Below, one piece after another: positions 1 to 64,000 of a DNA stretch of 64,000 nucleotides. The position numbers were made by a program, and so were the translations under genes. The stretch's first letter is position 1; the number at the start of each line of letters is the position of its first letter. The notes beneath the pieces were generated by a model that saw only the letters and a list, made by a program, of their open reading frames with translations, made no database searches and was not told the DNA's origin. The stretch is from contig JBDREN010000218.1 of the NCBI GenBank assembly GCA_043819795.1, positions 36,857-100,856 on the forward strand, written 5' to 3'. The DNA comes from Elusimicrobiota bacterium. Its GTDB lineage: Bacteria > Elusimicrobiota > Elusimicrobia > UBA1565.

Positions 1-190
1 CCAACGGCACGCTTGCGATGGGGTTCCCAATGACTAAGAGGTGTAGGCGCCGCAGGGCAAGCCTGCGGCGTCGGCATGTCAGCATCCCTGACGGGAATCC
101 TTACCTTCCGCTCGTCGGGGAAAGCCGAGGCGCGTAACAAGTTTGTCGTCGCGCTCAAAAAAACGCATACAAGGGCGTAATAATTTACTC

Positions 191-218
191 TTGACAAGTC
201 AAGGTTTCCGGGTATACT
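191..218 (+). promoter_or_regulatory. sigma70-like promoter: -35 TTGACA (191-196), 16-nt spacer, -10 TATACT (213-218)
   Basis: Read directly from sequence. It is AT-rich in an otherwise GC-rich context and lies ~200 nt upstream of the first ORF of the motor cluster. Confidence 0.4.
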
Positions 219-294
219 AATATTGTAGGATTCCCGACGAGACTTTGGGCGCGTTCGAAGTGCGGGCTGAGCGTGCCGGTGATCGGTCCCGGAC

Positions 295-375
295 GGGCGA
301 TAAAGGCAAACCCGGTGCAAGCCGGGGGCGCAAAGCCATGAACCCCGCGTGAGCGGGGAAGTCAGGCTACCGAAC
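295..375 (+). promoter_or_regulatory. candidate c-di-GMP-I (GEMM) riboswitch in 5' leader
   Basis: Two hallmark conserved segments are present at correct spacing: AAAGGCAAACC (301-312) and GGCGCAAAGCC (326-336). Compare the GEMM-I consensus GGCAAACC ... ACGCAAAGCC. A hairpin CCGG-UGCAAG-CCGG lies between them. A GNRA hairpin CCCCGC-GUGA-GCGGGG (341-356) follows. The element sits between the promoter and the start codon. Confidence 0.4.
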
Positions 376-429
376 ATAATGGCCCAAGACGCTGTAGGGG
401 GGTTCGCCCCCGAGTCGAGGATGCGGCCC

Positions 430-2004
430 ATGGCAGCGCGCGTGCGCGCGGCGATGGGTCTTTTTGCGCTCTCGGCCCTGCTCGTCCCCGCTCCCGAGGT
501 CCTGGCCGGACAGTCCGGCGGCCAGCCGGGGGCGTTCCTGCAGTTCGGCGTCGGCGCCCGGGCCCTCGGGATGGGCGGCGCCTTCTACGCGATCGCGGAC
601 GACGCGACCGCGGCCTACTGGAACCCCGCCGGCCTCGCCTACCTGCAGCGCAAGGAGATCACCACGATGCAGGCGGCCCTCTTCGAGGACACGCAGTACA
701 CCTACATCGGCTACGCCCATCCGACCGCCACGAAGGGGACCTTCGCTTTGGGCGTCACCCAGCTCGCCTCGGACGGCTTCGAGAAAGTGGACGCCGTATT
801 CGACCCGAGCACCGGACAGCCCACGAGCATCACCCAGAGCGGGACGTTCTCCGACGAGAAGCGGGCCATCGCGCTGTCCTGGGGCCGCGAGGCGACGGAG
901 ACGATGTCCTTCGGGCTCTCGGCGAAGCAGGTCACCCGCAAGCTGGACTACTCCTCCGACAGCCACATGGCGCTCGACATCGCGGCGATGCGCGCCATGG
1001 GACCGTACTACCGGCTGGCGCTCGGCATCCAGAACGTATTCAGCAGGAGCTCGGGCGACACCGACGACACCTTCCCGGTGATCGTGAAGATAGGCAACGG
1101 CCTGAGGATGTTCAACGAGCGGCTGGCGCTCGGGTTCGACTTGCAGAAGGCCCAGGACGCCGACATCAACTGGCGCTTCGGCGGCGAGTACTGGGCGGCC
1201 CGCTGGTTCGCCTTCCGCTTCGGGATCCTGGCGGCCCCCCAGATCCAGGAGACGGACTTCGGGTTCGGCTTCCGCTTCCGCCGCGTGCAGTTCGACATCG
1301 CGCAGGGCATCCACGCCCTCGGCTCCAGCACGCGTTTCTCGGTGGCCTTCCGCTTCGGCCGCTCGCGCACGGACCGGTCGGCCGACAAGACCAAGCTGCT
1401 CATCCAGCAGGGCTTCGAGGCGTTCCGCGAGGGCGACTTCCAGCTCGCGACGCTGCGTCTCAACCAGGCCCTGGACGCGGCGCCGCACAACAAGCAGGTC
1501 AGGGCCATGCTGGCGCGCCTGCAGGCTGTGGTCGACTTGGTGCCGCAGGCGACCGGCGGCGAGGAGTTCCAGACCTACGTGCGCAAGGGCGTGATCGCCT
1601 ACGTCGACGGCCGTGACCTGAGGGGCTCGGTCAACGCGCTGCGCCACGCCCACAACAAGAACCCGAAGGACGACAAGCTGCTCTCGCTCTTGAACATCGT
1701 CGAGAAGGAGGGGGGCGTCGGCGAGCTCACGCGCCGCGGCGAGGGCCCGGAGATCTTCACGTTCATCGACCAGAAGCTCTACGACGCCCGCCAGGCTATC
1801 TACGACGGCAAGCTGGACCTCGCGATCCGCCGGTCGCAGGACGTGCTGGATCTCGAGCCCGTCAACGTCGTCGCTCTCGAGATCATGGGCTCGGCGTTCT
1901 ACCTGATGGAGGAGAAAGAGAAGGCGAAGGCGGTCTGGAAGCGGGTCCTGGAGGTCGATCCGGAGAACGCGGTCGTCGCTGAGTTCGTCAAGCAGATCCA
2001 GTAA
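430..2004 (+). CDS. secreted outer-membrane beta-barrel-like protein (PorV/FadL-like N-terminal motif) with C-terminal TPR repeats
   Basis: The ORF is 349..2004 in the track. The probable start is ATG 430 (GAGG 9 nt upstream) or ATG 421. A signal peptide MAARVRAAMGLFALSALLVPAPEVLA is present. The motif GARALGMGGAFYAIADDATAAYWNPAGLA is typical of PorV/FadL-like OM barrels. The C-terminal ~190 aa is TPR-like. Confidence 0.6.
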   Translation: MAARVRAAMGLFALSALLVPAPEVLAGQSGGQPGAFLQFGVGARALGMGGAFYAIADDATAAYWNPAGLAYLQRKEITTMQAALFEDTQYTYIGYAHPTATKGTFALGVTQLASDGFEKVDAVFDPSTGQPTSITQSGTFSDEKRAIALSWGREATETMSFGLSAKQVTRKLDYSSDSHMALDIAAMRAMGPYYRLALGIQNVFSRSSGDTDDTFPVIVKIGNGLRMFNERLALGFDLQKAQDADINWRFGGEYWAARWFAFRFGILAAPQIQETDFGFGFRFRRVQFDIAQGIHALGSSTRFSVAFRFGRSRTDRSADKTKLLIQQGFEAFREGDFQLATLRLNQALDAAPHNKQVRAMLARLQAVVDLVPQATGGEEFQTYVRKGVIAYVDGRDLRGSVNALRHAHNKNPKDDKLLSLLNIVEKEGGVGELTRRGEGPEIFTFIDQKLYDARQAIYDGKLDLAIRRSQDVLDLEPVNVVALEIMGSAFYLMEEKEKAKAVWKRVLEVDPENAVVAEFVKQIQ

Positions 2005-2029
2005 GCCTTCCGACGCCGAGCCCGAGGGC

Positions 2030-2062
2030 GGTCGTCCCGGGAGTCCCGTTTTTCGCCGTCAT
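2030..2062 (+). terminator. possible intrinsic terminator (short GC stem CGGGA-G-TCCCG followed by TTTTT)
   Basis: A T5 run at 2056-2060 follows a short GC-rich hairpin immediately after the stop of the first gene. The stem is weak. Confidence 0.25.
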
Positions 2063-2131
2063 TAAAAATGTAACAACAATATATACACTTATAGGTAAGG
2101 ATCCGGCCGGCGTCGCGTCCGGACCCACTCT

Positions 2132-4114
2132 ATGCGCTATAGGCTCGCGGCTTTCCTGCTGACGCTCTGGCTCCCGGTCCGGGGGGCCCAGGCGGCTATC
2201 GAGGTGCCGAGGATGTCCCTCGTCGAGCGCCGGGAGCAGATCGTCCGGGAGGTCCGGGAGCGCATCCAGACCGAGATCCTGGACCGGGTCCTTGGCGCGG
2301 GCAAGGCATCGGTCTGGGTCGACATCGAGCTCGAGATGCGGACCGGCCGCAAGGAGAACCTGCGCGGCGGGGCCGGCGTCGCGGGGAGGTTCAAGGGCAG
2401 CCCCGGTCCGGGGGGCGGCGCGGGCGGCGCCTTCAAGACGCAGTACATCCTCCCCGGGATACCGAAGCCCAAGAGCATCGTCGGCCAGGAGGATCCCCAG
2501 CGCCTCGGGGCGTCCCAGGAGCAGACGGCCCAGCAGGTCAAGACCGTGCAGGAGGAGGTCTACACCCAGGAGGAGGTGATCAAGAGGTTCAAGGTGACGG
2601 TGATTCACGACGCCTCCGTGGCGAAAACGAAGCTCGACGAGGTCCGCAGGCTGGTCATGGAGGCGATGGGCAAATACAAGGTCCAGAAGGACGACATCGT
2701 GTTCCGGCCCGCGGGCTTCGACACCGTGACGACGGATTGGCTGGACAAGGTCAAGGAGCCCAAGGTATATATCCCGCTTGTGTACGCGTTCCTGCTGTTG
2801 CTTCTGCTATCATTCCTGTTCGGGCCTGTGTCCCGCTTCCTCGGGCGCTACACGGAGGCCCTGGCCCAGAAGCCCGCCGCCGAGGTGAACGTCGAGTCCA
2901 ATATCGAGTCCCCGGAGGGGGAGGGCGGCGGCGGCGGCGTCGGCGGCGCCGGCGGCGCGTTGAGCGGCGGCGAGGATAGCAAGCTGGACCTCATGCTCGG
3001 GCGTCAGGCTCCCGAGGAGGACGATATGAAGCGGTTCGAGCCCTTTTCCTACATCAACGAGGAGAACCTCAAGCGCCTGGCCCAGATGTTCCTCTTGCGG
3101 CGGGAGGAGCCCTGGCTGATCGCGGTGGTCCTCAGCTACATCAGGCCCGAGTACGCGCGCCAGGTGCTGACCTTCCTCCCGGTGGAGCTGCAGGCCAAGG
3201 TGGCCGTGGAGTCCCTCACCGTGCGCCAGATGACCCGGGAGCAGGTCAAGGCCATCGATCAGGACATCAAGGACAACGTGGACTTCGTGGTCGGCGGCGT
3301 CGAGCGCCTCACCCGGATGCTGGAGGAGGCCGACACCCCGACCCGGATGAACATCCTGGAGTACCTGCAGAACGAGAAGCCGGTCGTCTACGAGTACGTG
3401 CGCAAGTCGGTCCTCCTCTTCGAGGACATCTCGAGCTTCCCGGACCGGGAGATGCAGCTGGTGGTCCGCGAGCTCAAGACCGAGACCATGGCCCGCGCTT
3501 TGCAGGGGGCGGCGCCCGAGGTGGTCAACAAGTTCTTCAACAATATGTCGGCCGGCGCGGGCTCGCTGCTCAAGGAGTCCATGCAGTACCAGAAAGAGCC
3601 GACGGCCGCTCAGATCGAGGAGGAGCGGGCCAATATCCTGGACCAGATCAAGACCATGGAGAAGGAGGGAAAGATCAGCGTCCGCGAGCGGGCCCAGGAG
3701 GGCGCCGGCTTCCAGGAGGAGCTGGCCAGCGACTCGGTGCGCGGCGCCCGCTTCAGCACGCTGGCCGGACTCGGCATCGGCAAGCCGGGCGGCCCCGGAA
3801 CGCCCGAGCGGGCCCCGCGCCCCGAGGCATCCGAGAGCCGCGCCCAGGCCGACCCGGCCGAGGCCCGGAGGTATTTCGACGCCGGGATGCGGTACCTTCA
3901 GGCCGGGAACATGGACGAGGCGGTGCGGTACCTCCGGCACGCCGTCGCGCTGGCCCCCGATTTCTGGGACGCCTACTCGTACCTCGGCCAAGGGCTCTAT
4001 CATTCGGGACGCCTGGCGGAGGCGGTGGAGTGCTACGAGAAGTATCTCGAGCACAAGCCCGACCCGGCCCTGAAGGCCTGGTTGGACGGTTTCAAGACGC
4101 AGACGAAGGCTTAG
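2132..4114 (+). CDS. FliF-like periplasmic segment / TM / FliG (middle + C-terminal torque domain) fusion protein with C-terminal TPR
   Basis: N-terminal signal/TM (LAAFLLTLWLPV). The periplasmic part has FliF-like motifs (SVWVDIELE; KRFKVTVIHDAS; KDDIVFRPAGF just before the TM helix VYIPLVYAFLLLLLLSFLF). A FliG_M-like segment follows (EPWLIAVVLSYIRPEYARQVLTFLPVELQAKVAVESL). A FliG_C torque-helix motif is present (LLFEDISSFPDREMQLVVREL...FFNNMSAGAGSLLKESM). The last ~120 aa are TPR. An AT-rich promoter-like stretch lies at 2080-2110. Confidence 0.7.
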   Translation: MRYRLAAFLLTLWLPVRGAQAAIEVPRMSLVERREQIVREVRERIQTEILDRVLGAGKASVWVDIELEMRTGRKENLRGGAGVAGRFKGSPGPGGGAGGAFKTQYILPGIPKPKSIVGQEDPQRLGASQEQTAQQVKTVQEEVYTQEEVIKRFKVTVIHDASVAKTKLDEVRRLVMEAMGKYKVQKDDIVFRPAGFDTVTTDWLDKVKEPKVYIPLVYAFLLLLLLSFLFGPVSRFLGRYTEALAQKPAAEVNVESNIESPEGEGGGGGVGGAGGALSGGEDSKLDLMLGRQAPEEDDMKRFEPFSYINEENLKRLAQMFLLRREEPWLIAVVLSYIRPEYARQVLTFLPVELQAKVAVESLTVRQMTREQVKAIDQDIKDNVDFVVGGVERLTRMLEEADTPTRMNILEYLQNEKPVVYEYVRKSVLLFEDISSFPDREMQLVVRELKTETMARALQGAAPEVVNKFFNNMSAGAGSLLKESMQYQKEPTAAQIEEERANILDQIKTMEKEGKISVRERAQEGAGFQEELASDSVRGARFSTLAGLGIGKPGGPGTPERAPRPEASESRAQADPAEARRYFDAGMRYLQAGNMDEAVRYLRHAVALAPDFWDAYSYLGQGLYHSGRLAEAVECYEKYLEHKPDPALKAWLDGFKTQTKA

Positions 4115-4130
4115 AATCGGGTGGAGCATC

Positions 4131-4241
4131 ATGGCAGACGAACCGGCTAAGAAAAACGACCCGTTCAACCCTCATGGGTTCCCTCCTCCTCCGCCTCCCG
4201 GCGGACACGGGACCGCCCCTTCTTCGGAAGAGGCCGGGTAG
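4131..4241 (+). other. 36-codon Pro-rich ORF ending in in-frame TAG. It is in the same frame as the downstream large coiled-coil ORF: a possible disrupted N-terminus, readthrough site or uORF.
   Basis: ATG 4131 ... TAG 4239-4241. Translation is MADEPAKKNDPFNPHGFPPPPPPGGHGTAPSSEEAG*. The next in-frame sense codons (GAPPLPGPGGPPPLPGG...) have the same Pro/Gly-rich composition. Confidence 0.4.
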
Positions 4242-4253
4242 GGCGCGCCGCCT

Positions 4254-6587
4254 TTGCCCGGCCCGGGCGGGCCGCCCCCGCTGCCGGGTGGCGAGGTCCC
4301 TTTGCCGCCCAGCTTCGCGCCCGGATTCGGGACGCCGACCTCTTTCGGCCCGCCGCCCGGCCGCCTGACGCCTCCCGAAGGGGGCGCTCCTTCCCGGCCG
4401 CCCTACGCCCAGGCCGGCCCGGGGCCGGGACCCGGCTACGGCTACGAAAGGCCGGACCCGGGGGCCGCCGCCCGGCCTCAGCCTCCCGCGGGGCCCACCG
4501 AGGCGGAGCGGCGTATCGCCCAGCTAGAGAGCAGGCTTCAGAAGGAGCACGAGAAGGTCCTCCTGGCGAACCTCAAGTCCCAGGAGGAGAAGACGATCGC
4601 CGCGCGCGTCGAGAACTCCATCAAGGAGGTCCAGGACAAGCTCAGGCAGCAGAGGCGCGAGGCGGAGCACGAGGAGAACCGTCTCAAGCTCGACGCGAAG
4701 GTCCAGGAGCTGGAGAACCGCCTCGTCCAGGAGCGGGAGACATGGGTCTCCACGATCAAGGGCCAGGTCCAGAACCGTGAGTCGCAGGACAGGGAGATCG
4801 AGTCCCACTTCACGATGCGCATCCAGGAGATGGAGCGCCGCTGGCTGGAGGAGAAGGCCCACTGGCAGCGCACCATCACCGGCAAGGACGAGGAGCTGCG
4901 CAAGGCCCGGGAGCTCATCGAGAAGCTCGAGTCGGTCGAGAAGGAGTCCCATAAGATCGCGCACGAGCGCAAGACCCTCGACGAGCGGGTCAACGAGCTC
5001 TCGAAGAACAACGCGGAGCTCGAGGCCAAGGTCCGCGGATCGGCGGATCGCGAACGGGACTACTTCCAGGTGAAGGCCGATCTCGACCGGGCGCGTGACC
5101 AGGTGCGGACGTACCAGGAGAAGCTCGAGCGCGACCTGGCGGCCATGCGCGCCTCGGCCCGGGAGCGCGAGGAGCGCCTGCTGGCCGACAACGAGAGGCT
5201 GCAGAACGAGCTGATGACGGTCGCGCAGCGGGTGCGCACCGAGTACGAGGCCGAGATCAAGCGGATCCGCGCGGGGCACGAGACCGAGTCCAACAAGGCC
5301 CGCTCCGAGCACGAGGCCGAGTCCAACAAGGCCCGCTCCGAGCACGAGGCCGCCTACAAGAAGGCGCGCGCGCAGGCGGACCTGGCGAGCGCCGCGCTGC
5401 AGCGGATGCGGGCGGTGGGCAGCGCCCTGGAGAGGCAGGTCGCCTCCCTGCGCATGCAGGCCGAGCAGGCCAAGAAGCTCAAGGACGAGGCGCAGCGCGT
5501 CAACGAGCGGTACAAGGCGGAGTTCCTCGTGCTGCAGCGCCGATGGCAGGACCGCGAAGGGGAGATCCGCGAGCAGGCCGAGCGCCATCACAAGAAGGAG
5601 CTCGACGCCGAGAGGACGAAGATCAAGCTCCGCGCCCAGGAGGAGATCCAAAGCCGCGTCCTCCGGCTGGAGCAGCAGCTCCGCAAGGAGACGGAGGCCG
5701 AGGTCGTCGAGCGCGTTCGGGCGGTCCGGGCCGAGATGGAGCGGGAGCTCGCGGAGCGCTCGCGCAAGATCCAGGCGGAGCTCGGGGAGGTGCGCCGCAA
5801 GCTCGAAGGCGAGCTGGAGCGCAAGAGCGCGGAGGCGGCGCAGCGGGAGACGCAGTCCAACGAGAAGCTCCTCAAGAAGGAGGCCGAGCTCATCAGCCTG
5901 CGCGCCTCGCTCGAGGAGGCCCGGGGGCGCCTTGCCAATGGCGAGGAGTCGAAGATCGAGGCGGCGCGCGAGCGCCTCGACGTCGAGAAGGCTCTGGCGG
6001 CCGAGCGCGAGAGGCTGCGCGTCCTGGACGCGGGGCTGGCCGAGCTCAAGCAGAAGCTCGCCGAGGAGGAAAAGCGCGTCCGCGCCCTGTCCGATGAGAA
6101 GGCGGAGTGGGGGCGCCTGCGGCAGAGCCACGAGGACCGGCAGGGGGAGCTTCGCCGCAACGTCGCCGCCTTGAGCAACGGCCTGGCCGAGGCCGAGCGG
6201 GAACGGGAGGAGCTTCAGGCGGAGGGCGTCGAGTCGCGGGACAAGGCCGCGAAGCTCGAGGCCGATCATGCCCGCCGGAAAGAGGTCTGGCGGCGCCAGC
6301 TGGAGCTCGTGCGCCAGGACGCCGACGCCCGCATCCGGGCCGTCGAGGCCGAGCGCAACGCGGCCATGCGCCGGCTCGACGAGGCCTCCTCGGAGAAGGG
6401 CGCGTCGCTGGCGGACCGCATCGCGGGAGTGTTCAAGAAGAAGCCCGCGCCGCCGGCGCCCCCGGCCCCCCCGGCCCCCCGACCCAGCTCCCCTAGCGGC
6501 CCGTGGCAAAAGTATTTCGGATGGCGAAATCGCTTGGGGCGAGCCGAGCCAAGGCGCGACGAGGGAGCATCCCTCGACGGGATGTGA
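4254..6587 (+). CDS. large Pro-rich N-terminus + ~650-aa coiled-coil protein (SMC/myosin-tail-like heptads), PAPPAPPAPP near C-terminus
   Basis: Long ORF with TTG start at 4254 and no ATG for ~170 codons. Strongly E/R/K/A/L-rich heptad composition. The antisense ORF 4524..6779 is an artefact. Confidence 0.6.
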   Translation: MPGPGGPPPLPGGEVPLPPSFAPGFGTPTSFGPPPGRLTPPEGGAPSRPPYAQAGPGPGPGYGYERPDPGAAARPQPPAGPTEAERRIAQLESRLQKEHEKVLLANLKSQEEKTIAARVENSIKEVQDKLRQQRREAEHEENRLKLDAKVQELENRLVQERETWVSTIKGQVQNRESQDREIESHFTMRIQEMERRWLEEKAHWQRTITGKDEELRKARELIEKLESVEKESHKIAHERKTLDERVNELSKNNAELEAKVRGSADRERDYFQVKADLDRARDQVRTYQEKLERDLAAMRASAREREERLLADNERLQNELMTVAQRVRTEYEAEIKRIRAGHETESNKARSEHEAESNKARSEHEAAYKKARAQADLASAALQRMRAVGSALERQVASLRMQAEQAKKLKDEAQRVNERYKAEFLVLQRRWQDREGEIREQAERHHKKELDAERTKIKLRAQEEIQSRVLRLEQQLRKETEAEVVERVRAVRAEMERELAERSRKIQAELGEVRRKLEGELERKSAEAAQRETQSNEKLLKKEAELISLRASLEEARGRLANGEESKIEAARERLDVEKALAAERERLRVLDAGLAELKQKLAEEEKRVRALSDEKAEWGRLRQSHEDRQGELRRNVAALSNGLAEAEREREELQAEGVESRDKAAKLEADHARRKEVWRRQLELVRQDADARIRAVEAERNAAMRRLDEASSEKGASLADRIAGVFKKKPAPPAPPAPPAPRPSSPSGPWQKYFGWRNRLGRAEPRRDEGASLDGM

Positions 6588-6669
6588 CCGAGGAGCAACG
6601 CGGGCGCAGGCCGCTTCCAAGCGATTGCAGGCCCCGGAAGACTTTTGCCACGGGCTGCCAGGACGACGC

Positions 6670-6897
6670 ATGATCGAGCTGACGCGGCTCAATGGGTCGA
6701 GGTTCACCATCAACGCCGAGCTCATCGAGACGCTCGAGGCGGCGCCGAAGAGCACCATTGTCCACCTGGCGACGAACAATCGCTACAACGTCCGCGAGCC
6801 TGTGGACGAGATCGTCGAAAAGGTGGTAGAGTACCGGAGACGGGTGAACGCCGGACGCAAGGCCGTCAACCCGATCCAAGGCTTCGAGAGAGCGTAA
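6670..6897 (+). CDS. flbD: flagellar protein FlbD
   Basis: 75-aa protein MIELTRLNGSRFTINAELIETLEAAPKSTIVHLATNNRYNVREPVDEIVEKVVEYRR matches the FlbD family. It sits directly upstream of motA, as in spirochete and Firmicute mot operons. Confidence 0.75.
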   Translation: MIELTRLNGSRFTINAELIETLEAAPKSTIVHLATNNRYNVREPVDEIVEKVVEYRRRVNAGRKAVNPIQGFERA

Positions 6898-6903
6898 AGC
6901 GCC

Positions 6904-7710
6904 ATGGACATCGCAACCGTGATGGGGATCCTCGTATTCATCGGCCTCGCGGTCGCCGCCATCCTCATGGCCGAGGGCTTCAAAGGGTTTGCCCCCTTCG
7001 CGAACCCGGAGGCCTTCCTGGTGGTCATGGGAGGGACGTTCTGCGCGACCTTGGTCCACTACCCGCTCAAGCAGGTGGTGGGGCTCGGCAAGATCCTGCG
7101 CAAGGTGATGCTCCAGCAGACGGAGGACACGACCCATATCGTCGGGACCTTCGTGGCCCTCTGCCAGAAGGCCAAGCGGGACGGGTTTTTGGCCCTGCAG
7201 GACGACGTCAACAGGATCGACGACGATTTTCTGAAGCGCGGCGTCCAGCTCGTCGTGGACGGGTCCGATCAGGAGTTCATCCGCAACATGCTCGAGACCG
7301 AGATCGGCTTCATCCGGGAGCGGCACAAGATCGGCCAGGAGATCTTCAACGCGATGGGGACCTATTCCCCGGCCTTCGGCATCATCGGCACCGTTCTGGC
7401 CATGGTGCTGATGCTGGCCAACGTGGACGACGTCGCGGCCGTCCCCCGGCGGATGGCGTTCGCGCTCGCGGCCGCCTTCTACGGGCTGGGCTCCGGCTAC
7501 CTGCTGTTCCTTCCCATGGGCGGGAAGCTGCGGCGGCGTTCCGAGGAGGAGCTGCTCGTCAAGGAGATCGTCATCCGGGGCGTGCTGCTCCTTCAGAGCG
7601 GGGCGGCGCCGAGCGTGGTCGAGGCGAACCTCAAGGCCTACCTCGAGCCCTCGCAGCGCGTGCTGGTCAAGGCCCCGGCGGAGGAGGCCAAGACGGCGGG
7701 GCCGGAGTAG
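6904..7710 (+). CDS. motA: flagellar stator protein MotA (MotA/TolQ/ExbB proton channel family)
   Basis: 268 aa. Four TM segments. Conserved C-terminal TM3/TM4 region (AFGIIGTVLAMVLMLANV ... ALAAAFYGLGSGYLLFLPM) and a cytoplasmic loop typical of MotA. Confidence 0.8.
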   Translation: MDIATVMGILVFIGLAVAAILMAEGFKGFAPFANPEAFLVVMGGTFCATLVHYPLKQVVGLGKILRKVMLQQTEDTTHIVGTFVALCQKAKRDGFLALQDDVNRIDDDFLKRGVQLVVDGSDQEFIRNMLETEIGFIRERHKIGQEIFNAMGTYSPAFGIIGTVLAMVLMLANVDDVAAVPRRMAFALAAAFYGLGSGYLLFLPMGGKLRRRSEEELLVKEIVIRGVLLLQSGAAPSVVEANLKAYLEPSQRVLVKAPAEEAKTAGPE

Positions 7711-7717
7711 AGCGAGG

Positions 7718-8419
7718 ATGCCGATCCGGCCGCCGAAGGGCTTCATCGAAGAGAGCGACCCCCGGGTCTGCCAGATCGGGCACCCGGCCCCCCCTTGGCT
7801 CATCAACTACGCCGACCTGATGACGGAGATGGTCTGCTTCTTCGTCATCCTCTACGCGCTCTCCGCGGCCCTCAGCAAGGACGTGCAGAACGCCCGCGAG
7901 CAGATACAGAAGATGATGGCCGAGGAGGAGCTGGTCGGCGAGGTGAAGGTGGACCGCGAAGGGATGAAGATCTCCCTCGAGGAGCAGGGGGAGATGGCGC
8001 ATTTCAAGAGCGGCTACGCGGAGCTGACCCCCGTCATGCGCAGCGCCCTCGGCAAGATCGCCCCGACGCTGCGGGACCTGGCGCGCAAGAACCACGAGAT
8101 CATCATCGAGGGCCATACCGACGACGTCCCGATGCACGACCAGTACTACGCGTCGAACTGGGAGCTTTCCACCGCGCGCGCGACGGCGGTCGTGGAGCAC
8201 ATGATCCGGGATAACGGCCTCCCCGCCGGCTGCATGGCGGCCATCGGCTACGGGAAGCACCGTCCGATCGCTCCCAACGACACGCTCGCCAACCGGGCGC
8301 GCAACCGCCGGGTGGTCTTTTTCGTGAAGAACCCGCCGATGAGCAAGGGCGAGAGCTGCAGGAATCTCTCCGCGCCGGCGGCCGGTCCGCCGCGGAAGAC
8401 GCCGGAAGAGGGGAAATGA
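7718..8419 (+). CDS. motB: flagellar stator protein MotB (OmpA-like peptidoglycan-binding domain)
   Basis: N-terminal TM helix INYADLMTEMVCFFVILYAL. OmpA-like C-terminal domain (IIIEGHTDDVP ... NWELSTARATAV ... NRARNRRVVFFV). Confidence 0.8.
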   Translation: MPIRPPKGFIEESDPRVCQIGHPAPPWLINYADLMTEMVCFFVILYALSAALSKDVQNAREQIQKMMAEEELVGEVKVDREGMKISLEEQGEMAHFKSGYAELTPVMRSALGKIAPTLRDLARKNHEIIIEGHTDDVPMHDQYYASNWELSTARATAVVEHMIRDNGLPAGCMAAIGYGKHRPIAPNDTLANRARNRRVVFFVKNPPMSKGESCRNLSAPAAGPPRKTPEEGK

Positions 8420-9123
8420 AGAACCAGTCACGAGCCGCGTGCGCCGTCGCGGCGGCCGCGCTGCTCATGAGCGGCTGCGCCATGAAGTTCGGCCGCGGCC
8501 AGACGAAGGTGGTCCTCCGGGACTTCGCCGAGGGCCGGGTCGTGCAGGTGGCCATCACGGACCGCCTCACCGGGACGAAGGAGATGCTCTTCATCTCGAT
8601 GCCGAAGACGTCTTTGTTCCTCGAAGGGTACATCCAGGGCATCGTGACCGACTACGAAGACAACCCCATCCAGGGGGTCGTGGTCCGCGCCCTGGCCAAG
8701 GGCGAGGCCAAGCTCGTCGCCAAGGGCGAGGCCGCCTTCCAGACCTCCTCCTTCGACGCCGGCGTGAGCGACTCGAACGGGATCTACCGCATCCGCTTCA
8801 GCCTGCCGGTCGTCAAGGAGCGGGTGGACGTCCGCGGCACGCTCCGCTACAATCCCGGCTGGGAGCAGGAGCTGCAGAACCTCGGCAAGGCCTACAGGCC
8901 GCAGACGGACGAGTCCCCGTTCTGGCTCTTCTTCGACATGAAGGAGGGGATGCTGGTCTTCGCCGAGGGGGTCCGCAAGGTGGTCGTCCAGCCCGTCGAG
9001 ACCGGGAAGCGCGCCCCGGGCCGCGCCCTGCCCGGAGCCAAGCCTCCGGCCCCCACGACGCCCGCGGCGGCGGAGAAGCCCTCCGAGGACCTCTTCGAAG
9101 GCTTCGGCTTCGGCAATCCCTGA
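8416..9123 (+). CDS. lipoprotein with carboxypeptidase-regulatory-like (CarbopepD_reg) beta-sandwich domain
   Basis: Lipobox LLMSGC. Motif GIVTDYEDNPIQGVVVRAL. Overlaps the motB stop by 4 nt (ATGA), indicating translational coupling. Confidence 0.55.
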   Translation: MKNQSRAACAVAAAALLMSGCAMKFGRGQTKVVLRDFAEGRVVQVAITDRLTGTKEMLFISMPKTSLFLEGYIQGIVTDYEDNPIQGVVVRALAKGEAKLVAKGEAAFQTSSFDAGVSDSNGIYRIRFSLPVVKERVDVRGTLRYNPGWEQELQNLGKAYRPQTDESPFWLFFDMKEGMLVFAEGVRKVVVQPVETGKRAPGRALPGAKPPAPTTPAAAEKPSEDLFEGFGFGNP

Positions 9124-9295
9124 AGCTCCCCGACGGCATCTGCCGGGCGCGGGGGGATGCCCGCGGCGCAGGCCGCCAACGCCGCACTGAAGGGCGCCCG
9201 GCTCGGCGCCCCTGCCGGGGTCGACGCCGCGCCGGTCATCGGCCTCGCGCGAGTCCCCGGAAGAATTGATACAATCGGGTCGTAGTGGAGATGGC

Positions 9296-9757
9296 ATGAG
9301 GAGAGCTTTTTGCGTCTTCATCGGGGCGTCGCTGATCGGCTGCGCCGTCGCGACCCGGGAGGACCGCATCACGCGGGACATGTCCGACGAAGTGGCCCGT
9401 TCGGAGCGCGGGGCCTTCGAGAGCCATACCCGCGCGCGTCTGGCGGCGCTCGAGCGCAGCCTCAACGACTTCATCCGGGCCGAGGGCCGCATCCCGGCGA
9501 GTCTCGACGAGCTCGTGCCGCAGTATCTGGCCGAGATCCCGGAGGTCGAGCTCGGCGTCGCCGGGCATAAGGATACGAGCGCCGTCGTCTATTATGACCA
9601 GGATGTGATCAGCGACGGCCAGGTGAACGGGGCGCTGCTGCGGGATTCCGGCGGGTGGGGTTACGTGTTCAGCGACAGGCAGGTCGTCGTCTTCATCGAC
9701 TGCACGCACAAGCGGATGGACGGAGAGTTCTGGTACAAGGCGCGCGGTGTCTACTAG
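9296..9757 (+). CDS. lipoprotein with GspG/pseudopilin-like domain (no prepilin leader)
   Basis: Lipobox SLIGCA after ATG 9296 (GGAG 8 nt upstream). The region ARSERGAFESHTRARLAALERSLNDFIRAEGRIPASLDELVPQYLAEIPEVELG resembles the T2SS GspG helix-loop-beta fold sequence pattern. Confidence 0.45.
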   Translation: MRRAFCVFIGASLIGCAVATREDRITRDMSDEVARSERGAFESHTRARLAALERSLNDFIRAEGRIPASLDELVPQYLAEIPEVELGVAGHKDTSAVVYYDQDVISDGQVNGALLRDSGGWGYVFSDRQVVVFIDCTHKRMDGEFWYKARGVY

Positions 9758-10865
9758 AAGTCATCCCAAGACCTCCCTTCACGTCCTCCTCGTCTGCGGC
9801 GGGAAGTCCGCGGAGCGGGAGGTTTCGCTCGCGTCCGCCTCCGCCATCCTAAGAAACCTGGATCCCCGCAAATACTCGGTCACGGCGGCCGTCATCGGCC
9901 CCTCGGGCCGGTGGACGCTGCCGCAGGATCCGCGCCGGGCCGGCCTCGACTGGGACTACCCGCGAGGGAGGGGGCGCCGGCGGGTGCTCGCGATAGACCC
10001 GGCGCGCGGGTTCTCCTTCTCCCTGCGCGGGAGGTCCGGCGGAGGGCGCGCGCCGGACGTGGTATTCCCCGTCCTGCACGGTCCCAACGGCGAGGACGGG
10101 ACGATCCAGGGGATGCTGGAGTTCGCGGGGCTCCCGTACGTCGGATGCGGGGTGCTGAGTTCCGCTCTGGGGATGGACAAGGAGTATCCCAAGCGCCTCG
10201 CGGCCCAGGAGGGAGTCGACGTCCTGCCCTACGCGGTGCTGCCTTCTCCCCGGGCCCTGCGGGAGCGCCGCGGGTGGGCCCGGCGGGTCTCTCGCCTGGG
10301 ACTGCCGCTGTTCGTCAAGCCCGCGCGCCTGGGCTCGTCGGTCGGCATCAGCAAGGTCTGCCGCCGCTCGGGCCTGGACGAGGCGCTGCGCCTGGCCTTC
10401 CGCTTCGACACCAAGGTGATCGTCGAGGCCGGGATCGACGCGCGGGAGATCGAGGTGGCCGTGCTGGGCGACACGGTCCGCGCCGAGGCCTCCGGGTGCG
10501 GGGAGATCCGCCCCCGGGCGGGCTTCTATGACTATGAGGCCAAGTACGTCGATCCCGACGGAGCGGAGCTCCTCATCCCCGCCCCCCTGGACCGGCGGAC
10601 AGCGCGGAAGGCGCGCGCGTGGGCCGTCCGCATGTTCCAGGCCGTGGACGGATACGGCATGGCGCGCGTCGACTTCCTCGTGGACAAGCGCAGCGGGCGG
10701 CTGTACTTCAACGAGGTGAACACCATCCCGGGCTTCACGACGATCAGCCTGTTCCCGCGCCTGTGGGGAGCCGCCGGCCTTCCCTTCGGGAAGCTTCTGG
10801 ACCGCCTCATCGCCCTTGCGCTCGAGCGCCAAAAGGCGCGCTCCCGCGTGAGGACCCGCCTCTGA
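9747..10865 (+). CDS. ddl: D-alanine--D-alanine ligase
   Basis: LHGPNGEDGTIQGMLEFAGLPYVGCGVLSSALGMDK; LFVKPARLGSSVGISKV; EVNTIPGFT. GTG start overlaps the previous stop. Confidence 0.9.
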   Translation: MSTRSHPKTSLHVLLVCGGKSAEREVSLASASAILRNLDPRKYSVTAAVIGPSGRWTLPQDPRRAGLDWDYPRGRGRRRVLAIDPARGFSFSLRGRSGGGRAPDVVFPVLHGPNGEDGTIQGMLEFAGLPYVGCGVLSSALGMDKEYPKRLAAQEGVDVLPYAVLPSPRALRERRGWARRVSRLGLPLFVKPARLGSSVGISKVCRRSGLDEALRLAFRFDTKVIVEAGIDAREIEVAVLGDTVRAEASGCGEIRPRAGFYDYEAKYVDPDGAELLIPAPLDRRTARKARAWAVRMFQAVDGYGMARVDFLVDKRSGRLYFNEVNTIPGFTTISLFPRLWGAAGLPFGKLLDRLIALALERQKARSRVRTRL

Positions 10866-13114
10866 TGGGACGCGGACGCTTCTATCTGCTCGCGGCCGTG
10901 ATCCTCGGAAGCGTCCTCTTCGCGGGCTGGGGCACGCGCGGGTTCCTCACGGGCCTTCCCTCCTACGACCGTTTCGAGGAGTACCAGCCCTCTCTGAGCA
11001 CTCGCGTCTACGACGTCCGCGGGGAGGTGATCGCCGAGCTCTCCATCGAGAAGCGGGCGCTCCTGACCCTCGCGCACATCCCCGTGGACCTGCAGAACGC
11101 CGTCCTCGCGATCGAGGACTCCCGGTTCTTCGACCACTGGGGCGTGTCCGTGCGGGGCATGATGCGGGCGGCGGCGCGCAACTTCCTGGCCGGACGGGTC
11201 GTGCAGGGGGGCTCGACGCTGACGCAGCAGCTGGCGAAGCTCATCTTCCTCACCCCGGAGCGGAAGATCGTCCGCAAGGTCAAGGAGGCCCTGCTGGCGG
11301 TCCAGATGGAGCGCAACCTGAGCAAGGAGGAGATCTTCCAGTTCTACCTGAACCAGATCTACTTCGGGCACGGGGCCTACGGCGTCCTCTCCGCTTCCCA
11401 CATCTACTTCGGCAAGGACGTCAAGGAACTGACGCTGTCCGAGTGCGCGCTGTTGGCCGGGCTCATCAAATACCCGGGGGGCTATTCGCCGTTCAAGCAC
11501 CCGAAGCGGGCCGAAGCCCGGCGCGAACTGGTCCTGCGGCGCATGCTGCGGGAGGGGTTCATCGAGCGCGAGGAGATGCTGGCGGCGCTCAAGGATCCGA
11601 TCCCCGCCGAGCGTCCGACCATGACGGGCATCCAGGCGCCGTATTTCGTCGAGGACGTGCGGCGGCAGCTGGAGCCGAAGTTCGGGTACAATGCGCTCTG
11701 GCGCGGCGGCCTGAAGATCCATACGACCCTCGACATGGACATCCAGCGGGTCGCCGAGGAGGAGATGGAGGCGGCCCTCGGCGAGTTCGACGAGCGGGCC
11801 TACAAGGAATGGGAGCGGCAGCTCACCGAGGACCTGGAGGCGGGCATCGAGCCGCCCTCGGTCTCCACGATGCCGCCGGCCAACGTCCAGGGGGTCTTCC
11901 TGGTCCTCGACGTGAAGTCCGGCGCGGTCCGGGCCATGATCGGCGGCCGGGGCGATCAGTTCAACCGGGCCGTGCAGGCCCAGCGGCAGCCGGGCTCGAC
12001 CTTCAAGCCGTTCGTATGGGGGGCCGCCCTGAACTCGGGGCTGACGGGGATGTCGCTGGTGGAGGACGCGCCGCTCGCCTACTATTACGACGGGCGGGAC
12101 TGGCGCCTGCTCGAGGGCGCCACGGACCAGTACGCGATCAATCTGGCCACGGCGGTCTTCGTCGGCTCGACCGACTTCAGGGTCTGGGTGCCGAACAACT
12201 TCGACGGCAAGTTCCTCGGCGTCATCACCCTGCGCAAGGGCCTGGCGCTCTCGCGCAACGTGGCCTCGGTGCGGCTCATCGAGCACATAGGCCCGCCGCT
12301 GGTCGTGGAGCTGGCCCACAAGGCGGGCATCCGCTCGCGGCTGGCGCCTGTGCTGTCCTTGGGGCTCGGGTCCTCCGTGGTGAGCCCGCTCGAGCTGGGC
12401 AACGCCTTCCAGACCTTCGCCAACGGCGGCATCCACGTGCGTCCCCATTCCGTGGTCCTCGTGAAGGACGCGCGGGGGCGGATCCTCGAGCGGCACGTCC
12501 CGCGCGAGGAGGAGGCGCTCTCGCCCCAGACGGCATACCTCATCACCCACCTCCTGAAGGTGGTCGTCGAGCAGGGGACGGGACGGCGGGCCCGCGAGCT
12601 CAAGCGCCCGCTCGCCGGAAAGACCGGCACGACGAACGACAACCGCGACCTCTGGTTCGTGGGATTCACCCCGGACCTGCTGGCCGTCGCCTGGATGGGC
12701 CGCGACGACGACACCACTCTGGGGCGAAAGCTTTCGAGCGGCTCGATGCTCGTGCCCTGGTGGACCAAGATCATGAAGCGCGTCCTCAAGGACTATCCGC
12801 CGCGCGACTTCCCCGTTCCCGACGATATCGTATTCATGAAGGTGGACGCTGAGACGGGGTTCTTGGCCCTGCCGACCTGCCCGCGGCAGGCTCTTCAGGC
12901 CTTCCTGAAGGGAACCGAGCCCGACCGCTACTGTCCCTACGACCATACCGAGCCCCTGGAGCTGCAGGCCGACTTCTCGGTGTCCGGAGACATGGAGGGC
13001 GCGTTCGTGGATCTGGACGAGGAGCCGAGGCCGTCGCGGCGCTCCGAGGGCCAGGACCTGCCCAGCTTGCCGAGCGACCAGGAGCTCGAGGCCCTCTCGG
13101 AGACCGACTTCTGA
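10865..13114 (+). CDS. mrcA: class A penicillin-binding protein (transglycosylase + transpeptidase), PBP1A-like
   Basis: GT51 motifs (EDSRFFDHWGVS, GGSTLTQQLAK). Transpeptidase motifs (STFKPF, KTGTTND). N-terminal TM. The ATG at 10865 overlaps the ddl stop (TGATG). Confidence 0.9.
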   Translation: MGRGRFYLLAAVILGSVLFAGWGTRGFLTGLPSYDRFEEYQPSLSTRVYDVRGEVIAELSIEKRALLTLAHIPVDLQNAVLAIEDSRFFDHWGVSVRGMMRAAARNFLAGRVVQGGSTLTQQLAKLIFLTPERKIVRKVKEALLAVQMERNLSKEEIFQFYLNQIYFGHGAYGVLSASHIYFGKDVKELTLSECALLAGLIKYPGGYSPFKHPKRAEARRELVLRRMLREGFIEREEMLAALKDPIPAERPTMTGIQAPYFVEDVRRQLEPKFGYNALWRGGLKIHTTLDMDIQRVAEEEMEAALGEFDERAYKEWERQLTEDLEAGIEPPSVSTMPPANVQGVFLVLDVKSGAVRAMIGGRGDQFNRAVQAQRQPGSTFKPFVWGAALNSGLTGMSLVEDAPLAYYYDGRDWRLLEGATDQYAINLATAVFVGSTDFRVWVPNNFDGKFLGVITLRKGLALSRNVASVRLIEHIGPPLVVELAHKAGIRSRLAPVLSLGLGSSVVSPLELGNAFQTFANGGIHVRPHSVVLVKDARGRILERHVPREEEALSPQTAYLITHLLKVVVEQGTGRRARELKRPLAGKTGTTNDNRDLWFVGFTPDLLAVAWMGRDDDTTLGRKLSSGSMLVPWWTKIMKRVLKDYPPRDFPVPDDIVFMKVDAETGFLALPTCPRQALQAFLKGTEPDRYCPYDHTEPLELQADFSVSGDMEGAFVDLDEEPRPSRRSEGQDLPSLPSDQELEALSETDF

Positions 13115-13165
13115 TCCGCGTCCCTCCCCTACGTGGAGGGATCGCGCGTTGTTGTGTGCCCAGTT

Positions 13166-13200
13166 CTCCCTCTCCCCGCGGGAGAGGGTCGGGGTGAGGG
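13166..13200. repeat. solo copy of GC hairpin CCCTCTCC-CCGCG-GGAGAGGG with CACCCCGAC flank (inverted relative to the 39.3-kb copies)
   Basis: Reverse complement matches CACCCCGACCCTCTCCCGCGGGGAGAGGG, present twice at 39385-39420 and 39540-39575. Confidence 0.7.
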
Positions 13201-13237
13201 GTCCCGGCCGCTATATCTTGCCGTCGCCCTCGCCGGA

Positions 13238-13270
13238 GCTTCCTTGACCAGCCATGTCTGAATAAATAGA
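13238..13270 (+). promoter_or_regulatory. sigma70-like promoter for small ORF (TTGACC, 17-nt spacer, TAGATT), then AGGAGG RBS at 13289-13294
   Basis: AT-rich pocket (gtctgaataaatagattgtcaatagg) immediately upstream of 13305 ATG. Confidence 0.35.
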
Positions 13271-13304
13271 TTGTCAATAGGAAACAGTTCAGGAGGGCGA
13301 GCGC

Positions 13305-13565
13305 ATGGGAGAAATGGAAGAGAAGGAGATCGGCGTGATCACCCATTATTTCGGCAACGTCTCCGTGGGGATCATCGAGTTGAGCGACGACTTGAAGGTG
13401 GGGGACTCCATCCACATCAAGGGCGCTCACGACGATCTCACTCAGACGGTGGACTCGATGGAGATCGACCACGTGGAGGTCCGGGAGGGCAAGAAGGGGC
13501 AGATCGTGGGCGTCAAGGTGGCGGGCAAGGTCCATCCCCACGACAAGGTCCACAAAACGGCGTGA
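13305..13565 (+). CDS. small hypothetical protein with EF-Tu domain-2-like beta-barrel signature
   Basis: 86 aa. GVITHYFGNVSVGIIELSDDLKVGDSIHIKG resembles translation-factor beta-barrel domains. Strong RBS. Confidence 0.5.
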   Translation: MGEMEEKEIGVITHYFGNVSVGIIELSDDLKVGDSIHIKGAHDDLTQTVDSMEIDHVEVREGKKGQIVGVKVAGKVHPHDKVHKTA

Positions 13566-13663
13566 GGCGGCGGTAGACGCATCCGGAGACGCGCGCCCGG
13601 CACGGCGCACCCCGCCGGGGTCGACGCCGCGCCGCCCGGTCCGGAGCCGCGAGCGAGGAGAGC

Positions 13664-13687
13664 GCGTACCGAGAGGAATCCCTTCGG
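13664..13687. terminator. bidirectional hairpin GAGGAATCCC-TTCG-GGGATTCCTC between convergent genes
   Basis: Perfect 10-bp stem with UUCG tetraloop between the 13305 gene (+) and alr (-). The flanks are only weakly U-rich. Confidence 0.45.
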
Positions 13688-13730
13688 GGATTCCTCGTCG
13701 TGTATTCCGGCGTCGCGGAAAGGGGCCGTC

Positions 13731-14792
13731 TCAGACGTATACGCGGGGGAGGCGCGCGCTCGCGGCCGTGCGGCGGACCGGCAGGGAGACCACGTCTCCG
13801 AGGCGGACCTTCGGCACGCCGCTGACGTCGACGAGGACGTGCGAGATGCCGCAGCGGCCGACGAACGGGACGCGCCGGTCGCGCAGCCAGCCCCAATAGT
13901 GGAAGGCGCGGCCGAATCCGATGAAGCGCTCGGCGGGCTCCATGGTGAGCCCGTCCGCGTAGCCGACGGGCAGGGCCGCCACCGTCATGCGCCGCGGAGC
14001 CAGGTACTCGCTGGCGTAGCCGATCGAGCGCCCCTTGCCGACCTCCTTCAGGGAGGTGATGCGGGCGTTGAGCCGCCAGGGCTTCGTGAGCCCGGCTTCC
14101 TTGCCCGTGGGGTTGATCCCGTAGACCAGGTTGCCGATCCGGACCATGTCCATCTGCCAGTGGGGGAAGTCCATGAGGATGGACGTGTTCGCGCAGTGGC
14201 GGACGAGGTCCGGGTGCGTCTTGCGCGCTCTCGCGGCGATGCGGTTGAAGCGGCGAAGCTTCTCCTCCGCCTCCACGGCGTTTTTGCCGGGCACGTAGTC
14301 CAGATGCGTCGAGAGCCCTACGGCGCGCAGGCCCTTGAGGCGGGCGATCCGTCCGAGAAAGTCGGGAAGATCCTTCTGCGGCATGCCCCATCGCCCGAGG
14401 CCGAAATCGAGGTCGACATGGACCGGGACCGGACGCCTCGCCGCCTTCCCGAGCGCCCGGGCCAGCTCCCAGGAGTCCACCGTCGGCTCCACTCGGGCAC
14501 GCGCGACGGCGGCGGCCTCCTCCGCGAGCGGCGGGCTCAGGACGACGATGCGCGACCTGATGCCGCGTTCGCGCAGCTCCAGCGCCTCCTGGAGCGTCAG
14601 CACGCCCAGGCAGTCCGCTCCCTCGGCCTCGGCCAAGCGGGAGACGCGCTCGGCGCCGTGCCCGTAGGCGTCCGCCTTGACGACGGCCATGAAGCGCACG
14701 CCGGGGGCCAGACGCTTGCGGATCCAGCGCAGGTTGGCCGCGATCGCGCCGAGGTCGATCTCGATCCATTTTAGATGGTAGGAGTCGGTCAT
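13731..14792 (-). CDS. alr: alanine racemase
   Basis: PLP site AVVKADAYGHG. The track ORF extends to 14846 via GTG. ATG 14792 (MTDSYHLKWIEIDL) is the likelier start. Confidence 0.85.
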   Translation of the reverse strand: MTDSYHLKWIEIDLGAIAANLRWIRKRLAPGVRFMAVVKADAYGHGAERVSRLAEAEGADCLGVLTLQEALELRERGIRSRIVVLSPPLAEEAAAVARARVEPTVDSWELARALGKAARRPVPVHVDLDFGLGRWGMPQKDLPDFLGRIARLKGLRAVGLSTHLDYVPGKNAVEAEEKLRRFNRIAARARKTHPDLVRHCANTSILMDFPHWQMDMVRIGNLVYGINPTGKEAGLTKPWRLNARITSLKEVGKGRSIGYASEYLAPRRMTVAALPVGYADGLTMEPAERFIGFGRAFHYWGWLRDRRVPFVGRCGISHVLVDVSGVPKVRLGDVVSLPVRRTAASARLPRVYV

Positions 14793-14807
14793 AGCGCCCG
14801 AATTATA

Positions 14808-14821
14808 TAGCAAATTTGCTA
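14808..14821. promoter_or_regulatory. perfect 14-bp AT-rich palindrome TAGCAAATTTGCTA in alr/hemA divergent promoter region
   Basis: Lies 16 bp upstream of the alr ATG, flanked by TATATA and AAAATATA -10-like boxes. Candidate operator. Confidence 0.35.
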
Positions 14822-14884
14822 AAATATACCCAATCGCGGTCCTCACGCCTCGCCCAGGTACCGGCCGGCGGACCGCGGACCAAC

Positions 14885-15985
14885 GTGTCCCTACTGCTTG
14901 TCGGCGTCAATCATAGGTCCTGTCCGGTGGAGGTGCGGGAGCGGCTCGCATCCCTCGGAGCTCCGGCCGCGCGCGAATCTCTCGCCGCCGAGGGCTGGAC
15001 GGAGACGATCGTCGTCGCCACCTGCAACCGCTTCGAGGTCTACGTCGCGGGCACGGGGCCTTCCGACGGCTCGTCTCTCGAAGCGCTGGCCGCTTCTCTC
15101 GACCGCTTCGCCGGCCTCCCCGTTTCCCGGCACGCCTACCGCCTGTCCGGGGCCGATGCCGCCGGCCATCTCTTCGAGGTGGCCGCCGGGCTGGATTCGC
15201 TGGTGCTCGGAGAGGGCGAGATCCTCGGCCAGGTGAAGCAGGCCTACGAAGCGGCCCGCGAGGCTGAGACGACCGCCAAGCTGACGAACGTGCTTTTCCA
15301 GCGTTCCCTGTTCGTGGGGAAGGCCGTGCGCAACCTGACGCAGATCAGCATGGGGCAGCTGTCGGTGGCCGCGGTGGCCGTCGAGCTCGCCAAGCGTATC
15401 TTCGGCGGTCTCCGAGAGAGCGGGGTCATGATCCTCGGCGCCGGCGAGACGGCCGAGAAGACGGCGCGCCATCTCATCAGCGCCAAGGTGGCGCGGCTCC
15501 ACATCGCCAACCGGACCTGGGAGAGGGCGCAGGCGCTCGCCGCGTCCCTGCGCGCCGACCCCGTCCGGTGGCAGACGTTCCACAGGCTGCTGGGGCGCGT
15601 CGACATCGTCGTGGCCTCGACCGGCGCGCCGGAGCCCGTCCTGACGCGGGAGATGGTGGAAGCCGCGGCGGCGCAGCGCCGGGGACGCTCCCTCTTCATC
15701 ATCGACATCGCCATGCCGCGCGACGTCCAGGAGACGGTGGGCGACCTGGACGGGGTCTACCTGTACCGTCTGGAGGACCTCCAGGCCATCGGGGACGAGA
15801 ACGCCGCGCGGCGTCAGGAGGCGATCAGCGCCGCGCGCGGGATCGTGCGCCGGGCGGCGCTGGACTTCGGGGCCTGGATGGAGTCCCTGCGCTCCGGACC
15901 CGAGATCAGCCTGCGGCATCACCCCTTGCGGAGCGGGAGCCCTGTGCCCGCGGGCTCTCAAAGCATTTCCCGATCCTCTTCATGA
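14885..15985 (+). CDS. hemA: glutamyl-tRNA reductase
   Basis: N-terminus VSLLLVGVNHRSCPVEVRERLA is the conserved HemA start. NAD-binding GAGETAEK region. The track start TTG 14816 lies inside the palindrome. GTG 14885 is preferred. Confidence 0.8.
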   Translation: MSLLLVGVNHRSCPVEVRERLASLGAPAARESLAAEGWTETIVVATCNRFEVYVAGTGPSDGSSLEALAASLDRFAGLPVSRHAYRLSGADAAGHLFEVAAGLDSLVLGEGEILGQVKQAYEAAREAETTAKLTNVLFQRSLFVGKAVRNLTQISMGQLSVAAVAVELAKRIFGGLRESGVMILGAGETAEKTARHLISAKVARLHIANRTWERAQALAASLRADPVRWQTFHRLLGRVDIVVASTGAPEPVLTREMVEAAAAQRRGRSLFIIDIAMPRDVQETVGDLDGVYLYRLEDLQAIGDENAARRQEAISAARGIVRRAALDFGAWMESLRSGPEISLRHHPLRSGSPVPAGSQSISRSSS

Positions 15986-16944
15986 GCCGTCTGCGCCTCG
16001 GAACGCGGGGCTCCGCGCTGGCCCGCGCCCAGTCGCGGTGGGTCGCCGACCGCTTGCGCGAGGCGCATCCCGGCCTGGACGTCGAGCTGGTCGTCATCTC
16101 CACCAGCGGCGACCGGTTCAGCGAGGCCATGAACGCGCCGGTCCCCCCGGGGCGGGGGCCGCGCGCCGCCGAGGCCGAGCCGCCCGCTCCCGACGGATCG
16201 CCGAACGTCAAGGCCATGTTCGTCAAGGAGATCGAGTCCGCGCTGCTCGACGGCGGTGTCGATCTCGGAGTCCATTCCGCCAAGGACCTTCCGGCGGAGC
16301 TCCCGGAGGGCCTCGTGGTGAGCGCCTATCCGTGGCGCGAAGACCCGCGCGACGTGTTCATCGGCGGCCCGGCCTGCCGCACTTGGCGCCGGCTTCCCGC
16401 GGGCAGCGTGATCGGGACCGCCTCCCTGCGCCGCAGGATCCAGCTGGGCCAAAGCAGGCCCGACGTCACGTTCGAGACGGTCCGCGGGAACGTGGATACC
16501 CGCCTGCGGAAGCTGGAGGCGGGCGGCGTCTCCGGGCTCGTGCTCGCCTTGGCCGGACTCAGGCGCCTCGGGCGGGAGGCCGTGCCTCACGAGGTGCTTT
16601 CGCCCGACCTCCTGGTCCCGGCTCCGGGGCAGGGGGCGCTCGCGATCGAGGCGCGCTCCGACCGCGAGGACGTGCGGGAGGCGCTGAGGCCCTTGGCCGA
16701 CGAGCGGACGCGCTTGGAGGTGGAGCTCGAGCGCGCCTTCCTTCGCGAGGCGGGAGGCGGCTGCTCGACCCCGCTCGGGGCGCTGGCGCGCGTCGAGGAC
16801 GGCGAGGTCCTCGTTCGCGTATTCTGGTCCGATCCGGACGGCCGCAACCCGGCGCGCTTCTCCCTCCGGGGGGGCACGCGGCCCGAGGAGCTCGCCGCGC
16901 TGGTGGACGGCCTTCGCGGCCGCCTGGAAGAAGAGCGCTCTTGA
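15982..16944 (+). CDS. hemC: porphobilinogen deaminase (hydroxymethylbilane synthase)
   Basis: MSRLRLGTRGSALARAQS...; AMFVKEIE; GTASLRRR; GNVDTRL. ATGA overlap with hemA. Contains a ~19-aa Pro/Ala-rich extra loop (see findings). Confidence 0.85.
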   Translation: MSRLRLGTRGSALARAQSRWVADRLREAHPGLDVELVVISTSGDRFSEAMNAPVPPGRGPRAAEAEPPAPDGSPNVKAMFVKEIESALLDGGVDLGVHSAKDLPAELPEGLVVSAYPWREDPRDVFIGGPACRTWRRLPAGSVIGTASLRRRIQLGQSRPDVTFETVRGNVDTRLRKLEAGGVSGLVLALAGLRRLGREAVPHEVLSPDLLVPAPGQGALAIEARSDREDVREALRPLADERTRLEVELERAFLREAGGGCSTPLGALARVEDGEVLVRVFWSDPDGRNPARFSLRGGTRPEELAALVDGLRGRLEEERS

Positions 16945-19900
16945 GGCGGCTCGTTAAGCCCATCGTCGTGAGCGGCGTCCCGAACTCGGGCGCTTGGGCG
17001 CATCTCGCCCTCACCCTCTTGTATCCCGCCGGTCCCTCCGGGCCTTTGCGCGAGCGGCTGGGCGCCGGGCTCGCCGCTCCCCTGATCCTCGTCCGAGAGA
17101 GCGAGGAGGACCTCGAGGACGCGGCCGACGCTATCGAAGCTCTGAGCGCCGCGTTCCCGCCCCCGCAGGGAGCACGCCACGCCTTCTTCGGCGAGGACCC
17201 TCGCGGCCGCCTCGCGGCCCTGGAGCGCCTGCACCGGGGCGCCGGTCTGGTGCTGGCGACGGCCGCGGCGCTCGAGGTCCGCGTCCCCACGCGCGAGGAA
17301 TACGCCGGGCGGCGGACGACGGTCCGTCCGGGAGGGGGGCCGCCCCGCGGGGAGCTCCTCAAGCGCCTCGGGGCGCTCGGCTATCAGAGGGTCGATTTCG
17401 TCGAGAGTCCCGGCGAGTACGCCGCGCGGGGAGCCGTCGTCGATTTCTTTCCTGTCGAGCCGCCGGACGCGGTCCGCGTCGTCTACGATGTCGACACCGT
17501 GGAGTCGTTGCGAGGCTTCGATCCCCAGACACAGGCGACCCGTCCCGGATTCATGGAGGAGGCCGTGGTCGTCCCGGCCTGCGAGAGAGAGTTCCCCCGG
17601 ACGCTCGGGGAGGCCCTCGCCGAAGGGGGGACGTGGGTCGCCGAAGCCGGCCTCGCGATCCCGGGGACGCGGGGGAGGGTCCTTCTCGTCGGCCCGGCTC
17701 CGGGAGCGCGGGAGGAGGCGGTCGACTTCGGCGCGGTCTCGATCCCGCCGCTGGGCTTGGGATCCAGCGTCCCCGCCGGCGAGGCTCAGTCGTCCCAGCC
17801 CCTGGGCGACCGCGTCGGGGCGGCGGCGAGCCGCTGTCGAGAGTGGCGCCGCGAGGGGCTGAGGGTCATGCTCTTCTCGATGAACCGGGGAGAGGACGAG
17901 CGCGTCCAGGAGATGTTCGAGGGCTCTGTGCCCGCGGGGAGCGTCCAGTTCCTGATCGGGCCGCTGCGCCAGGGCTTCGTGAACCGTCCGAGGGGCCTCG
18001 CCGTTTTGACCTCGGCCGAGATCTTCGGGCGGTCTTACCGCAAAAGCCGGCTGCTGAAGCCGGTCGTCGCGGGGCGCGTCCGCGTGCGATGGCGCGAGCT
18101 CAAGAAGGGGGATTTCGTCGTCCATGAGCTCCACGGCATCGCCCGCTACCTAGGCTTGGAGGCCGTCGCCACGCCGGAGGGTCCCGGCGCCGGGGGCGTT
18201 CGCTCCTCGGAGGACGATCCCTCCGCCGGTCCGGCCGCGTCTCCTGCCGTGATGATGGACTGCCTGAGGCTCGAGTTCCGCGGCGGGGACACGCTCTTCA
18301 TCCCGATGACCGACTTCAGGAGCGTCCAGAAATACATCGGCTCCGAGGGCCACCGGCCCCGCCTCTCGTCGCTCGACACCAAGACCTGGAGCGAGGTCAA
18401 GGAGCGCGTCCGGGAGGCCGTACGGGAGCTGGCCGAGCGGCTCCTGAAGGTGCACGCGGCCCGCAGGGCCCTGCCGGGGCACGCGTTCCCGCCCGGCTCG
18501 CATATGGAGCACGAGTTCGCGGAATCGTTCCCTTTCGAGGAGACCCCCGACCAGCTCAAGGCGATCTCCGAGGTGGCGGCCGACATGACGGCCCCGCACC
18601 CGATGGACCGCATCGTCGTGGGGGACGTCGGCTTCGGCAAGACCGAGGTGGCGATGCGCGCGGCGCTCAAGTGCGTCGCCGGGCTGAAGCAGGCCGCGGT
18701 CCTCGTCCCGACCACGATCCTCGCGGACCAGCACACCCGCACCTTCCGGAAGCGCTTCGCGGAATATCCCCTCCGCATCGAGATGCTCTCCCGCTTCCAG
18801 ACCAAGGCCGAGCAGCGGGGGATCCTCCAGGACCTGGCGGCCGGCAAGATCGACGTCGTCATCGGCACCCACCGCCTCTTCCAGCCCGACGTGCGGTTCC
18901 GGGACCTGGGGCTTCTCGTCGTCGACGAGGAGCACCGGTTCGGCGTCAAGCACAAGGAGGCGCTGAAGTCCCTCAAGACGCACGTCGACTGCCTCACGCT
19001 TTCGGCCACGCCGATCCCGAGGACCCTCAATCAGGGGTTCTCCGGCCTGCGCGCAATCTCGCTGATCCAGAGCGCCCCCTCCGGACGCCAGCCGATCGTC
19101 ACGGAGGTCCTGGCCTTCGACGAGGCGCACGTGAAGGCGGCGGTAGAGGCCGAGCTCGCCCGCGGCGGGCAGGTCTTCTACGTGCACAACCGCGTCCGGT
19201 CCCTGCCGCAGGCCGAAGCGCGCCTGAAGAGCCTGCTTCCGGGCGCGCGCATCGCCGTCGCCCACGGCCAGATGCGCTCCGACCGTTTGGAGAGGACGAT
19301 GTGGGACTTCTTCAACCGCAAGTCCGATATCCTCGTGGCCTCCACCATCATCGAGTCCGGGCTGGACATCCCGTCGGTCAATACCTTGCTCATCGAGAAC
19401 GCCCAGGATTTCGGGCTCTCGCAGCTCTACCAGCTGCGGGGCCGGATCGGGCGCGAGCGCCAGCGCGCCTATTGCGCCCTCTACTACCCCGCCGACGTCA
19501 AGGAGTTCCGGGCGCTCAGCGAGGACGCTCGCAAGCGGCTCGAGGCCCTGCGCGAGTTCGGGGAGCTTGGCGCGGGCCTGGCGCTGGCCATGCGGGACCT
19601 CGAGATCCGCGGAGCCGGGGACCTGCTGGGAGCCAGGCAGCACGGATTTTTGAACGCGGTCGGCGTGGAGTTCTATTCGGAGCTTCTCGACGCGGAGGCC
19701 CAGAAGCTCCTCGGGCGCAAGCCGAAAGCCGTCGAGCCCAGGGCCGCCCATCTCGACGTGGCTGTCCCCGCCTACATCCCGGGCGATTTCCTCCCCGGGG
19801 ACCTGGAGCGCATCCAGTTCTACAAGCGGGTCCTCGCGGCCGACGAGGCGCGGATCGAGGACCTCCGGCGGGAGCTGATCGACCTGTCGGGGCCCCTGCC

Positions 19901-20243
19901 TCCGCCCGTGGAGAATCTTTTCCGCATCCTGCGCATCCGGACCACGGCCACCACGGTCGGCATCCGCTCGGTCGTGCAGCGGGGCTCCCGCGTCGAGATC
20001 TATTTCCGCCCGGACATGGAGGTGCCGATGCCGGCGATCACGCGCTGGATGAGCGTTTATCAGGATAGGATCGAGTTCGTGCGATCGCCGGAGGGCGACG
20101 GCCTGCGCGTGAGCCTCGGCTCGGAAGCCTCCGGCATCCGGGCCCCGCGGGCGGGGGCCCGCGGGACGGGTGTCCGCGGGGGAGGAGATCCCGTGCGATG
20201 GATCGCCGACTTCCTGGAGGGCCTCAAGCGCGCCCGGCCGTGA
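16941..20243 (+). CDS. mfd: transcription-repair coupling factor
   Basis: Superfamily-2 helicase motifs (GDVGFGKTEVAMRAA, VVDEEHRFGV). A TRG motif region. A CarD-like domain. TTG 16941 or GTG 16968 start. The track ORF 16038.. is an N-terminal over-extension through hemC in another frame. Confidence 0.85.
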   Translation: MRRLVKPIVVSGVPNSGAWAHLALTLLYPAGPSGPLRERLGAGLAAPLILVRESEEDLEDAADAIEALSAAFPPPQGARHAFFGEDPRGRLAALERLHRGAGLVLATAAALEVRVPTREEYAGRRTTVRPGGGPPRGELLKRLGALGYQRVDFVESPGEYAARGAVVDFFPVEPPDAVRVVYDVDTVESLRGFDPQTQATRPGFMEEAVVVPACEREFPRTLGEALAEGGTWVAEAGLAIPGTRGRVLLVGPAPGAREEAVDFGAVSIPPLGLGSSVPAGEAQSSQPLGDRVGAAASRCREWRREGLRVMLFSMNRGEDERVQEMFEGSVPAGSVQFLIGPLRQGFVNRPRGLAVLTSAEIFGRSYRKSRLLKPVVAGRVRVRWRELKKGDFVVHELHGIARYLGLEAVATPEGPGAGGVRSSEDDPSAGPAASPAVMMDCLRLEFRGGDTLFIPMTDFRSVQKYIGSEGHRPRLSSLDTKTWSEVKERVREAVRELAERLLKVHAARRALPGHAFPPGSHMEHEFAESFPFEETPDQLKAISEVAADMTAPHPMDRIVVGDVGFGKTEVAMRAALKCVAGLKQAAVLVPTTILADQHTRTFRKRFAEYPLRIEMLSRFQTKAEQRGILQDLAAGKIDVVIGTHRLFQPDVRFRDLGLLVVDEEHRFGVKHKEALKSLKTHVDCLTLSATPIPRTLNQGFSGLRAISLIQSAPSGRQPIVTEVLAFDEAHVKAAVEAELARGGQVFYVHNRVRSLPQAEARLKSLLPGARIAVAHGQMRSDRLERTMWDFFNRKSDILVASTIIESGLDIPSVNTLLIENAQDFGLSQLYQLRGRIGRERQRAYCALYYPADVKEFRALSEDARKRLEALREFGELGAGLALAMRDLEIRGAGDLLGARQHGFLNAVGVEFYSELLDAEAQKLLGRKPKAVEPRAAHLDVAVPAYIPGDFLPGDLERIQFYKRVLAADEARIEDLRRELIDLSGPLPPPVENLFRILRIRTTATTVGIRSVVQRGSRVEIYFRPDMEVPMPAITRWMSVYQDRIEFVRSPEGDGLRVSLGSEASGIRAPRAGARGTGVRGGGDPVRWIADFLEGLKRARP

Positions 20244-20261
20244 CCGCCGGATAAGGAAAAA

Positions 20262-21107
20262 ATGTTAGAGTATAGGCGTATGTATCGCATGGCATCCCTC
20301 CTGGCCCCCGTTGTCCTGCTCCTTGGGAGCTTATCCTGCCGCCGCTTCGAGACAGACGAGGTCGTCGCCCGCGTCGGCAAGTCGGCGATCACTCAGTCGG
20401 AGTTCCGCCGCAAGCTGGAGGAGGTGGCTCCCGGATATCAGGACTACGTCCTGACGCCGCACGGCCGCCGGCAGTTCCTCGACGTGCTCATCCGGGAGAA
20501 GCTGATCATCGAGGCGGCCCGGGCCGACGGCGTGGACGGCTCCCCCGAATTCAAGGACCGCATGATCCAGCTGCGCAAGGAGGAGGAGGAGAAGATCCGC
20601 GAGGCGCGGGACTATCTGCTGGCGCGCCTGTGGCTCGACCGCCTGCGGGAGAAAGGGGTGATCGGCGTTACCGACGATGAGGTGCGCGACTTCCACCGCA
20701 GGCATGACGGGGAGGTCGTCGCGCGCCATATCCTTCTGGCGACGGCCGCGGAGGCGGAGGCCGTGCTCAAGCGGATCCGCCTCGGCGCTTCGTTCGCGCA
20801 GGAGGCGAAGATGCGGTCGCTCGACGCCGATACGGCGGGGCAGGGCGGGCGGATGAGCCCGGCGCTCTACGGGGAGATCCTCCCGGATCTGGGCGTCCTT
20901 TTTAAGATGGGGGTCGGGGAGCTCGGCGGGCCGGTCCGCAGCACCTTCGGGTACCATGTCCTGCTCAAGGAGGGCGCGCGCAAAGTCCCGCTCCATTCCA
21001 GCAAAGACCGGATCCGCAGCATACTCGAAAAACAGAAGCTGGACCGCCATCTGCAGTCCCTGCAGGCGTCCTATCGTGTGGAGGTTGTCGATGCTCAGCT
21101 TGAATAA
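20262..21107 (+). CDS. parvulin-type peptidyl-prolyl cis-trans isomerase (SurA/PrsA-like)
   Basis: Signal peptide. PpiC domain (HILLATAAEAEAVLKRIRLGASF ... FGYHVLLKEG). Confidence 0.7.
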   Translation: MLEYRRMYRMASLLAPVVLLLGSLSCRRFETDEVVARVGKSAITQSEFRRKLEEVAPGYQDYVLTPHGRRQFLDVLIREKLIIEAARADGVDGSPEFKDRMIQLRKEEEEKIREARDYLLARLWLDRLREKGVIGVTDDEVRDFHRRHDGEVVARHILLATAAEAEAVLKRIRLGASFAQEAKMRSLDADTAGQGGRMSPALYGEILPDLGVLFKMGVGELGGPVRSTFGYHVLLKEGARKVPLHSSKDRIRSILEKQKLDRHLQSLQASYRVEVVDAQLE

Positions 21108-22200
21108 GTCGTTGCTCGCCGCGGCGCTCTTCGCCGCCGGGACCCCCATCCTCGCCTCGGCCAAGGTGTTCGAGGATGTCGTCGCCAAGGTGAACGGCAA
21201 GCCGCTGCTCCTCTCCGAGTACCGGAAGAACCTCCGCTCGGTCCTGGACAACTACCAGCGGAACATGCCGGACCTCCTTCGCGACGAAGCGACGGTCGTG
21301 GAGATCCGTCAGAAGGTCCTGGAGCAGATGATCGACGACGAGGTGCTGGCCCAGGAGGCGGAAGCCTCGGCCGTGAAGATGCACGACCGCGAGCTGGAGA
21401 AGGGGGTCCAGGAGGTCCGGGAGCGCAGCTTCCGCATGGATGAGGCGACGGGGGAGCGCCGCTCGGACGACGAGATGGAGAAGGCCCTGAGGGCTGAGCT
21501 GGAAAAAGAGGGGCTGTCCGAGGACCAGTTCCGGGACCGCATCCGCCGGCAGCTCAAGATCCGGAAGGTCGTGGAGCAGAAGGTCGCCGCGAACCTCAAA
21601 GAGCCGGACGAGGAAGCCATCAAGGCGGCGTATGACAAGTTCAAGTTCATCGTGAAGGGGGATACCGACGTCGTCAAAGGGCTTCCCGAGGAGGAGGCCC
21701 AGGCGTATACCGCCTTCGGCTTCCGCCTCCGCGACAACCATTCGGAGCGCGTCCGGCTCTCGCACATACTGGTGAAGACGTCGGGCGTCGCCTCGATGGT
21801 GGCCAAGAACAAGTCCCTTCAGGAGGTTAAGCGGATCAAGAAACGGCTCGACGAGGGCGCCGATTTCTACGAGGTGGCCAAAGAGGAGTCCAACGATCTC
21901 GAGAGCGCCCCCCGCGGCGGGGACCTGGGCTGGATCCTGCGCGGCTGGATGCCCAAGACCTTCGAGGATGCCGCGTTCTCGCTCCCGGTCGGCGAGGTCA
22001 GCGAGCCGGTGGAGAGCGACTTCGGCTTTCACCTGATCCGGGTGCAGGAGAAGAAGGCGAAGGAATCCTTCAACTACGACAAGCTGCGTCTCGGGGTCAA
22101 GGAGTTCCTCCACAACCTCAACTACCAGCGGGGTCTCCAGGCTCTCGTGAAGCGCCTGCGCGAGAAGGCGACGCTCGAGCGCATGCTCCCTGCTGAATAA
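21091..22200 (+). CDS. SurA-like periplasmic chaperone / parvulin PPIase
   Basis: Signal peptide MLSLNKSLLAAALFAAG. SurA N-domain-like region. PpiC domain (HILVKTSG ... GDLGWILRGWMPKTFEDAAFSLPVGEVSEPVESDFGFHLIRV). Confidence 0.7.
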   Translation: MLSLNKSLLAAALFAAGTPILASAKVFEDVVAKVNGKPLLLSEYRKNLRSVLDNYQRNMPDLLRDEATVVEIRQKVLEQMIDDEVLAQEAEASAVKMHDRELEKGVQEVRERSFRMDEATGERRSDDEMEKALRAELEKEGLSEDQFRDRIRRQLKIRKVVEQKVAANLKEPDEEAIKAAYDKFKFIVKGDTDVVKGLPEEEAQAYTAFGFRLRDNHSERVRLSHILVKTSGVASMVAKNKSLQEVKRIKKRLDEGADFYEVAKEESNDLESAPRGGDLGWILRGWMPKTFEDAAFSLPVGEVSEPVESDFGFHLIRVQEKKAKESFNYDKLRLGVKEFLHNLNYQRGLQALVKRLREKATLERMLPAE

Positions 22201-22267
22201 GTCCATTTTTCAGCCGGGCTCCGGCGTTGACTTATCCGGCTTGGGGGTCGGGCCTCTGTCACGATCA

Positions 22268-23179
22268 ATGACCCGCGCGTCGAGCTTCCTGTCCGCCCTC
22301 CTGCTGTCGGCCGCCGCTTCCCCGGGCGCGGCCGTCCCGCCTGCGGCGGGACTGCGCGGCTCGACGGCTCCCGTGGCCGCGACTGCCCCGCCTTCGGCGG
22401 AGACCATCAGTCCCATCGCCGCCGCGGCCACCCCGCCTTCGGCGGGACTGCGCGGCTCGACGATTCCCATAGCCGCGGCCAGGCCGGGTCCGAGCGTCTA
22501 CGAGATCGTCGACAGGGCCAACAAGCTTTTGCGCGGCGACTCGAGCCACGGGCGCCTCACGATGACCGTGGTCACGCCGTCGTGGACCCGCGAGCTCGAG
22601 ATCGAGGGATGGAACCAGGGCCGCCGCAAGGCCTTCATCCTCATCCACGCCCCGCCCAAAGAGAAGGGGACTACGACGCTGCGCCGCGGCGGCGAGATGT
22701 GGATGTGGATGCCCCGAGTGGAGCGGCTCCTCAAGATACCGCCCACGATGATGCACTCCTCGTGGCAGGGCTCGGATTTCACCTACGAGGACATCGTGAA
22801 GGCGGACTCGGTCGTCAAGGACTACACGCACCGCCTTCTTCGCACGACGCCGGGCAAGCCCTATGAGACGCGCCTCATCGAGGCCTTGCCCAAGCCGGAC
22901 GCCCCGGTCGTATGGGGGAAGGTGCTGCTCACGCTCGGCGTCTATCCGGACGGATGGGTGATCCCGGTGAAAGAGGAGCATTACAGCGAGCGCGGGGAGC
23001 TCATCCGGACGATCGCGCTCGACCGAGTCAAGGTCATGGGCGGCAGGCGCGTGCCCACCCGGCTCACGTGCGTTTCCGAGCGCAGGCCGGGCCGCCGGAC
23101 GGTGCTCGAGTACCACGCGCTTGATTTCGGCCTCGAGCTGCCGGACTCCTTCTTCAGCCTGAGCCGCCTCCAAAGATGA
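22268..23179 (+). CDS. LolA-like outer-membrane lipoprotein-sorting protein (DUF4292/LolA_like) with Ala/Pro-rich tandem N-terminal repeat
   Basis: Signal peptide. A 45-nt direct repeat encodes AAGLRGSTAPVAA. The C-terminal domain pattern matches LolA-like proteins that accompany FtsX permeases. Confidence 0.5.
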   Translation: MTRASSFLSALLLSAAASPGAAVPPAAGLRGSTAPVAATAPPSAETISPIAAAATPPSAGLRGSTIPIAAARPGPSVYEIVDRANKLLRGDSSHGRLTMTVVTPSWTRELEIEGWNQGRRKAFILIHAPPKEKGTTTLRRGGEMWMWMPRVERLLKIPPTMMHSSWQGSDFTYEDIVKADSVVKDYTHRLLRTTPGKPYETRLIEALPKPDAPVVWGKVLLTLGVYPDGWVIPVKEEHYSERGELIRTIALDRVKVMGGRRVPTRLTCVSERRPGRRTVLEYHALDFGLELPDSFFSLSRLQR

Positions 23180-24414
23180 GCTCGCGCGTCCGCGGGGTCC
23201 TGCTGACGCTGGCCTGGCGCAACGTGTGGCGCAACCGCCGGCGCACGCTTATCACGGTGCTCTCGATCGGGTCGGGCCTGGCCGCGCTGCTCTTCGGCCA
23301 GAGCCTGATCAAGACCATCCAGTATCAGCTCATCCGGAAGGCGACGGGGACGTTCACCTCGCACATCCAGGTCCTCGCCGAGGGGGTCGAGGACTTGAAG
23401 TTCCCGGACCGCTACATGGAGGACCCGGCCGGGATCGAGAGCGCCCTGCGCGGGGTCGCCGGGATAGAGGCCCTGGAGCGGCGGGTGCACGTGACCGGGC
23501 TGATCTCGTCCAAGAAGGAGTCGGCGGGCGTGCTGATCTGCGGCATCGAGCCGGAGCGGGACCGCCGTGTGCTGAGCATGCATACCTACCTCACGCGGGG
23601 CCGCCACCTGGGCGCGGAGCCGGACGGCATCTATCTCGGAGACAAGCTCGCCGATCACCTGGGGGTCGACCTCGGCGACGAGGTCGTCGTGATGAGCTCG
23701 GCGGTGGACGGCAGCCTCGGCGCCGAGCTGTTCACGCTCACCGGGATCTTCCACTCGGGGAGCCACACCTTCGACAACTCGATCGTCTACGTCCCGCTCG
23801 AGACGGCGCAGGGCATGCTCGCTGTGGGCGACCGGATCAACAACCTCGCGATCCGCGCCGGCGATCCGCTGCGGCTTTCCGAGACGCGCGAGGCCGTCGC
23901 CCGGGCGCTCGACGGCCGCCCCGTGCAGGTGCGGACCTGGGCGGACATCGACTACGAGCTCGTGGCCATCCGGGACTACGAGGACGCCCTGCTCTCGATC
24001 GTCCTGCTCGTCGTGTTCGCGATCGTCGCGCTCGGGATCCTGAACACCCTCCTGATGGCGATGTTCGAGCGCGTGCGCGAGTTCGGCGTGCTCATGGCGA
24101 TGGGCGCGCGGCCGGGGGTCATCCGCCGCCTCGTGATCCTGGAGTCCTGCATCCTGGGGGCGCTCGGGGCCGCCTTCGGCCTCGCCGTCGGGTGCGGCCT
24201 GATCGCGTTCTACGGGCGGACGGGCCTCGAGCTCCCGGTCGGAGACGCCATCGCCTACTTCATGCCCTTCGACGCGAAGCTCTTCCTGCGCTTCAACTGG
24301 GGCAGCCACGCAGTGGCGCTGGGCGCGGTGCTCCTCACGAGCGTGCTCTCGGCGATTCCTCCCGCGTTGCGCGCGTCGCGGACGAGCCCCGTGGAGGCGC
24401 TGCGGCACTTATGA
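23176..24414 (+). CDS. ABC transporter permease, FtsX/LolCE-like
   Basis: N-terminal TM (LTLAWRNVWRNRRRTLITVLSIGSGLAALLFG). Large periplasmic domain. C-terminal 3-TM FtsX domain. Confidence 0.8.
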   Translation: MSSRVRGVLLTLAWRNVWRNRRRTLITVLSIGSGLAALLFGQSLIKTIQYQLIRKATGTFTSHIQVLAEGVEDLKFPDRYMEDPAGIESALRGVAGIEALERRVHVTGLISSKKESAGVLICGIEPERDRRVLSMHTYLTRGRHLGAEPDGIYLGDKLADHLGVDLGDEVVVMSSAVDGSLGAELFTLTGIFHSGSHTFDNSIVYVPLETAQGMLAVGDRINNLAIRAGDPLRLSETREAVARALDGRPVQVRTWADIDYELVAIRDYEDALLSIVLLVVFAIVALGILNTLLMAMFERVREFGVLMAMGARPGVIRRLVILESCILGALGAAFGLAVGCGLIAFYGRTGLELPVGDAIAYFMPFDAKLFLRFNWGSHAVALGAVLLTSVLSAIPPALRASRTSPVEALRHL

Positions 24415-24432
24415 GAGGAGGAGGATAAGAGC

Positions 24433-25650
24433 TTGCTCCTGCGTCTGGCCTGGCGGAACCTCTGGCGCAACCGCCGCCGCAGCCTGCTGACCGTCTCCTC
24501 CATCGCGGTCGGCTTGGCCGCGGTCATGTTCGGGCAGAGCCTGATCCGGTCCTTCCAGCGCCAGATGATCGAGAAGTCGACCGGGGTGATGCTCGGGCAC
24601 GTGCAGGTCCAGGCCGCCGGCGTGCAAAACCGCAGGATCCCCGAGAAGCTCCTCTCGAATCCGGAGCGTTTCCGCGAGATACTGGCGGCCGATCCCCGCG
24701 TGGCCGCGGTGGGCTCCCGGCTCCTCTATACCGGGCTCGTCTACTCGGCCGTGGGCTCGCGCGGCGTCCTGGTCGTGGGGGTGGAGCCCGATGCCGAGCG
24801 GGACATATCGATCCTGCCCGGGTACCTGACGGACGGCCGGTATCTGGGCGAGTCGAAGCGGGACATCTTCCTGGGCGACAAGCTGGCGGGCGACCTCGAC
24901 GTGCGCCTTGGCGAGCGGCTGGTCGTGATGGCCCAGAGCGGGGACGGCGAGATGAACTCGGAGCTCTTCCGCGTGGCGGGCGTCTACCATACGGGCAGCA
25001 CGGCCTACGACGGCCAGATCGTCTACGTGCCCATCGAGGCGGCGCGGGGGATACGCGGCCTCTCCGGCGAGGCGAGCCACGTGGTCGCCAGGCTCGATGA
25101 CGTGCGCAAGGCCGGGCGTCTTAGCGCCGATCTGCGGGCGAAGCTGGATGATCCGTCCGTGGTGGCGCTGACCTACAGGGACGTCGGCTCCGAGGTGGTG
25201 GGCATCAAGAAGTTCCAGGACGGCCTGCTCGTCGTCATCCTGATCGTCATCTTCGCCATCGTGGGCCTCGGGATCCTCAACTCGATCTCCATGTCGTTCT
25301 TCGAGCGCATCCGCGAGTTCGGCGTGCTGCGCGCGATCGGCGCCCGCCCGGCTCTCGTGCGCCGGGTCCTCCTGGCGGAGGCGGCCCTCATGGGGCTGAT
25401 CGGGACGTGTCTCGGCTTCGCGGCCGGCCTGGGCCTGATCTGGGCCTTCGGGACCTGGGGGCTCGAGCTTCCCGTGGGCAAGGCGATGTCTTACTTCATC
25501 CCTTTCGAGGACGTCATCTACATGCGTCCGGTCTGGGGGATGCACCTTTGGTCGGCGCTGGGGGTCTTCTGCGTCTGCCTGGCCGCGTCCGTGGGGCCGG
25601 CGGCGCGCGGCTCGCGCCTCGTCGTGACGGCGGCGCTGCGGCATGTATGA
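24433..25650 (+). CDS. ABC transporter permease, FtsX/LolCE-like (paralog)
   Basis: TTG start with strong AGGAGG RBS. Same architecture as the upstream gene. Confidence 0.8.
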   Translation: MLLRLAWRNLWRNRRRSLLTVSSIAVGLAAVMFGQSLIRSFQRQMIEKSTGVMLGHVQVQAAGVQNRRIPEKLLSNPERFREILAADPRVAAVGSRLLYTGLVYSAVGSRGVLVVGVEPDAERDISILPGYLTDGRYLGESKRDIFLGDKLAGDLDVRLGERLVVMAQSGDGEMNSELFRVAGVYHTGSTAYDGQIVYVPIEAARGIRGLSGEASHVVARLDDVRKAGRLSADLRAKLDDPSVVALTYRDVGSEVVGIKKFQDGLLVVILIVIFAIVGLGILNSISMSFFERIREFGVLRAIGARPALVRRVLLAEAALMGLIGTCLGFAAGLGLIWAFGTWGLELPVGKAMSYFIPFEDVIYMRPVWGMHLWSALGVFCVCLAASVGPAARGSRLVVTAALRHV

Positions 25651-25669
25651 TAAACTGAGGTAACGGAAA

Positions 25670-26416
25670 ATGGAGCCTTTGATCCAGCTGAAGAACGTGT
25701 CCAAGGTCTACGGGGGCGGCCCCGCGGCCCTGTCGGCGTGGGGGCGGTTCAAGCGCCTGGGGGGGGGAGCCGCGCCGGGCCTGGCGGTCACCGCCTTGCG
25801 GCACGTGGCCATGGAGGTAGGCCGCGGGGAGTTCACCGCCATCGCCGGGCCTTCCGGCTCCGGCAAGTCGACTTTGCTCAACATCATCGGCACGATCGAC
25901 TCCCCGACCCGCGGCGAGGTCTTCTACGAGGGACGCCGGGTCTCCAGCCTGAGCCAGGACCAGCTCGCGGATTTCCGCCTGCGCTCTTTGGGCTTCGTGT
26001 TCCAGGCTTTCAACCTGCTCCCGGTCCTGACCGCGCTCGAGAACGTGGAGTACGTGCTGGCCCTGCAGAACGTGCCCCCCGCGGAGCGCCTGGAGCGCGC
26101 CCACGAGGCGCTCAAGTGGGTCGGCATCGAGGGGCAGGCCCACCGGCGTCCCGACCTCCTCTCCGGAGGGCAGCAGCAGCGCGTGGCGGTGGCGCGCGCC
26201 ATCGTCCACCGCCCGATGGTGGTGCTGGCCGACGAGCCCACGGCCAACCTCGACTCGAAGACGGCCGAGGCGCTTTTGGACCTGATGGCGAAACTCAACG
26301 AGGACCACGGCGTGACGTTCCTCTTCTCGAGCCACGATCCCCGGGTCCTCTCCCGCGCGCGGCGGGTCCTCTCGATACACGACGGCCGCCTGGGGGACGC
26401 GGACAAAGCGCGGTGA
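25670..26416 (+). CDS. ABC transporter ATP-binding protein (LolD/MacB-type)
   Basis: Walker A GPSGSGKST. Signature LSGGQQQRVAVARA. Walker B VVLADEPTANLD. Confidence 0.9.
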   Translation: MEPLIQLKNVSKVYGGGPAALSAWGRFKRLGGGAAPGLAVTALRHVAMEVGRGEFTAIAGPSGSGKSTLLNIIGTIDSPTRGEVFYEGRRVSSLSQDQLADFRLRSLGFVFQAFNLLPVLTALENVEYVLALQNVPPAERLERAHEALKWVGIEGQAHRRPDLLSGGQQQRVAVARAIVHRPMVVLADEPTANLDSKTAEALLDLMAKLNEDHGVTFLFSSHDPRVLSRARRVLSIHDGRLGDADKAR

Positions 26417-27693
26417 GGCGCGCCTTGGGCTCCGGCGCGGTGATTCTAGCCGCGGTCGCGGCCGTAGCCGTAAGCGCTCCCGGCGCGGCACGAGCGGCTT
26501 CGCTCCCGCCCGACCAAGTCCCGTCCCAAGGGGCCGGAGCGGCCGGCCTCTGGGGGGCATCCTTCCGGGCCTCCGGATATCTCAAGAACCTCTACCGCTA
26601 CACCCGCTCCGCGCTGACGGGCGCGCCCTATTGGAGCGATCTCACCCGCGCGCGCCTGAGTCTCGACGCGGAGATGGCGCCGGCCGAGCCCCCGGACGCC
26701 TGGAGCCCGCCGGAGCGATCCCTGCGCGTGCACGTGGACTACGACCATGAGCTGCGCGCGGGTTCGTTCCTTAAATCATCCGACTTCCGCCTTTTCGGCT
26801 TGGGCGAGCCCGAGAGCTACCTGACGATGGAGCAGGCCGTCAGCTCCGGAACGGACGCGCACTACAGGCATTTGTCGTACAGGGGCTGGGTCGAGCTGCG
26901 TAGCGGCCCCTGGAGCGCGCGTTTCGGGCGCCAGCGCGTGGCCTGGGGCGCCGGGAAGATCTGGAACCCCATCGACGTCCTGAACCCGTACCGGCCCACC
27001 TCGCTCGAGCGCGAGGAGCGCCCCGGCGTGGACGCCGCCTTGCTGCGGCGCGGGATCGGGGCGCTGGGGCAGGCCGAGGCTGTCTACGCTCTGGCTGGGC
27101 GCTGGGCCGAGTCGGACCTGCTCGGCCGGGTGCGCGGCAACCCCGGCGGAGTGGACCTCTCTTTGCTGGGGGGGAAAGTGGCCTCCTCCACCGCGAGCTG
27201 GATGTTGGGCGGGGACTTCGCGGCCGACGTGCGCGGAGGGACTTTGCATGGCGAATGGAGCTATACGGACCTGCGCGTGCGCACGCCTTACTGGCGGGCG
27301 CTCTTGGGCTACGAATACTCCTTCGGCGCCGATCCCCCGCTCCGGTGGCTCAAGGACCTCTGGTTCGTGACGGAGGTCCTGCACAACGGTCGCGGCCGGA
27401 CCGAGCCCCGGCGCTACGACTTCACGGCGCTGGCGGGTGGGCGGGAGGTGTCCGTGGCGCGGGACTATTGGGGAGCGGGCCTGCGCAAGGAGCTGCATCC
27501 GCTCGTCCAAGTCGAGCTGTACCACATCCTGAACCTGAACGATGAGAGCCATTTCATCAGCCCCTCGATCAGCTGGAACGCGGTCGGGAACCTGCATCTG
27601 CTCGCGGGCTGGCAGCGCTTCGGGGGCTCGCCCGCCAGCGAGTACGGCCGCCGCGCGAACATCGCGTACGCCCAGGCCCAGTATTTCTTCTAG
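26413..27693 (+). CDS. outer-membrane beta-barrel protein (C-terminal ...AQYFF)
   Basis: GTG start overlapping the ATPase stop. Signal peptide. Alternating amphipathic strands. Terminal aromatic Phe. Confidence 0.6.
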   Translation: MRRALGSGAVILAAVAAVAVSAPGAARAASLPPDQVPSQGAGAAGLWGASFRASGYLKNLYRYTRSALTGAPYWSDLTRARLSLDAEMAPAEPPDAWSPPERSLRVHVDYDHELRAGSFLKSSDFRLFGLGEPESYLTMEQAVSSGTDAHYRHLSYRGWVELRSGPWSARFGRQRVAWGAGKIWNPIDVLNPYRPTSLEREERPGVDAALLRRGIGALGQAEAVYALAGRWAESDLLGRVRGNPGGVDLSLLGGKVASSTASWMLGGDFAADVRGGTLHGEWSYTDLRVRTPYWRALLGYEYSFGADPPLRWLKDLWFVTEVLHNGRGRTEPRRYDFTALAGGREVSVARDYWGAGLRKELHPLVQVELYHILNLNDESHFISPSISWNAVGNLHLLAGWQRFGGSPASEYGRRANIAYAQAQYFF

Positions 27694-28864
27694 AGCGGCC
27701 CGCCCCCTTTGCGCGATGAATCTGCCGACGTTCTGCGGTCCCCCATCCTGCGCCGCATGAACTCTTCCCCGAAGATGCGTCGCGCCTCGCTCTGATTGTG
27801 CTGCCGGCACAATAGTCGCATATTGGCCGGGTCGTCGGACCGTCCGCCCAAGGTCCAAGGAATTACATGGTCGAACTCCAAGCCTCCGCGCGTCTCGCAG
27901 CGTCTGCCGTTCGTTCCAATGAACGCGCAGCGTCCGCCTCCCGCGCCACGACCGCGTCGCGCACGCGGCCGGGGATCCGGCGAGCCGTTTCCCGCCTCGG
28001 GTGCTTCACGACGCTCATTCCGTTCGACATTCCGGTCCCGTTCCTCTTCGCCGGTCCCTTTTTCTCTGGGGATCTGCGCTTCCGCTTGCGTTGGAGGATC
28101 CGCATCGGGTCCTTCTTGTCCAGCAGCGCCGAGAGGGCATCAGTGAATACGTCCTCCAAGTCGCCGTCCGGATATTTGTGCCGCAGGACTTCCTTGGCTC
28201 TGTCGAGTAGAGCCAGTAACTCGCGCCCGCCGGTGAACCGGATCAGACACCGGTCCGGTGAGAGCGGCTCGACCAACGGCTTCGGACCTGGTGCGATCCT
28301 GCCCGGGGGAGGCTCCGGATTCTCACCGCATGTTTCAGCGCCGGGTCCCTCACCATCCGGCGCAAAGAGCGGCGGCGGAGCGTCAGAGCCTGTCTTGGGA
28401 GCAGCCGACGGGGCCGGCAGGCGGCGGACGCAGTCGGGAGCATCCGGCCTCGGCGCCAAGCCGGCCAGGAGGAACTTGAGCTCGCGCGTGCTCTTGCCCT
28501 CCGCCTGCGCGAGGAGCTCCTTGTGATTGTCTTTGTTCAGGTGCGGCGCCAGGATGACGACCGCCGTCAGATCCAGCTTGCCGGATGCGATCCGCGTCAG
28601 GAGAGGCGGCAGCCGACGCGCGAGCCGCGCGGCTACGATGCGCTTGCCGGCCGAACTTTCGGAGTAGCCCAGTTCACGGGTGCAGTACTCGAACAATGTC
28701 GGGAAGCCCTGCCGCTCGTGCAGCCTGCGCCAATCGAACTCGGCCAAGTGCGCAAGCAACACGGCCAGAGATCTTCTCTCTCCCGTCACAAGGAACTTGA
28801 CCCGACGAATCAATTCCTCGTCGGGGATTCCGCTCTTAATGAGTTCTCCAGCCATTACCCGCAA
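27690..28864 (-). pseudogene. DUF222 + HNH endonuclease (13E12-repeat-like), disrupted by a 1-nt frameshift near 27935-27945
   Basis: The N-terminal part (28864..27863) reads ...IPGRVRDAVVARE and then goes out of frame. The adjacent frame continues AGGGRCAFIGTNGRRCETRGGLEFDHVIPWTLGGRSDDPANMRLLCRQHNQ, a canonical HNH motif (track ORF 27690..27881). A lower-GC islet follows at 28865-29265. Confidence 0.6.
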
Positions 28865-29265
28865 GTACGAACGAGCCGCCCGTAGGTTCCCTCAGATTTT
28901 CGGAAAAATAGCGTTGGATTTTCCAGAGCAATTCGCATTCGGCGCCGAATGTAGATTCGGCTGATAATTGCTGGCTAATTTTTTTTGAAATCTGAGCCCG
29001 TCGGGAGGGACCGACTGGGAGGTTCTTGCGGACTTACCGATGCGGCATTATCGCGCCGGGATTGGTGAGGGGGTGTGTTTCGAAGGGCTCCCTGGGGATT
29101 GCCTGTGGGTTCTGACGGCTGTCAACCCATGTTAGGGTTTCGCAAGCTTCCCTCGGTCATAACCTCGAGTAGATGCGTTCGGTGTCTGACACCTCAGACA
29201 AAAGGTGATCGTCGGCCGATGTGCTCGGGGTTCGAGCGCAGACCGGCGGGCCGTGCTGGCGCGCT

Positions 29266-29520
29266 CTACTCCCCCTCTTCTCCCAGCGGTTTTGCGGTCA
29301 GGCGGCCCTTGCCTTCCTTCGTCAGCACCTCGACGCGGTGCTTGACCTCGGTGAGGCGGGTCGTGAGCTGCTTGGCTAGGCCGATGCCGTTCTCGAAGAG
29401 GGCCAGCGATTCCTCCAGGCCCTTCTCCCCGGACTCAAGGTCGTGCACGATGGCCTCCAGGCGCTCGAGCGACTTCTCGAACGCTTCCTTGGGCGCCTTC
29501 TTATTCGCTTTCGCGGTCAT
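29266..29520 (-). CDS. xseB: exodeoxyribonuclease VII small subunit
   Basis: FEKSLERLEAIVHDLESGEKGLEESLALFENGIGLAKQL. Confidence 0.85.
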   Translation of the reverse strand: MTAKANKKAPKEAFEKSLERLEAIVHDLESGEKGLEESLALFENGIGLAKQLTTRLTEVKHRVEVLTKEGKGRLTAKPLGEEGE

Positions 29521-29529
29521 AGCTGCCTC

Positions 29530-30885
29530 CTACCGAACCTGAGCCTCGAACTCTCCGTCGTGCAGGCGGATGTCGATCGTGTCGAAGGTGTTCACCTCCG
29601 ACACCGAGCGGATGACGGTCTTCTTGTCCTTCTTGAAAACGATGGCGTAGCCGCGCGACAGGACGCGCAGGGGGCTGAGGGCGTCGAGCTGGTCCGCCAG
29701 CCGGCGAAGGTCCTTCTCCGCGTGGGCGATGGCGCGCTCCAGCGCCGGCGCGAGACGCCGGAGCGCCTGCGCCATCCGGTCGGCCTTCGCCGCGTAGAGC
29801 CGCGCCGGGTCCGCGAGGGAGGGGGAGCCGGCCGCGCGCGCGAGCCGCTCGGCCAGGCGGCGCGACAGATCGCGCAGCCCCGGCACGAGGCGGCCGGAAA
29901 GCTCGTCGATCCGCTGAGCCTTCTGCTCGAAGATGCGCCGCGGGTCGCGCAGGAAGGGGGAGCGCGTCAGGCTCGCGAGCCGCTCGCCGAGGCGGCCCAG
30001 CGTCCCCGCGAGCGCGGGAATGAGGCGTTGCGCGAGAGTCCCGATCTGGCGCAGGACCGCTTCGCGGTCCGGGACGACCAGCTCAGCGGCCGCCGAGGGC
30101 GTGGGCGCCCGCAGGTCGGCGACGAAGTCGGCGATCGTGAAGTCCGTCTCGTGGCCTACGCAGGAAACGACCGGGATGCGCGAGGCCGCGATGGCCCGGG
30201 CCACGGACTCTTCGTTGAAGGCCCAAAGGTCCTCGAGCGAGCCCCCGCCGCGTCCCACGAGCAGCACGTCGGTGTCGGGGAAATTGCGGTTAAAATCGTC
30301 CACGGCACGCGCGATCATCGGGGCGGCCGCGTCCCCCTGCACCTGGACCGGGTGGATCCGGATGTGGAGGCCCTTGAAGCGGCGCTCGATGACGCTCAGC
30401 ATGTCGCGGATGGCGGCGCCCTGAAGCGAGGTCACGATGCCGACGCGCTCCGGGACGGGGGGGAGCGGCTTCTTCCGGGACTCGTCGAAGAGCCCCTCGG
30501 CCGCGAGCCTGCGCTTGAGCTGCTCGAACGCCAGCTGCAGGGCTCCGGCGGCCTTGGGCTGCATCTGCGTGACGATGAGCTGGTACTGGCCGCGCTTCAT
30601 GTAGGTGGAGACGCGGCCGCGGGCCAAGACCTGCAGGCCGTGCTCCGGCTTGAAGCGCAGGGCGGCGGCCGAGCCCCGGAAGAGCACGGCCGAGACCTGG
30701 GACTCGGGGTCCTTGAGCGTGAAGTAGGTGTGGCCCGACGGATAGGCGCGCGGGTCGGAGATCTCGCCTTCGACCCATACGTCCGCGAAGGAGGACTCCA
30801 GAGCGTCGTGGATGAGCTCGTTGAGCCGGGTGACCGAAAGGACCTTGGCCCGCTCCGCCGGGGTTTCGGCCGTCGTGCCGGTCAT
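29530..30885 (-). CDS. xseA: exodeoxyribonuclease VII large subunit
   Basis: OB-fold N-terminus VLSVTRLNELIHDALESSFADVWVEGEISD. Catalytic core. Confidence 0.85.
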   Translation of the reverse strand: MTGTTAETPAERAKVLSVTRLNELIHDALESSFADVWVEGEISDPRAYPSGHTYFTLKDPESQVSAVLFRGSAAALRFKPEHGLQVLARGRVSTYMKRGQYQLIVTQMQPKAAGALQLAFEQLKRRLAAEGLFDESRKKPLPPVPERVGIVTSLQGAAIRDMLSVIERRFKGLHIRIHPVQVQGDAAAPMIARAVDDFNRNFPDTDVLLVGRGGGSLEDLWAFNEESVARAIAASRIPVVSCVGHETDFTIADFVADLRAPTPSAAAELVVPDREAVLRQIGTLAQRLIPALAGTLGRLGERLASLTRSPFLRDPRRIFEQKAQRIDELSGRLVPGLRDLSRRLAERLARAAGSPSLADPARLYAAKADRMAQALRRLAPALERAIAHAEKDLRRLADQLDALSPLRVLSRGYAIVFKKDKKTVIRSVSEVNTFDTIDIRLHDGEFEAQVR

Positions 30886-32222
30886 TTCCGCGCCTTCGGC
30901 GCTTTCTTGCCAGCGCGCCGGCGCAGCTCCTCGAGGCGCTTGAGGATGCGCGCCTCGTCTCCCTGGCCGTCGGGCTCGTAGAAGCGGACGGGCTCGGGCA
31001 TGTACTGCTGCTCGACGTGGTGGTCCGGGTAGTCGTGGGCGTATTTGTAGCCGGCGCCGTGCCCCCGGCTCTCGGCGTCCAGGTTGGCGTCGCGCAGGTG
31101 CGGCGGCACCTCGCGCTGGGGGCCGCGGCGGACCTCCTCGAGCGCGGCGTCGACCGCCAGGTAGGCGGCGTTCGACTTCGGCGCGCAGGCGATGTAGGTC
31201 ACGGCCTGGGCCAGGGGGATGCGCGCTTCGGGCATCCCGAGGAACTGGACCGCCTCGAAGGCGGCGTTCGCGAGGAGCAGGGCCCGGAAGTCGGCGTTGC
31301 CTACGTCCTCGGCCGCGCAGACGAGGACCCTCCTGGCGACGAAGCGCGGGTCCTCGCCGGCGGCGAGCATCTTCGCCATCCAGTAGAGCGCGGCGTCCGG
31401 GTCCGAGCCCCGCATGGACTTGATGAACGCGGAGATGTGGTCGTAGTGGTCGTCGGACCGCTTGTCGTAGCGGATCGCCCGCTTCTGGATCGACTCCTCC
31501 GCCACCGCCAGAGTGATCGCGCGCCTGCCGTTCTTCCCCGCGGGCGTCGAGAGCACCGCGAGCTCGAGCGCGTTGAGCAGCTTCCGGGCGTCCCCGCCGG
31601 CCATCCGCACGAGATGCTCCCGCGCCGCCGGCGCGACGTCGGCCGGGTGCTCCGCGAGTCCGCGCTCGCGGTCGGCGAGGGCCCGGTCGTGGATGCGGCC
31701 CAGCTCGGCCTCGCCCAGGGGTTGGAACTCGAACGCGGTCGAGCGCGAGAGCAGCGCCGCGTTGACGTAGAACGAGGGGTTCTCGGTCGTCATGCCGATG
31801 AGGATCACGTCGCCGCGCTCGACGGCGGGCAGCAGCACGTCCTGCTGCGACCGGTTGAAGTGGTGGATCTCGTCGACCAGAAGGAGGGTGCGCCGGCCCC
31901 CGGTGGACAGCAGGTATTTCGCGGATTCGATGGCCTTCTTGAGCTCCGCGACCCCGGTCGCCACGGCGTTGAGCTCCTCCACTCGGGAGTCCGCCTTTGC
32001 GGCGATGAAGTGCGCGAGCGCGGTCTTGCCGGTCCCGGGCGGGCCGAAGAATACCGCGGAGCTGACCCGGCCGGTCTCGGCCAGGCGGCGCAGCATCTTC
32101 CCGGGGCCCAGGAGGTGCTCCTGGCCGGCGAACTCCTCGAGGGTCCGGGGGGCCAGGCGGGCCGCGAGCGGCCGCGCCTTGAGAGGGGCTTCGGATCGGA
32201 AAAGGCCGGGGTTCTCGGTCAA
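30882..32222 (-). CDS. rarA: replication-associated recombination protein A (AAA+ ATPase)
   Basis: GPPGTGKT Walker A. DEIHHFN. MgsA C-terminal domain. Confidence 0.85.
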   Translation of the reverse strand: MTENPGLFRSEAPLKARPLAARLAPRTLEEFAGQEHLLGPGKMLRRLAETGRVSSAVFFGPPGTGKTALAHFIAAKADSRVEELNAVATGVAELKKAIESAKYLLSTGGRRTLLLVDEIHHFNRSQQDVLLPAVERGDVILIGMTTENPSFYVNAALLSRSTAFEFQPLGEAELGRIHDRALADRERGLAEHPADVAPAAREHLVRMAGGDARKLLNALELAVLSTPAGKNGRRAITLAVAEESIQKRAIRYDKRSDDHYDHISAFIKSMRGSDPDAALYWMAKMLAAGEDPRFVARRVLVCAAEDVGNADFRALLLANAAFEAVQFLGMPEARIPLAQAVTYIACAPKSNAAYLAVDAALEEVRRGPQREVPPHLRDANLDAESRGHGAGYKYAHDYPDHHVEQQYMPEPVRFYEPDGQGDEARILKRLEELRRRAGKKAPKARK

Positions 32223-32518
32223 GTGCCGTCCGGCTCCGCGGATTTCTCGAGGGCCACGATCATGCCGTCTATCCTGCGCTCCTCGATCCGGTCGAAGTCC
32301 TCCATCCGGGTCTTGACCCGCTGGAGCTCGGCCGCGATCTCGATGGCCGTTAGGAGCGCCAGCTTCGAGGTGTCGACGACCTTGGAGTCCTTCGCGATCT
32401 CCCGCATGCGCCCGTCGACGTAGTTGGCGATCGAGCTGACCTCGAGCTGGTTGAATCCCTCCAGCTCGATGGTCAGCTTCCGCCCGTAGATCTCGACGTC
32501 GGTCTTGTCCTCGATCAT
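32219..32518 (-). CDS. zapA: cell division protein ZapA
   Basis: 99 aa. VEIYGRKLTIELEG ... ANYVDGRMREI, typical ZapA. Confidence 0.7.
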   Translation of the reverse strand: MIEDKTDVEIYGRKLTIELEGFNQLEVSSIANYVDGRMREIAKDSKVVDTSKLALLTAIEIAAELQRVKTRMEDFDRIEERRIDGMIVALEKSAEPDGT

Positions 32519-32781
32519 TCGGCGATATCCAGCACCTTGTCGAGCTTCCTCGCCGCGCGCTCGAGCCGGGTGCGGATCTGCTCCTGGCGCTGACTGAGGC
32601 TCTTGAAGCGCCGGAACTGCAGCTCGAGGCGGCCGTTCTCCTCCATCAGCTGGCCGACCTCCGCGCGGAGCCGCGCGTTCCGGCCGCTGAGGTCTTTGAT
32701 GCGCCGCGCCGCCTCGCGGACCAGCGACTCGAGCCTGTCGAGGCGTTGCTTGCGCATCACCCGCGCAGCGCCGCCCCGCAC
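32515..32781 (-). CDS. small coiled-coil protein (ZapB-like?)
   Basis: 88 aa, heptad-rich. Sits between zapA and pheT. Confidence 0.4.
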   Translation of the reverse strand: MRGGAARVMRKQRLDRLESLVREAARRIKDLSGRNARLRAEVGQLMEENGRLELQFRRFKSLSQRQEQIRTRLERAARKLDKVLDIAE

Positions 32782-35213
32782 TCCGCTCGCAGGGCGGACA
32801 GGATGCGGTCGACGGCCGCTTGGATCTCCGCGTCGCGCAGCGTCCGGTCCGCGCGGGAGAACGTGATGCGCAAGGTCAGGCTCTTCTTGCCGGGCTCGAC
32901 GCTATCGCCGGTGAAGACGTCGATGAGCTCCAGTCGCCGCAGCTCCGCCAGGTCCAGGCGGCGCACGCAGGCCGCGACGGCCTCGAACGCGAGATTCTCG
33001 CCGACGACGACCGAGAGGTCCCGGCCGGAGGTGGGGAACGCCGAGAACGGCCTGAAGCCGGCCGCGCGGACGTCCGCCCCGGAGAGGAGTCCGGCGTCGA
33101 GCTCGAACGCCGCGACCTCCCGCGACCGCCCGGCCGGGGCCGTGCCGAGGCCCGGCACGCCCTTGGGCGCGAGGTCCCAGCGCTTGACGAGGTCGGGGTG
33201 AAGCAGCCCCGCGCGGCCGCAGACCCGCGGCGGCTGCTTGCCGTGGGGGTCGTCCAGGAGCAGCTCGAGATGCATCCTGGGATGGAAGACGCCGTCCGGC
33301 GCCGAGGAAGCGCGCCAGCCGACGCGGTAGCCGCGGAGCGCCGTCTCGACCATCCCCTTGATGTCGAAGAAGTCGGGAGCCTCTCCGCCGCGCTTCCAGT
33401 GGGCCCGGACCGGATACGCTCCGGCCATGATGCCGGCCGCGCGCGTCCGCTCGTCTATCCCGGCGCCTTGTTTCGCGTAGACCCTGCCGATCTCGAAGAG
33501 ACGCAGCCCCGCAGCCCCCCGGTTGAAGTTGAGGGCCGCGTTGCGCAGCAGGCCGATGAGCAGGCTGGGGCGAAGCACCGCCCACTCCTCGGAGATCGGG
33601 TTCAAGAGGCGAGGGTGATCGTCCCGGCCCGCCGCCCGGCCCAGGAACCGCTCGAGCTCGGCCTCGGATACGAAGTCGTAGTTGCATGCCTCCCAGAAGC
33701 CCAGGCCGCCGAGCCGTCCGCGCAGGAGCCCGGCGCAGTCGTTGAGCGGGAGGGTCTCGGGCTCCGGTATGCGCACGGGGCTCGTCTCGTAGGGGATCGC
33801 GCCGTAGCCTAGATGCCGGGCGGCCTCCTCGGCCAGGTCCCACTCCGTCGTCAAGTCGTGGCGGTACGACGGGGGCGCGACCGCGAGCCCATCGGGCGAG
33901 CGCTCGCAACGGGCGCTCAGACGGTCCAGGACGCCCTCGACGCGGCCGGCGGGGTAGTCCGCGCCGAGTATCTCGTTGACGCGCCGGGCCGAGACCCGGA
34001 TAAGGCTCCTCTCCGGCGGCGACGGGTTCGTGTCGGCCGGCGCGCCCGCCGCGCCTCCCGCGAGGCTCACGATGAGCGACGCCGCGCGCGCGGCCGCCGC
34101 CGGGATCCCCCCGATATCGGCGCCGCGCTCGAAGCGGTATGAGGAGTCGGTCCGGACGCCCAGCAGGCGCGCGCTCCGCCGCACGCGTCCCGGCCGGAAA
34201 TAGGCGCATTCCAGGAAGACGCGGCGCGTCGCTTGGGTCACGCCGGTGGCCTCTCCTCCGATGACCCCGGCCACGGCCACGGTCCGTTCCGCGTCGGCGA
34301 TGACGAGGTTCTCCGTGGACAGGGCGTACTCCTTGCCGTCGAGCGCCCGGATCTTCTCGCCCGCCCGCGCCGACCGGACGTCGATGCGCCCTCCCTTCAG
34401 GAGGTCGGCGTCGAAGGCGTGCAGGGGCTGCCCGGACTCGAAGAGCACGTAGTTGGTGATGTCGGCGATGTTGTTGATCGGCCTGAGCCCCACCGCCTCG
34501 AGCCGCTTGGCGAGCCATGACGGGGAAGGAGCGATGCGGACATCCTCGATCAGCCGTCCCTGGTAGCGGGGGCATTCCGCGGGATCGGACACGAAGATCG
34601 GGAGGGACTCCGGCCCCCCTTCATCGAACGGCGCGGCTTTCAGCGGCGTCAGCGGCAGGTCGAAATAGACGCAGAGCTCGCGGGCCAGGCCCAGATGGGA
34701 GAGGCAATCCGGGCGGTTGGGCGTGATGTCCACGTCGAGCACGGCGTCCGCCTCCCCCGCGACGGAGCGGAAGTCGGCGCCAAGCGCGCAGTCTTGGGGC
34801 AGGACGTGGATGCCGTTGATATGAGTCTCTTCCGCCAGCCCAAGCTCCTTGGCCGAGCAGATCATGCCCTGGGAGACCGCGCCGCGTATCTTGGCCTTCT
34901 TGACCTTGAGGCCGCCCCGCAGCTTGGCGCCCACGGGAGCGAGGGGGACCCGCTGGCCGGCCGCGACGTTCGGCGCGCCGCAGACCACGGCGAACTTCCG
35001 GTCTCCGACGGAGACCTCGCAGAGGGAGAGCCGGTCCGCGTTCGGGTGCTTCTCGACCGTCAGGACTTCGCCGACCACGACGCCGGTGAAGTCGGGGCCG
35101 ATGCGGGTGATATCTTCCACCTCGAAGCCGATCAGGAGCAGGTGCTCGGCGAGCTCCTCCGGCGGGATCTCGAGGGGGATGAAATCCTTGAGCCAGCTGT
35201 AGGAGATCTTCAC
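32757..35213 (-). CDS. pheT: phenylalanine--tRNA ligase beta subunit
   Basis: VKISYSWLKDFIPLEIPPEELAEHLLLIGFEVE... GTG start at 35213. The track ORF over-extends to 35447. Confidence 0.85.
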   Translation of the reverse strand: MKISYSWLKDFIPLEIPPEELAEHLLLIGFEVEDITRIGPDFTGVVVGEVLTVEKHPNADRLSLCEVSVGDRKFAVVCGAPNVAAGQRVPLAPVGAKLRGGLKVKKAKIRGAVSQGMICSAKELGLAEETHINGIHVLPQDCALGADFRSVAGEADAVLDVDITPNRPDCLSHLGLARELCVYFDLPLTPLKAAPFDEGGPESLPIFVSDPAECPRYQGRLIEDVRIAPSPSWLAKRLEAVGLRPINNIADITNYVLFESGQPLHAFDADLLKGGRIDVRSARAGEKIRALDGKEYALSTENLVIADAERTVAVAGVIGGEATGVTQATRRVFLECAYFRPGRVRRSARLLGVRTDSSYRFERGADIGGIPAAAARAASLIVSLAGGAAGAPADTNPSPPERSLIRVSARRVNEILGADYPAGRVEGVLDRLSARCERSPDGLAVAPPSYRHDLTTEWDLAEEAARHLGYGAIPYETSPVRIPEPETLPLNDCAGLLRGRLGGLGFWEACNYDFVSEAELERFLGRAAGRDDHPRLLNPISEEWAVLRPSLLIGLLRNAALNFNRGAAGLRLFEIGRVYAKQGAGIDERTRAAGIMAGAYPVRAHWKRGGEAPDFFDIKGMVETALRGYRVGWRASSAPDGVFHPRMHLELLLDDPHGKQPPRVCGRAGLLHPDLVKRWDLAPKGVPGLGTAPAGRSREVAAFELDAGLLSGADVRAAGFRPFSAFPTSGRDLSVVVGENLAFEAVAACVRRLDLAELRRLELIDVFTGDSVEPGKKSLTLRITFSRADRTLRDAEIQAAVDRILSALRAECGAALRG

Positions 35214-36286
35214 TGGAACTGCTCCAGAAAGCGCAGGTCGTTCTCGTAGAACATGCGGATGTCGGGGATGCCGAACAGGAGCATAGCGATGCGCTCCACG
35301 CCGATCCCGAACGCGAAGCCGGACCAGACCTCGGGATCGCAGCCCACGCCGCGCAGCACGTTGGGGTGGACGAGCCCGGCGCCCAGCATCTCGAGCCAGC
35401 CCGCCTGCTGGCAGGCGGGGCAGCCCGAGCCTCCGCAAAGCAGGCAATGCACGTCGACCTCGGCGGAAGGCTCGGTGAAGGGAAAGTACGAGGGGCGGAA
35501 GCGCGTCTTGGTCCCGGAGCCGAGGAGCTCCCTCAGGAACGTCTGCAGGGTGCCCTTGAGGTCGGCCATCGTCACCGATTTGGCGACGTAGAGGCCCTCG
35601 ACCTGGTGGAAGACCGCCGAGTGGCTGGCGTCAACGGCCTCGTGGCGGAAGACCCTGCCGGGGGCCATGATGTGGACGGGCGGCGGATGCTTCTCCATGT
35701 ATCGGATCTGCACCGGGCTCGTGTGCGTCCGCATCAGCAGCGTCGTTTCAAGGCCCTCGGCGCCCCCGCCGCCGTTCGCCAGGTAGAGAGTGTCCTGCAT
35801 GTCCCGGGCGGGATGGTCGGCCGGGATGTTGAGGGCCTCGAAGTTGTAGCGCTCGGTCTCGACGAGCGGGCCGTCGGCGCGGGTGAACCCGAGCTTCGCG
35901 AGGATGCCGGCCATGCGGTCGATCGTCTGGGTGATCGGATGGCGCCGGCCGCTCGGCAGGGGCGTCGCGGGCAGCGTGAGGTCCACGCGGGTCTTCTCGA
36001 GCTCCGCCTCGGTCCGGGAGCGGTCCAGATCGCCGCGCCGAGTCTCCAGGGCCCGCTGGACGGAGGTCTTGAGGGCGTTGGCCTCGGGTCCCAGCCGGCG
36101 GCGCTCCTCCAGGGGGAGGTCCTTGAGACCCTTGAGCAGGAAGGTGAGCCGCCCCTTGCGGCCGAGCAGGCCGACCCTCAGGCGCTCGAGCTCATCGAGG
36201 GTCTTCGCCGCGGAGACCGACTCCAGCGCCGAACGGGAGAGCTCCCGCCAACGCTCCTGCCAGTCTTCATGGGGACGTGTCGCCAT
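35210..36286 (-). CDS. pheS: phenylalanine--tRNA ligase alpha subunit
   Basis: Class II aaRS motifs (FRPSYFPFTEPSAEVDV; GWLEMLGAGLVHPNVL). Confidence 0.9.
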   Translation of the reverse strand: MATRPHEDWQERWRELSRSALESVSAAKTLDELERLRVGLLGRKGRLTFLLKGLKDLPLEERRRLGPEANALKTSVQRALETRRGDLDRSRTEAELEKTRVDLTLPATPLPSGRRHPITQTIDRMAGILAKLGFTRADGPLVETERYNFEALNIPADHPARDMQDTLYLANGGGGAEGLETTLLMRTHTSPVQIRYMEKHPPPVHIMAPGRVFRHEAVDASHSAVFHQVEGLYVAKSVTMADLKGTLQTFLRELLGSGTKTRFRPSYFPFTEPSAEVDVHCLLCGGSGCPACQQAGWLEMLGAGLVHPNVLRGVGCDPEVWSGFAFGIGVERIAMLLFGIPDIRMFYENDLRFLEQFQ

Positions 36287-36332
36287 CGACGGACTCCGGG
36301 ACCGCTGCGGCCGGAAGCCGGCGCAGCGGGGT

Positions 36333-36680
36333 TCAGGCCGCGCGGGATAGGGAGACGATCTTCTTGAAGGAAGCGGCGTCCCGCAGGGCCATCTCGGCCA
36401 GCATCTTCCGGTTCAGGCCGATGCCGGCCTTCTTGAGGCCGGCGATGAAGCGCCCGTAGGTCACGTTCTCTTCGCGGCAGGCCGCGTTGATGCGCGTGAT
36501 CCAGAGGGATCGCATGTCCCCTTTCCTGTCTTTGCGTCCCGCATAGGCGTAGTCGAGGGATTTCTCCACGTGCTGGCGCACGTGGCGCCATCTCTTGCCT
36601 CGCGACGCGTACGAGCCTTTCGCGGCTTTGAAGTACTTCTTCTTGCGCTTTCTACTCGTGACTCCAGCTTTGATTCTCAT
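36333..36680 (-). CDS. rplT: 50S ribosomal protein L20
   Basis: MRIKAGVTSRKRKKKYFKAAKGSYASRGK. Confidence 0.9.
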   Translation of the reverse strand: MRIKAGVTSRKRKKKYFKAAKGSYASRGKRWRHVRQHVEKSLDYAYAGRKDRKGDMRSLWITRINAACREENVTYGRFIAGLKKAGIGLNRKMLAEMALRDAASFKKIVSLSRAA

Positions 36681-36690
36681 GGGCGATCCG

Positions 36691-36888
36691 TCAGGCGTAT
36701 GGAAGCTGCTTTCGCATCTTCTCGCCGTCTTTGGCGTTCAGCACGGCGGGCTTTCTCTTGTGCCGGCCGTAGCCGCTGGCCCCGGGGGTGAGAAGATGGC
36801 GGAGACCCGCCTTCTTGTACTTCCACTTCCCCGAAGCGGTCCGCTTAAAGCGTTTCTTCGCTCCGCTGTGGCTCTTCAACTTCGGCAT
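36691..36888 (-). CDS. rpmI: 50S ribosomal protein L35
   Basis: MPKLKSHSGAKKRFKRTASGKWKYKKAG. Confidence 0.9.
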   Translation of the reverse strand: MPKLKSHSGAKKRFKRTASGKWKYKKAGLRHLLTPGASGYGRHKRKPAVLNAKDGEKMRKQLPYA

Positions 36889-36942
36889 ATTCAAATCCTC
36901 TTTTCGCGAGCGGACCCGCGCCGGCGCCCGGCCCGGAAGCGG

Positions 36943-37512
36943 CTATTTGCCCCCCGGCGTCTGCTTCGGGGACATGGTCATGATCAGACGGTTTCGGTCC
37001 TGGGAGGGCTTCTGCTCGACCGTCGCGATCTCCGCCAGGCGCTCTTGGACCCTTCGGAGCAGTTGATGCCCGATGTCCTTGTGCTGGTTCTGGCGGCCCC
37101 GGAAGAGCACCGTGAAGCGTACCTTGTCGTGGGCCTTCAGGAACTCCTCGGCGTGCTTGATCTTGACGTCGAGGTCGTGCTGGCCGATCACCGGGGAGAA
37201 GCGCACCTCTTTAAGGAGCCCCGCCTTCTGGTGCTTGCGAGATTCCCGCTGCCTCTTGTCCTGCTCGTACTTGAACTTCGAATAGAGCAGCAGCTTGCAG
37301 ACCGGCGGGGTCGCCTTGGGAGCGACCTCGACGAGGTCGAGGCTCTTCGTGCGGGCGAGGGCGAGCGCTTCGCCCAGCGGCTTGACGCCCAGCTGCGTCC
37401 CGTCGGCATCGATCAAGCGCACGTTCTGAGCCCGGATCTGCTCGTTTTTCCGGGTCAGGTCCTTAGGAATCTGGGGGATAAATCCCCTGCCGCCTCTGCG
37501 TGGATATGGCAT
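36943..37512 (-). CDS. infC: translation initiation factor IF-3
   Basis: IRAQNVRLIDADGTQLGV ... DLVEVAPKATPPVCKLL ... KEVRFSPVIGQHDLDVK. Part of the infC-rpmI-rplT-pheST arrangement. Confidence 0.9.
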   Translation of the reverse strand: MPYPRRGGRGFIPQIPKDLTRKNEQIRAQNVRLIDADGTQLGVKPLGEALALARTKSLDLVEVAPKATPPVCKLLLYSKFKYEQDKRQRESRKHQKAGLLKEVRFSPVIGQHDLDVKIKHAEEFLKAHDKVRFTVLFRGRQNQHKDIGHQLLRRVQERLAEIATVEQKPSQDRNRLIMTMSPKQTPGGK

Positions 37513-37613
37513 CGGACCAAAAATATAACAACTTCCGACGGGCCCGTCAATAGGGAGCGGGCTTCCGCTCCGGTAGGCCTGCGCCGAATTCGGCCCGTCC
37601 CGAGCGAGCGCCG

Positions 37614-39194
37614 TTACTCGGACGCGCTCCTGGGCTTGGCTCGCCTCTCGAGCCCCAGGGACTTCAGGACCCTCTCCAGGAACGCCCGCTTATTGAACGG
37701 CTTCACGAGATAGTCCTCGGCGCCCTTGCGGACCGCCTGGCGCGCCGACTCCTGATCGCCGCTCAGGACCAGCACGGGGGGGCGCTTCTCCTTGGGCAGG
37801 CGCTGGAGCCGGTCGAGGACGTCGAGGCCGCTCATGTCGGGGAGCATGATGTCCAGAACGAGCAGGTCGAAGCGCCGCTGCGAGACGAGCTCGAGGGCCT
37901 CCTGGCCCGCGGCGGCCGTCGTGAGCTGAAGATTTTCGGAGAAGCCGGCGAGGAAGAGCCGGACGATCTCGACGATGTCGATATTATTTTCGGCGATGAG
38001 GACGCGCTTCTTGTCCACGCGCCGCTGCTGCTCGACGATCATGTGCGGCGTATGGGGCTCCGAAAGCGGCAGGGCCACCGTGGCCGTCGTTCCCCTGTCC
38101 TTGCCCTGCGACTCGAGCCAGATCCTGCCGCCGTGGAGCTCCACGATCTGCCGAGTGAGGGCGAGGCCGAGCCCCAGGCCGGGTATCTCGCGAGTGAGAT
38201 CGCTGTCGGTGTGGAAGAAGCCGTCGAAGATGTGGGACAGCGCCTCGGGCGGGATTCCCCGGCCTTCGTCCCGGACGCGCATCCAGGCCTCGCGCTTGCC
38301 GCGCGCCTCCAGGACCACGGACACGCGGGCGCCGTTGGGGCTGAACTTGACCGCGTTGCCCAGCAGGTTGCTGAAGACCTCCTTGAGCTGGTCCCGGTCG
38401 GCCAGCGCCCACAGCCGCCCTTTGGCGATGGAGTGCTCGATGCTGATCCCACGCCGGTCGTCCTCGGGCCAGCCGTCCAGGAGCTCCTCAAGGAAGGCGG
38501 ACAGGTCTATGGGGCGCAGCAGCACCTCCTGCGTGCCGAGGGTGGACTCCTTGTAGGTCAATAGGCCGTTGACCATGTCCAAGAGCCGCTCGCCTCGCTT
38601 CTGGACGGCTTGCAGAGCCTTGACCTGGGGCTCGGTGAGCGGGCCCAGGTCGCCGTCCTCGAGGGCCTTCGCGTAGCCGAGGATGACCGCCAGCGGGGTG
38701 CGCAGCTCGTGGCTCACGCTGGAGATGAACTGGTCTTTCATGCTGTTGAGCTGGCGCAGCTCCAGGTTCTCGTGCTGCAGCAGCTGCATCTCGATCGCGC
38801 GGCGCAACAGCTGGTCGAAGTCCGTCCGGCCGATGTCGTCGTGGACGACGTAGTCGACAGCCCCGCGCCGTATGGCCTCGACGGCGACCATCTCGTTGCC
38901 TCGCGCCGACATCATCACGACCGCGGTCTTCGGGTGCGTCTGGCGGACCTGCACGAGCAGCTTGATGCCGTCGGTATCGGGCAGGCGGTGGTCGATGAAC
39001 GCGACGTTGCAGGGGCGCTCCTGCATGGCTTCGATCGCGGGCCCCGCTTCCGGGAAGGGCCGCACGTGCAGGTCCCAGCCGGGCGTCCCGCGCAGGCGCT
39101 CCTCCAGAAGGGACCGGTTGCCGCCCGCGCTGGCGACGATCAGGATGGAGAGTCTCTGGTTTGCGTCGGTCATTGTAAGGAAGGATTCTAACAC
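37614..39194 (-). CDS. hybrid sensor histidine kinase / response regulator (REC-HisKA-HATPase-REC)
   Basis: N-terminal receiver (ILIVASAGG...D). H-box SHELRTPL. N/G-box ATPase. C-terminal receiver with D in LVLDIMLPDMSG. Confidence 0.85.
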   Translation of the reverse strand: MLESFLTMTDANQRLSILIVASAGGNRSLLEERLRGTPGWDLHVRPFPEAGPAIEAMQERPCNVAFIDHRLPDTDGIKLLVQVRQTHPKTAVVMMSARGNEMVAVEAIRRGAVDYVVHDDIGRTDFDQLLRRAIEMQLLQHENLELRQLNSMKDQFISSVSHELRTPLAVILGYAKALEDGDLGPLTEPQVKALQAVQKRGERLLDMVNGLLTYKESTLGTQEVLLRPIDLSAFLEELLDGWPEDDRRGISIEHSIAKGRLWALADRDQLKEVFSNLLGNAVKFSPNGARVSVVLEARGKREAWMRVRDEGRGIPPEALSHIFDGFFHTDSDLTREIPGLGLGLALTRQIVELHGGRIWLESQGKDRGTTATVALPLSEPHTPHMIVEQQRRVDKKRVLIAENNIDIVEIVRLFLAGFSENLQLTTAAAGQEALELVSQRRFDLLVLDIMLPDMSGLDVLDRLQRLPKEKRPPVLVLSGDQESARQAVRKGAEDYLVKPFNKRAFLERVLKSLGLERRAKPRSASE

Positions 39195-39325
39195 TTTGCG
39201 CGGCGGCGGTGAAGCCAGCGCCGGAAGTCCCGACAGGGACCTTCCGGCGCTTACTCCTTTGAGTTATCGGGAATTGTCCGCCCGCCGAAGGCGGGCGAGG
39301 ATCCTTTGTGAAGCAGAGGTGTAAG

Positions 39326-39651
39326 CGCCGGTCGCGCGCAGCGCCAACCGGTCGCTTGCACCGCTGGGTTATAAAGGGAGTCCGCCCCACACCCCGACCC
39401 TCTCCCGCGGGGAGAGGGGGCACTCGGCCCCCTGAACAACGCGCAAGGCCTCCCCGCGGGGGAGGCCTGCGGGCATGCCAGCGCCGGTTGCGCGCAGCGC
39501 CAACCGGTCGCTTGCACCGCTGGGTTATAAAGGGAGTCCGCCCCACACACCCCGACCCTCTCCCGCGGGGAGAGGGAGCACTCGGCCCCCTGAACAAGGC
39601 GCAAGGCCTCCCCGTGGGGGAGGCCTGCGGGCATGCCTGCGGGCATGCCAG
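39326..39651. repeat. two tandem ~156-nt units of a GC-rich intergenic repeat. Each unit carries two 9-bp hairpins (CCCTCTCCC-GCG-GGGAGAGGG and GGCCTCCCC-GCG-GGGGAGGCC).
   Basis: Unit A 39326-39481, unit B 39482-39651, >90% identical. The spurious ORFs 39308..39712 are translations of this repeat. Confidence 0.8.
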
Positions 39652-39835
39652 TTGCTTTCCGGGGATGTTTAAGCTATCCTATGACCGTCGACGAAAAGTA
39701 AGTCGCGGCTGACTTTTCGCGGCTCCGGCGCCCGCCCCGGGTCAGGAAGGGGCGGTCTTGTTTTCCCGCGGCAGCGGGGTCCGGAGCCGAGTCCTCCTCG
39801 GGAATCTCGCGGGGAGGGGCGTGGCAAAGGGATTC

Positions 39836-40404
39836 ATGAGCGTGACGGCGTCCAGGCATCCGCGCATCGAGCGCGTCCTCTTCGAAGCGGATGCGATCCA
39901 TAAGCGGGTCTGCGAGCTGGGCCGGCGGATCACCGAGGACTATTCCGGCCGGCGGCCGGTGCTGATCGCCATCCTCAAGGGCAGCGTGATCTTCCTGGCG
40001 GACCTCATCCGCGAGATCCGGCTGGACTGCCCGGTGGATTTCATCGGCATGTCTTCGTACGCGGGCGACGTGGTGCCCACGGGGGTGGTCCGGATCGTGC
40101 TGGACCTTCGGGAGAGCGTGGAGGGCAAGGACGTGCTGGTCATCGAGGATATCGTGGACAGGGGGCTGACGATCAGCTACCTGCGGGAGAACCTGCTGAC
40201 GCGCGGCCCGCGCTCGATCGAGGTCTGCTCGCTGCTCGATAAACCGGATTGCCGCAAGGTCCCCATCCAGCCCAAGTACCGGGGCTTCGTGATCCCCGAC
40301 TTGTTCGTCATCGGCTACGGGCTGGACTACGAAGAACTGTACCGGAACCTCCCTTATATCGGGGTCTTGAAGCAGGATAAGGGCCCGGCGGACGGAGCGC
40401 GGGC

Positions 40405-40408
<4 letters not shown>
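39836..40408 (+). CDS. hpt: hypoxanthine-guanine phosphoribosyltransferase
   Basis: PRPP-binding VLVIEDIVDRGLTISYL. C-terminal YRNLPYIGVL. Confidence 0.85.
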
Positions 40409-42228
<1,820 letters not shown>

Positions 42229-42239
42229 CCGGCGACATC

Positions 42240-43136
42240 TTGGCTCCGATGACCCCTCTCCCGGCTCCCGCCCGGCCCGTCACGGCGCTGTCTTTGTCCG
42301 GCGATCGGGCGAAGAGGGGGCGCCCCCTGGTGATGGGGATCCTCAACGTCACACCCGACTCCTTCTACGGGGGCAGCCGGGTGCCTCGGATCGAGGACGC
42401 CGTCCGCCGGGCGCGGGAGATGGAGGAAGCGGGCGTCGACATCCTCGACGTCGGCGGCGAATCCACGCGGCCGGGCTCCGCTCCGGCCTCACCCGAAGAG
42501 GAGGCTCGGCGCGTGCTCCCGGTCGTCGAGTCCCTCGCGCGCGAGGCGCGTGTTCCCATCTCGATCGACACGAGCAAGCCCCTCGTGGCGGAGCGGGCGT
42601 TCGACGCCGGGGCGACCATACTAAACGACGTCCTCGCGATGCGTGGCGACTCCGAGATGCCGGCGGTGGCGGTCCGTTATCCGGTGGTCGTTCTCATGCA
42701 CATGCTCGGGCGGAGCCCGCGGACCATGCAGGCCGATCCCCGCTACAAGGACGTGGTCGGGGAGATATCGTCGTTCCTGCGCGGCCGCCTCGACGCCTTC
42801 ACGCGGGCCGGGGGGGACCCCGCCCGGGTCTGGCTCGATCCGGGCATCGGTTTCGGCAAGACGCTGGAACACAACATCGAGATCATGGCCAGGCTCGAGG
42901 AGTTCGCGAGCCTGGGGCGGCCGCTTCTCATAGGCGCTTCGCGCAAGTCGTTCATCGGGAGCATCCTCGGGCGTCCGGGGGAGCCCGCCCTCCCCGAGGC
43001 GCGGCTCGAGGGCTCCCTGGCCGCGGCCTGCCGCGCGGCCGAGGCGGGGGCCGTCTGCGTGCGCGTGCACGACGTCGCCGAGACTCTCCGGGCCCTGGAG
43101 GTGTGGGCCCGCATCGGCGGCGGTGGGGCCGGCTGA
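42240..43136 (+). CDS. folP: dihydropteroate synthase
   Basis: MGILNVTPDSFYGGS ... ILDVGGESTRPGS. Confidence 0.85.
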   Translation: MAPMTPLPAPARPVTALSLSGDRAKRGRPLVMGILNVTPDSFYGGSRVPRIEDAVRRAREMEEAGVDILDVGGESTRPGSAPASPEEEARRVLPVVESLAREARVPISIDTSKPLVAERAFDAGATILNDVLAMRGDSEMPAVAVRYPVVVLMHMLGRSPRTMQADPRYKDVVGEISSFLRGRLDAFTRAGGDPARVWLDPGIGFGKTLEHNIEIMARLEEFASLGRPLLIGASRKSFIGSILGRPGEPALPEARLEGSLAAACRAAEAGAVCVRVHDVAETLRALEVWARIGGGGAG

Positions 43137-43137
43137 G

Positions 43138-44571
43138 ATGGCGCTGTTCGGGACCGACGGCGTCCGAGGCATCCCCGGCGAGCCGCCCCTGACCGCGCGG
43201 GCCGTGCGGCGGCTCGGCCTGGCGACCGCCGCCGTGCTGCTCGAGCGCATCGGAGCGCGCCCGAAAGACGGATCCCGGCCGTTGATCCTCATGGGGCGGG
43301 ACACGCGGAGCTCGGGGCTCTCCGTCGGACGCTGGCTGGCCCGGGGCTTCGCCGAGGCGGGATGCCGCACGGTCGACCTCGGCGTCGTGCCGACGCCGGC
43401 CGTCGCCTACCTGACCCCCGGCCGCCGCGCTCTTTGCGGGACCGTGATCTCGGCGAGCCACAATCCTTCCGAGTTCAACGGCATCAAGTTCTTCACCGCC
43501 GACGGGCTGAAGGCGTCTCCGGAGCTCGAGGGCGCGATCGAATCCCGGCTTTCGGCGCGGGGCGGATGCCTTCCACGCTTGGGTCCCGCGGCCAAGGGGA
43601 CGCGGGGCGGCGCGGAGCGGGAGCCTTCGACGTCCGGGTACGGCGCGTCCCGCCGGGACGCGGGCGCCGTGCGCGACTACGTCGACTTCCTGCGCAGCAC
43701 TTTTCCTCCCTCGCTGGACCTCTCGGGCTTGCGGATCGTGTTCGACGGCTCCAACGGCGCGGCCGCCCGCATCGGCCCCGAGCTCCTGAGCGGACTGGGA
43801 GCGGAGGTCGTCAAGGTCGGGTGCTCCCCGGACGGGACCAACATCAACACCGGGTGCGGGGCCCTGGCGACCGCGAGGATGCAGCGGGAGGTCGTGCGTC
43901 GGCGGGCGCATTGCGGCATCTCGGTCGACGGCGACGCGGACCGCGCTCTCCTCGCCGACGAGCGGGGGCGTTTGCTCGACGGAGACGCCCTGATCGCGCT
44001 TTCAGCGCTGCACCTGCGCGGGAAAGGGCTGCTGCGCGGCGACAAGGTGGTGCTCACGGTGATGTCCAACCTCGGGCTCGTCCGCTTTCTCGCAAGCCGG
44101 GGGATCGGGACCGTGCAGGTCCCCGTCGGGGACCGCAACGTGACGCGGGCGCTGGAAGCCGAGGGGCTGGTCCTCGGCGGGGAGAACTCGGGGCATATCG
44201 TCTTCCGGCGCCTCATCCCCACGGGGGACGGGCTGCTGACCTCCCTGCAGACGCTGGCCGCCTGGATCGAGACGGGAGGGCCGCTCAGCCGCGTCCGCTC
44301 TCTTTACCGGAGCTACCCCCAGATACTGAGGAACGTGCGGGTCGAGCGCAGGGCGCCGCTGGAGAAGCTCGCCGGTTTTCAGCGCGCTCTGCGCGAAGTC
44401 CGTCGAAGGTTGGAGCGGTCGGGCCGCGTTTTCGTAAGATATTCAGGGACGGAGCCCGTCCTCCGCATCCTGGTGGAAGGAGCGGACGGCGCCCTGACCC
44501 GGACGGTCTCCCGGGGGCTGGTCCGGACGTTCCGTCAGGAAGTCGAAATGTGGAGCAAAAAAAAGGAGTGA
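43138..44571 (+). CDS. glmM: phosphoglucosamine mutase
   Basis: FGTDGVRG. Active-site ISASHNPSEFNGIKFF. Carries one copy of the 37-nt intragenic element (43569-43605). Confidence 0.9.
   Translation: MALFGTDGVRGIPGEPPLTARAVRRLGLATAAVLLERIGARPKDGSRPLILMGRDTRSSGLSVGRWLARGFAEAGCRTVDLGVVPTPAVAYLTPGRRALCGTVISASHNPSEFNGIKFFTADGLKASPELEGAIESRLSARGGCLPRLGPAAKGTRGGAEREPSTSGYGASRRDAGAVRDYVDFLRSTFPPSLDLSGLRIVFDGSNGAAARIGPELLSGLGAEVVKVGCSPDGTNINTGCGALATARMQREVVRRRAHCGISVDGDADRALLADERGRLLDGDALIALSALHLRGKGLLRGDKVVLTVMSNLGLVRFLASRGIGTVQVPVGDRNVTRALEAEGLVLGGENSGHIVFRRLIPTGDGLLTSLQTLAAWIETGGPLSRVRSLYRSYPQILRNVRVERRAPLEKLAGFQRALREVRRRLERSGRVFVRYSGTEPVLRILVEGADGALTRTVSRGLVRTFRQEVEMWSKKKE
43569..43605 (+). mobile_element. 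37-nt GC-rich palindromic intragenic element, copy 1 (in glmM, read as LPRLGPAAKGTR)
   Basis: CCTTCCACGCTTGGGTCCCGCGGCCAAGGGGACGCGG. Contains inverted repeats CCCGCG...CGCGGG and GTCCC...GGGAC. Confidence 0.7.
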
Positions 44572-44575
44572 GCCC

Positions 44576-45304
44576 ATGCCCGTCAAGCTTGGAGTGAACA
44601 TCGATCATGTGGCGACCCTGCGCGGGGCTCGCCGCGAGGTGGACCCCGACCCGATCGTCGCCGCCCGCGTGGCGCGGACGTCCGGCGCGGACTTCATCGT
44701 GGCGCACCTGCGAAAGGATCGCCGGCACGTCGAGGAGAAGGACCTCTTCGCCCTGCGCAAGATGATGAAGTCGGGCCTCCACCTGGAGCTGGCCGACGTC
44801 CCGGGGATGATCAAGATCGGGCTCAAGGTCAAGCCGGACTGGGTCTGCATCGTCCCGGAGAGCCGCGACGAGATCACGACTCGAGGCGGGCTCGACCTGC
44901 GGCCCGGCAAAGCGAGCGCTCTCGAGAATACGGTCAAGCGCCTCAAGAGGGCGGGTATCGGCGTGAGCCTGTTCGTCGACCCCGAGGCGGTCAGCGTCCG
45001 GATGGCGCACAATCTGGGGGCCGACGCCGTCGAGCTCTGCACGGCCGCGTACGCGAGGGCGGTCGGCAAACACCGCCAGCTTGCCGAGCTCGAGAAGCTC
45101 GAGCTGGCCGGCTATCTGTGCCGCGAGCTCAAGCTGGATCTGCACGCCGGCCAGGGCCTCGACTACGCGAATGTCATGTCCGTCGCGCGGATCCCTCACA
45201 TGCGGCGCCTCAGCATCGGCTTCTCGATCGTCGCGCGCTCGGTGTTCACCGGTCTCCGGAGCGCCGTGGCGGAGATGAAAAAGCTGGTGGTGGCGGTCCG
45301 CTAG
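44576..45304 (+). CDS. pdxJ: pyridoxine 5'-phosphate synthase
   Basis: LGVNIDHVATLRGARRE..DPDP ... AHLRKDRRHV. Confidence 0.9.
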   Translation: MPVKLGVNIDHVATLRGARREVDPDPIVAARVARTSGADFIVAHLRKDRRHVEEKDLFALRKMMKSGLHLELADVPGMIKIGLKVKPDWVCIVPESRDEITTRGGLDLRPGKASALENTVKRLKRAGIGVSLFVDPEAVSVRMAHNLGADAVELCTAAYARAVGKHRQLAELEKLELAGYLCRELKLDLHAGQGLDYANVMSVARIPHMRRLSIGFSIVARSVFTGLRSAVAEMKKLVVAVR

Positions 45305-45362
45305 ATGCGCGGGGGACGGGTGAAGCGGCAGAGCGCAGCCCGTACTGAGGCCTCTGCCCTTC

Positions 45363-45570
45363 GGAAACGGCCGAAGCGACGGCTCGCCCCCCGGACGGAA
45401 GCACCCCGGGGGAAACGGCCGAAACGGCAGCATGCCCCCCGAACGAGAGCGCCCCGGGGGAAACGGCCGAAACGACAACATGCCCCCCAAACAGAGACAC
45501 CCCTGCGCGGGAAACGGCGACAACGGCAACGCGCCCCCCGAACGGAAGCACCCCCCCGCGGGGGGGGCGC
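45363..45570. repeat. tandem array, about 4 copies of a ~48-nt unit (GGAAACGGCCGAAACG...CCCCCCGAACG...CACCCCGGGG)
   Basis: Unit starts at 45363, 45411, 45458 and 45509. Intergenic, between pdxJ and acpS. Confidence 0.75.
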
Positions 45571-45574
45571 TGGC

Positions 45575-45922
45575 ATGGGCGTCGGTATGGGACTCGACGT
45601 CGTGGAGATCGAACGCATCTCCTCGGTGGCGACGCGCAATCCCCGCTTCCTGGGGCGCGTCTTCTCGGCGGAGGAGCTGCGGTACTGCCGGGGGAAGAGG
45701 AATAAGTGGCAGCACTTCGCCGTCCGCTTCGCGGCGAAGGAGGCCGTCTGGAAGGCGGTCGGCCGCGAGGGCCTGCGGTTGCGGGACATCTCGATCCGGC
45801 GCAGCCCCCTCGGCCGCCCGAGCGTCTTGCTGGAGGGACGTCTCGCGCCGGACATACAGATATCCCTCTCTCACAGCGCCCGGTACGCGATGGCCGTCGC
45901 GCTCTATCTGAGGCGGACGTGA
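45575..45922 (+). CDS. acpS: holo-[acyl-carrier-protein] synthase
   Basis: MGLDVVEIERI ... FAAKEAVWKA. The track ORF start 45305 runs through the tandem repeat and is not real. Confidence 0.8.
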   Translation: MGVGMGLDVVEIERISSVATRNPRFLGRVFSAEELRYCRGKRNKWQHFAVRFAAKEAVWKAVGREGLRLRDISIRRSPLGRPSVLLEGRLAPDIQISLSHSARYAMAVALYLRRT

Positions 45923-46929
45923 AGCACTTCTCGCTTAAGAGCCTCAGGCGGTGGCTGCCGCCGCGGCCGCGCGAGGCGCACAAGGGTGACTTCGGCCACG
46001 TGCTCATCATCGCCGGCTCGCGCGGCATGACGGGCGCGGCCGTGCTCGCGGCCCGCGGGGCGCTCCGGTCCGGGTGCGGCCTCGCGACGGTGGCTGTTCC
46101 GGAGAGCCAGCAGCCCGTGGTCGCCGGCCACCTGGCCGAGGCGATGACGCTGCCGCTCCCCGAGACCACCGGCGGGGCGATCCGGGCCGACGCCGTAGGG
46201 CGGCTGTTGGCCTCGCATCAGAAGCGGGACTACACGGTTCTGGCGATCGGCCCCGGCCTCGGCACGGGATCGGAGACCGCGCGCGCGGTCGTCGGCGCCC
46301 TCGGCAGCCTCAGGATCCCGGCCGTGATCGACGCCGACGCGATCAACATCCTGGCCCTGAACTCGCGCGGCGCGGTCCGGACGCTGCTCGAGCGCCGCGG
46401 GGCCCCGTACATCTTCACCCCCCATCCCGGGGAGATATCCCGCTTGTTGCGCTCGAAGACGGCCTCGGTGATGGCGGATCGGGAGGCGGCCGCGCGCCTG
46501 CTCTGCAGCGAGCTCGGCGGGGTGTGCCTCCTCAAGGGTCGGGGCAGCCTCGTCACCGACGGCCGGCGTCTCTGGCGCAACCCGACCGGCAACCCGGGCC
46601 TGGCGAAGGGAGGCTCCGGAGACGCCTTGACCGGCATCGTCACGGGCATCTGGAGCCAGCGTCTGCTGATGCCTTCCACGCCTGGGTCCCGCGGCCAAGG
46701 GGACGCGGAACTGATGTCCGGGAACGCCCCGGGACCCGGCCGTCCGGACCAGGTCCGGCGCTCGGAGCCCGCCTTCCTCACCGACGACGGGTTTGAAGCG
46801 GCCGCGCTCGGCGCCTACCTGCACGGATTCTCCGCCGACCGCGCCGCGAAGGATAAGACCACCCGCGCGCTGCTGGCCTCCGACGTGATCGAGGCGCTCC
46901 CGGCGGCTTTCATCAAGCTGGGGGGATAG
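45919..46929 (+). CDS. nnrD: NAD(P)H-hydrate dehydratase (YjeF C-terminal domain / carbohydrate-kinase fold)
   Basis: GHVLIIAGSRGMTGAAVLAARGALRSGCGL ... GGSGDALTG. GTGA overlap with acpS. Carries element copy 2. Confidence 0.75.
   Translation: MKHFSLKSLRRWLPPRPREAHKGDFGHVLIIAGSRGMTGAAVLAARGALRSGCGLATVAVPESQQPVVAGHLAEAMTLPLPETTGGAIRADAVGRLLASHQKRDYTVLAIGPGLGTGSETARAVVGALGSLRIPAVIDADAINILALNSRGAVRTLLERRGAPYIFTPHPGEISRLLRSKTASVMADREAAARLLCSELGGVCLLKGRGSLVTDGRRLWRNPTGNPGLAKGGSGDALTGIVTGIWSQRLLMPSTPGSRGQGDAELMSGNAPGPGRPDQVRRSEPAFLTDDGFEAAALGAYLHGFSADRAAKDKTTRALLASDVIEALPAAFIKLGG
46672..46708 (+). mobile_element. 37-nt intragenic element, copy 2 (in nnr, read as PSTPGSRGQGDA)
   Basis: CCTTCCACGCCTGGGTCCCGCGGCCAAGGGGACGCGG. 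Confidence 0.7.
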
Positions 46930-47921
46930 TGGCCCTCGCCGACGGACCGACGATCTCCGAGGCCGGCGAGCGCGGGCTGCTGCGTCCGATCATGAAAGCC
47001 TTCCGGGCGCGTCGTGGCCGCGGGATATTGATCGGTCCCGGGGACGACGCCGCGGCGGTGCGCGTTCCGAAGGGCAAGGTCCTGGTGGTCAGCCAGGACG
47101 ATCTCGCGGAGTGTACCCATTTCGAGCGGGGCTGGGCCGATCCGCGCCGCGTCGCCGGCCGGCTTCTGGCGATCAACCTCAGCGACCTCGCCGCGATGGG
47201 GGACGTCCGTCCTTTGGGCTGCGTTATCTCGGCGGGCCTGCCGCCCGACCTGCCGAAGGCTTGGTTCGAACGGTTCCTGGCGGGAATGAGGCGCGCCTCG
47301 GACCGGCACGGCTGTCCGGTCCTGGGCGGTAATCTCTCCCGTTCCGTAAGGATTTTCCTCACTCTATGCGTGTTCGGCGCCGCGGCGCCCCGGCGCTTGG
47401 TCCGCCGGAGCGGAGCGCGGCCGGGGGACGTCCTCGCGGGCGTCGGACCTCTCGGAGAGGCGGCCGCCGGCTTGGATCTGGTGCGGGCGCGGACCGCGGT
47501 CCCCGCGTGGGGACGGGCCCTGGCGCGCCGGTTCTGGGAGCCCGAGCCTCGACTGGGCGCCGGCCGGGAGCTCGCCGGCGTCGCGACGAGCCTCATGGAC
47601 AATTCCGACGGGCTGGAGCGGTCCGCCGAGATCCTCGCGGCGGAATCCCGCGTGCGGCTGCGTCTTTCCCTCGAAGAGGCGCCGGCCTCGCGCGCCTTGC
47701 GGCGCTGGTGCCGCGAACGGAGGCGAGCGGTGCGCCCGCACCAGTATCAGTCCGGAGAGGATTATGGATTGGTCTTCACCGCGCCGCCGCGGGCTTGGAT
47801 GCGCATCCGGCGCCGCCTGCCCGGCGCCTATAAGCTCGGCGAGGTCCTCCGCGGCCGAGGGGTCCGCGCGGACGGGCTGGAACGTATCGGGCGTCTTGCG
47901 AGGTTCGAGCACTTCGCCTAG
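46929..47921 (+). CDS. thiL: thiamine-monophosphate kinase
   Basis: AIR-synthase-related fold (ILIGPGDDAAAVRVP, VVSQDDLAECTHFERGW, INLSDLAAMG). Confidence 0.75.
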   Translation: MALADGPTISEAGERGLLRPIMKAFRARRGRGILIGPGDDAAAVRVPKGKVLVVSQDDLAECTHFERGWADPRRVAGRLLAINLSDLAAMGDVRPLGCVISAGLPPDLPKAWFERFLAGMRRASDRHGCPVLGGNLSRSVRIFLTLCVFGAAAPRRLVRRSGARPGDVLAGVGPLGEAAAGLDLVRARTAVPAWGRALARRFWEPEPRLGAGRELAGVATSLMDNSDGLERSAEILAAESRVRLRLSLEEAPASRALRRWCRERRRAVRPHQYQSGEDYGLVFTAPPRAWMRIRRRLPGAYKLGEVLRGRGVRADGLERIGRLARFEHFA

Positions 47922-47929
47922 GCCACCTC

Positions 47930-48472
47930 ATGAGACCGCCCCGAGCCTTGACGGCGTCGTTCGACAGCGACAGCGAACGGGAGACGATGCGGCTGGCCGC
48001 GAGGCTCGCCAAGCGCGCGAGGCCGGGGAGCGTCCTCTGCCTGGCCGGACCGCTCGGCAGCGGCAAGACGACCTTCGCGCGGGGATTTTTGCGCGGTCTC
48101 GGCTTCAAGGGCGCGGTCCGGAGCCCCACGTTCGTGCTCATCAACGAGTACCGGAAGGTCCGCCCCCCCGTCTACCATGTCGACCTCTTCCGGGCCGGGG
48201 CGGGCGACCTCGAGAACACGGGGCTGGAGGAATGCCTCTGCGATCCCGGCGCCGTGTGCCTGATCGAATGGCCGGAAGCGGCGCTTGGGCTCCTGCCGCG
48301 CGACCGTCTCGAGATCGTGTTCCGGCACGCGCGGGGCGGGGGGCGGGGCCTCCGCTTGCGCGCCGCCGGGCCGGCCTCCCGCGCCTTCCTGAAAGTCCAC
48401 GGCTCGGGCGCGGGGCGGAAGCCTTCCACGCCCGGGTCCCGCGTCCAAGGGGACGCGGGGGGCGTCCCATGA
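47930..48472 (+). CDS. tsaE: tRNA threonylcarbamoyladenosine biosynthesis protein TsaE
   Basis: P-loop LAGPLGSGKTTFARG. Carries element copy 3 at the extreme C-terminus. Confidence 0.8.
   Translation: MRPPRALTASFDSDSERETMRLAARLAKRARPGSVLCLAGPLGSGKTTFARGFLRGLGFKGAVRSPTFVLINEYRKVRPPVYHVDLFRAGAGDLENTGLEECLCDPGAVCLIEWPEAALGLLPRDRLEIVFRHARGGGRGLRLRAAGPASRAFLKVHGSGAGRKPSTPGSRVQGDAGGVP
48422..48458 (+). mobile_element. 37-nt intragenic element, copy 3 (in tsaE C-terminus, read as PSTPGSRVQGDA)
   Basis: CCTTCCACGCCCGGGTCCCGCGTCCAAGGGGACGCGG. Confidence 0.7.
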
Positions 48473-49125
48473 GGATACTCGCGGTCGACACGACCGGCGA
48501 GGGGCTCACGTTGGCCCTCGCCGACGGGAAGTCTCTCTGGCGGACGCGCCGGGCGGGAACGAAAGCGCAGGACGAGGAGCTGTTCCCGGCCCTGGAGAGG
48601 CTCCTCGGCCGGGCGGGATGCGGGATCAAGGACCTCGAAGCCGTCGCGGCCGCGAACGGCCCCGGCCGCTTCACCGCGATCAGGATCGGCCTGACCTTCG
48701 CGACCATGCTGGCGCGCTCGATCGGGATCCCCGTCGCCGCGGTGAGCCGCTTCGAGGCGTTCGCGGACCGGCTTCGCTCCCGGCGCTTCCAAGAGGGCCT
48801 TTACGGGGTCGTTTTCCACGCGCCGCGGGAGGAGCTTTACCTGCAGTGCTTCCGGAAGCGGGCGGGGTCGGTGAGGCCGGCGGACGCCGCGAGGTGGCTG
48901 CGGACGGAGGATTTGCGGGCCGCCTTCCCGGCCCCCCCGATCTTCTGCGGGCCGGCCGCTTTCGAGGCCGCGGCGCGAGCCGGGGGGGCGGGAGTCCTGG
49001 AGGGGCAGCCTCCGCCCACGGCGGCGGACCTTCTCGGACCCGCGCGTGAGAGGCTCGCTTCCGGGTCGCCAGGCTCGTGCCGGCCGCTGTACCTTAAGCC
49101 GGCCAACTTCCAGAAGGCCAGATAG
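48469..49125 (+). CDS. tsaB: tRNA threonylcarbamoyladenosine biosynthesis protein TsaB
   Basis: MRILAVDTTGEGLTLALADG ... GPGRFTAIRIGL. ATGA overlap with tsaE. Confidence 0.8.
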   Translation: MRILAVDTTGEGLTLALADGKSLWRTRRAGTKAQDEELFPALERLLGRAGCGIKDLEAVAAANGPGRFTAIRIGLTFATMLARSIGIPVAAVSRFEAFADRLRSRRFQEGLYGVVFHAPREELYLQCFRKRAGSVRPADAARWLRTEDLRAAFPAPPIFCGPAAFEAAARAGGAGVLEGQPPPTAADLLGPARERLASGSPGSCRPLYLKPANFQKAR

Positions 49126-49388
49126 GGCTTTCCCCAATTCCTCCAGTAGGCGTTTAAAGAGGGCGCCCCATCCCGGGGAGCGGACTGAGCCGTTTTGGAG
49201 CACCGCGGGGATGGGAGGGACCCGGGCGGCAGGACCCGTCCCGCCTGCGAAAGGGACCCCGTACTGGAGGGCCTGGGGAATCCGTATCGCGTTGTGGGTC
49301 CGGCGGCGAATTATTATAATGTCGTCGCGGAAGCCCTCCTCATGGACGCAGGCCGTTCACCGCGGACCATGGTGACGGCCTGCCACGA

Positions 49389-51518
49389 ATGAAGAAGTCT
49401 CTTTTCTCCCTTCTGATTCTCGCCTGCCTGCTGTCGCCGTCCGGGCTGTCCGCGGCGACGAAGGCGGCCTACATGCACTATCTGAAGGCCCTTCTCCTTT
49501 CGAACCAATCGCAGTATGCGGAGGCATTGAGGGAGTACGAGGCCGCGCTCGAGCTCGATGCGCAATCGGCTTTCATGTGCCAACAGGCCGCCGAGCTCGC
49601 GCTCGGCATGGGGCGGACGGAACGCGCGCTGGAGTTCGCGGGGCGCTTCGTCGAGCTCTCTCCCGAGGATCCGGAGGCCCATCATCTCCTCGGGAGCGTG
49701 CACTGGGCTCGCGGCGACGTCGACCGGGCGAAGGCGGCGTTCGAGAAGACCCTCGAACTCAACCCCGGCCATCAGGACGCCCTGCTCGCCCTCGGGAACC
49801 TCCTGAGCGCCCAGTCTCCCGACACGGCCAAGAAGTATCTGCGGGACTACATCGCCGAGAATCCGGAGGACGCCTCCGAGGCCGAGTATCATATCGCCCT
49901 CATGGAGCAGAAGGCCGGGCGCGTCGGCGAGGCCATCGTCGGCTTCCGACGTTCGATCGAAGCCGACCCCGGCAACATGCACGCGCGCTACGCCCTAGCC
50001 CAGCTTTTCGAGATGCGGCGCGATACCGAGGCGGCTCTGGCGGAGTACGTCGGGATCCTCGAGCGGGACTCCCAGAACGTCATCCTTCTCAACCATGTCG
50101 GCGAGATCCACTACATCATGGAGGATCTCGATTCCGCGCGCGACATGTTCCTGAGGGCGAAGTCGATCAGCCCGGCCGACCCGGCAGCCTGCCTTTGGTT
50201 GGCGATCCTGGCCGAGAAGGCGGAGGACTTCACGACCGCGGCCGCCTACGTGAAAGACAGCGCGGCTCTCGGCGAGGATTCGTCGCTGAACCTGCGCCTG
50301 AGCTATTACCTCACACAGGCCGATCTGCTGAAAGATGCCGTCAGGGTCCTCGAGGTCGCGAACGGGAAATGGCCGGAGAACGAGGACATCGCCTATTTCC
50401 TCGCGCTGGGCTACGATGACTTAAAGCGCCGCGTGAAGGCCATCGCTCTCATGAAGGACATCATCGAGCGCCGGCCCGAGCACCGGGACGCGCGTTTCCA
50501 GCTCGGGGCGATGTACGAGAAGGGGGGCGACATCGCGAACGCCGAGCTCCATTTCCGCGAGCTTCTGCGCAGGCATCCCAACGACGCCTCGGCTTTGAAC
50601 TACCTCGGCTACTCGCTCGCCGACCGGGGGCTGAAGCTCGACGAGGCGGAGGCCCTCATCCGCCGGGCGGTGGAGCTCGATCCGGACAGAGGCGCCTACG
50701 TGGATTCGCTGGGCTGGATCCACCACAAGCAGGGACGCCGGCAGGAGGCGCTTCGCGAGCTGAAGGCGGCGGCGCAGCTTCTGCCCGACGACGAGACCAT
50801 CTGGGACCATCTGGGAGACGCCTACCGCGTGAGCGAGGACACGGCGTCGGCCTGGGAATCCTGGAAGATGGCGCAGTCGTTGGCCCCGGGGAAGGTGAAG
50901 GTCGAGCGCAAGCTTGCGGAAGTCGAGGGGCTCTTCTCCCCCCGGGAGCTGGGCGCCCGGTACCTGGCGCTGCTGAGGCGTTCCCTCGGGAACCTCGCGA
51001 GCTACGGCGGCCCTTGCGTGATCGAGGGAAGCATCGGCGGGCGCGCCTTTCGTTTCCAGGGGATACTCCACTACAAGGCTCCTTGGGACCTGAGCGTCGA
51101 CGTATTCGGGCCCATGTTCGTCCCGGTCTTCCGCGTCGCGCTTTCGGGCCGGGAGGGTTTCGAGATGGATCCCCTCCAACTAGACGGTGTCGCGCCCGAC
51201 GCCCTGCACGAGAGCCTGTACGGCGCCCTAGGCTTCCTCAGGGAGTACTTGGAGGGCGGCCTCTTCAAGGACCGGCCAGCCGAGTACCGGAAGGGATGGC
51301 GACGCTCCCGGATCGACACGGAGGGCGCAAGCCTCGTCCTCGACAAGGCGCGCATTCGCCTGAGCTCCGTCAAGGGCGCGGAAGGGAAGGACCTCCGGCT
51401 GGAGCTTTCCGACTACCGCTCGGTCGCGGGCCGGTGGGTCCCGGCGACGCTCAAGCTCGATGGCGGCGGCTTCTCGTTCGTCTTCCGGCTCCACCGGCCC
51501 AGCATCCGGTTCGACTAG
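49389..51518 (+). CDS. secreted multi-TPR protein with C-terminal non-TPR domain
   Basis: Signal peptide MKKSLFSLLILACLLSPSGLSAAT. At least 10 TPR-like units. A perfect TATAAT lies at 49313-49318 upstream. Confidence 0.7.
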   Translation: MKKSLFSLLILACLLSPSGLSAATKAAYMHYLKALLLSNQSQYAEALREYEAALELDAQSAFMCQQAAELALGMGRTERALEFAGRFVELSPEDPEAHHLLGSVHWARGDVDRAKAAFEKTLELNPGHQDALLALGNLLSAQSPDTAKKYLRDYIAENPEDASEAEYHIALMEQKAGRVGEAIVGFRRSIEADPGNMHARYALAQLFEMRRDTEAALAEYVGILERDSQNVILLNHVGEIHYIMEDLDSARDMFLRAKSISPADPAACLWLAILAEKAEDFTTAAAYVKDSAALGEDSSLNLRLSYYLTQADLLKDAVRVLEVANGKWPENEDIAYFLALGYDDLKRRVKAIALMKDIIERRPEHRDARFQLGAMYEKGGDIANAELHFRELLRRHPNDASALNYLGYSLADRGLKLDEAEALIRRAVELDPDRGAYVDSLGWIHHKQGRRQEALRELKAAAQLLPDDETIWDHLGDAYRVSEDTASAWESWKMAQSLAPGKVKVERKLAEVEGLFSPRELGARYLALLRRSLGNLASYGGPCVIEGSIGGRAFRFQGILHYKAPWDLSVDVFGPMFVPVFRVALSGREGFEMDPLQLDGVAPDALHESLYGALGFLREYLEGGLFKDRPAEYRKGWRRSRIDTEGASLVLDKARIRLSSVKGAEGKDLRLELSDYRSVAGRWVPATLKLDGGGFSFVFRLHRPSIRFD

Positions 51519-51524
51519 AACCAT

Positions 51525-52421
51525 ATGCCGCTCTCGGTCCAAGTGCAATGTCCGGCGAAGGTGAACCTCTTCCTGGAGGTGACGGGGCGGCGCCGGGACG
51601 GCTACCATAACCTGGCGACTCTGTTCGCGAAGATCAACCTTTTCGACGTGCTGGACGTCGAGGCCGCTCCTTCGGGCTTCGAGCTGGAGATCGCCGACGA
51701 GACCGGCCAGCGGCTCGCGGCCGGGCCCGACAATCTGGTGCTCGTGGCCGCCCGGGCCTTCCGTAAGGCCTTCCGCCTCGGAATGGGCGCCCGGTTCCTG
51801 CTCACGAAGCGGATCCCGGTCGGCGCGGGGCTCGGCGGCGGGTCGTCGGACGCCGCGGGGACGTTGATCGCCCTGGCGCGACTGTACCGGATGGAACTCG
51901 ACCGGAGCCGGACGGCCGTGGTCCGACGGATCGCCCGGGAGATCGGGGCCGACGTTCCCGTGTTCCTCCGCCGGGAGGCTGTCTGCGAGGGGCGCGGCAT
52001 CGGGGAGCGGCTGGCGCCCGTGACGCCCGCGAAGGCCCTGCCTTGGATGCTCCTGGTATTCCCGGGAGTCTCGGTATCCACGGGTGACGTCTACGGGCGC
52101 CTGAAGGGGCGAACGCGCAAATCCGTCTTGACGAGGCTCACCCATCTTGATACACTCAAAAAAAAGCTAGAAAAAGGAAGGCCTGTCCCGGAATGGGGCG
52201 GTCTCCTTTTCAACCGCCTGGAAGAGGCGGTCTTGGATTATCATCCGGAGGTCGAACAGGCCAAGACAATACTGAAGCGTTTGGGGCTCGCGGGCGTGCT
52301 CATGACGGGCTCCGGAGCCGCGGTATACGGGTTTGTCCGTTCCCGGACGGAGGGTGAACGGGTCCTCAAGCTGGTCCAAGGCTATCCGTGGAAGATCATC
52401 CTTACATGTTGCCTCGGTTGA
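51525..52421 (+). CDS. ispE: 4-diphosphocytidyl-2-C-methyl-D-erythritol kinase
   Basis: CPAKVNLFLEV ... GHM kinase motif PVGAGLGGGSSDAA. Confidence 0.9.
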   Translation: MPLSVQVQCPAKVNLFLEVTGRRRDGYHNLATLFAKINLFDVLDVEAAPSGFELEIADETGQRLAAGPDNLVLVAARAFRKAFRLGMGARFLLTKRIPVGAGLGGGSSDAAGTLIALARLYRMELDRSRTAVVRRIAREIGADVPVFLRREAVCEGRGIGERLAPVTPAKALPWMLLVFPGVSVSTGDVYGRLKGRTRKSVLTRLTHLDTLKKKLEKGRPVPEWGGLLFNRLEEAVLDYHPEVEQAKTILKRLGLAGVLMTGSGAAVYGFVRSRTEGERVLKLVQGYPWKIILTCCLG

Positions 52422-52451
52422 GCTGACAACTTTCGGGAGGCATAGGCATCA

Positions 52452-52766
52452 ATGGAAATCACCGAGATCAGGGTCCACCTGCGCGACGAGGAGAAGCTGA
52501 AGGCCTTCGTGACCGTCACGTTCGACTCGTGCTTCGTCGTGCGGAACATGAAGATCATCGAGGGAAACAAGGGCCTCATCCTCTGCATGCCTTCCCGGAA
52601 GCTTCCGAACGGCAACTATAAGGATGTCGCCCATCCGATCACGATGGAGTTCCGCAAGTTTCTGGAGGAGAAGATCATGGCGGCGTACGAAGAGGAGATC
52701 AAGAAGGCGGGCGCGGGCGGTACCCGCCCGGCCGGGCGGACGGACCCGGCGGGGCCCTCAAACTGA
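52452..52766 (+). CDS. spoVG: septation protein SpoVG
   Basis: MEITEIRVHLRDEEKLKAFVTVTFDSCFVVRNMKIIEGNKGLILCMPSRK. Confidence 0.9.
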   Translation: MEITEIRVHLRDEEKLKAFVTVTFDSCFVVRNMKIIEGNKGLILCMPSRKLPNGNYKDVAHPITMEFRKFLEEKIMAAYEEEIKKAGAGGTRPAGRTDPAGPSN

Positions 52767-52777
52767 TTTGCGCCCAC

Positions 52778-52848
52778 TCCCGGGTGGTGTAACGGTAACA
52801 CACCAGCCTTTGGAGCTGGGTTTCTAGGTTCGAGTCCTAGCCCGGGAA
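52778..52848 (+). tRNA. tRNA-Gln (anticodon TTG)
   Basis: Manual fold. Acceptor UCCCGGG/CCCGGGA (U1-A72). D-stem GUGU/ACAC. Anticodon stem CCAGC/GCUGG with loop CUUUGGA (U33, anticodon UUG). T-arm CUAGG-UUCGAGU-CCUAG. CCA not encoded. Confidence 0.8.
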
Positions 52849-52884
52849 TTCTTCTTCCAGCGCGATGATGAATACCAAGGAGTC

Positions 52885-54333
52885 ATGAAAGGAGCGAAAA
52901 AGAAGGGGACGCGGGCAGGCGCGCTCGGCATCCTGATCCTGGCGGCCGGCAAGGGAACGCGGATGCAGTCCGCACTGCCCAAGGTCCTGCATCCCCTCGG
53001 CGGGCGTCCGATGATCTACTATCTGCTGCGCATCGCCAACGCGCTGAAGCCGGACGGCATCGGCGTGGTGGTGGGGCATCAGGAGGAGATCGTCCGCACG
53101 CGGATCCAGGAGGCCGTCAAGAGCTGGGGGATCTCGCGGCCGCTGACCTTCATCCGCCAGTCGCTCCCCACGGGCTCGGGCCCGGCCGTTCTGGAGTCCC
53201 TGCCGTTTTTGAGGAGGTTCCAGAGGGCGCTGGTGATGTGCGGCGACTCGCCGCTGTTGACCTTCGACACGGTCTTCGCGCTCCTCAACCGCAGCCGGTC
53301 CGAGAAAGGGCAGGTGACGATGCTCACGGCCCGGTTCCGGGACCCGCAAGGTTACGGGCGCGTCGTCCGTTCCCCGGTCGGCGACGTGCTCCGCATCGTG
53401 GAGAGCTCGGAGGCGAACGCGAAGGAGTCGGCCATCAACGAGGTCAACTCGGGGACGTACTGTTTCGAGGTGCCGCTGCTCGTGAACGCCGTCAAGCGGC
53501 TCGCGCCGAAGATCGCGGGGCGGAATCCTTCCACGCCTGGGTCCCGCGGCCAAGGGGACGCGGGACGCGAGGTATTTCTGGGGGATTGCTTGGAGCACAT
53601 CCGTTCGCAGGGGGGGCGGGTGACGGCTTTCATGAGCTCGACGCCTGAGGAGGTGGTCGGGATCAACACGCGGGTCCAGCTGGCTCAGGCCGAGCGGATC
53701 CTGAACCGGCGCATGCTCGAGCGTCTCATGATGGCCGGGGCCACGGTCGTCGATCCCAATCATACCTACGTGGACGCCGACGTCGAGATCGGCCAGGACA
53801 CGGTGATCCTGCCTGGCACGATCCTGCGGGGGAAGACGAAGATCGGCAGGCAGTGCCGCATCGGGCCCTACGCGACGATCGAGGACTGCTCGGTGGGCAA
53901 CGAGTGCGAGGTCGTCTACTCCTACCTCCGGGATGCCCGCATCCTCGAGAAGTCCTGCGTCGGGCCGTTCTCCCATGTCCGGCACGGCACCGTGGCGGGG
54001 CCGCGGGCCAAGATCGGCAGCTTCTCCGAGGTAAAGTCCTCGAGGATCGGATACGGCTCCAAGGTCCCTCACCTCAGCTACGTCGGCGACGCGGAGATCG
54101 CCGAGGACGTCAACATCGGGGCCGGGACGATCACCTGCAACTACGACGGGAAGGGCAAGCACAAGACGACGATCGCCGCCAAGGCCTTCGTCGGCTCGAA
54201 CGTGAACTTCGTGGCGCCCGTTAAGATCGGCCGGGGCGCGAGGATCGGGGCCGGCTCGACGATCACCGAGGACGTCCCCGCGGGGAGCTTGGCGATCGCG
54301 CGCAGCCGCCAGGTCAACAAAGGAGAGCGATGA
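52885..54333 (+). CDS. glmU: bifunctional UDP-N-acetylglucosamine pyrophosphorylase / glucosamine-1-phosphate acetyltransferase
   Basis: LAAGKGTRM. Left-handed beta-helix hexapeptide repeats in the C-terminal half. Carries element copy 4. Confidence 0.9.
   Translation: MKGAKKKGTRAGALGILILAAGKGTRMQSALPKVLHPLGGRPMIYYLLRIANALKPDGIGVVVGHQEEIVRTRIQEAVKSWGISRPLTFIRQSLPTGSGPAVLESLPFLRRFQRALVMCGDSPLLTFDTVFALLNRSRSEKGQVTMLTARFRDPQGYGRVVRSPVGDVLRIVESSEANAKESAINEVNSGTYCFEVPLLVNAVKRLAPKIAGRNPSTPGSRGQGDAGREVFLGDCLEHIRSQGGRVTAFMSSTPEEVVGINTRVQLAQAERILNRRMLERLMMAGATVVDPNHTYVDADVEIGQDTVILPGTILRGKTKIGRQCRIGPYATIEDCSVGNECEVVYSYLRDARILEKSCVGPFSHVRHGTVAGPRAKIGSFSEVKSSRIGYGSKVPHLSYVGDAEIAEDVNIGAGTITCNYDGKGKHKTTIAAKAFVGSNVNFVAPVKIGRGARIGAGSTITEDVPAGSLAIARSRQVNKGER
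53527..53563 (+). mobile_element. 37-nt intragenic element, copy 4 (in glmU linker, read as PSTPGSRGQGDA)
   Basis: CCTTCCACGCCTGGGTCCCGCGGCCAAGGGGACGCGG. Confidence 0.7.
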
Positions 54334-55352
54334 AAGCGGAGAGTCTGACTCTGGCGGGGGGGAAGGAGGCGACGATGAAGAAATCGCCCGAGCCGCGGCC
54401 GTTCGAGCCGGCCTCTGGGACGAGGCAGATGCTGCTGTTTTCGGGCAACGCGCACCGTCCGCTGTCCGAGCAGATCGCCGAGTACCTCGGCATTCAGGTC
54501 GGAGCGGCCGTTGTGGGGCGCTTCGCCGACGGCGAGATCAGCGTCCATGTCGAGGAGAACGTCCGCGGCAAGGACTGCTATGTGGTCCAGCCGACCTGCC
54601 GTCCGGTCAACGAGAACCTCATGGAGCTCTTGATCATGATCGACGCCCTGAGGCGGGCGAGCGCGGGCCGCATCACGGCCGTGATCCCGTATTTCGGGTA
54701 CGCCCGCGCCGATCGCAAGTCGGAGCCGCGGGTGGCGCTGTCGGCGAAGCTGGTCGCCAACCTCATCACCGGTGCGGGGGCCGACCGGGTGATCACCGTC
54801 GATCTCCATGCGGGGCAGATCCAGGGCTTTTTCGACATCCCTCTCGACAACATCTACGCGATGCCCGTCTTTCTGAAGTACCTGAAATCGAAGAAGATCA
54901 GGGACGTCGTGGTCGTCTCTCCGGACGTCGGGGGCGTCGAGCGGGCGCGAGGATTCGCGAAGCGCCTCCGGGCCGGCCTGGTGATCATCGACGAGCGCCG
55001 TCCGCGTCCCAACGAGGCCTCGGTCTACAACGTCATCGGCGAGGTGGCGGGCAAGAACGCCGTGATCGTCGACGACATGGTGGATACCTCCGGGACGCTC
55101 GTGGCCGTCGCAAAGCGGCTCAAGGAGGAGGGCGCCCTCAGCGTGTGCGGGGCCTGCTCTCACGGGGTGCTCTCCGGCGACGGGGTCGACCTCGTGGAGC
55201 GCTCCGATCTGGAGGAGCTGATCGTTACCGACTCGATCCCGCTGCAGCGTCCACCAGAGAGTAAGATCACCGTGCTGTCGGTCGCGCCGCTGCTGGGCGA
55301 GGCGATCCGCCGCAATCATCGCGGGGAGTCGATCAGCGAACTTTTTGTGTGA
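54330..55352 (+). CDS. prs: ribose-phosphate pyrophosphokinase
   Basis: LFSGNAHRPLSEQIAEYLG ... GRFADGEISV. PRPP-binding VVDDMVDTSGTL. Exact start uncertain (54330 or ~54375). Confidence 0.85.
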   Translation: MKAESLTLAGGKEATMKKSPEPRPFEPASGTRQMLLFSGNAHRPLSEQIAEYLGIQVGAAVVGRFADGEISVHVEENVRGKDCYVVQPTCRPVNENLMELLIMIDALRRASAGRITAVIPYFGYARADRKSEPRVALSAKLVANLITGAGADRVITVDLHAGQIQGFFDIPLDNIYAMPVFLKYLKSKKIRDVVVVSPDVGGVERARGFAKRLRAGLVIIDERRPRPNEASVYNVIGEVAGKNAVIVDDMVDTSGTLVAVAKRLKEEGALSVCGACSHGVLSGDGVDLVERSDLEELIVTDSIPLQRPPESKITVLSVAPLLGEAIRRNHRGESISELFV

Positions 55353-55388
55353 GGGGCGGGGGATCCCGATCCCTAAGGGAGAATCGTC

Positions 55389-56114
55389 ATGGAAGAGATC
55401 AGACTGGAGATCGAGCTCAGGGCTGAGAAGAGCACGAAGGGTTCGCTTTCGGAGATGCGCAGGAACCGGAAGCTTCCTGCGGTGGTCTACGGCGGGCAGG
55501 ACGGCAGCCTCCCGATCACGATCGGGGAGAAAGCGCTGATGGGCGCCCTCAAGGCCGCCGGCGCGAACGCGATCCTCCGCCTGAAGCACGGCAAGGGCGA
55601 GGAGACGGTGATCTTGAAGGAGCTGCAGAGGCACGTGGTCAGCGGAGCGCCGATCCACGCGGACTTCCAGCGCATCGACATGAGCCAGAAGGTCGAGGTG
55701 GACGTGCCGTTGCACACGTTCGGCGAGGCTCCGGGCGTGAAGCTCCAGGGCGGCGTGCTCGAGCATACGGTCCGGGAGCTGCACATCAGGTGCCTGCCGA
55801 ACGCGATCCCGCAACAGATCGAGATCGACGTCAGCGCGCTCGAGATGGGCAGCAGCGTCCTCGTGCGGGACCTGAATATCCCGGAGGGGATCGAGGTCCT
55901 CGACGACGCCGAGCAGGTCGTCGTGAACATCGTCCACGTGCGGGAGGAGGAGCCCGAGCCGACGGAGGAGGCGGTAGCCGTCGAGGGCGAGGCCGAGCCC
56001 GAAGTCATCGCCAAGGGCAAGAAGGAAGAGGAGCCGGCCGAGGGCGGCGAGGCCGAGGCGCCCGGGGCCAAGAAAGACGTCAAGAAAGACGCCAAGAAGG
56101 AAGGCGGAAAGTAG
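55389..56114 (+). CDS. rplY: 50S ribosomal protein L25 / general stress protein Ctc, with K/E-rich C-terminal tail
   Basis: LPAVVYGG ... conserved L25 beta-barrel. Long acidic/lysine tail. Confidence 0.85.
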   Translation: MEEIRLEIELRAEKSTKGSLSEMRRNRKLPAVVYGGQDGSLPITIGEKALMGALKAAGANAILRLKHGKGEETVILKELQRHVVSGAPIHADFQRIDMSQKVEVDVPLHTFGEAPGVKLQGGVLEHTVRELHIRCLPNAIPQQIEIDVSALEMGSSVLVRDLNIPEGIEVLDDAEQVVVNIVHVREEEPEPTEEAVAVEGEAEPEVIAKGKKEEEPAEGGEAEAPGAKKDVKKDAKKEGGK

Positions 56115-56132
56115 GGGGGTCTCGCTTCGCGC

Positions 56133-56723
56133 GTGCAGGCTGGCGGCGTCCGACTCGTTGTGGGGCTGGGCAATCCCGGCAGTCGCTACGCCGGGACGCG
56201 GCACAACGTCGGGTTTCGGGCCGTGGACCGCTTCGTGGAGGAGGCCGAGGGCGGCTGGAGCGCGGCTCCCCTGGGCAAGGGATTGGCGGCCAAGGTGCGC
56301 CTCGCGGCCGGGCGCTCCCTCTGGGCCGCCAAGCCTCACACCTTCATGAACGTCTCGGGCTCGATGGTCGCTCCCCTGGCCCGCTACTTCAAGATCGAGG
56401 GCGGCGAGGTCCTCGTCGTCTCCGATGATTTCGAGCTGCCGCTCGGGCGCATCCGCATCCGCGTCCGGGGGTCCTGCGGGGGGCAGAAGGGGCTCGAGTC
56501 GATCCTGAGCTGCTTCGGGACGCTTGAGGTGCCCCGTTTGCGGCTGGGGGTCGGCCCGCGCCCGCCGCAGGTCCCGGGAGCGGACTTCGTGCTGGGTCGC
56601 TTTCGCGCCGAGGAGGCGGAGCCGCTTGATGAGATGCTCAAACGGGCGTCCGCCGCGATCCGCGTCGTCTGCGAGGAGGGCCTGGAAGCCGCGATGAACG
56701 CCTACAACCATAGGATCGAATGA
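56133..56723 (+). CDS. pth: peptidyl-tRNA hydrolase
   Basis: LVVGLGNPGSRYAGTRHNVGF. Confidence 0.9.
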   Translation: MQAGGVRLVVGLGNPGSRYAGTRHNVGFRAVDRFVEEAEGGWSAAPLGKGLAAKVRLAAGRSLWAAKPHTFMNVSGSMVAPLARYFKIEGGEVLVVSDDFELPLGRIRIRVRGSCGGQKGLESILSCFGTLEVPRLRLGVGPRPPQVPGADFVLGRFRAEEAEPLDEMLKRASAAIRVVCEEGLEAAMNAYNHRIE

Positions 56724-56944
56724 CTCCCTGGGTCAAGGTCGGGATCGGGATATTCTTCTTCCTGCTGGGGCTCGGCTACCTCTACAGGCCCGCGCTCATC
56801 GAGCGCATGAACGCCTTTCTGCGCGAATATCTTCTCAACGACGCCTATATCGCCCTCGAGAGGCGCAAGTGGGGCGTCTTCTTTCTTCTAGTCTCCTTCC
56901 TGTTCCTATACATGGGCTATACCGCGCTCTACGGTCCGCCCTGA
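56720..56944 (+). CDS. small membrane protein (2 TM), hypothetical
   Basis: 74 aa, hydrophobic. Overlaps neighbours by 4 nt on both sides. Confidence 0.4.
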   Translation: MTPWVKVGIGIFFFLLGLGYLYRPALIERMNAFLREYLLNDAYIALERRKWGVFFLLVSFLFLYMGYTALYGPP

Positions 56945-58320
56945 TGGCGATGGACGACCGGCCGGACCTGCTCGAGCTCGCGGACCGCGGCATCGCCGCG
57001 ATCCGCAAAGAGGCGCCCGATCTGGGGGCCGAGCTCTACTTGTATCGAGGGCGCGACCGCGGCGTCGAGCTGCGGGAGGGGCGTCTCGAGTCGATCCAGG
57101 AGTCCGAGGAGACGGGGATGGGCCTTCGCCTCTTCAACGGCAGGGGCATGGGGTTCGCGTTTTCGGGCGGGCTCGACGGCGCGATGCTTTCGGCCCTGTG
57201 CCGGCGCGCCTCCGAGCAGCTGGCGCGTCTGCCCGCCGATCCGCATCGCGTCCTTCCCGAGCCGAACAAGGGCCCGGGCTCGGAGGCCGAGGCGCGGGCG
57301 CTCGAGCGGACGGTCAACGATCCGACGCTCATGACCGTGCCGCCGCGCGAGCTTGTGCCGAGGCTCGAGGAGATGCACGCGCGGGCGACGAGGGCCGACA
57401 AGCGCATCGCCAAGGTTCTGCAGGTGGGCCTCGGAGAGAACGCCTCCGAGGTGGCCATCATCAGCACCGCCGGGGTCCGTGCCGTGGAGCGCGGCACCAG
57501 CTGCAGCGTCGGACTGTACGCGATGGCGTCCGCCGGGCAGGAGGTCCAGGTGGGCTCGGCCTCGCGGTCGGCGCGCTTCATGCGGGATCTCGACCTCGAC
57601 GGCGTCGTCGACGAGGCCGTTTTCCGCACGGTATCGCTGCTCGACGCCAGGAGGCTGCCCAGCAAGCGGCGGGCCGTGTTGTTCGATCCCTGGGTCGCCG
57701 GCGAGATCGTGGGGCTTCTCGCCGGCCCGATGTCGGCCGAGACGGTCCAGCGGGGGAAGTCCCTTCTGCGCGGCAAGATCGGCAAGCGGATCGCCAGCGC
57801 GGGGGTCTCCTTCGTGGACGATCCGCTGCGTCCGGGCGGGATCGCGAGCGCCTACTCCGACGACGAGGGCGTCCCCGCGCGCCGTAAGACGATGGTGGAA
57901 AACGGGGTCCTGCGCGACTACTTCTACGACACATATACCGCCCACAAGGACGGGCTCGTCTCGAACGGATGCGCCGGGCGCGCCGGCTTCAAGGGGCTTC
58001 CGGGAGCGACCTCCTCCAATTTCTATATGGAGCCCGGGACGATGAGCCGCGACGAGCTGGTCGCCGACACCCGGGACGGCATCCTCGTATTCGAGCTGAT
58101 GGGGATGCACACCGCGGATCCGATCTCGGGCGAGATCTCGGTCGGCGTCTCCGGGGTCGCGCTGAGAAACGGAGAAATCTCTCACGGCATCCGGGGGGCG
58201 ATGCTCTCGGGCAACCTCCTCGACATGCTCGAGTCCGTGGACGCCGTAGCGGACGACTTGATATTCTACGGCAGCCTGGCGTCGCCGACGTTCCGCGTCG
58301 CCGATCTGACGATCGCCTGA
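56944..58320 (+). CDS. TldD/PmbA-family metalloprotease
   Basis: GMGLRLFNGRGMGFAFSG ... C-terminal GMHTADPISGEISVGVSGVALRNGE. Confidence 0.8.
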   Translation: MAMDDRPDLLELADRGIAAIRKEAPDLGAELYLYRGRDRGVELREGRLESIQESEETGMGLRLFNGRGMGFAFSGGLDGAMLSALCRRASEQLARLPADPHRVLPEPNKGPGSEAEARALERTVNDPTLMTVPPRELVPRLEEMHARATRADKRIAKVLQVGLGENASEVAIISTAGVRAVERGTSCSVGLYAMASAGQEVQVGSASRSARFMRDLDLDGVVDEAVFRTVSLLDARRLPSKRRAVLFDPWVAGEIVGLLAGPMSAETVQRGKSLLRGKIGKRIASAGVSFVDDPLRPGGIASAYSDDEGVPARRKTMVENGVLRDYFYDTYTAHKDGLVSNGCAGRAGFKGLPGATSSNFYMEPGTMSRDELVADTRDGILVFELMGMHTADPISGEISVGVSGVALRNGEISHGIRGAMLSGNLLDMLESVDAVADDLIFYGSLASPTFRVADLTIA

Positions 58321-58349
58321 CGAGAGGCCTTCCCCGACCCGGAACCGCG

Positions 58350-59921
58350 ATGCTTTTCCGGAATCCCGCGCGCTCGCTGCTCTGGACCTTCCTGCTGATC
58401 GTGTCGGCGCACCCGTCCGGCCCCCGCCGGGCAGGCGGCGAGACTCCTCCGGTGCAGGAGTCTCGCGTCGACTGGAGCAGTTACGACAGGATCCGGCAGG
58501 AGTACCAGCGCATCCCTCCCCGGGTGGAGCCGCTCATGGAGCGGCTGAGGGATCTGCGAGCGCGCTACAGGGAGACGGATGATTTCGAGTCCGTGGCGGC
58601 CGAACGCGACGCCATCCGGCGGCGGCTGCAGGATGCCCGGGACGAGATCAGGGATCTCGAGAATGCGGTCAAGACGGCAGATCTCGCGAACGCCCTGCCG
58701 CTCACCCAGCGGGAAGAGCTGAATCTGGATATCGAGGCCCTGAGCAGACGGCTCATCGTCTACAAGTCCGCTTTCGATCCCATGAAGGATTTTAGGAGGA
58801 AGATCAAGCGGCTGCTGAGCGACGACGATCAGGCCTATCAGGCCGCGGAGGCGTTTTACGCGCGACGAGAGCGGCTGCGGAACCTGGCGCTCCTCGGCGC
58901 GGCCGCGGCCTGCGCGCTGGTGCTCGGGCTGTGGGCCGCCTATCGGAGGAGTAGGCCGCTCACGCAGACCGCCATCCCGTTCGCGGCGAGGGTTGAGCTT
59001 TCCGGCGCGATGGACCTTCCGGGCATGGGCCGGGCCGCCGCGCTCGAAGGTGGGCGGCCGAGGGGCCTGCTCGGGCCGCCGGCTCCGGCCGGAGACGAAG
59101 GCGGCGACCCGCCGCGGGCGGACATACTCGGGGGCAACTTCCGGATCGAGAGCGAGATCGGCCGCGGCGGCATGGGGATCGTCTACGCGGCGACGGACCT
59201 GACGCTGCAGAGGAGGGTCGCCATCAAACGGATGCGCCAGGAGATCCTCCAGAACCAGAGGGAGCTGAAGCTGTTCCTGGCGGAGGCGCGCCTTGTGGCC
59301 TCGCTCAGGCATCCGAACGTCGTGGAGATCCTTTCCATCGTCCGGGAGAGCGGGCAGCTGTTCCTGGTCTTCGAGTTCGTGCCAGGGAGATCGCTCCAGC
59401 AGCTGGTGGCGGACACCGGCAGGCTGCCCTACCGGCAAGCCCGCGTCATCCTGCGTCAGATCGCGCGCGGGCTCGACTACGCCCATTCCCGGAAGGTCAT
59501 CCACCGGGACCTGAAGCCGTCGAACATCATGATCGACGATAACGGGAACGCCAAGATCATGGACTTCGGGATCGCCCATCAGGCGAAGAAGACGGTCGCG
59601 AGGCTCACGCGGGCCGAGGTCTGGGGAACTCCCGAGTACATGGCGCCGGAGCAGGAGCTGGGGTCCATCTCCAAGGAGTCGGACCTCTACGCCCTTGGGG
59701 TGTGCTTCTATGAAATGGTGACGGGCGTCCCGCCGTTCGAGGGCCCGAACTTCCTGGCGCAGAAGCGGCAGATGGTGTTCTCTCCCCCGTCCAAGCGGGT
59801 CGACGGGCTTCCGGGGCGGGTGGACGCCCTGCTTCGCCGAGCCCTGAACGTCGATCCCAGCCAACGGTTCCATGCCGGCTTGGAGTTCGTATCGGAGCTA
59901 GAGGCCGTGCAAGCCGGCTGA
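58350..59921 (+). CDS. membrane-anchored Hanks-type Ser/Thr protein kinase, kinase domain C-terminal
   Basis: Signal/TM. ~180-aa coiled-coil ectodomain. TM (LALLGAAAACALVLGLWAAY). Kinase motifs GRGGMGIVY, VAIKRM, HRDLKPSNIM, DFGIA, APE. Confidence 0.8.
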   Translation: MLFRNPARSLLWTFLLIVSAHPSGPRRAGGETPPVQESRVDWSSYDRIRQEYQRIPPRVEPLMERLRDLRARYRETDDFESVAAERDAIRRRLQDARDEIRDLENAVKTADLANALPLTQREELNLDIEALSRRLIVYKSAFDPMKDFRRKIKRLLSDDDQAYQAAEAFYARRERLRNLALLGAAAACALVLGLWAAYRRSRPLTQTAIPFAARVELSGAMDLPGMGRAAALEGGRPRGLLGPPAPAGDEGGDPPRADILGGNFRIESEIGRGGMGIVYAATDLTLQRRVAIKRMRQEILQNQRELKLFLAEARLVASLRHPNVVEILSIVRESGQLFLVFEFVPGRSLQQLVADTGRLPYRQARVILRQIARGLDYAHSRKVIHRDLKPSNIMIDDNGNAKIMDFGIAHQAKKTVARLTRAEVWGTPEYMAPEQELGSISKESDLYALGVCFYEMVTGVPPFEGPNFLAQKRQMVFSPPSKRVDGLPGRVDALLRRALNVDPSQRFHAGLEFVSELEAVQAG

Positions 59922-60128
59922 GTGGAGGAGGTCCGCCCGGAGATGATCGATCCCGAGTTGCTGAATATCCTAGCCTGTCCGGCCTGCAAGGGCCCGTTGG
60001 AGGATGCGGGTGGAGAGGAGGCGCTCGCCTGCCGCTCGTGCGGCCGCCGGTACCCCGTCCGCGAAGGCATCCCTATACTGCTCGTCGAAGAAGACCCGGG
60101 TTCAGCACATCAAGGGATTTGCCCTTGA
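59922..60128 (+). CDS. Trm112-family small zinc-ribbon protein
   Basis: [15 protein letters not shown] ... [20 protein letters not shown]. Confidence 0.65.
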
Positions 60129-60188
60129 TGGGCTCACACCTCCGCGACACAAAGACCCGCCGTCCACCGAAGGCGGACGGCGCATTCC

Positions 60189-60238
60189 TGATAACCCAGC
60201 GGTGCAAGCGACCGGTCGGCGCTGCGCGCGACCGGCGC
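60189..60238. repeat. inverted partial copy of the 39.3-kb repeat (first ~50 nt), adjacent to a CCGAAGG-loop hairpin (60158-60182)
   Basis: Reverse complement GCGCCGGTCGCGCGCAGCGCCGACCGGTCGCTTGCACCGCTGGGTTAT matches the unit start at 39326 with 1 mismatch. Confidence 0.75.
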
Positions 60239-60244
60239 TGAACA

Positions 60245-60706
60245 CTACACCGCTTCGTCGATGACGATGTTGACGTGCCGGTCTCCGGCGTGCACCGTCC
60301 CGCGGTGTACGCCGCGCAGGTCGCCTCTTCTCGCGACGCCCACCTTGCCGTGCGTGTTCACATAGACCGTGACCGTCAGGGGCTCTCGCCGCGCTCCGCC
60401 GGGAAGGACGAGGTCCTCCTCGCCCATCCGGTAGTGCAGCGGCAGCTTCGGGTTGATGATGCGGGCGACGGCCACGGGCACCCCCCCGTTGTTTGTGGCG
60501 ACTATGAAGAGCACTGTGTTCGGCCTCTCCGTGCGTTTCTGGATGCGCGGCGAGGCCGTGATGCTGCCGGAGAGGTGAAAGGTATGCGCGGAGCGCGCGC
60601 AGCCCATGGCGAGGCAGACGGCCGCCGCGAGCAGAATCGCGGAGGTCGTCTTTAGACGGCGACCGGAGGCTCCTGCGGGAGGATGTTCTGGCGTATGGCT
60701 TGCCAC
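60245..60706 (-). CDS. small secreted/lipoprotein-like hypothetical protein
   Basis: Real C-terminal 120 aa of the over-extended track ORF 60245..61276. Signal-like GRRLKTTSAILLAAAVCLAMGC. No ATG upstream of the signal. GTG at 60706 would overlap the upstream gene by 55 nt. ATG 60607 alternative. Confidence 0.3.
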   Translation of the reverse strand: MASHTPEHPPAGASGRRLKTTSAILLAAAVCLAMGCARSAHTFHLSGSITASPRIQKRTERPNTVLFIVATNNGGVPVAVARIINPKLPLHYRMGEEDLVLPGGARREPLTVTVYVNTHGKVGVARRGDLRGVHRGTVHAGDRHVNIVIDEAV

Positions 60707-61485
60707 AGATAGACTCCGACGATCAGGAGTGCGACCACTAGTGCCTGGCTGCTGAAAAGCGGGACCTGGGTGGGAAGAGAGATCCAAACCAACTGCAGGG
60801 CGACAACGGGCGTCTGGGCGTAGAGAGCGATCTTGTAGAGCTCCGGAAACTCGAGGCCCCCGTTCATGAATGCGTTGATCAGCAGCGCCATAAGGGAGTA
60901 GAAGAGCGCGGCGGCGGGCTTCCAGATCAGAAAGAACAGCCAGGTGCTCACGAGGGCGACGGGATAGAGGACCATGGTCATGGCCTTGCCGTAGCGCCGG
61001 AAGAGCTCGCCGTCGATGATTTGGGGCTCCTCGGTCTTCGAAAAGTCGTGGGCCTCCAGGCGCTGGTTGTTGAGGACATAGACCGCGTTCTGTGTCAGGT
61101 AGACGAAGATCTTCCTGCGCTCCATCTCCGCCGGCGTGACCGCCTCGGTGCGGGCGGAGTCGATGACGATGGCCAACTGCGGGAACTCCGGGTGCCGCAC
61201 CTCGACGGGACCCCGCGCGGAGCTCCAGAGCCTGCCCTCGGCGATGGTGAGCTTCGGGATGGACGTGGCGGCCCAATCGATGGCCGAGTTGATGCGGGGA
61301 CGGGCGTGGACGAAGATCGCGAACGCGACGCCGAGCGAAAAGAGGAGCCCGAGGAAAGCGACGTACCGGATGGCGGCCGGGAAGGTCTTGCGGGGCACGC
61401 CACGGTAGAAAGGGAAATTGACGACGCTGTGGATCGGATCGAGCAACATAGCCAATAGAATATCAGAAGGGTCGCGTTTTTTCAA
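60652..61485 (-). CDS. polytopic membrane protein, hypothetical
   Basis: 277 aa, at least 5 TM helices. Confidence 0.55.
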   Translation of the reverse strand: MKKRDPSDILLAMLLDPIHSVVNFPFYRGVPRKTFPAAIRYVAFLGLLFSLGVAFAIFVHARPRINSAIDWAATSIPKLTIAEGRLWSSARGPVEVRHPEFPQLAIVIDSARTEAVTPAEMERRKIFVYLTQNAVYVLNNQRLEAHDFSKTEEPQIIDGELFRRYGKAMTMVLYPVALVSTWLFFLIWKPAAALFYSLMALLINAFMNGGLEFPELYKIALYAQTPVVALQLVWISLPTQVPLFSSQALVVALLIVGVYLWQAIRQNILPQEPPVAV

Positions 61486-61504
61486 CCGGACGAATCGCGG
61501 CGCG

Positions 61505-62056
61505 TCAGGGGGACTCCGCCCATAATATCTCGCGCGTTTTCAGTTTCCGGTTGGCCCATCGGGCGGCCGTGAACAGGTAGTCCGAGAGGCGGTTGAGATA
61601 GGCGAGCGCTCCCGGCGGCGCGCCTCCGGACCCCGGCGCGCACGCGGCGCGTTCCGCCCGGCGGCATACGGCCCGCGCCATGTGCAAGAAGGCGCCCGGC
61701 GCGGCCCCGCCCGGCAGGATGAACCGATGCGCGGGCTCGAGGCCGGAGGCCATGCGGTCGATCTCCGCCTCGAGCCACGCGGCCGCGTCCTCCGGGAAGG
61801 CCGCGGCGGCGCGTCGTGCCTGCGGGAGAGCGAGCACGGCGCCGAGGCGCAGGAGATCGGCCTGGACCCGGGCGAGGTCCGTGCTCAGCGACCGGAAGGT
61901 CCGGCGGCGCGGCAGCACGCTGAGCGCGGCCCCGATCGCCGAGCTCAGCTCGTCCAGCTCTCCGAGGACCACGATGCCCGGATCGTCCTTCCTGACCCGC
62001 CGTCCGCCGCGCAGTCCGGTCTTCCCTTTGTCGCCGCTCCGGGTGTATATCCTCAT
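61505..62056 (-). CDS. PduO-type ATP:cob(I)alamin adenosyltransferase
   Basis: MRIYTRSGDKGKTGL ... YLNRLSDYLFTAARW. Confidence 0.8.
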   Translation of the reverse strand: MRIYTRSGDKGKTGLRGGRRVRKDDPGIVVLGELDELSSAIGAALSVLPRRRTFRSLSTDLARVQADLLRLGAVLALPQARRAAAAFPEDAAAWLEAEIDRMASGLEPAHRFILPGGAAPGAFLHMARAVCRRAERAACAPGSGGAPPGALAYLNRLSDYLFTAARWANRKLKTREILWAESP

Positions 62057-62213
62057 GGCGTCTCGATCGTACGAATAATGCGGGACCTTGCGCAAACGTC
62101 CGGTATTCTATACCATGCGCATCGGAAAAAGCGGGCGAAGGGCCGACTTGGGACCTCCAGGGAGGCCGACGGAGAATCGATGTCGAGCAACAGCTGTTGG
62201 CTAGAGGTCGCGC

Positions 62214-63044
62214 GTGTCCCGGTTCGTTGACCTCCACACCCATTCCAATCGCTCGGACGGGACCGTGTCTCCCGCCGAGGTCGTCCGCCGGGCCCGCCGG
62301 CAGGGGATAGAGACCCTCGTCCTGACCGACCACGACACTGTCTCGGGCTTCGAGGAGGCGCGCGGCGAGGCCTTGCGTTTGGGGCAGCGCTTCGCCTGCG
62401 GCGTCGAGATCAACACCCGCGAAGGGGACAACGTCCACATCCTCGGCTACGGGGTCGACCCCTCGTCCGGACGCCTCCGGGAGAGCCTCGAGGAGTTCTG
62501 CGGCCGGCGTCTGCGGCGTGCCGAGGGCATCATCGGACGACTGGGCGAGCTGGGCGTCGATCTGCGGCTGGAGGAGGTCGTCGGCCTTTCCCGGGAGGCG
62601 ATCGGGCGTCCGCACGTGGCCGACGCCCTCCGCCGCAAGGGTGTCGTGCGCTCGCGAGCGGAGGCGTTTCGGAGGTATCTGGGGCGGGGGGCGGCGGCGT
62701 ACGTGGAGCCGATGGGCCCGACCGTGGAGGAGGCCATCGCTCTGATCCGGGAGGTCGGGGGCTTCGCTGTGCTCGCGCATCCCGGCCTCCTGGGGAGAGA
62801 CTTTCCTCTCGGCCCGTGGGTCGACGCGGGGCTCGAGGGGATCGAGGCATACTACGTGACGCACACACGCCCCCAGGTCCAGCGCTATCTCGAGACGGCC
62901 AAGCGTTACGGACTGATGCCCACGGGGGGCTCCGATTTTCATGGACCGCGCACGGGCCACCAGGATAATCTCGGCGTCCGCCTCCCGGAGGACGTCTTCT
63001 CCCGGATCGAGCCGAGGCTACGGGTGCTGGGGGGCTCCTCATGA
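62214..63044 (+). CDS. PHP-domain phosphoesterase (TrpH/YciV-like)
   Basis: VDLHTHSNRSDGTVSPAEVVRRARRQGIETLVLTDHD. Confidence 0.8.
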   Translation: MSRFVDLHTHSNRSDGTVSPAEVVRRARRQGIETLVLTDHDTVSGFEEARGEALRLGQRFACGVEINTREGDNVHILGYGVDPSSGRLRESLEEFCGRRLRRAEGIIGRLGELGVDLRLEEVVGLSREAIGRPHVADALRRKGVVRSRAEAFRRYLGRGAAAYVEPMGPTVEEAIALIREVGGFAVLAHPGLLGRDFPLGPWVDAGLEGIEAYYVTHTRPQVQRYLETAKRYGLMPTGGSDFHGPRTGHQDNLGVRLPEDVFSRIEPRLRVLGGSS

Positions 63045-63220
63045 GGCTCATCGCGCACCGGGGGGCGTCCGGGCGCCGGCCGGAGAACACGCTGGCCGCC
63101 TTCCGCGCCGCGCTCGAGATGGGCGCCGCCGAGCTCGAGTGCGCTGTGCGGCAGACGAGGGACGGGGAGTTAGTCCTCCTACACGACCCCGAACTGCGTC
63201 GTCGGGAGGAAGGGGCATGA
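63041..63220 (+). pseudogene. 59-codon N-terminal remnant of a glycerophosphodiester phosphodiesterase (GDPD)
   Basis: MRLIAHRGASGRRPENTLAAFRAALEMGAAELECAVRQTRDGELVLLHDPEL matches the first ~55 aa of GDPD enzymes and then stops. Full-length GDPDs are ~240 aa. Confidence 0.5.
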
Positions 63221-64000
63221 CCCGGCGCTCGCCGCGTCCCAGCGGCCGGCAGATCGAGGCCGAGGTCGACCGCTTGGCCGCCAGGGGCCTCTCGGCCCTG
63301 GGCTACAGCGAGATGGAGCTCGAGGGCCTCGCCGCCCTGACGTTGCGCGTCAACCGGCTCAAGAAGGAGAAGAAGGCCGTGATCCCGGCCCACGTCTACC
63401 AGCGCGCCGAGATCCTGGCCGGGATCGCCGACTTCGTCGGCGACTCGTACAAGCTCGCCAAGTCCTGCGCGGGGGTGGACGCGGAGAGGATCGTCTTCTG
63501 CGGCGTGCGTTTCATGGCCGAGACCGCGAAGATCCTCAATCCCGACAAGGAGGTCTTTCTGCCGGCGAAGGAGGCCGGCTGCTCTCTGGCCGACTCGATC
63601 ACGGAGAGCGACGTCCGCGCGCTCAAGAAGCGACATCCGGGGCTGCCGGTCGTCACCTACATCAACACCGCCGCAGAGGTGAAGGCCGAGAGCGACGTCA
63701 TCGTGACGAGCGCGAACGCGGCGAAGATCCTTCGCCGGATGTACGAGCGGCACAAGCGCTTGATCTTCCTTCCGGACGCTTGGATGGGCCGCAACCTCGC
63801 CCGCGAGCTGGGGAAGAAAGTGGGATCGGAGCTGATCGTCTGGGACGGCAAGTGCGTCGTCCACGAGAGTTTCGATTCGGACTCGGTCGCCTTCTACCGG
63901 AAGACCTATCCCGGCGTGAGGATCCTCGCCCACTCCGAGTGCAGCCCGGCTCTGGTCGGGTTGGTGGATTTCGTCGGCGGGACGGGCGACATGATGCGCT
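63217..64000 (+). CDS. nadA: quinolinate synthase A (partial, continues beyond window)
   Basis: VIPAHVYQRAEILAGIADFVGDSYKLA ... FCGVRFMAETAKIL. No stop in window. Confidence 0.8.
   Translation, partial: MTRRSPRPSGRQIEAEVDRLAARGLSALGYSEMELEGLAALTLRVNRLKKEKKAVIPAHVYQRAEILAGIADFVGDSYKLAKSCAGVDAERIVFCGVRFMAETAKILNPDKEVFLPAKEAGCSLADSITESDVRALKKRHPGLPVVTYINTAAEVKAESDVIVTSANAAKILRRMYERHKRLIFLPDAWMGRNLARELGKKVGSELIVWDGKCVVHESFDSDSVAFYRKTYPGVRILAHSECSPALVGLVDFVGGTGDMMR

Follow-up and report, generated by a model that had tools for sequence, protein, structure and literature searches.

A probable class I c-di-GMP riboswitch at the head of a conserved motor-like operon in Elusimicrobia

The operon and its promoter

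Within its first 9 kb, the window (the whole 64-kb stretch of Elusimicrobiota DNA that we analyzed) carries a promoter, a structured leader, and six genes, all on the plus strand:

191-218, plus strand: sigma-70-like promoter (TTGACA at 191-196, a 16-nt spacer, and TATACT at 213-218)
225-297, plus strand: upstream structured leader domain closed by helix P0 (covariation in the leader alignment, fold)
296-375, plus strand: c-di-GMP-I (GEMM-I) aptamer (cmscan, ortholog covariation, RNAalifold)
373-381, plus strand: A-rich linker AACAUA and the probable true start codon, ATG at 379-381 (ortholog ORFs)
382-411, plus strand: early coding region, GCCC plus a hairpin, with putative RNA-level constraint (conservation, folding energy)
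379-2004, plus strand: PorV/PorQ-like (UPF0164) outer-membrane protein with C-terminal TPR repeats (Pfam)
2132-4114, plus strand: FliF_C/FliG-TPR, that is, FliF_C/FliG_M/FliG_C with TPR (Pfam)
4254-6587, plus strand: coiled-coil protein of about 770 amino acids
ending at 6897, plus strand: FlbD (Pfam)
6904-7710, plus strand: MotA (Pfam)
7718-8419, plus strand: MotB (Pfam)

The product of the first gene, which has hundreds of homologs, is the same in sequence as a protein from an Elusimicrobiota MAG that NCBI names "PorV/PorQ family protein". The order of the six genes (window 379-8419) is kept across more than 70 Elusimicrobia species, wherever the flanking sequence suffices. We saw no other flagellar genes beside this cluster of stator-like and rotor-like parts. 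The first-pass annotation of this DNA had proposed a candidate riboswitch upstream of a MotAB/FliG-like cluster. The cluster is there, but the first gene itself encodes the PorV/PorQ-like outer-membrane protein with TPR repeats.

The TTGACA/TATACT promoter that had been placed upstream of the element is found at 191-218, where it matches 11 of the 12 consensus positions (0.1 such sites are expected in shuffled sequence). Of 71 orthologous loci, 70 have the same pair of hexamers 5' of the aptamer. Transcription is predicted to start near position 225, which would give a 5' UTR of about 155 nt. An inverted repeat (TTGAC-AA-GTCAA, 191-202) overlaps the −35 hexamer, and its TTGACAAGTCAAG string recurs in many of the orthologous promoters; it could be an operator for a transcription factor that acts on the same operon. 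Further 5', at 49-69, is a G+C-rich hairpin (GCCGCAGG-GCAAG-CCUGCGGC) that is not followed by a U-run; the preceding transcription unit may end there.

A complete GEMM-I aptamer

Scanning the window against Rfam 15 with cmscan identified a complete GEMM-I (c-di-GMP-I type) aptamer at 296-375 on the plus strand. The match covers model positions 1-80 of 80 and scores 63.3 bits, with an E-value of 3.2e-14 in a 1.5-kb search and 1.4e-12 across the whole window. The top family is not RF01051 (c-di-GMP-I) but RF03167 (c-di-GMP-I-GGC), whose gathering score is 59; we return to this label below. No second riboswitch match was found anywhere else in the 64-kb window, either with Rfam or with a covariance model that we built from orthologs. 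The helices of the aptamer, all on the plus strand, are as follows:

298-299 with 371-372 (C298-G372 and G299-C371), plus strand: P1 (GEMM-I model)
306-307 with 330-331, plus strand: P1a (GEMM-I model, RNAalifold)
311-316 with 321-326, plus strand: P1b, capped by GCAA at 317-320 (GEMM-I model, RNAalifold)
334-337 and 339-341 with 362-368, plus strand: first part of P3 (GEMM-I model, RNAalifold)
343-348 with 353-358, plus strand: outer part of P3, capped by GUGA at 349-352 (GEMM-I model, RNAalifold)

The first conserved motif of the family, GGCAAACC, is at 305-312, just where the first-pass annotation had put it. The second motif, GCGCAAAGCC, is also present, but at 328-337 rather than at 327-336 as had been claimed, so those coordinates were one base off. 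The short hairpin said to lie between the motifs is P1b (CCCGGU-GCAA-GCCGGG, 311-326), and the GNRA-capped hairpin said to follow them is the outer part of P3 (CCCCGC-GUGA-GCGGGG, 343-358). P1, without whose pairing the candidate was to be given up, can form, although it is short (C298-G372 and G299-C371). In unconstrained folding, these two pairs have a probability of about zero, and it takes about 8 kcal/mol to enforce the aptamer; the fold would therefore need energy from the ligand or from tertiary contacts. A terminator-like site on the minus strand, at 326-311, is merely the reverse complement of P1b plus UAAAGGCAAA, and we dismissed it as an artifact.

Conservation and covariation among orthologs

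A scan of species-representative genomes yielded 78 orthologous loci, nearly all of them labelled Elusimicrobia. A simple motif search found the aptamer 5' of the homolog in 59 of these, with clear compensatory changes in P1b. A covariance model built from the ortholog alignment found it directly 5' of the homolog in 73 of the 78; the other five all end short on the 5' side. Across 919 kb, this model found no aptamer anywhere but directly upstream of the homolog. Each of the 73 loci has a single aptamer, except for one (L076) that has two.

In a MAFFT alignment of the 57 distinct orthologous aptamers, 95.1% of the cells in the GEMM-I structure are paired, while in slid controls (with the 3' partner moved by 1-3 columns) only 32-45% are. 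Compensatory changes that affect both sides occur in 14 of the 24 pairs, and none of 500 shuffles reached the observed values. RNAalifold, unaided, recovers P1a, P1b, and P3. Covariation is uninformative on P1, which has just two, invariant pairs: C298-G372 is C-G in 56 of the 57 distinct aptamers, and G299-C371 is G-C in all 57. The first-pass annotation had offered an Rfam threshold and covariation in homologous leaders as checks on its GEMM-I candidate, and on both counts the candidate is upheld: it passes an Rfam gathering score within the c-di-GMP-I clan and its homologous leaders show abundant compensatory covariation. Thus, the leader element is very probably a real and conserved class I c-di-GMP riboswitch, to judge from its sequence, with the canonical pocket that we describe below.

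The tetraloop of P1b is GCAA, GUAA, or GAAA in 67 of 75 orthologous aptamers, and the remainder have an insertion in P1b. In seven loci (L008, L058, L064, L066, L067, L068, and L077), 50-65 nt replace the tetraloop, and these insertions appear to hold further hairpins with GAAA and GYAA loops. In L076, the two GEMM-I aptamers (3181-3256 and 3477-3589 of that locus) are about 220 nt apart and lie 5' of the most divergent homolog (47% identity); a short ORF of 60 codons follows the first of them. A literature search that paired Elusimicrobia with c-di-GMP riboswitches found no papers.

The binding pocket, the family label, and the ligand

We number the pocket by the sequence of the Vc2 riboswitch of Vibrio cholerae; the structure line of the model, with its G21-C46 and C22-G45 pairs, is consistent with this numbering. 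The key positions are:

305, plus strand: equivalent of Vc2 G20 (model position 10)
332, plus strand: equivalent of Vc2 A47, which is G in the consensus of the c-di-GMP-I-GGC variant (consensus comparison)
370, plus strand: equivalent of Vc2 C92 (orthologous aptamers), next to A369, the equivalent of A91

In Vc2, G20 and C92 recognize the two guanines of the ligand and A47 lies at the ligand (PMC5888326). More specifically, G20 contacts one guanine (PMC5888326, PMC9481103) and C92 forms a Watson-Crick pair with the other (PMC5888326). All three contact nucleotides of c-di-GMP-I are present in the window, as G305, A332, and C370. Of the 75 orthologous aptamers, 67 have G at the G20 equivalent and the other 8 have A there, while every one has A at the A47 equivalent and C at the C92 equivalent. 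Position 369 is mixed, with A in 50 aptamers and G in 25. The GNRA tetraloop on P1b and the C44-G83 pair between helices are also there (GCAA at 317-320; C329 and G361); C329 is invariant in all 75 aptamers and G361 is invariant in the alignment in which it was scored (A2). G328, the equivalent of A43, is G in 74 of the 75, in contrast to the A in both Rfam consensus sequences.

This raises the question of why Rfam prefers the variant family. A genuine c-di-GMP-I-GGC riboswitch would have an altered pocket and a ligand other than c-di-GMP. Weinberg et al. (2017, PNAS 114:E2077) are said to have used "GGC" to name positions 20/47/92. RF03167 shares a compact 80-nt format and a short P3 with our aptamer, gives the best E-value among the Rfam models, and wins the clan competition both in the window (63.3 bits against a gathering score of 59) and in 14 of 20 orthologous aptamers. 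However, the sequences that set the variant apart are missing. The parent consensus (gggGACGCAAAgCc) and the variant consensus (GGGACGCGAAgCc) differ at one pocket position, Vc2 A47; around it, RF03167 reads ACGCGAAgCc and RF01051 reads GACGCAAAgCc, while the window has GCGCAAAGCC. The variant-defining G at this position is absent from the window (A332) and from all 75 orthologous aptamers. The variant consensus also has G just before the C92 equivalent, where the parent has g/A and the window has A369.

Furthermore, the clan winner is picked by E-value and not by bits, and on close orthologs the parent model gives as many bits or more (54-62 bits on RF01051). For example, RF01051 outscores RF03167 in one ortholog (L005), by 62.1 to 56.3 bits, but E-value mode still shows RF03167. 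At 296-375 of the window, gathering mode reports one more family of the clan (CL00126) that passes its own threshold but is hidden by clan competition. The 20 orthologous loci gave 14 calls to RF03167 (59.5-68 bits) and 6 calls to RF01051 (41-62 bits, with a gathering score of 35), and exactly 14 passing clan matches were hidden among them. Therefore, each ortholog called "GGC" passes a second clan model as well, almost certainly the parent RF01051. So it is from this hidden second family, and not from a displayed score of its own, that we take the window to reach the 35 bits of RF01051.

As A332 is the parental nucleotide that separates parent from variant, "c-di-GMP-I" is the better label on sequence grounds and the Rfam variant label is misleading; that our aptamer belongs to the variant in the true sense seems very improbable. 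The riboswitch belongs to a well-known RNA family, and a standard pipeline does detect it, under the misleading label. More generally, the automatic label c-di-GMP-I-GGC can be assigned to RNAs that have the parental pocket.

Another potential ligand is c-AMP-GMP (3',3'-cGAMP), either as the sole ligand, as in the GEMM-Ib riboswitches of Geobacter and relatives, which have the same fold, or together with c-di-GMP in a promiscuous sensor of both dinucleotides. At the G20 position, G favors c-di-GMP and A favors c-AMP-GMP (PMC9481103, PMC7266159). Eight orthologous leaders (L008, L012, L013, L015, L046, L054, L059, and L069) read AAUAGCAAAC and so have A at this position, the change that is tied to c-AMP-GMP selectivity, which suggests that the lineage has explored c-AMP-GMP specificity in the same genetic context. 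(One of these, L013, is labelled c-di-GMP-I-GGC by Rfam despite its G20A change.) In contrast to GEMM-Ib, the window has G305 and lacks the diagnostic A, as do the 67 orthologous aptamers with G there, and for the window we give c-AMP-GMP hardly any weight. Instead, given the canonical pocket (G305/A332/C370 plus C329/G361), we predict that the ligand is c-di-GMP.

A search of the window for GGDEF, EAL, and HD-GYP domains found no diguanylate cyclase or phosphodiesterase gene. The PorV-like protein does have a GGEEF string (window 1555-1569), which is in its TPR half and inside a conserved block. Pfam finds no GGDEF domain at this string, and it is probably a coincidence.

A conserved domain upstream of the aptamer

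In most leaders, another 75-90 nt separate the promoter from the aptamer. An alignment of 62 leaders shows that this region is closed by a helix, which we term P0. In the window, P0 consists of C233-G297, C234-G296, C235-G295, and G236-C294, and its 3' strand runs straight into the 5' strand of P1. In the RNAalifold structure, P0 joins a conserved 5' (A)UCC(U/C)G with the C(A/G)GG immediately 5' of P1. Standard pairs make up 97.2% of the P0 cells in the MAFFT alignment of these leaders, against 27-52% in slid controls, and none of 500 shuffles reached the P0 score; one pair is split among U-A (26 leaders), C-G (24), and U-G (10). G295 could instead form an outer P1 pair with C375, but these two pair in 79% of sequences, against 97% for G295 with C235 in P0, and we therefore dropped the outer pair.

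In the main clade, there are further covarying helices inside P0, along with the conserved loops GYAGCAUCC and GGGGUUGG. P0 also appears in the minimum-energy fold of 225-300. A covariance model of the domain that was trained without the window detects it at 219-304 (22.9 bits, E = 0.003), although part of this score comes from the first bases of the aptamer. The domain (225-297) has no match to any Rfam family by cmscan. Of 70 orthologs, most have the domain and four (L009, L010, L054, and L058) lack it, which makes it an accessory module.

The simplest role for the upstream domain would be to stack on the 2-bp P1 and stabilize it, with the 3' strand of P1 left free for the ribosome. Alternatively, the domain (about 60-85 nt) could be a second module that senses or binds an effector (a metabolite, protein, or RNA) and gates the aptamer via P0 and P1. 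We consider this unlikely, but if it were true, the leader would be a previously undescribed composite riboswitch with two inputs over a motor-like operon. In either case, a covarying P0 that abuts a 2-bp P1 and closes a conserved upstream RNA domain is new, if a small structural novelty.

The start codon abuts the aptamer

The annotated start of the first gene is ATG 430, which yields a protein of 524 amino acids at NCBI. However, there is an in-frame ATG at 379, which is 51 nt 5' of the annotated start and only 4 nt after the 3' strand of P1. In 71 orthologous loci, a full ORF of about 530-545 amino acids begins with an ATG 1-7 nt (14 nt in one locus) downstream of ..CCGAA, and of the 73 ORFs found, 70 are longer than 500 amino acids. 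Alignments by tblastn with the window protein reach the upstream ATG in many of the loci. Because this ATG opens the full ORF in nearly all orthologs, we believe that the annotated start at 430 is probably wrong and that the real start is ATG 379. The first-pass annotation had put the element upstream of the start codon; if translation starts at ATG 379, then this is truer than the annotated start implies. Starting at ATG 379 adds 17 N-terminal residues before the signal peptide. There is no Shine-Dalgarno motif at a normal spacing from ATG 379, whereas other genes in the window have one.

The beginning of the coding region may also be constrained at the RNA level. In the window, GCCC at 382-385 is followed by a hairpin, GGGGGG-UUCG-CCCCC, at 397-411 (codons 7-11). 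Among the orthologs, AUG-GCC-C or AUG-CCC-G is kept while the residues vary: AUG-GCC-Cxx encodes Q, H, R, or L. A hairpin of a G-run and a C-run is also found at about +19..+35 from the ATG in orthologs, where the codon before GGN is AGG, UGG, or GGG and the residue that precedes the G is R, W, G, or K. The region from +10 to +42 folds at −11.3 kcal/mol; shuffles give −8.7, and control stretches within these ORFs give −4.8 and −7.7. On the other hand, pairing of the +19..+35 hairpin in a fixed register is no better than in a control that was slid by one column, and RNAalifold predicted no structure on the AUG-centred alignment. Overall, the data are suggestive of RNA-level selection on the 397-411 hairpin inside the coding sequence, and the 382-411 region is probably part of the expression platform.

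How might the riboswitch act?

We found no intrinsic terminator on the plus strand in 1-700 and, in particular, no stem with a U-run in 376-700. As there is no terminator and the ATG lies 4 nt after P1, the regulated step is most likely the initiation of translation of the first gene and, through it, of the six-gene operon. We propose that the aptamer would be transcribed from the promoter at 191-218 within the 5' UTR of about 155 nt, and that binding of the ligand would capture C370-G372 into the pocket and P1. In the bound state, the ribosome landing site, which is A-rich and lacks a Shine-Dalgarno sequence, would be pinned against the folded stack of the aptamer and P0. High levels of c-di-GMP would then lower expression, so that this would be an OFF switch.

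Could the riboswitch act on transcription (by intrinsic or Rho-dependent termination) or on mRNA decay instead of on the initiation of translation? Many GEMM-I riboswitches in Firmicutes act through terminators, and a loss of translation would expose the long mRNA of the operon to Rho. This seems quite unlikely because of the absence of a plus-strand stem plus U-run in 376-700 and because the start codon abuts the aptamer in all of the orthologs. Also, no U residues come after the conserved hairpin at 397-411.

As for the direction of the switch, we lean toward OFF: an OFF switch by direct occlusion is favored because the AUG sits so near to P1 in every species. An ON switch is possible but doubtful, and some other mechanism is a little less probable again. 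Predictions of RNA folding for the orthologs were inconsistent when we compared unconstrained folds to aptamer-enforced folds, with and without the upstream leader. Enforcing the aptamer raised the predicted accessibility of the AUG in 31 of 70 orthologs and lowered it in 18. We also tested three candidate duplexes for the expression platform. In two of them, the P1 5' strand pairs with either the AUG region or +10..+55, and in the third, the AUG region itself pairs with +10..+55. In all three, the native duplex energies were no better than those of pairings swapped between orthologs. Only the duplex of the P1 5' strand with the AUG region beat shuffles, and only in about 40% of the orthologs.

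That duplex is the basis for an ON switch with the same aptamer and the same ligand. In the absence of ligand, GGGCGAU (295-301) would pair with AUGGCCC (379-385) and hide the AUG; ligand would form P0 and P1 and free it. The minimum-energy fold of 293-438 (with the upstream leader left out) forms exactly this helix, and over the same segment the probability that the AUG is unpaired rises from 0.42 when unconstrained to 0.97 when the aptamer is enforced. The duplex has an energy of −9.7 kcal/mol, as compared to −5.4 for shuffles, and its strength is similar in about 30 of 73 orthologs. An ON switch would also fit with the GCCC after the AUG being kept at the nucleotide level across differing codons. 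However, the large ACAGGCGAU/AUGCCCGCU clade lacks the helix: the duplex there has an A·C mismatch and an energy of −5.8 kcal/mol, which equals that of shuffles, and the failure of native pairings to outdo ortholog swaps applies here as well. When the full leader is included, the helix leaves the minimum-energy fold of the window and accessibility goes from 0.48 to 0.23 instead of rising. The helix also competes with P0, which covaries strongly. Finally, the spacing of 1-7 nt between the aptamer and the AUG is needed for direct occlusion but is not required by an anti-P1 mechanism. Occlusion of the AUG at high c-di-GMP is thus the reading that we prefer.

Comparison with known riboswitches

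The window has the same architecture as Vc2, the type example of RF01051: P1, P1a/P1b with a GNRA tetraloop, and P3. The family cores GGCAAAC and CGCAAAGCC are conserved in the window, which also has the contact nucleotides G20, A47, and C92 as well as the C44/G83 pair, and the riboswitch likewise lies in a 5' UTR before genes of the envelope and motility type. There are also differences from this type. P1 of the window has just two Watson-Crick pairs, and the 5' flank forms the P0 helix that closes an accessory domain of about 60 nt; the P1b tetraloop is GCAA or GUAA, and not GAAA, in 64 of the 75 aptamers; three bases ahead of the C46 equivalent there is a G (G328) and not the consensus A; and the start codon is 4 nt from the aptamer, with no terminator. 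Unlike RF03167, the window does not have G at the A47 position or G before C92.

A further parallel is Cd1 of Clostridioides difficile, a c-di-GMP-I riboswitch that precedes the flgB flagellar operon and was reportedly described by Sudarsan et al. in 2008. Cd1 acts via a transcription terminator. As in the window, a GEMM-I aptamer heads a long operon with MotA/MotB-type genes, and this likeness supports our expectation that c-di-GMP represses the operon. However, the window has no terminator and its start codon abuts the aptamer. Also, the operon in the window is not flagellar, as it consists only of a PorV-like barrel, a FliF_C/FliG-TPR fusion, a coiled-coil protein, FlbD, and MotAB.

Implications

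For the RNA itself, the novelties are modest: P0 and the upstream domain, a start codon that abuts the aptamer with RNA constraint in the first dozen codons, and the G20/A20 polymorphism. The ortholog set offers natural G20 and A20 versions of the same leader. The ATG adjacent to the aptamer corrects the probable start codon of the first gene. GEMM-I riboswitches are known for genes that concern motility, membranes, and the environment (PMC7266159). If our assignment is right, then the riboswitch ties an uncharacterized PorV-like/FliG-like/FlbD/MotAB operon to c-di-GMP and hence to the choice between motile and sessile life.

Follow-up and report, generated by a model that had tools for sequence, protein, structure and literature searches.

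An in-frame 45-nt hairpin repeat in co-oriented housekeeping genes of an uncultured Elusimicrobiota bacterium

A short, GC-rich palindromic sequence recurs inside four unrelated genes of an Elusimicrobiota contig, which raises the questions of what the sequence is, whether it was inserted and how it spread. All copy counts given here rest on one 64-kb window, the whole stretch of DNA analysed, which is part of a single contig of one Elusimicrobiota MAG. The 37-nt pattern proposed in the initial annotation has four exact matches with no mismatches (43569-43605, 46672-46708, 48422-48458 and 53527-53563), all on the + strand and, as that annotation had stated, in the orientation of the host gene. 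There was no match in 100 dinucleotide-preserving shuffles, so none is expected by chance. The four 37-mers vary at three positions and are 95-97% identical. The conserved sequence is longer than the proposed 37 nt: in three copies it extends upstream by another 13 nt, CGCGGGGCGGAWK, and the full unit is 45 nt (15 codons), composed of this 13-nt arm and a 32-nt core, CCTTCCACGCYYGGGTCCCGCGKCCAAGGGGA. An inserted length of 45 nt is also given by the GlmU alignment, and the 45-nt copies differ pairwise at 3-5 of 45 positions.

As first described, three copies are read in one frame (frame A, PSTPGSRGQGDA, in nnr, tsaE and glmU) and one in another (frame B, LPRLGPAAKGTR, in glmM only). The canonical unit is open in six of six frames and its translation contributes 15 residues, rich in Gly, Pro, Ser and Arg, to a loop or tail. 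Folding gave a single hairpin and not the nested inverted repeats that had been proposed. The 3' half of the core and the CGCGGG that follows it make up a 9-bp hairpin with an AAGG loop (CCCGCG-K-CC / AAGG / GG-A-CGCGGG), leaving 29 nt of conserved non-hairpin sequence within the unit. The variable G/T site (K) lies in the hairpin, where T replaces a G.A mismatch with a U-A pair, and the hairpin of copy 3 (K=T) is perfect. Hairpin energies were no better than those of shuffles of equal composition (z -0.1 to -1.95). No Rfam family matched the unit, and reading of the sequence revealed no T-tract for termination at the unit and no GTAG or CGTC tag, as defined in PMC3733652, beside the stem.

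Table 1. Host genes and copies of the repeat unit in the 64-kb window.
Feature	Position	Strand	Description
glmM, phosphoglucosamine mutase, MFH1726388.1	43138..44571	+	Pfam PGM_PMM I-IV
nnrD, NAD(P)HX dehydratase	45916..46929	+	Pfam Carb_kinase domain only; start codon uncertain
tsaE, MFH1726393.1	47930..48472	+	Pfam TsaE
glmU, MFH1726398.1	52885..54333	+	Pfam GlmU
Copy 1, in glmM	43556..43610	+	13-nt arm CGCGGGGCGGATG, 32-nt core, 10-nt repeat
Copy 1, arm-start repeat CGCGGGGCGG	43601-43610	+	10 nt
Copy 1, hairpin	about 43585-43606	+	glmM reads copy 1 in frame B, GGCLPRLGPAAKGTR
Second, degenerate unit of glmM, tandem to copy 1	43611..43666	+	frame A, EREPSTSGYGASRRDAG
Copy 2, in nnrD	46666..46716	+	CTGATG, 32-nt core, CGCGGAA, CTGATG; frame A, MPSTPGSRGQGDAEL
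Copy 3, in tsaE C-terminal extension	48409..48460	+	arm CGCGGGGCGGAAG, core, repeat CGCGGGG; frame A
Copy 4, in glmU	53514..53564	+	arm CGCGGGGCGGAAT, core, repeat CGCGGG
Probable degenerate copy, mfd C-terminal tail after TRCF domain	20115..20170	+	third frame, EASGIRAPRAGARGTG

Alignments of orthologues bear out the claim of a lineage-specific insertion. Copy 4 is an exact 45-nt (15-aa) insertion, IAGRNPSTPGSRGQG: 13 relatives (63-74% identity) have an exact 15-aa gap at the unit, and M. tuberculosis GlmU (3D8V/3FOQ) lacks the same 15 aa. Placed by alignment with M. tuberculosis GlmU and by established GlmU domain boundaries, the site is the NNAQ loop inside the N-terminal uridyltransferase domain and not, as had been thought, the interdomain linker, whose helix starts about 25 residues later. 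A loop location was nevertheless correct, as residues 210-229 are coil with pLDDT <50 in the AlphaFold model, with confident helices on both sides. NnrD, which is the dehydratase half only, has 33 additional aa in all, 15 of them accounted for by the unit, and its loop is 42 residues compared with 2 in T. maritima Nnr and 7-9 in close relatives. GlmM is 15 aa longer than B. subtilis GlmM and 15-19 aa longer than its relatives. The extra residues ascribed to glmM are present (about 15), but glmM has two tandem units here and either could be the insertion. In TsaE the unit lies within a C-terminal extension of about 35 aa that ends at the tsaB start codon, and the TsaE of the closest relative (140 aa) is without the unit-bearing extension. 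Copy 3 ends 9 nt before the tsaB ATG (48469), with which the TGA stop of tsaE overlaps. All four copies are inside + strand ORFs and keep the frame, as reported, but the tsaE copy occupies an extension at a gene junction and not conserved protein.

Every added unit has the same orientation and lies in coding sequence or at a gene junction within a run of co-oriented housekeeping genes, and we are confident that the unit represents lineage-specific inserted repeat DNA that is tolerated in frame. It was absent from the same sites in all relatives, and the flanks outside the unit, compared among copies, had no common similarity. In-frame insertion is tolerable because the unit is a multiple of three and open in every frame; a further reason is that it is placed in variable loops, between domains or in a C-terminal tail. 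The host genes are annotated by NCBI as intact proteins. Since each of these proteins is a singleton 90% cluster, we infer mobility rather than observe it. The hosts had been called four essential genes; however, nnr is not essential in model bacteria.

No copy of the unit was found in 1.4 Mb of syntenic DNA from relatives, in GTDB representative genomes, or in IMG/VR, plasmid and phage collections, and the one match in JGI metagenomes was judged to be chance. When 1.84 billion cluster representatives were searched with a profile of the frame-A peptide, none proved to be a carrier. Within the window, the original count of four holds for intact copies, but two degenerate ones must be added, the second of them as probable. 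The first is the tandem unit in glmM (43611-43658, about 48 nt, followed by CGCGGG), which had 66% identity in a repeat search, matched copy 3 at 87% over 31 nt by blastn-short (E=0.003) and gave a Smith-Waterman score of 41, above all 5000 null windows. The second, in the tail of mfd, is probably an old degenerate copy, judging by 68% identity in the repeat search and a Smith-Waterman score of 31, which exceeds the maximum of 5000 nulls. Neither nhmmer nor blastn supported this candidate and it overlaps a 15-nt tandem repeat; the Mfd tail is about 21 aa longer than that of T. thermophilus. Intergenic copies and head-to-head dimers were absent from the 64 kb.

How the unit spread is suggested by its flanks. 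Exact direct repeats with a period of 45 flank copies 1-4 (10, 6, 7 and 6 nt, respectively), and the background chance of a period-45 run of at least 6 nt is 0.041 per site. The flanking repeat is the same sequence (CGCGGG...) at three of the four copies and so, instead of microhomology, could represent a sequence-specific target or belong to a longer element. At copy 2 the repeat is CTGATG, which by itself would arise by chance with a probability of about 0.04, and the junction of this copy is permuted, with the well-conserved 13-nt arm 3' of the core. The intact copies span no more than 10 kb of the 64 kb (P=0.013 for four random sites), although the clustering argument is weakened because the probable mfd copy is 23 kb away. 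By GC skew, all copies are oriented along the leading strand. A Pfam scan of the approximately 50 ORFs in the window detected only housekeeping families and no transposase, reverse transcriptase or integrase.

Our preferred reading, held as a whole with moderate confidence, is that the unit is a miniature interspersed repeat, of the REP, RPE or MIRU type in kind, that was spread by homology-guided templated copying. We infer that a classical transposon with inverted ends was not the route of spread; that templated or microhomology copying took the place of a dedicated enzyme is a more tentative proposal. Copying would be associated with replication. A nascent strand whose end matches the unit over a short stretch (CGCGGG..., once CTGATG) would mispair with an existing copy, one 45-nt period would be copied from it, and the strand would then rejoin its own template where the short match recurs. 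Such a process would explain the constant 45-nt length and the 6-10-nt period-45 direct repeats that each copy has, the permutation at the junction of copy 2 and the presence of a tandem pair in glmM, as well as the uniform orientation, the confinement of intact copies to 10 kb and the lack of a nearby transposase. To our knowledge, no mechanism that makes such dispersed templated insertions is established in bacteria.

The initial annotation compared the unit to Rickettsia palindromic elements (RPEs). The comparison is apt for a GC-rich hairpin repeat that is in frame and lineage-specific, but the unit lacks the defining features of an RPE. In accounts of RPEs (Ogata et al. 2000, as summarised in PMC3184786 and PMC10969869), they are, like the unit, repeated palindromic sequences that lie in frame in unrelated housekeeping genes and are translated into an extra peptide compatible with protein function; neither has an associated transposase (for the unit, within the window). 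By the same accounts, RPEs are about 105-150 bp compared with 45 bp, belong to Rickettsia (Alphaproteobacteria) and not Elusimicrobiota, and are genome-wide, with 44 insertions in R. conorii as against four intact copies in 10 kb of the window. The short period-45 direct repeats at each copy are another difference. The assertion that such an element had not been described was overstated, as palindromic REPs of only 20-40 bp that lie within coding regions are known, among them the short RPE-4 and RPE-6 families (PMC3733652). Like the unit, GTAG/CGTC REPs (Di Nocera et al. 2013, PMC3733652) are short GC-rich stem-loops (stems 5-13 bp, loops 2-20 nt) that can be wholly inside ORFs, often twice per gene or at ORF ends, and add short peptides. 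Unlike them, the unit includes its 29 nt of conserved non-hairpin sequence and, in the window, is without an unpaired tag by the stem, head-to-head dimers, extragenic copies or a RAYT. Membership in the RPE, GTAG/CGTC REP and MITE families was considered and rejected on their defining features.

MIRUs, as outlined in PMC3184786 (after Supply et al. 1997), are also GC-rich with internal inverted repeats, about 40-100 bp and operon-oriented; their open reading frames join or overlap flanking genes, and they are found either as single units or as short tandem arrays. The glmM tandem pair fits this outline, as does copy 3 with its place at the tsaE-tsaB junction. In the same outline MIRUs are intercistronic, whereas three copies of the unit are inside conserved coding sequence. 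The host phyla differ, and MIRU and unit are compared here by description.

The mobile GC clusters, or double-hairpin elements, of fungal mitochondria are likewise short GC-rich palindromes inserted in frame in protein-coding genes, but they belong to organellar genomes with an AT-rich background and have a different presumed mechanism. Heterocyst-forming cyanobacteria reportedly carry dispersed repeats on a scale of about 20 nt that are putatively mobile, have no known transposase and are sometimes in tandem. These are said to be, like the unit, very small and without known transposase; sequence, size and host differ. Small dispersed repeats of these cyanobacteria (Elhai et al. 2008) are mentioned in PMC2884548. 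Rickettsia-type repeat DNA inside genes is a known but rare phenomenon, of which the unit is a new example in an uncultured Elusimicrobiota bacterium, with a spread pattern that is unusually local and has short homologies at the flanks.

It is possible, though doubtful, that the unit belongs to the conventional REP-type elements and is moved in trans by a single-strand-specific tyrosine transposase (HUH/Y1, RAYT or IS200/IS605-like) whose gene lies elsewhere in the genome. Such an enzyme would recognise the hairpin, insertion would take place beside a short specific target (CGCGGG), and the copies in the window would be the intragenic few of a larger, mostly intergenic family. IS200/IS605 enzymes act on the lagging-strand template, and the uniform leading-strand orientation is the bias expected of them; the small unit, its single GC-rich hairpin with an unpaired 5' segment and the recurrence of CGCGGG at junctions point the same way, and other phyla have documented intragenic REPs, such as those of Opitutus terrae (PMC3733652). 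However, the stem has no GTAG or CGTC tag, no Y1 transposase is encoded among the window ORFs, and in the 64 kb neither intergenic copies nor head-to-head dimers accompany the clustered intact ones. The permuted junction of copy 2 is not predicted by cleavage at fixed ends, and the peptide search, as noted above, found no carrier.

The unit could instead be native glmM loop sequence, duplicated in tandem and then copied to nnrD, the tsaE-tsaB junction and glmU, in which case the element is a dispersed micro-duplication of a gene fragment with targets 3-10 kb downstream. This is a version of our preferred reading with a specified origin. We regard it as unlikely, although the intact glmM copy may be native loop sequence. 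glmM has two tandem units, yet its loop exceeds those of orthologues by only about 15 aa, and removing either unit raises the fit to the relatives' profile by an equal 8-10 bits. In the glmM frame the intact unit, ESRLSARGGCLPRLGPAAK, aligns without gaps to the native loop of one relative (L008), EHRLSPEGQACRRRVPAAK, at 10 of 19 positions; a [GVA]PA(A)K motif at this loop position is common to relatives, and when windows are ranked by their nucleotide similarity to the unit the loops of relatives fall in the top 1-2%. Every intact copy is within 10 kb downstream of glmM. Against this origin, the loops resemble the unit only marginally (P 0.02-0.06; ranks 41-86 among about 4250 windows) and the loop is of low complexity, the copy flanks contain no glmM-derived sequence outside the unit, and the probable mfd copy is upstream and old. 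In addition, SRRDAG, with which the degenerate unit ends on its 3' side, matches the native SRDADG of the closest relative, although this match fits equally an old insertion joined via microhomology.

Retention for a function, either as an operon RNA or DNA hairpin (processing or stability, pausing, protein binding) or as a useful peptide module, seems very unlikely. Such roles have been proposed for REPs (PMC3733652, PMC3184786). The four copies are highly conserved, one variable site improves the hairpin, and copy 3 lies a short way before the tsaB start, a position at which structure could influence translational coupling. However, reading in two or three frames leaves no common peptide, the hairpin has neither T-tract nor Rfam family and is no more stable than shuffles, relatives all do without the unit, and the sites are unrelated loops of unrelated enzymes. 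That the unit is an assembly, adapter or chimera artefact is least credible of all, even though the source is one MAG contig and the host proteins are in no second assembly: we know of no common sequencing adapter that it resembles, plasmid/vector and phage records have no match, degenerate copies exist, and the mutually divergent copies each lie in a collinear, otherwise intact gene with the frame kept.

Conserved genes of this lineage, and of this lineage only, carry a repeated 45-nt DNA unit added in frame, in loops or tails of the encoded proteins. The initial annotation had described a 37-nt element, and its four copies are all exact matches to the 37-mer, which gave no chance match in 100 dinucleotide-preserving shuffles; the feature is real. 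Searching all 64 kb of the window with a profile revealed no further strong copy. The stated length did not survive alignment of the copies with their flanks, which extended the conservation 13 nt upstream in three copies (CGCGGGGCGGAWK) and set the inserted length at 45 nt, which can be divided into a 13-nt arm and a 32-nt core (CCTTCCACGCYYGGGTCCCGCGKCCAAGGGGA). The canonical unit is open in all six reading frames. Translation agreed with the two frames described before: glmM reads LPRLGPAAKGTR, whereas nnr, tsaE and glmU read PSTPGSRGQGDA.

Window coordinates of the repeat copies, the sequence beside them and other features, with the direct repeats that flank the intact copies
Feature	Position	Flanking repeat (length)
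Copy 1, glmM (37-mer match)	43569	CGCGGGGCGG (10 nt)
Copy 2, nnrD (37-mer match)	46672	CTGATG (6 nt)
Copy 3, tsaE (37-mer match)	48422	CGCGGGG (7 nt)
Copy 4, glmU (37-mer match)	53527	CGCGGG (6 nt)
Second, degenerate unit, glmM	43611-43658	
Probable old copy, mfd C-terminal tail	20115-20170	
nnr ORF	45916-46926	
Lineage-specific stretch, nnrD (19 residues)	46717-46785	
Lineage-specific stretch, tsaE (~20 residues)	48340-48408	
acpS ORF	45305-45922	
48-nt tandem repeat	45363-45554	
158-nt tandem repeat	39324-39641	
55-nt repeat pair	22327-22381 and 22423-22477	
Mfd CarD/TRCF RID domain	~18135-18285	
FliG/TPR ORF with nearby MotA/ExbB-family gene	2099-4111 and 6898-7707	
ORF with no Pfam match	4242-6584	
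33-nt tandem repeat in that ORF	5276-5352	

Pfam searches bore out the assigned hosts: two of them encode GlmM and GlmU, a third TsaE and the fourth an NAD(P)HX dehydratase. This last gene, nnr, has the Carb_kinase (NAD(P)HX dehydratase) domain only, and the YjeF_N epimerase domain was not detected. The host proteins are annotated as intact by NCBI (MFH1726388.1 and neighbouring accessions) and are all singletons when clustered at 90%, so that no second strain is represented. The window GlmU has 100% identity to an NCBI protein from an Elusimicrobiota MAG (101-kb contig), and identity to its next relatives is 74% or less. Exactly 15 of its residues, IAGRNPSTPGSRGQG, are missing from 13 of 13 relatives (63-74% identity), and M. 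tuberculosis GlmU has the identical 15-residue gap, at the NNAQ loop. In the AlphaFold model, GlmU residues 210-229 form a coil with pLDDT <50, flanked by confident helices. The insert is in a loop as had been proposed, located within the N-terminal uridyltransferase domain and not in the interdomain linker.

Extra residues relative to orthologues were also found in NnrD and GlmM, and in all three proteins they are lineage-specific. The original idea of a repeat carried in frame inside genes was right, with corrections to several details. NnrD has about 42 residues between two conserved helices, compared to 7-9 in its closest relatives and 2 at this position in T. maritima Nnr; the unit supplies 15 of the extra residues, with 19 more beside it. 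In GlmM, Pfam domains I and II are joined by a loop that exceeds its B. subtilis counterpart by 15 residues and those of the relatives by 15-19. In TsaE the unit is part of a C-terminal extension of about 35 residues that the 140-aa TsaE of the closest relative lacks. The tsaE stop and the tsaB ATG overlap, and the unit ends 9 nt upstream of that ATG; this copy is really at a gene junction. The lineage-specific stretches beside the unit in nnrD and tsaE were tried as decayed copies and rejected (P = 0.57 and 0.075, respectively); neither has significant similarity elsewhere in the window.

Directly 3' of copy 1, glmM contains a second, degenerate unit, after which CGCGGG occurs again. Its ungapped identity is 66%, rising to 87% over 31 nt when compared to copy 3, and its Smith-Waterman score is higher than that of all 5000 null windows. 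The C-terminal tail of mfd probably holds an old copy, judging from a Smith-Waterman score that likewise exceeds all nulls (5000 windows); this candidate is without support from BLAST or nhmmer and overlaps a 15-nt tandem repeat. There are two tandem units in glmM, yet the extra residues are worth only one. Profile scoring to pick which unit is the insertion ended in a tie, as deletion of either raised the fit to the relatives' profile equally, by 8-10 bits. In the glmM frame, translation of the intact unit gives an ungapped match to the native loop of one relative, L008 (10 of 19 positions), and the relatives have a [GVA]PA(A)K motif in common at the loop position; at the nucleotide level, similarity of the unit to their glmM loops ranks only in the top 1-2%. 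The native loop may have been overwritten by an old unit, or it may itself be the progenitor of the family.

As listed in the table, the two sides of every intact copy repeat one sequence exactly, in direct orientation and at a period of 45 nt. In the background, runs of 6 nt or longer occur at this period with a probability of 0.041 per site. Sequence outside the arm, core and repeat showed no similarity from one copy to another, and a donor signal, sought as extended homology among the flanks, was not found. The junction of copy 2 is permuted. Its core is preceded by CTGATG only, the upstream neighbour being host sequence (QRL codons common to the closest relative), and a good arm copy (CGCGGAACTGATG, 10/13) lies 3' of the core, so that the total is 45 nt here too. 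An element that has fixed ends and duplicates its target does not fit copy 2 and the GlmU copy alike. All six copies, four intact and two degenerate, are on the + strand in + strand genes, and each is in an ORF or at a gene junction; the 64-kb window contains no inverted pairs. The four intact copies are confined to 10 kb, for which random placement gives P = 0.013. G+C content of the window is 64-74% throughout, and the + strand is probably the leading strand because GC skew is positive nearly throughout, with a rising cumulative curve.

The 22-nt core pattern had no match in a set of one genome per GTDB species, which does not contain the source MAG, and none in IMG/VR. The sole match in JGI metagenomes (positions 146-167 of L001, a 1.6-kb contig) was rejected as chance, since its 22 nt have flanks unlike the unit; it lies inside a phage-like HNH endonuclease ORF, and the contig also encodes a lysozyme-like protein. 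A 56-nt version of the unit was absent from plasmid and phage records. No copies were found in 80 loci around glmM of relatives (1.4 Mb), nor did the syntenic loci of the closest relatives show a comparable repeat native to them. When a profile of the frame-A peptide was compared to 1.84 billion cluster representatives, the only matches were unrelated GQGDAG-repeat (haemagglutinin-like) proteins, which were discarded. Rfam 15 has no covariance model that matches the unit, and a scan of 42000-55500 in E-value mode found tRNA-Gln only.

The unit behaves like an RPE, REP or MIRU but lacks what defines RPEs, REPs, MITEs and MIRUs. RPEs are in-frame insertions of ~105-150 bp in Rickettsia genes (PMC10969869, PMC3184786). 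The unit too is an in-frame insertion in conserved ORFs that is missing from orthologues (GlmU, NnrD, GlmM); at 45 bp it is too short for an RPE (PMC3184786, PMC10969869), and its host is an Elusimicrobiota MAG and not Rickettsia. MIRUs, of 40-100 bp and oriented like their operon, have open frames joining flanking cistrons (PMC3184786). Similarly, the 45-bp unit is co-oriented with genes, copy 3 extends tsaE to the overlapping tsaB start and the tandem pair in glmM matches the single or tandem occurrence of MIRUs. In contrast to MIRUs, which lie between genes, the unit is mostly intragenic (three copies) and its host is an Elusimicrobiota rather than Mycobacterium. MITEs have terminal inverted repeats of 15-30 bp, whereas the ends of the unit, beginning CGCGGGGCGG and finishing CCAAGGGGA, are not reverse complements and its only inverted repeat is an internal hairpin. 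The target-site duplication of a MITE is fixed in length and variable in sequence; the repeats here are of unequal length, three of the four contain CGCGGG and one junction is permuted.

A single hairpin is formed by the 3' part of the core and the CGCGGG after it (CCCGCG-K-CC, AAGG loop, GG-A-CGCGGG). The G/T polymorphism at K faces the hairpin A, so that the 9-bp stem is perfect in copy 3 (T) and has one G.A mismatch in the others. The hairpin was no more stable than shuffles of equal, very GC-rich composition (z -0.1 to -1.95) and is consequently a fact of the sequence rather than a statistical signal. The 9-bp stem and 4-nt loop fit the GTAG/CGTC super-family of REPs (stem 5-13 bp, loop 2-20 nt; PMC3733652). 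REPs of 20-40 bp that lie inside ORFs and encode short peptides are documented, RPE-4, RPE-6 and the Opitutus terrae repeats among them (PMC3733652). By the definition of the super-family (PMC3733652) the unit differs in having no unpaired GTAG or CGTC at the stem end; the + strand flanks read ...GGGT, stem, GCGG..., and the sole CGTC (minus strand) is within the paired stem. REPs are also mostly extragenic, with frequent head-to-head dimers or clusters (PMC3733652); in the window the unit has neither extragenic copies nor head-to-head dimers.

We infer that the unit is copied through a replication-associated template switch that homology guides. An existing copy, which always carries one short match on either side at a distance of 45 nt, would serve as the donor. 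Such a switch would account for the constant length, the junction repeats and the permuted copy 2 junction, as well as for the glmM tandem pair, uniform orientation and local spread. Every copy has the form H-X-H, where H is one 6-10-nt match found on both sides at a distance of 45 nt, and because of this structure the unit may be a self-perpetuating template: a nearby nascent strand ending in H could gain one extra period. The family may stem from native glmM loop-coding sequence and may now seed neighbouring genes. The full combination of enzyme-free propagation by template switching at replication forks, possible origin in the glmM loop and self-seeding into neighbours is improbable as a whole; if it held, bacteria could generate interspersed in-frame repeats with no need of a transposase. 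In a more remote variant, pieces of a circular or concatemeric form of the unit would have integrated, which the junction of copy 2 would also fit.

The main rival, itself doubtful, supposes a REP-like element whose mobility would depend on a Y1 (RAYT/IS200-type) transposase from another part of the genome. Uniform orientation and the recurrence of CGCGGG at the junctions are consistent with it, while the permuted junction, the missing GTAG/CGTC tag, the lack of intergenic copies in the window and the clustering of intact copies argue against it. Approximately 50 ORFs of the window belong to housekeeping families only, and no gene for a RAYT (Y1 HUH) transposase, the enzyme associated with GTAG-type REPs, was found among them. 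It is unlikely that the repeat is a functional motif, and a shared protein motif was rejected because the unit is translated in different frames; an assembly artefact is likewise unlikely. Readings as a terminator, tRNA fragment, CRISPR repeat, attachment site or G-quadruplex were dismissed, given no T-tract, no Rfam or ARAGORN match, irregular kilobase-scale spacing and long loops between G-tracts.

Insertions of this kind have been known since 2000; we found no description of such repeats in Elusimicrobia in the literature. If our interpretation is true, repeat DNA in protein-coding genes extends to a poorly known phylum with a 15-codon unit, and the loops of GlmU, GlmM and NnrD are natural evidence that at least 15 foreign residues can be accepted. 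How RPEs, CGTC REPs and MIRUs move is not known, and the present case, unusually small and local, would be an unusually clean one, with its constant 45 nt, homology at both junctions, permuted junction and tandem pair, and with copies clustered locally where no transposase is close by. The unit could render the copying mechanism of such repeats testable. Inserts like these can cause errors when gene lengths and pseudogenes are called from MAGs, and they are possible strain markers.

Other repeats were observed in the window. The upstream part of the acpS ORF, in which the Pfam ACPS domain begins only at residue 95, contains 3.9 copies of a 48-nt tandem repeat (79% matches) between pdxJ and acpS, of multiple-of-three length and read in the acpS frame as 16-aa repeats (RGKRPKRQHAPRTxAP). 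A 158-nt unit with GC-rich hairpins (CCCTCTCCCGCGGGGAGAGGG) is present as two tandem copies (95% identity) in the intergenic region from which a hybrid histidine kinase/response regulator gene (minus strand) and a phosphoribosyltransferase gene diverge. The 55-nt repeats, 96 nt apart and 87% identical, have a CCCGCC-TGCG-GCGGG hairpin and are at the start of a LolA-like ORF. The Mfd RID domain has 80 residues, compared to a Pfam profile of 57 positions, implying an insertion of about 23 residues that is rich in Gly, Pro, Ser and Ala and shows no similarity to the 45-nt unit. Finally, one ORF has TPR repeats at its C-terminal end in addition to the middle and C-terminal domains of FliG. Close to it are a MotA/ExbB-family gene and two large ORFs without a Pfam match, one of which contains a 33-nt tandem repeat.
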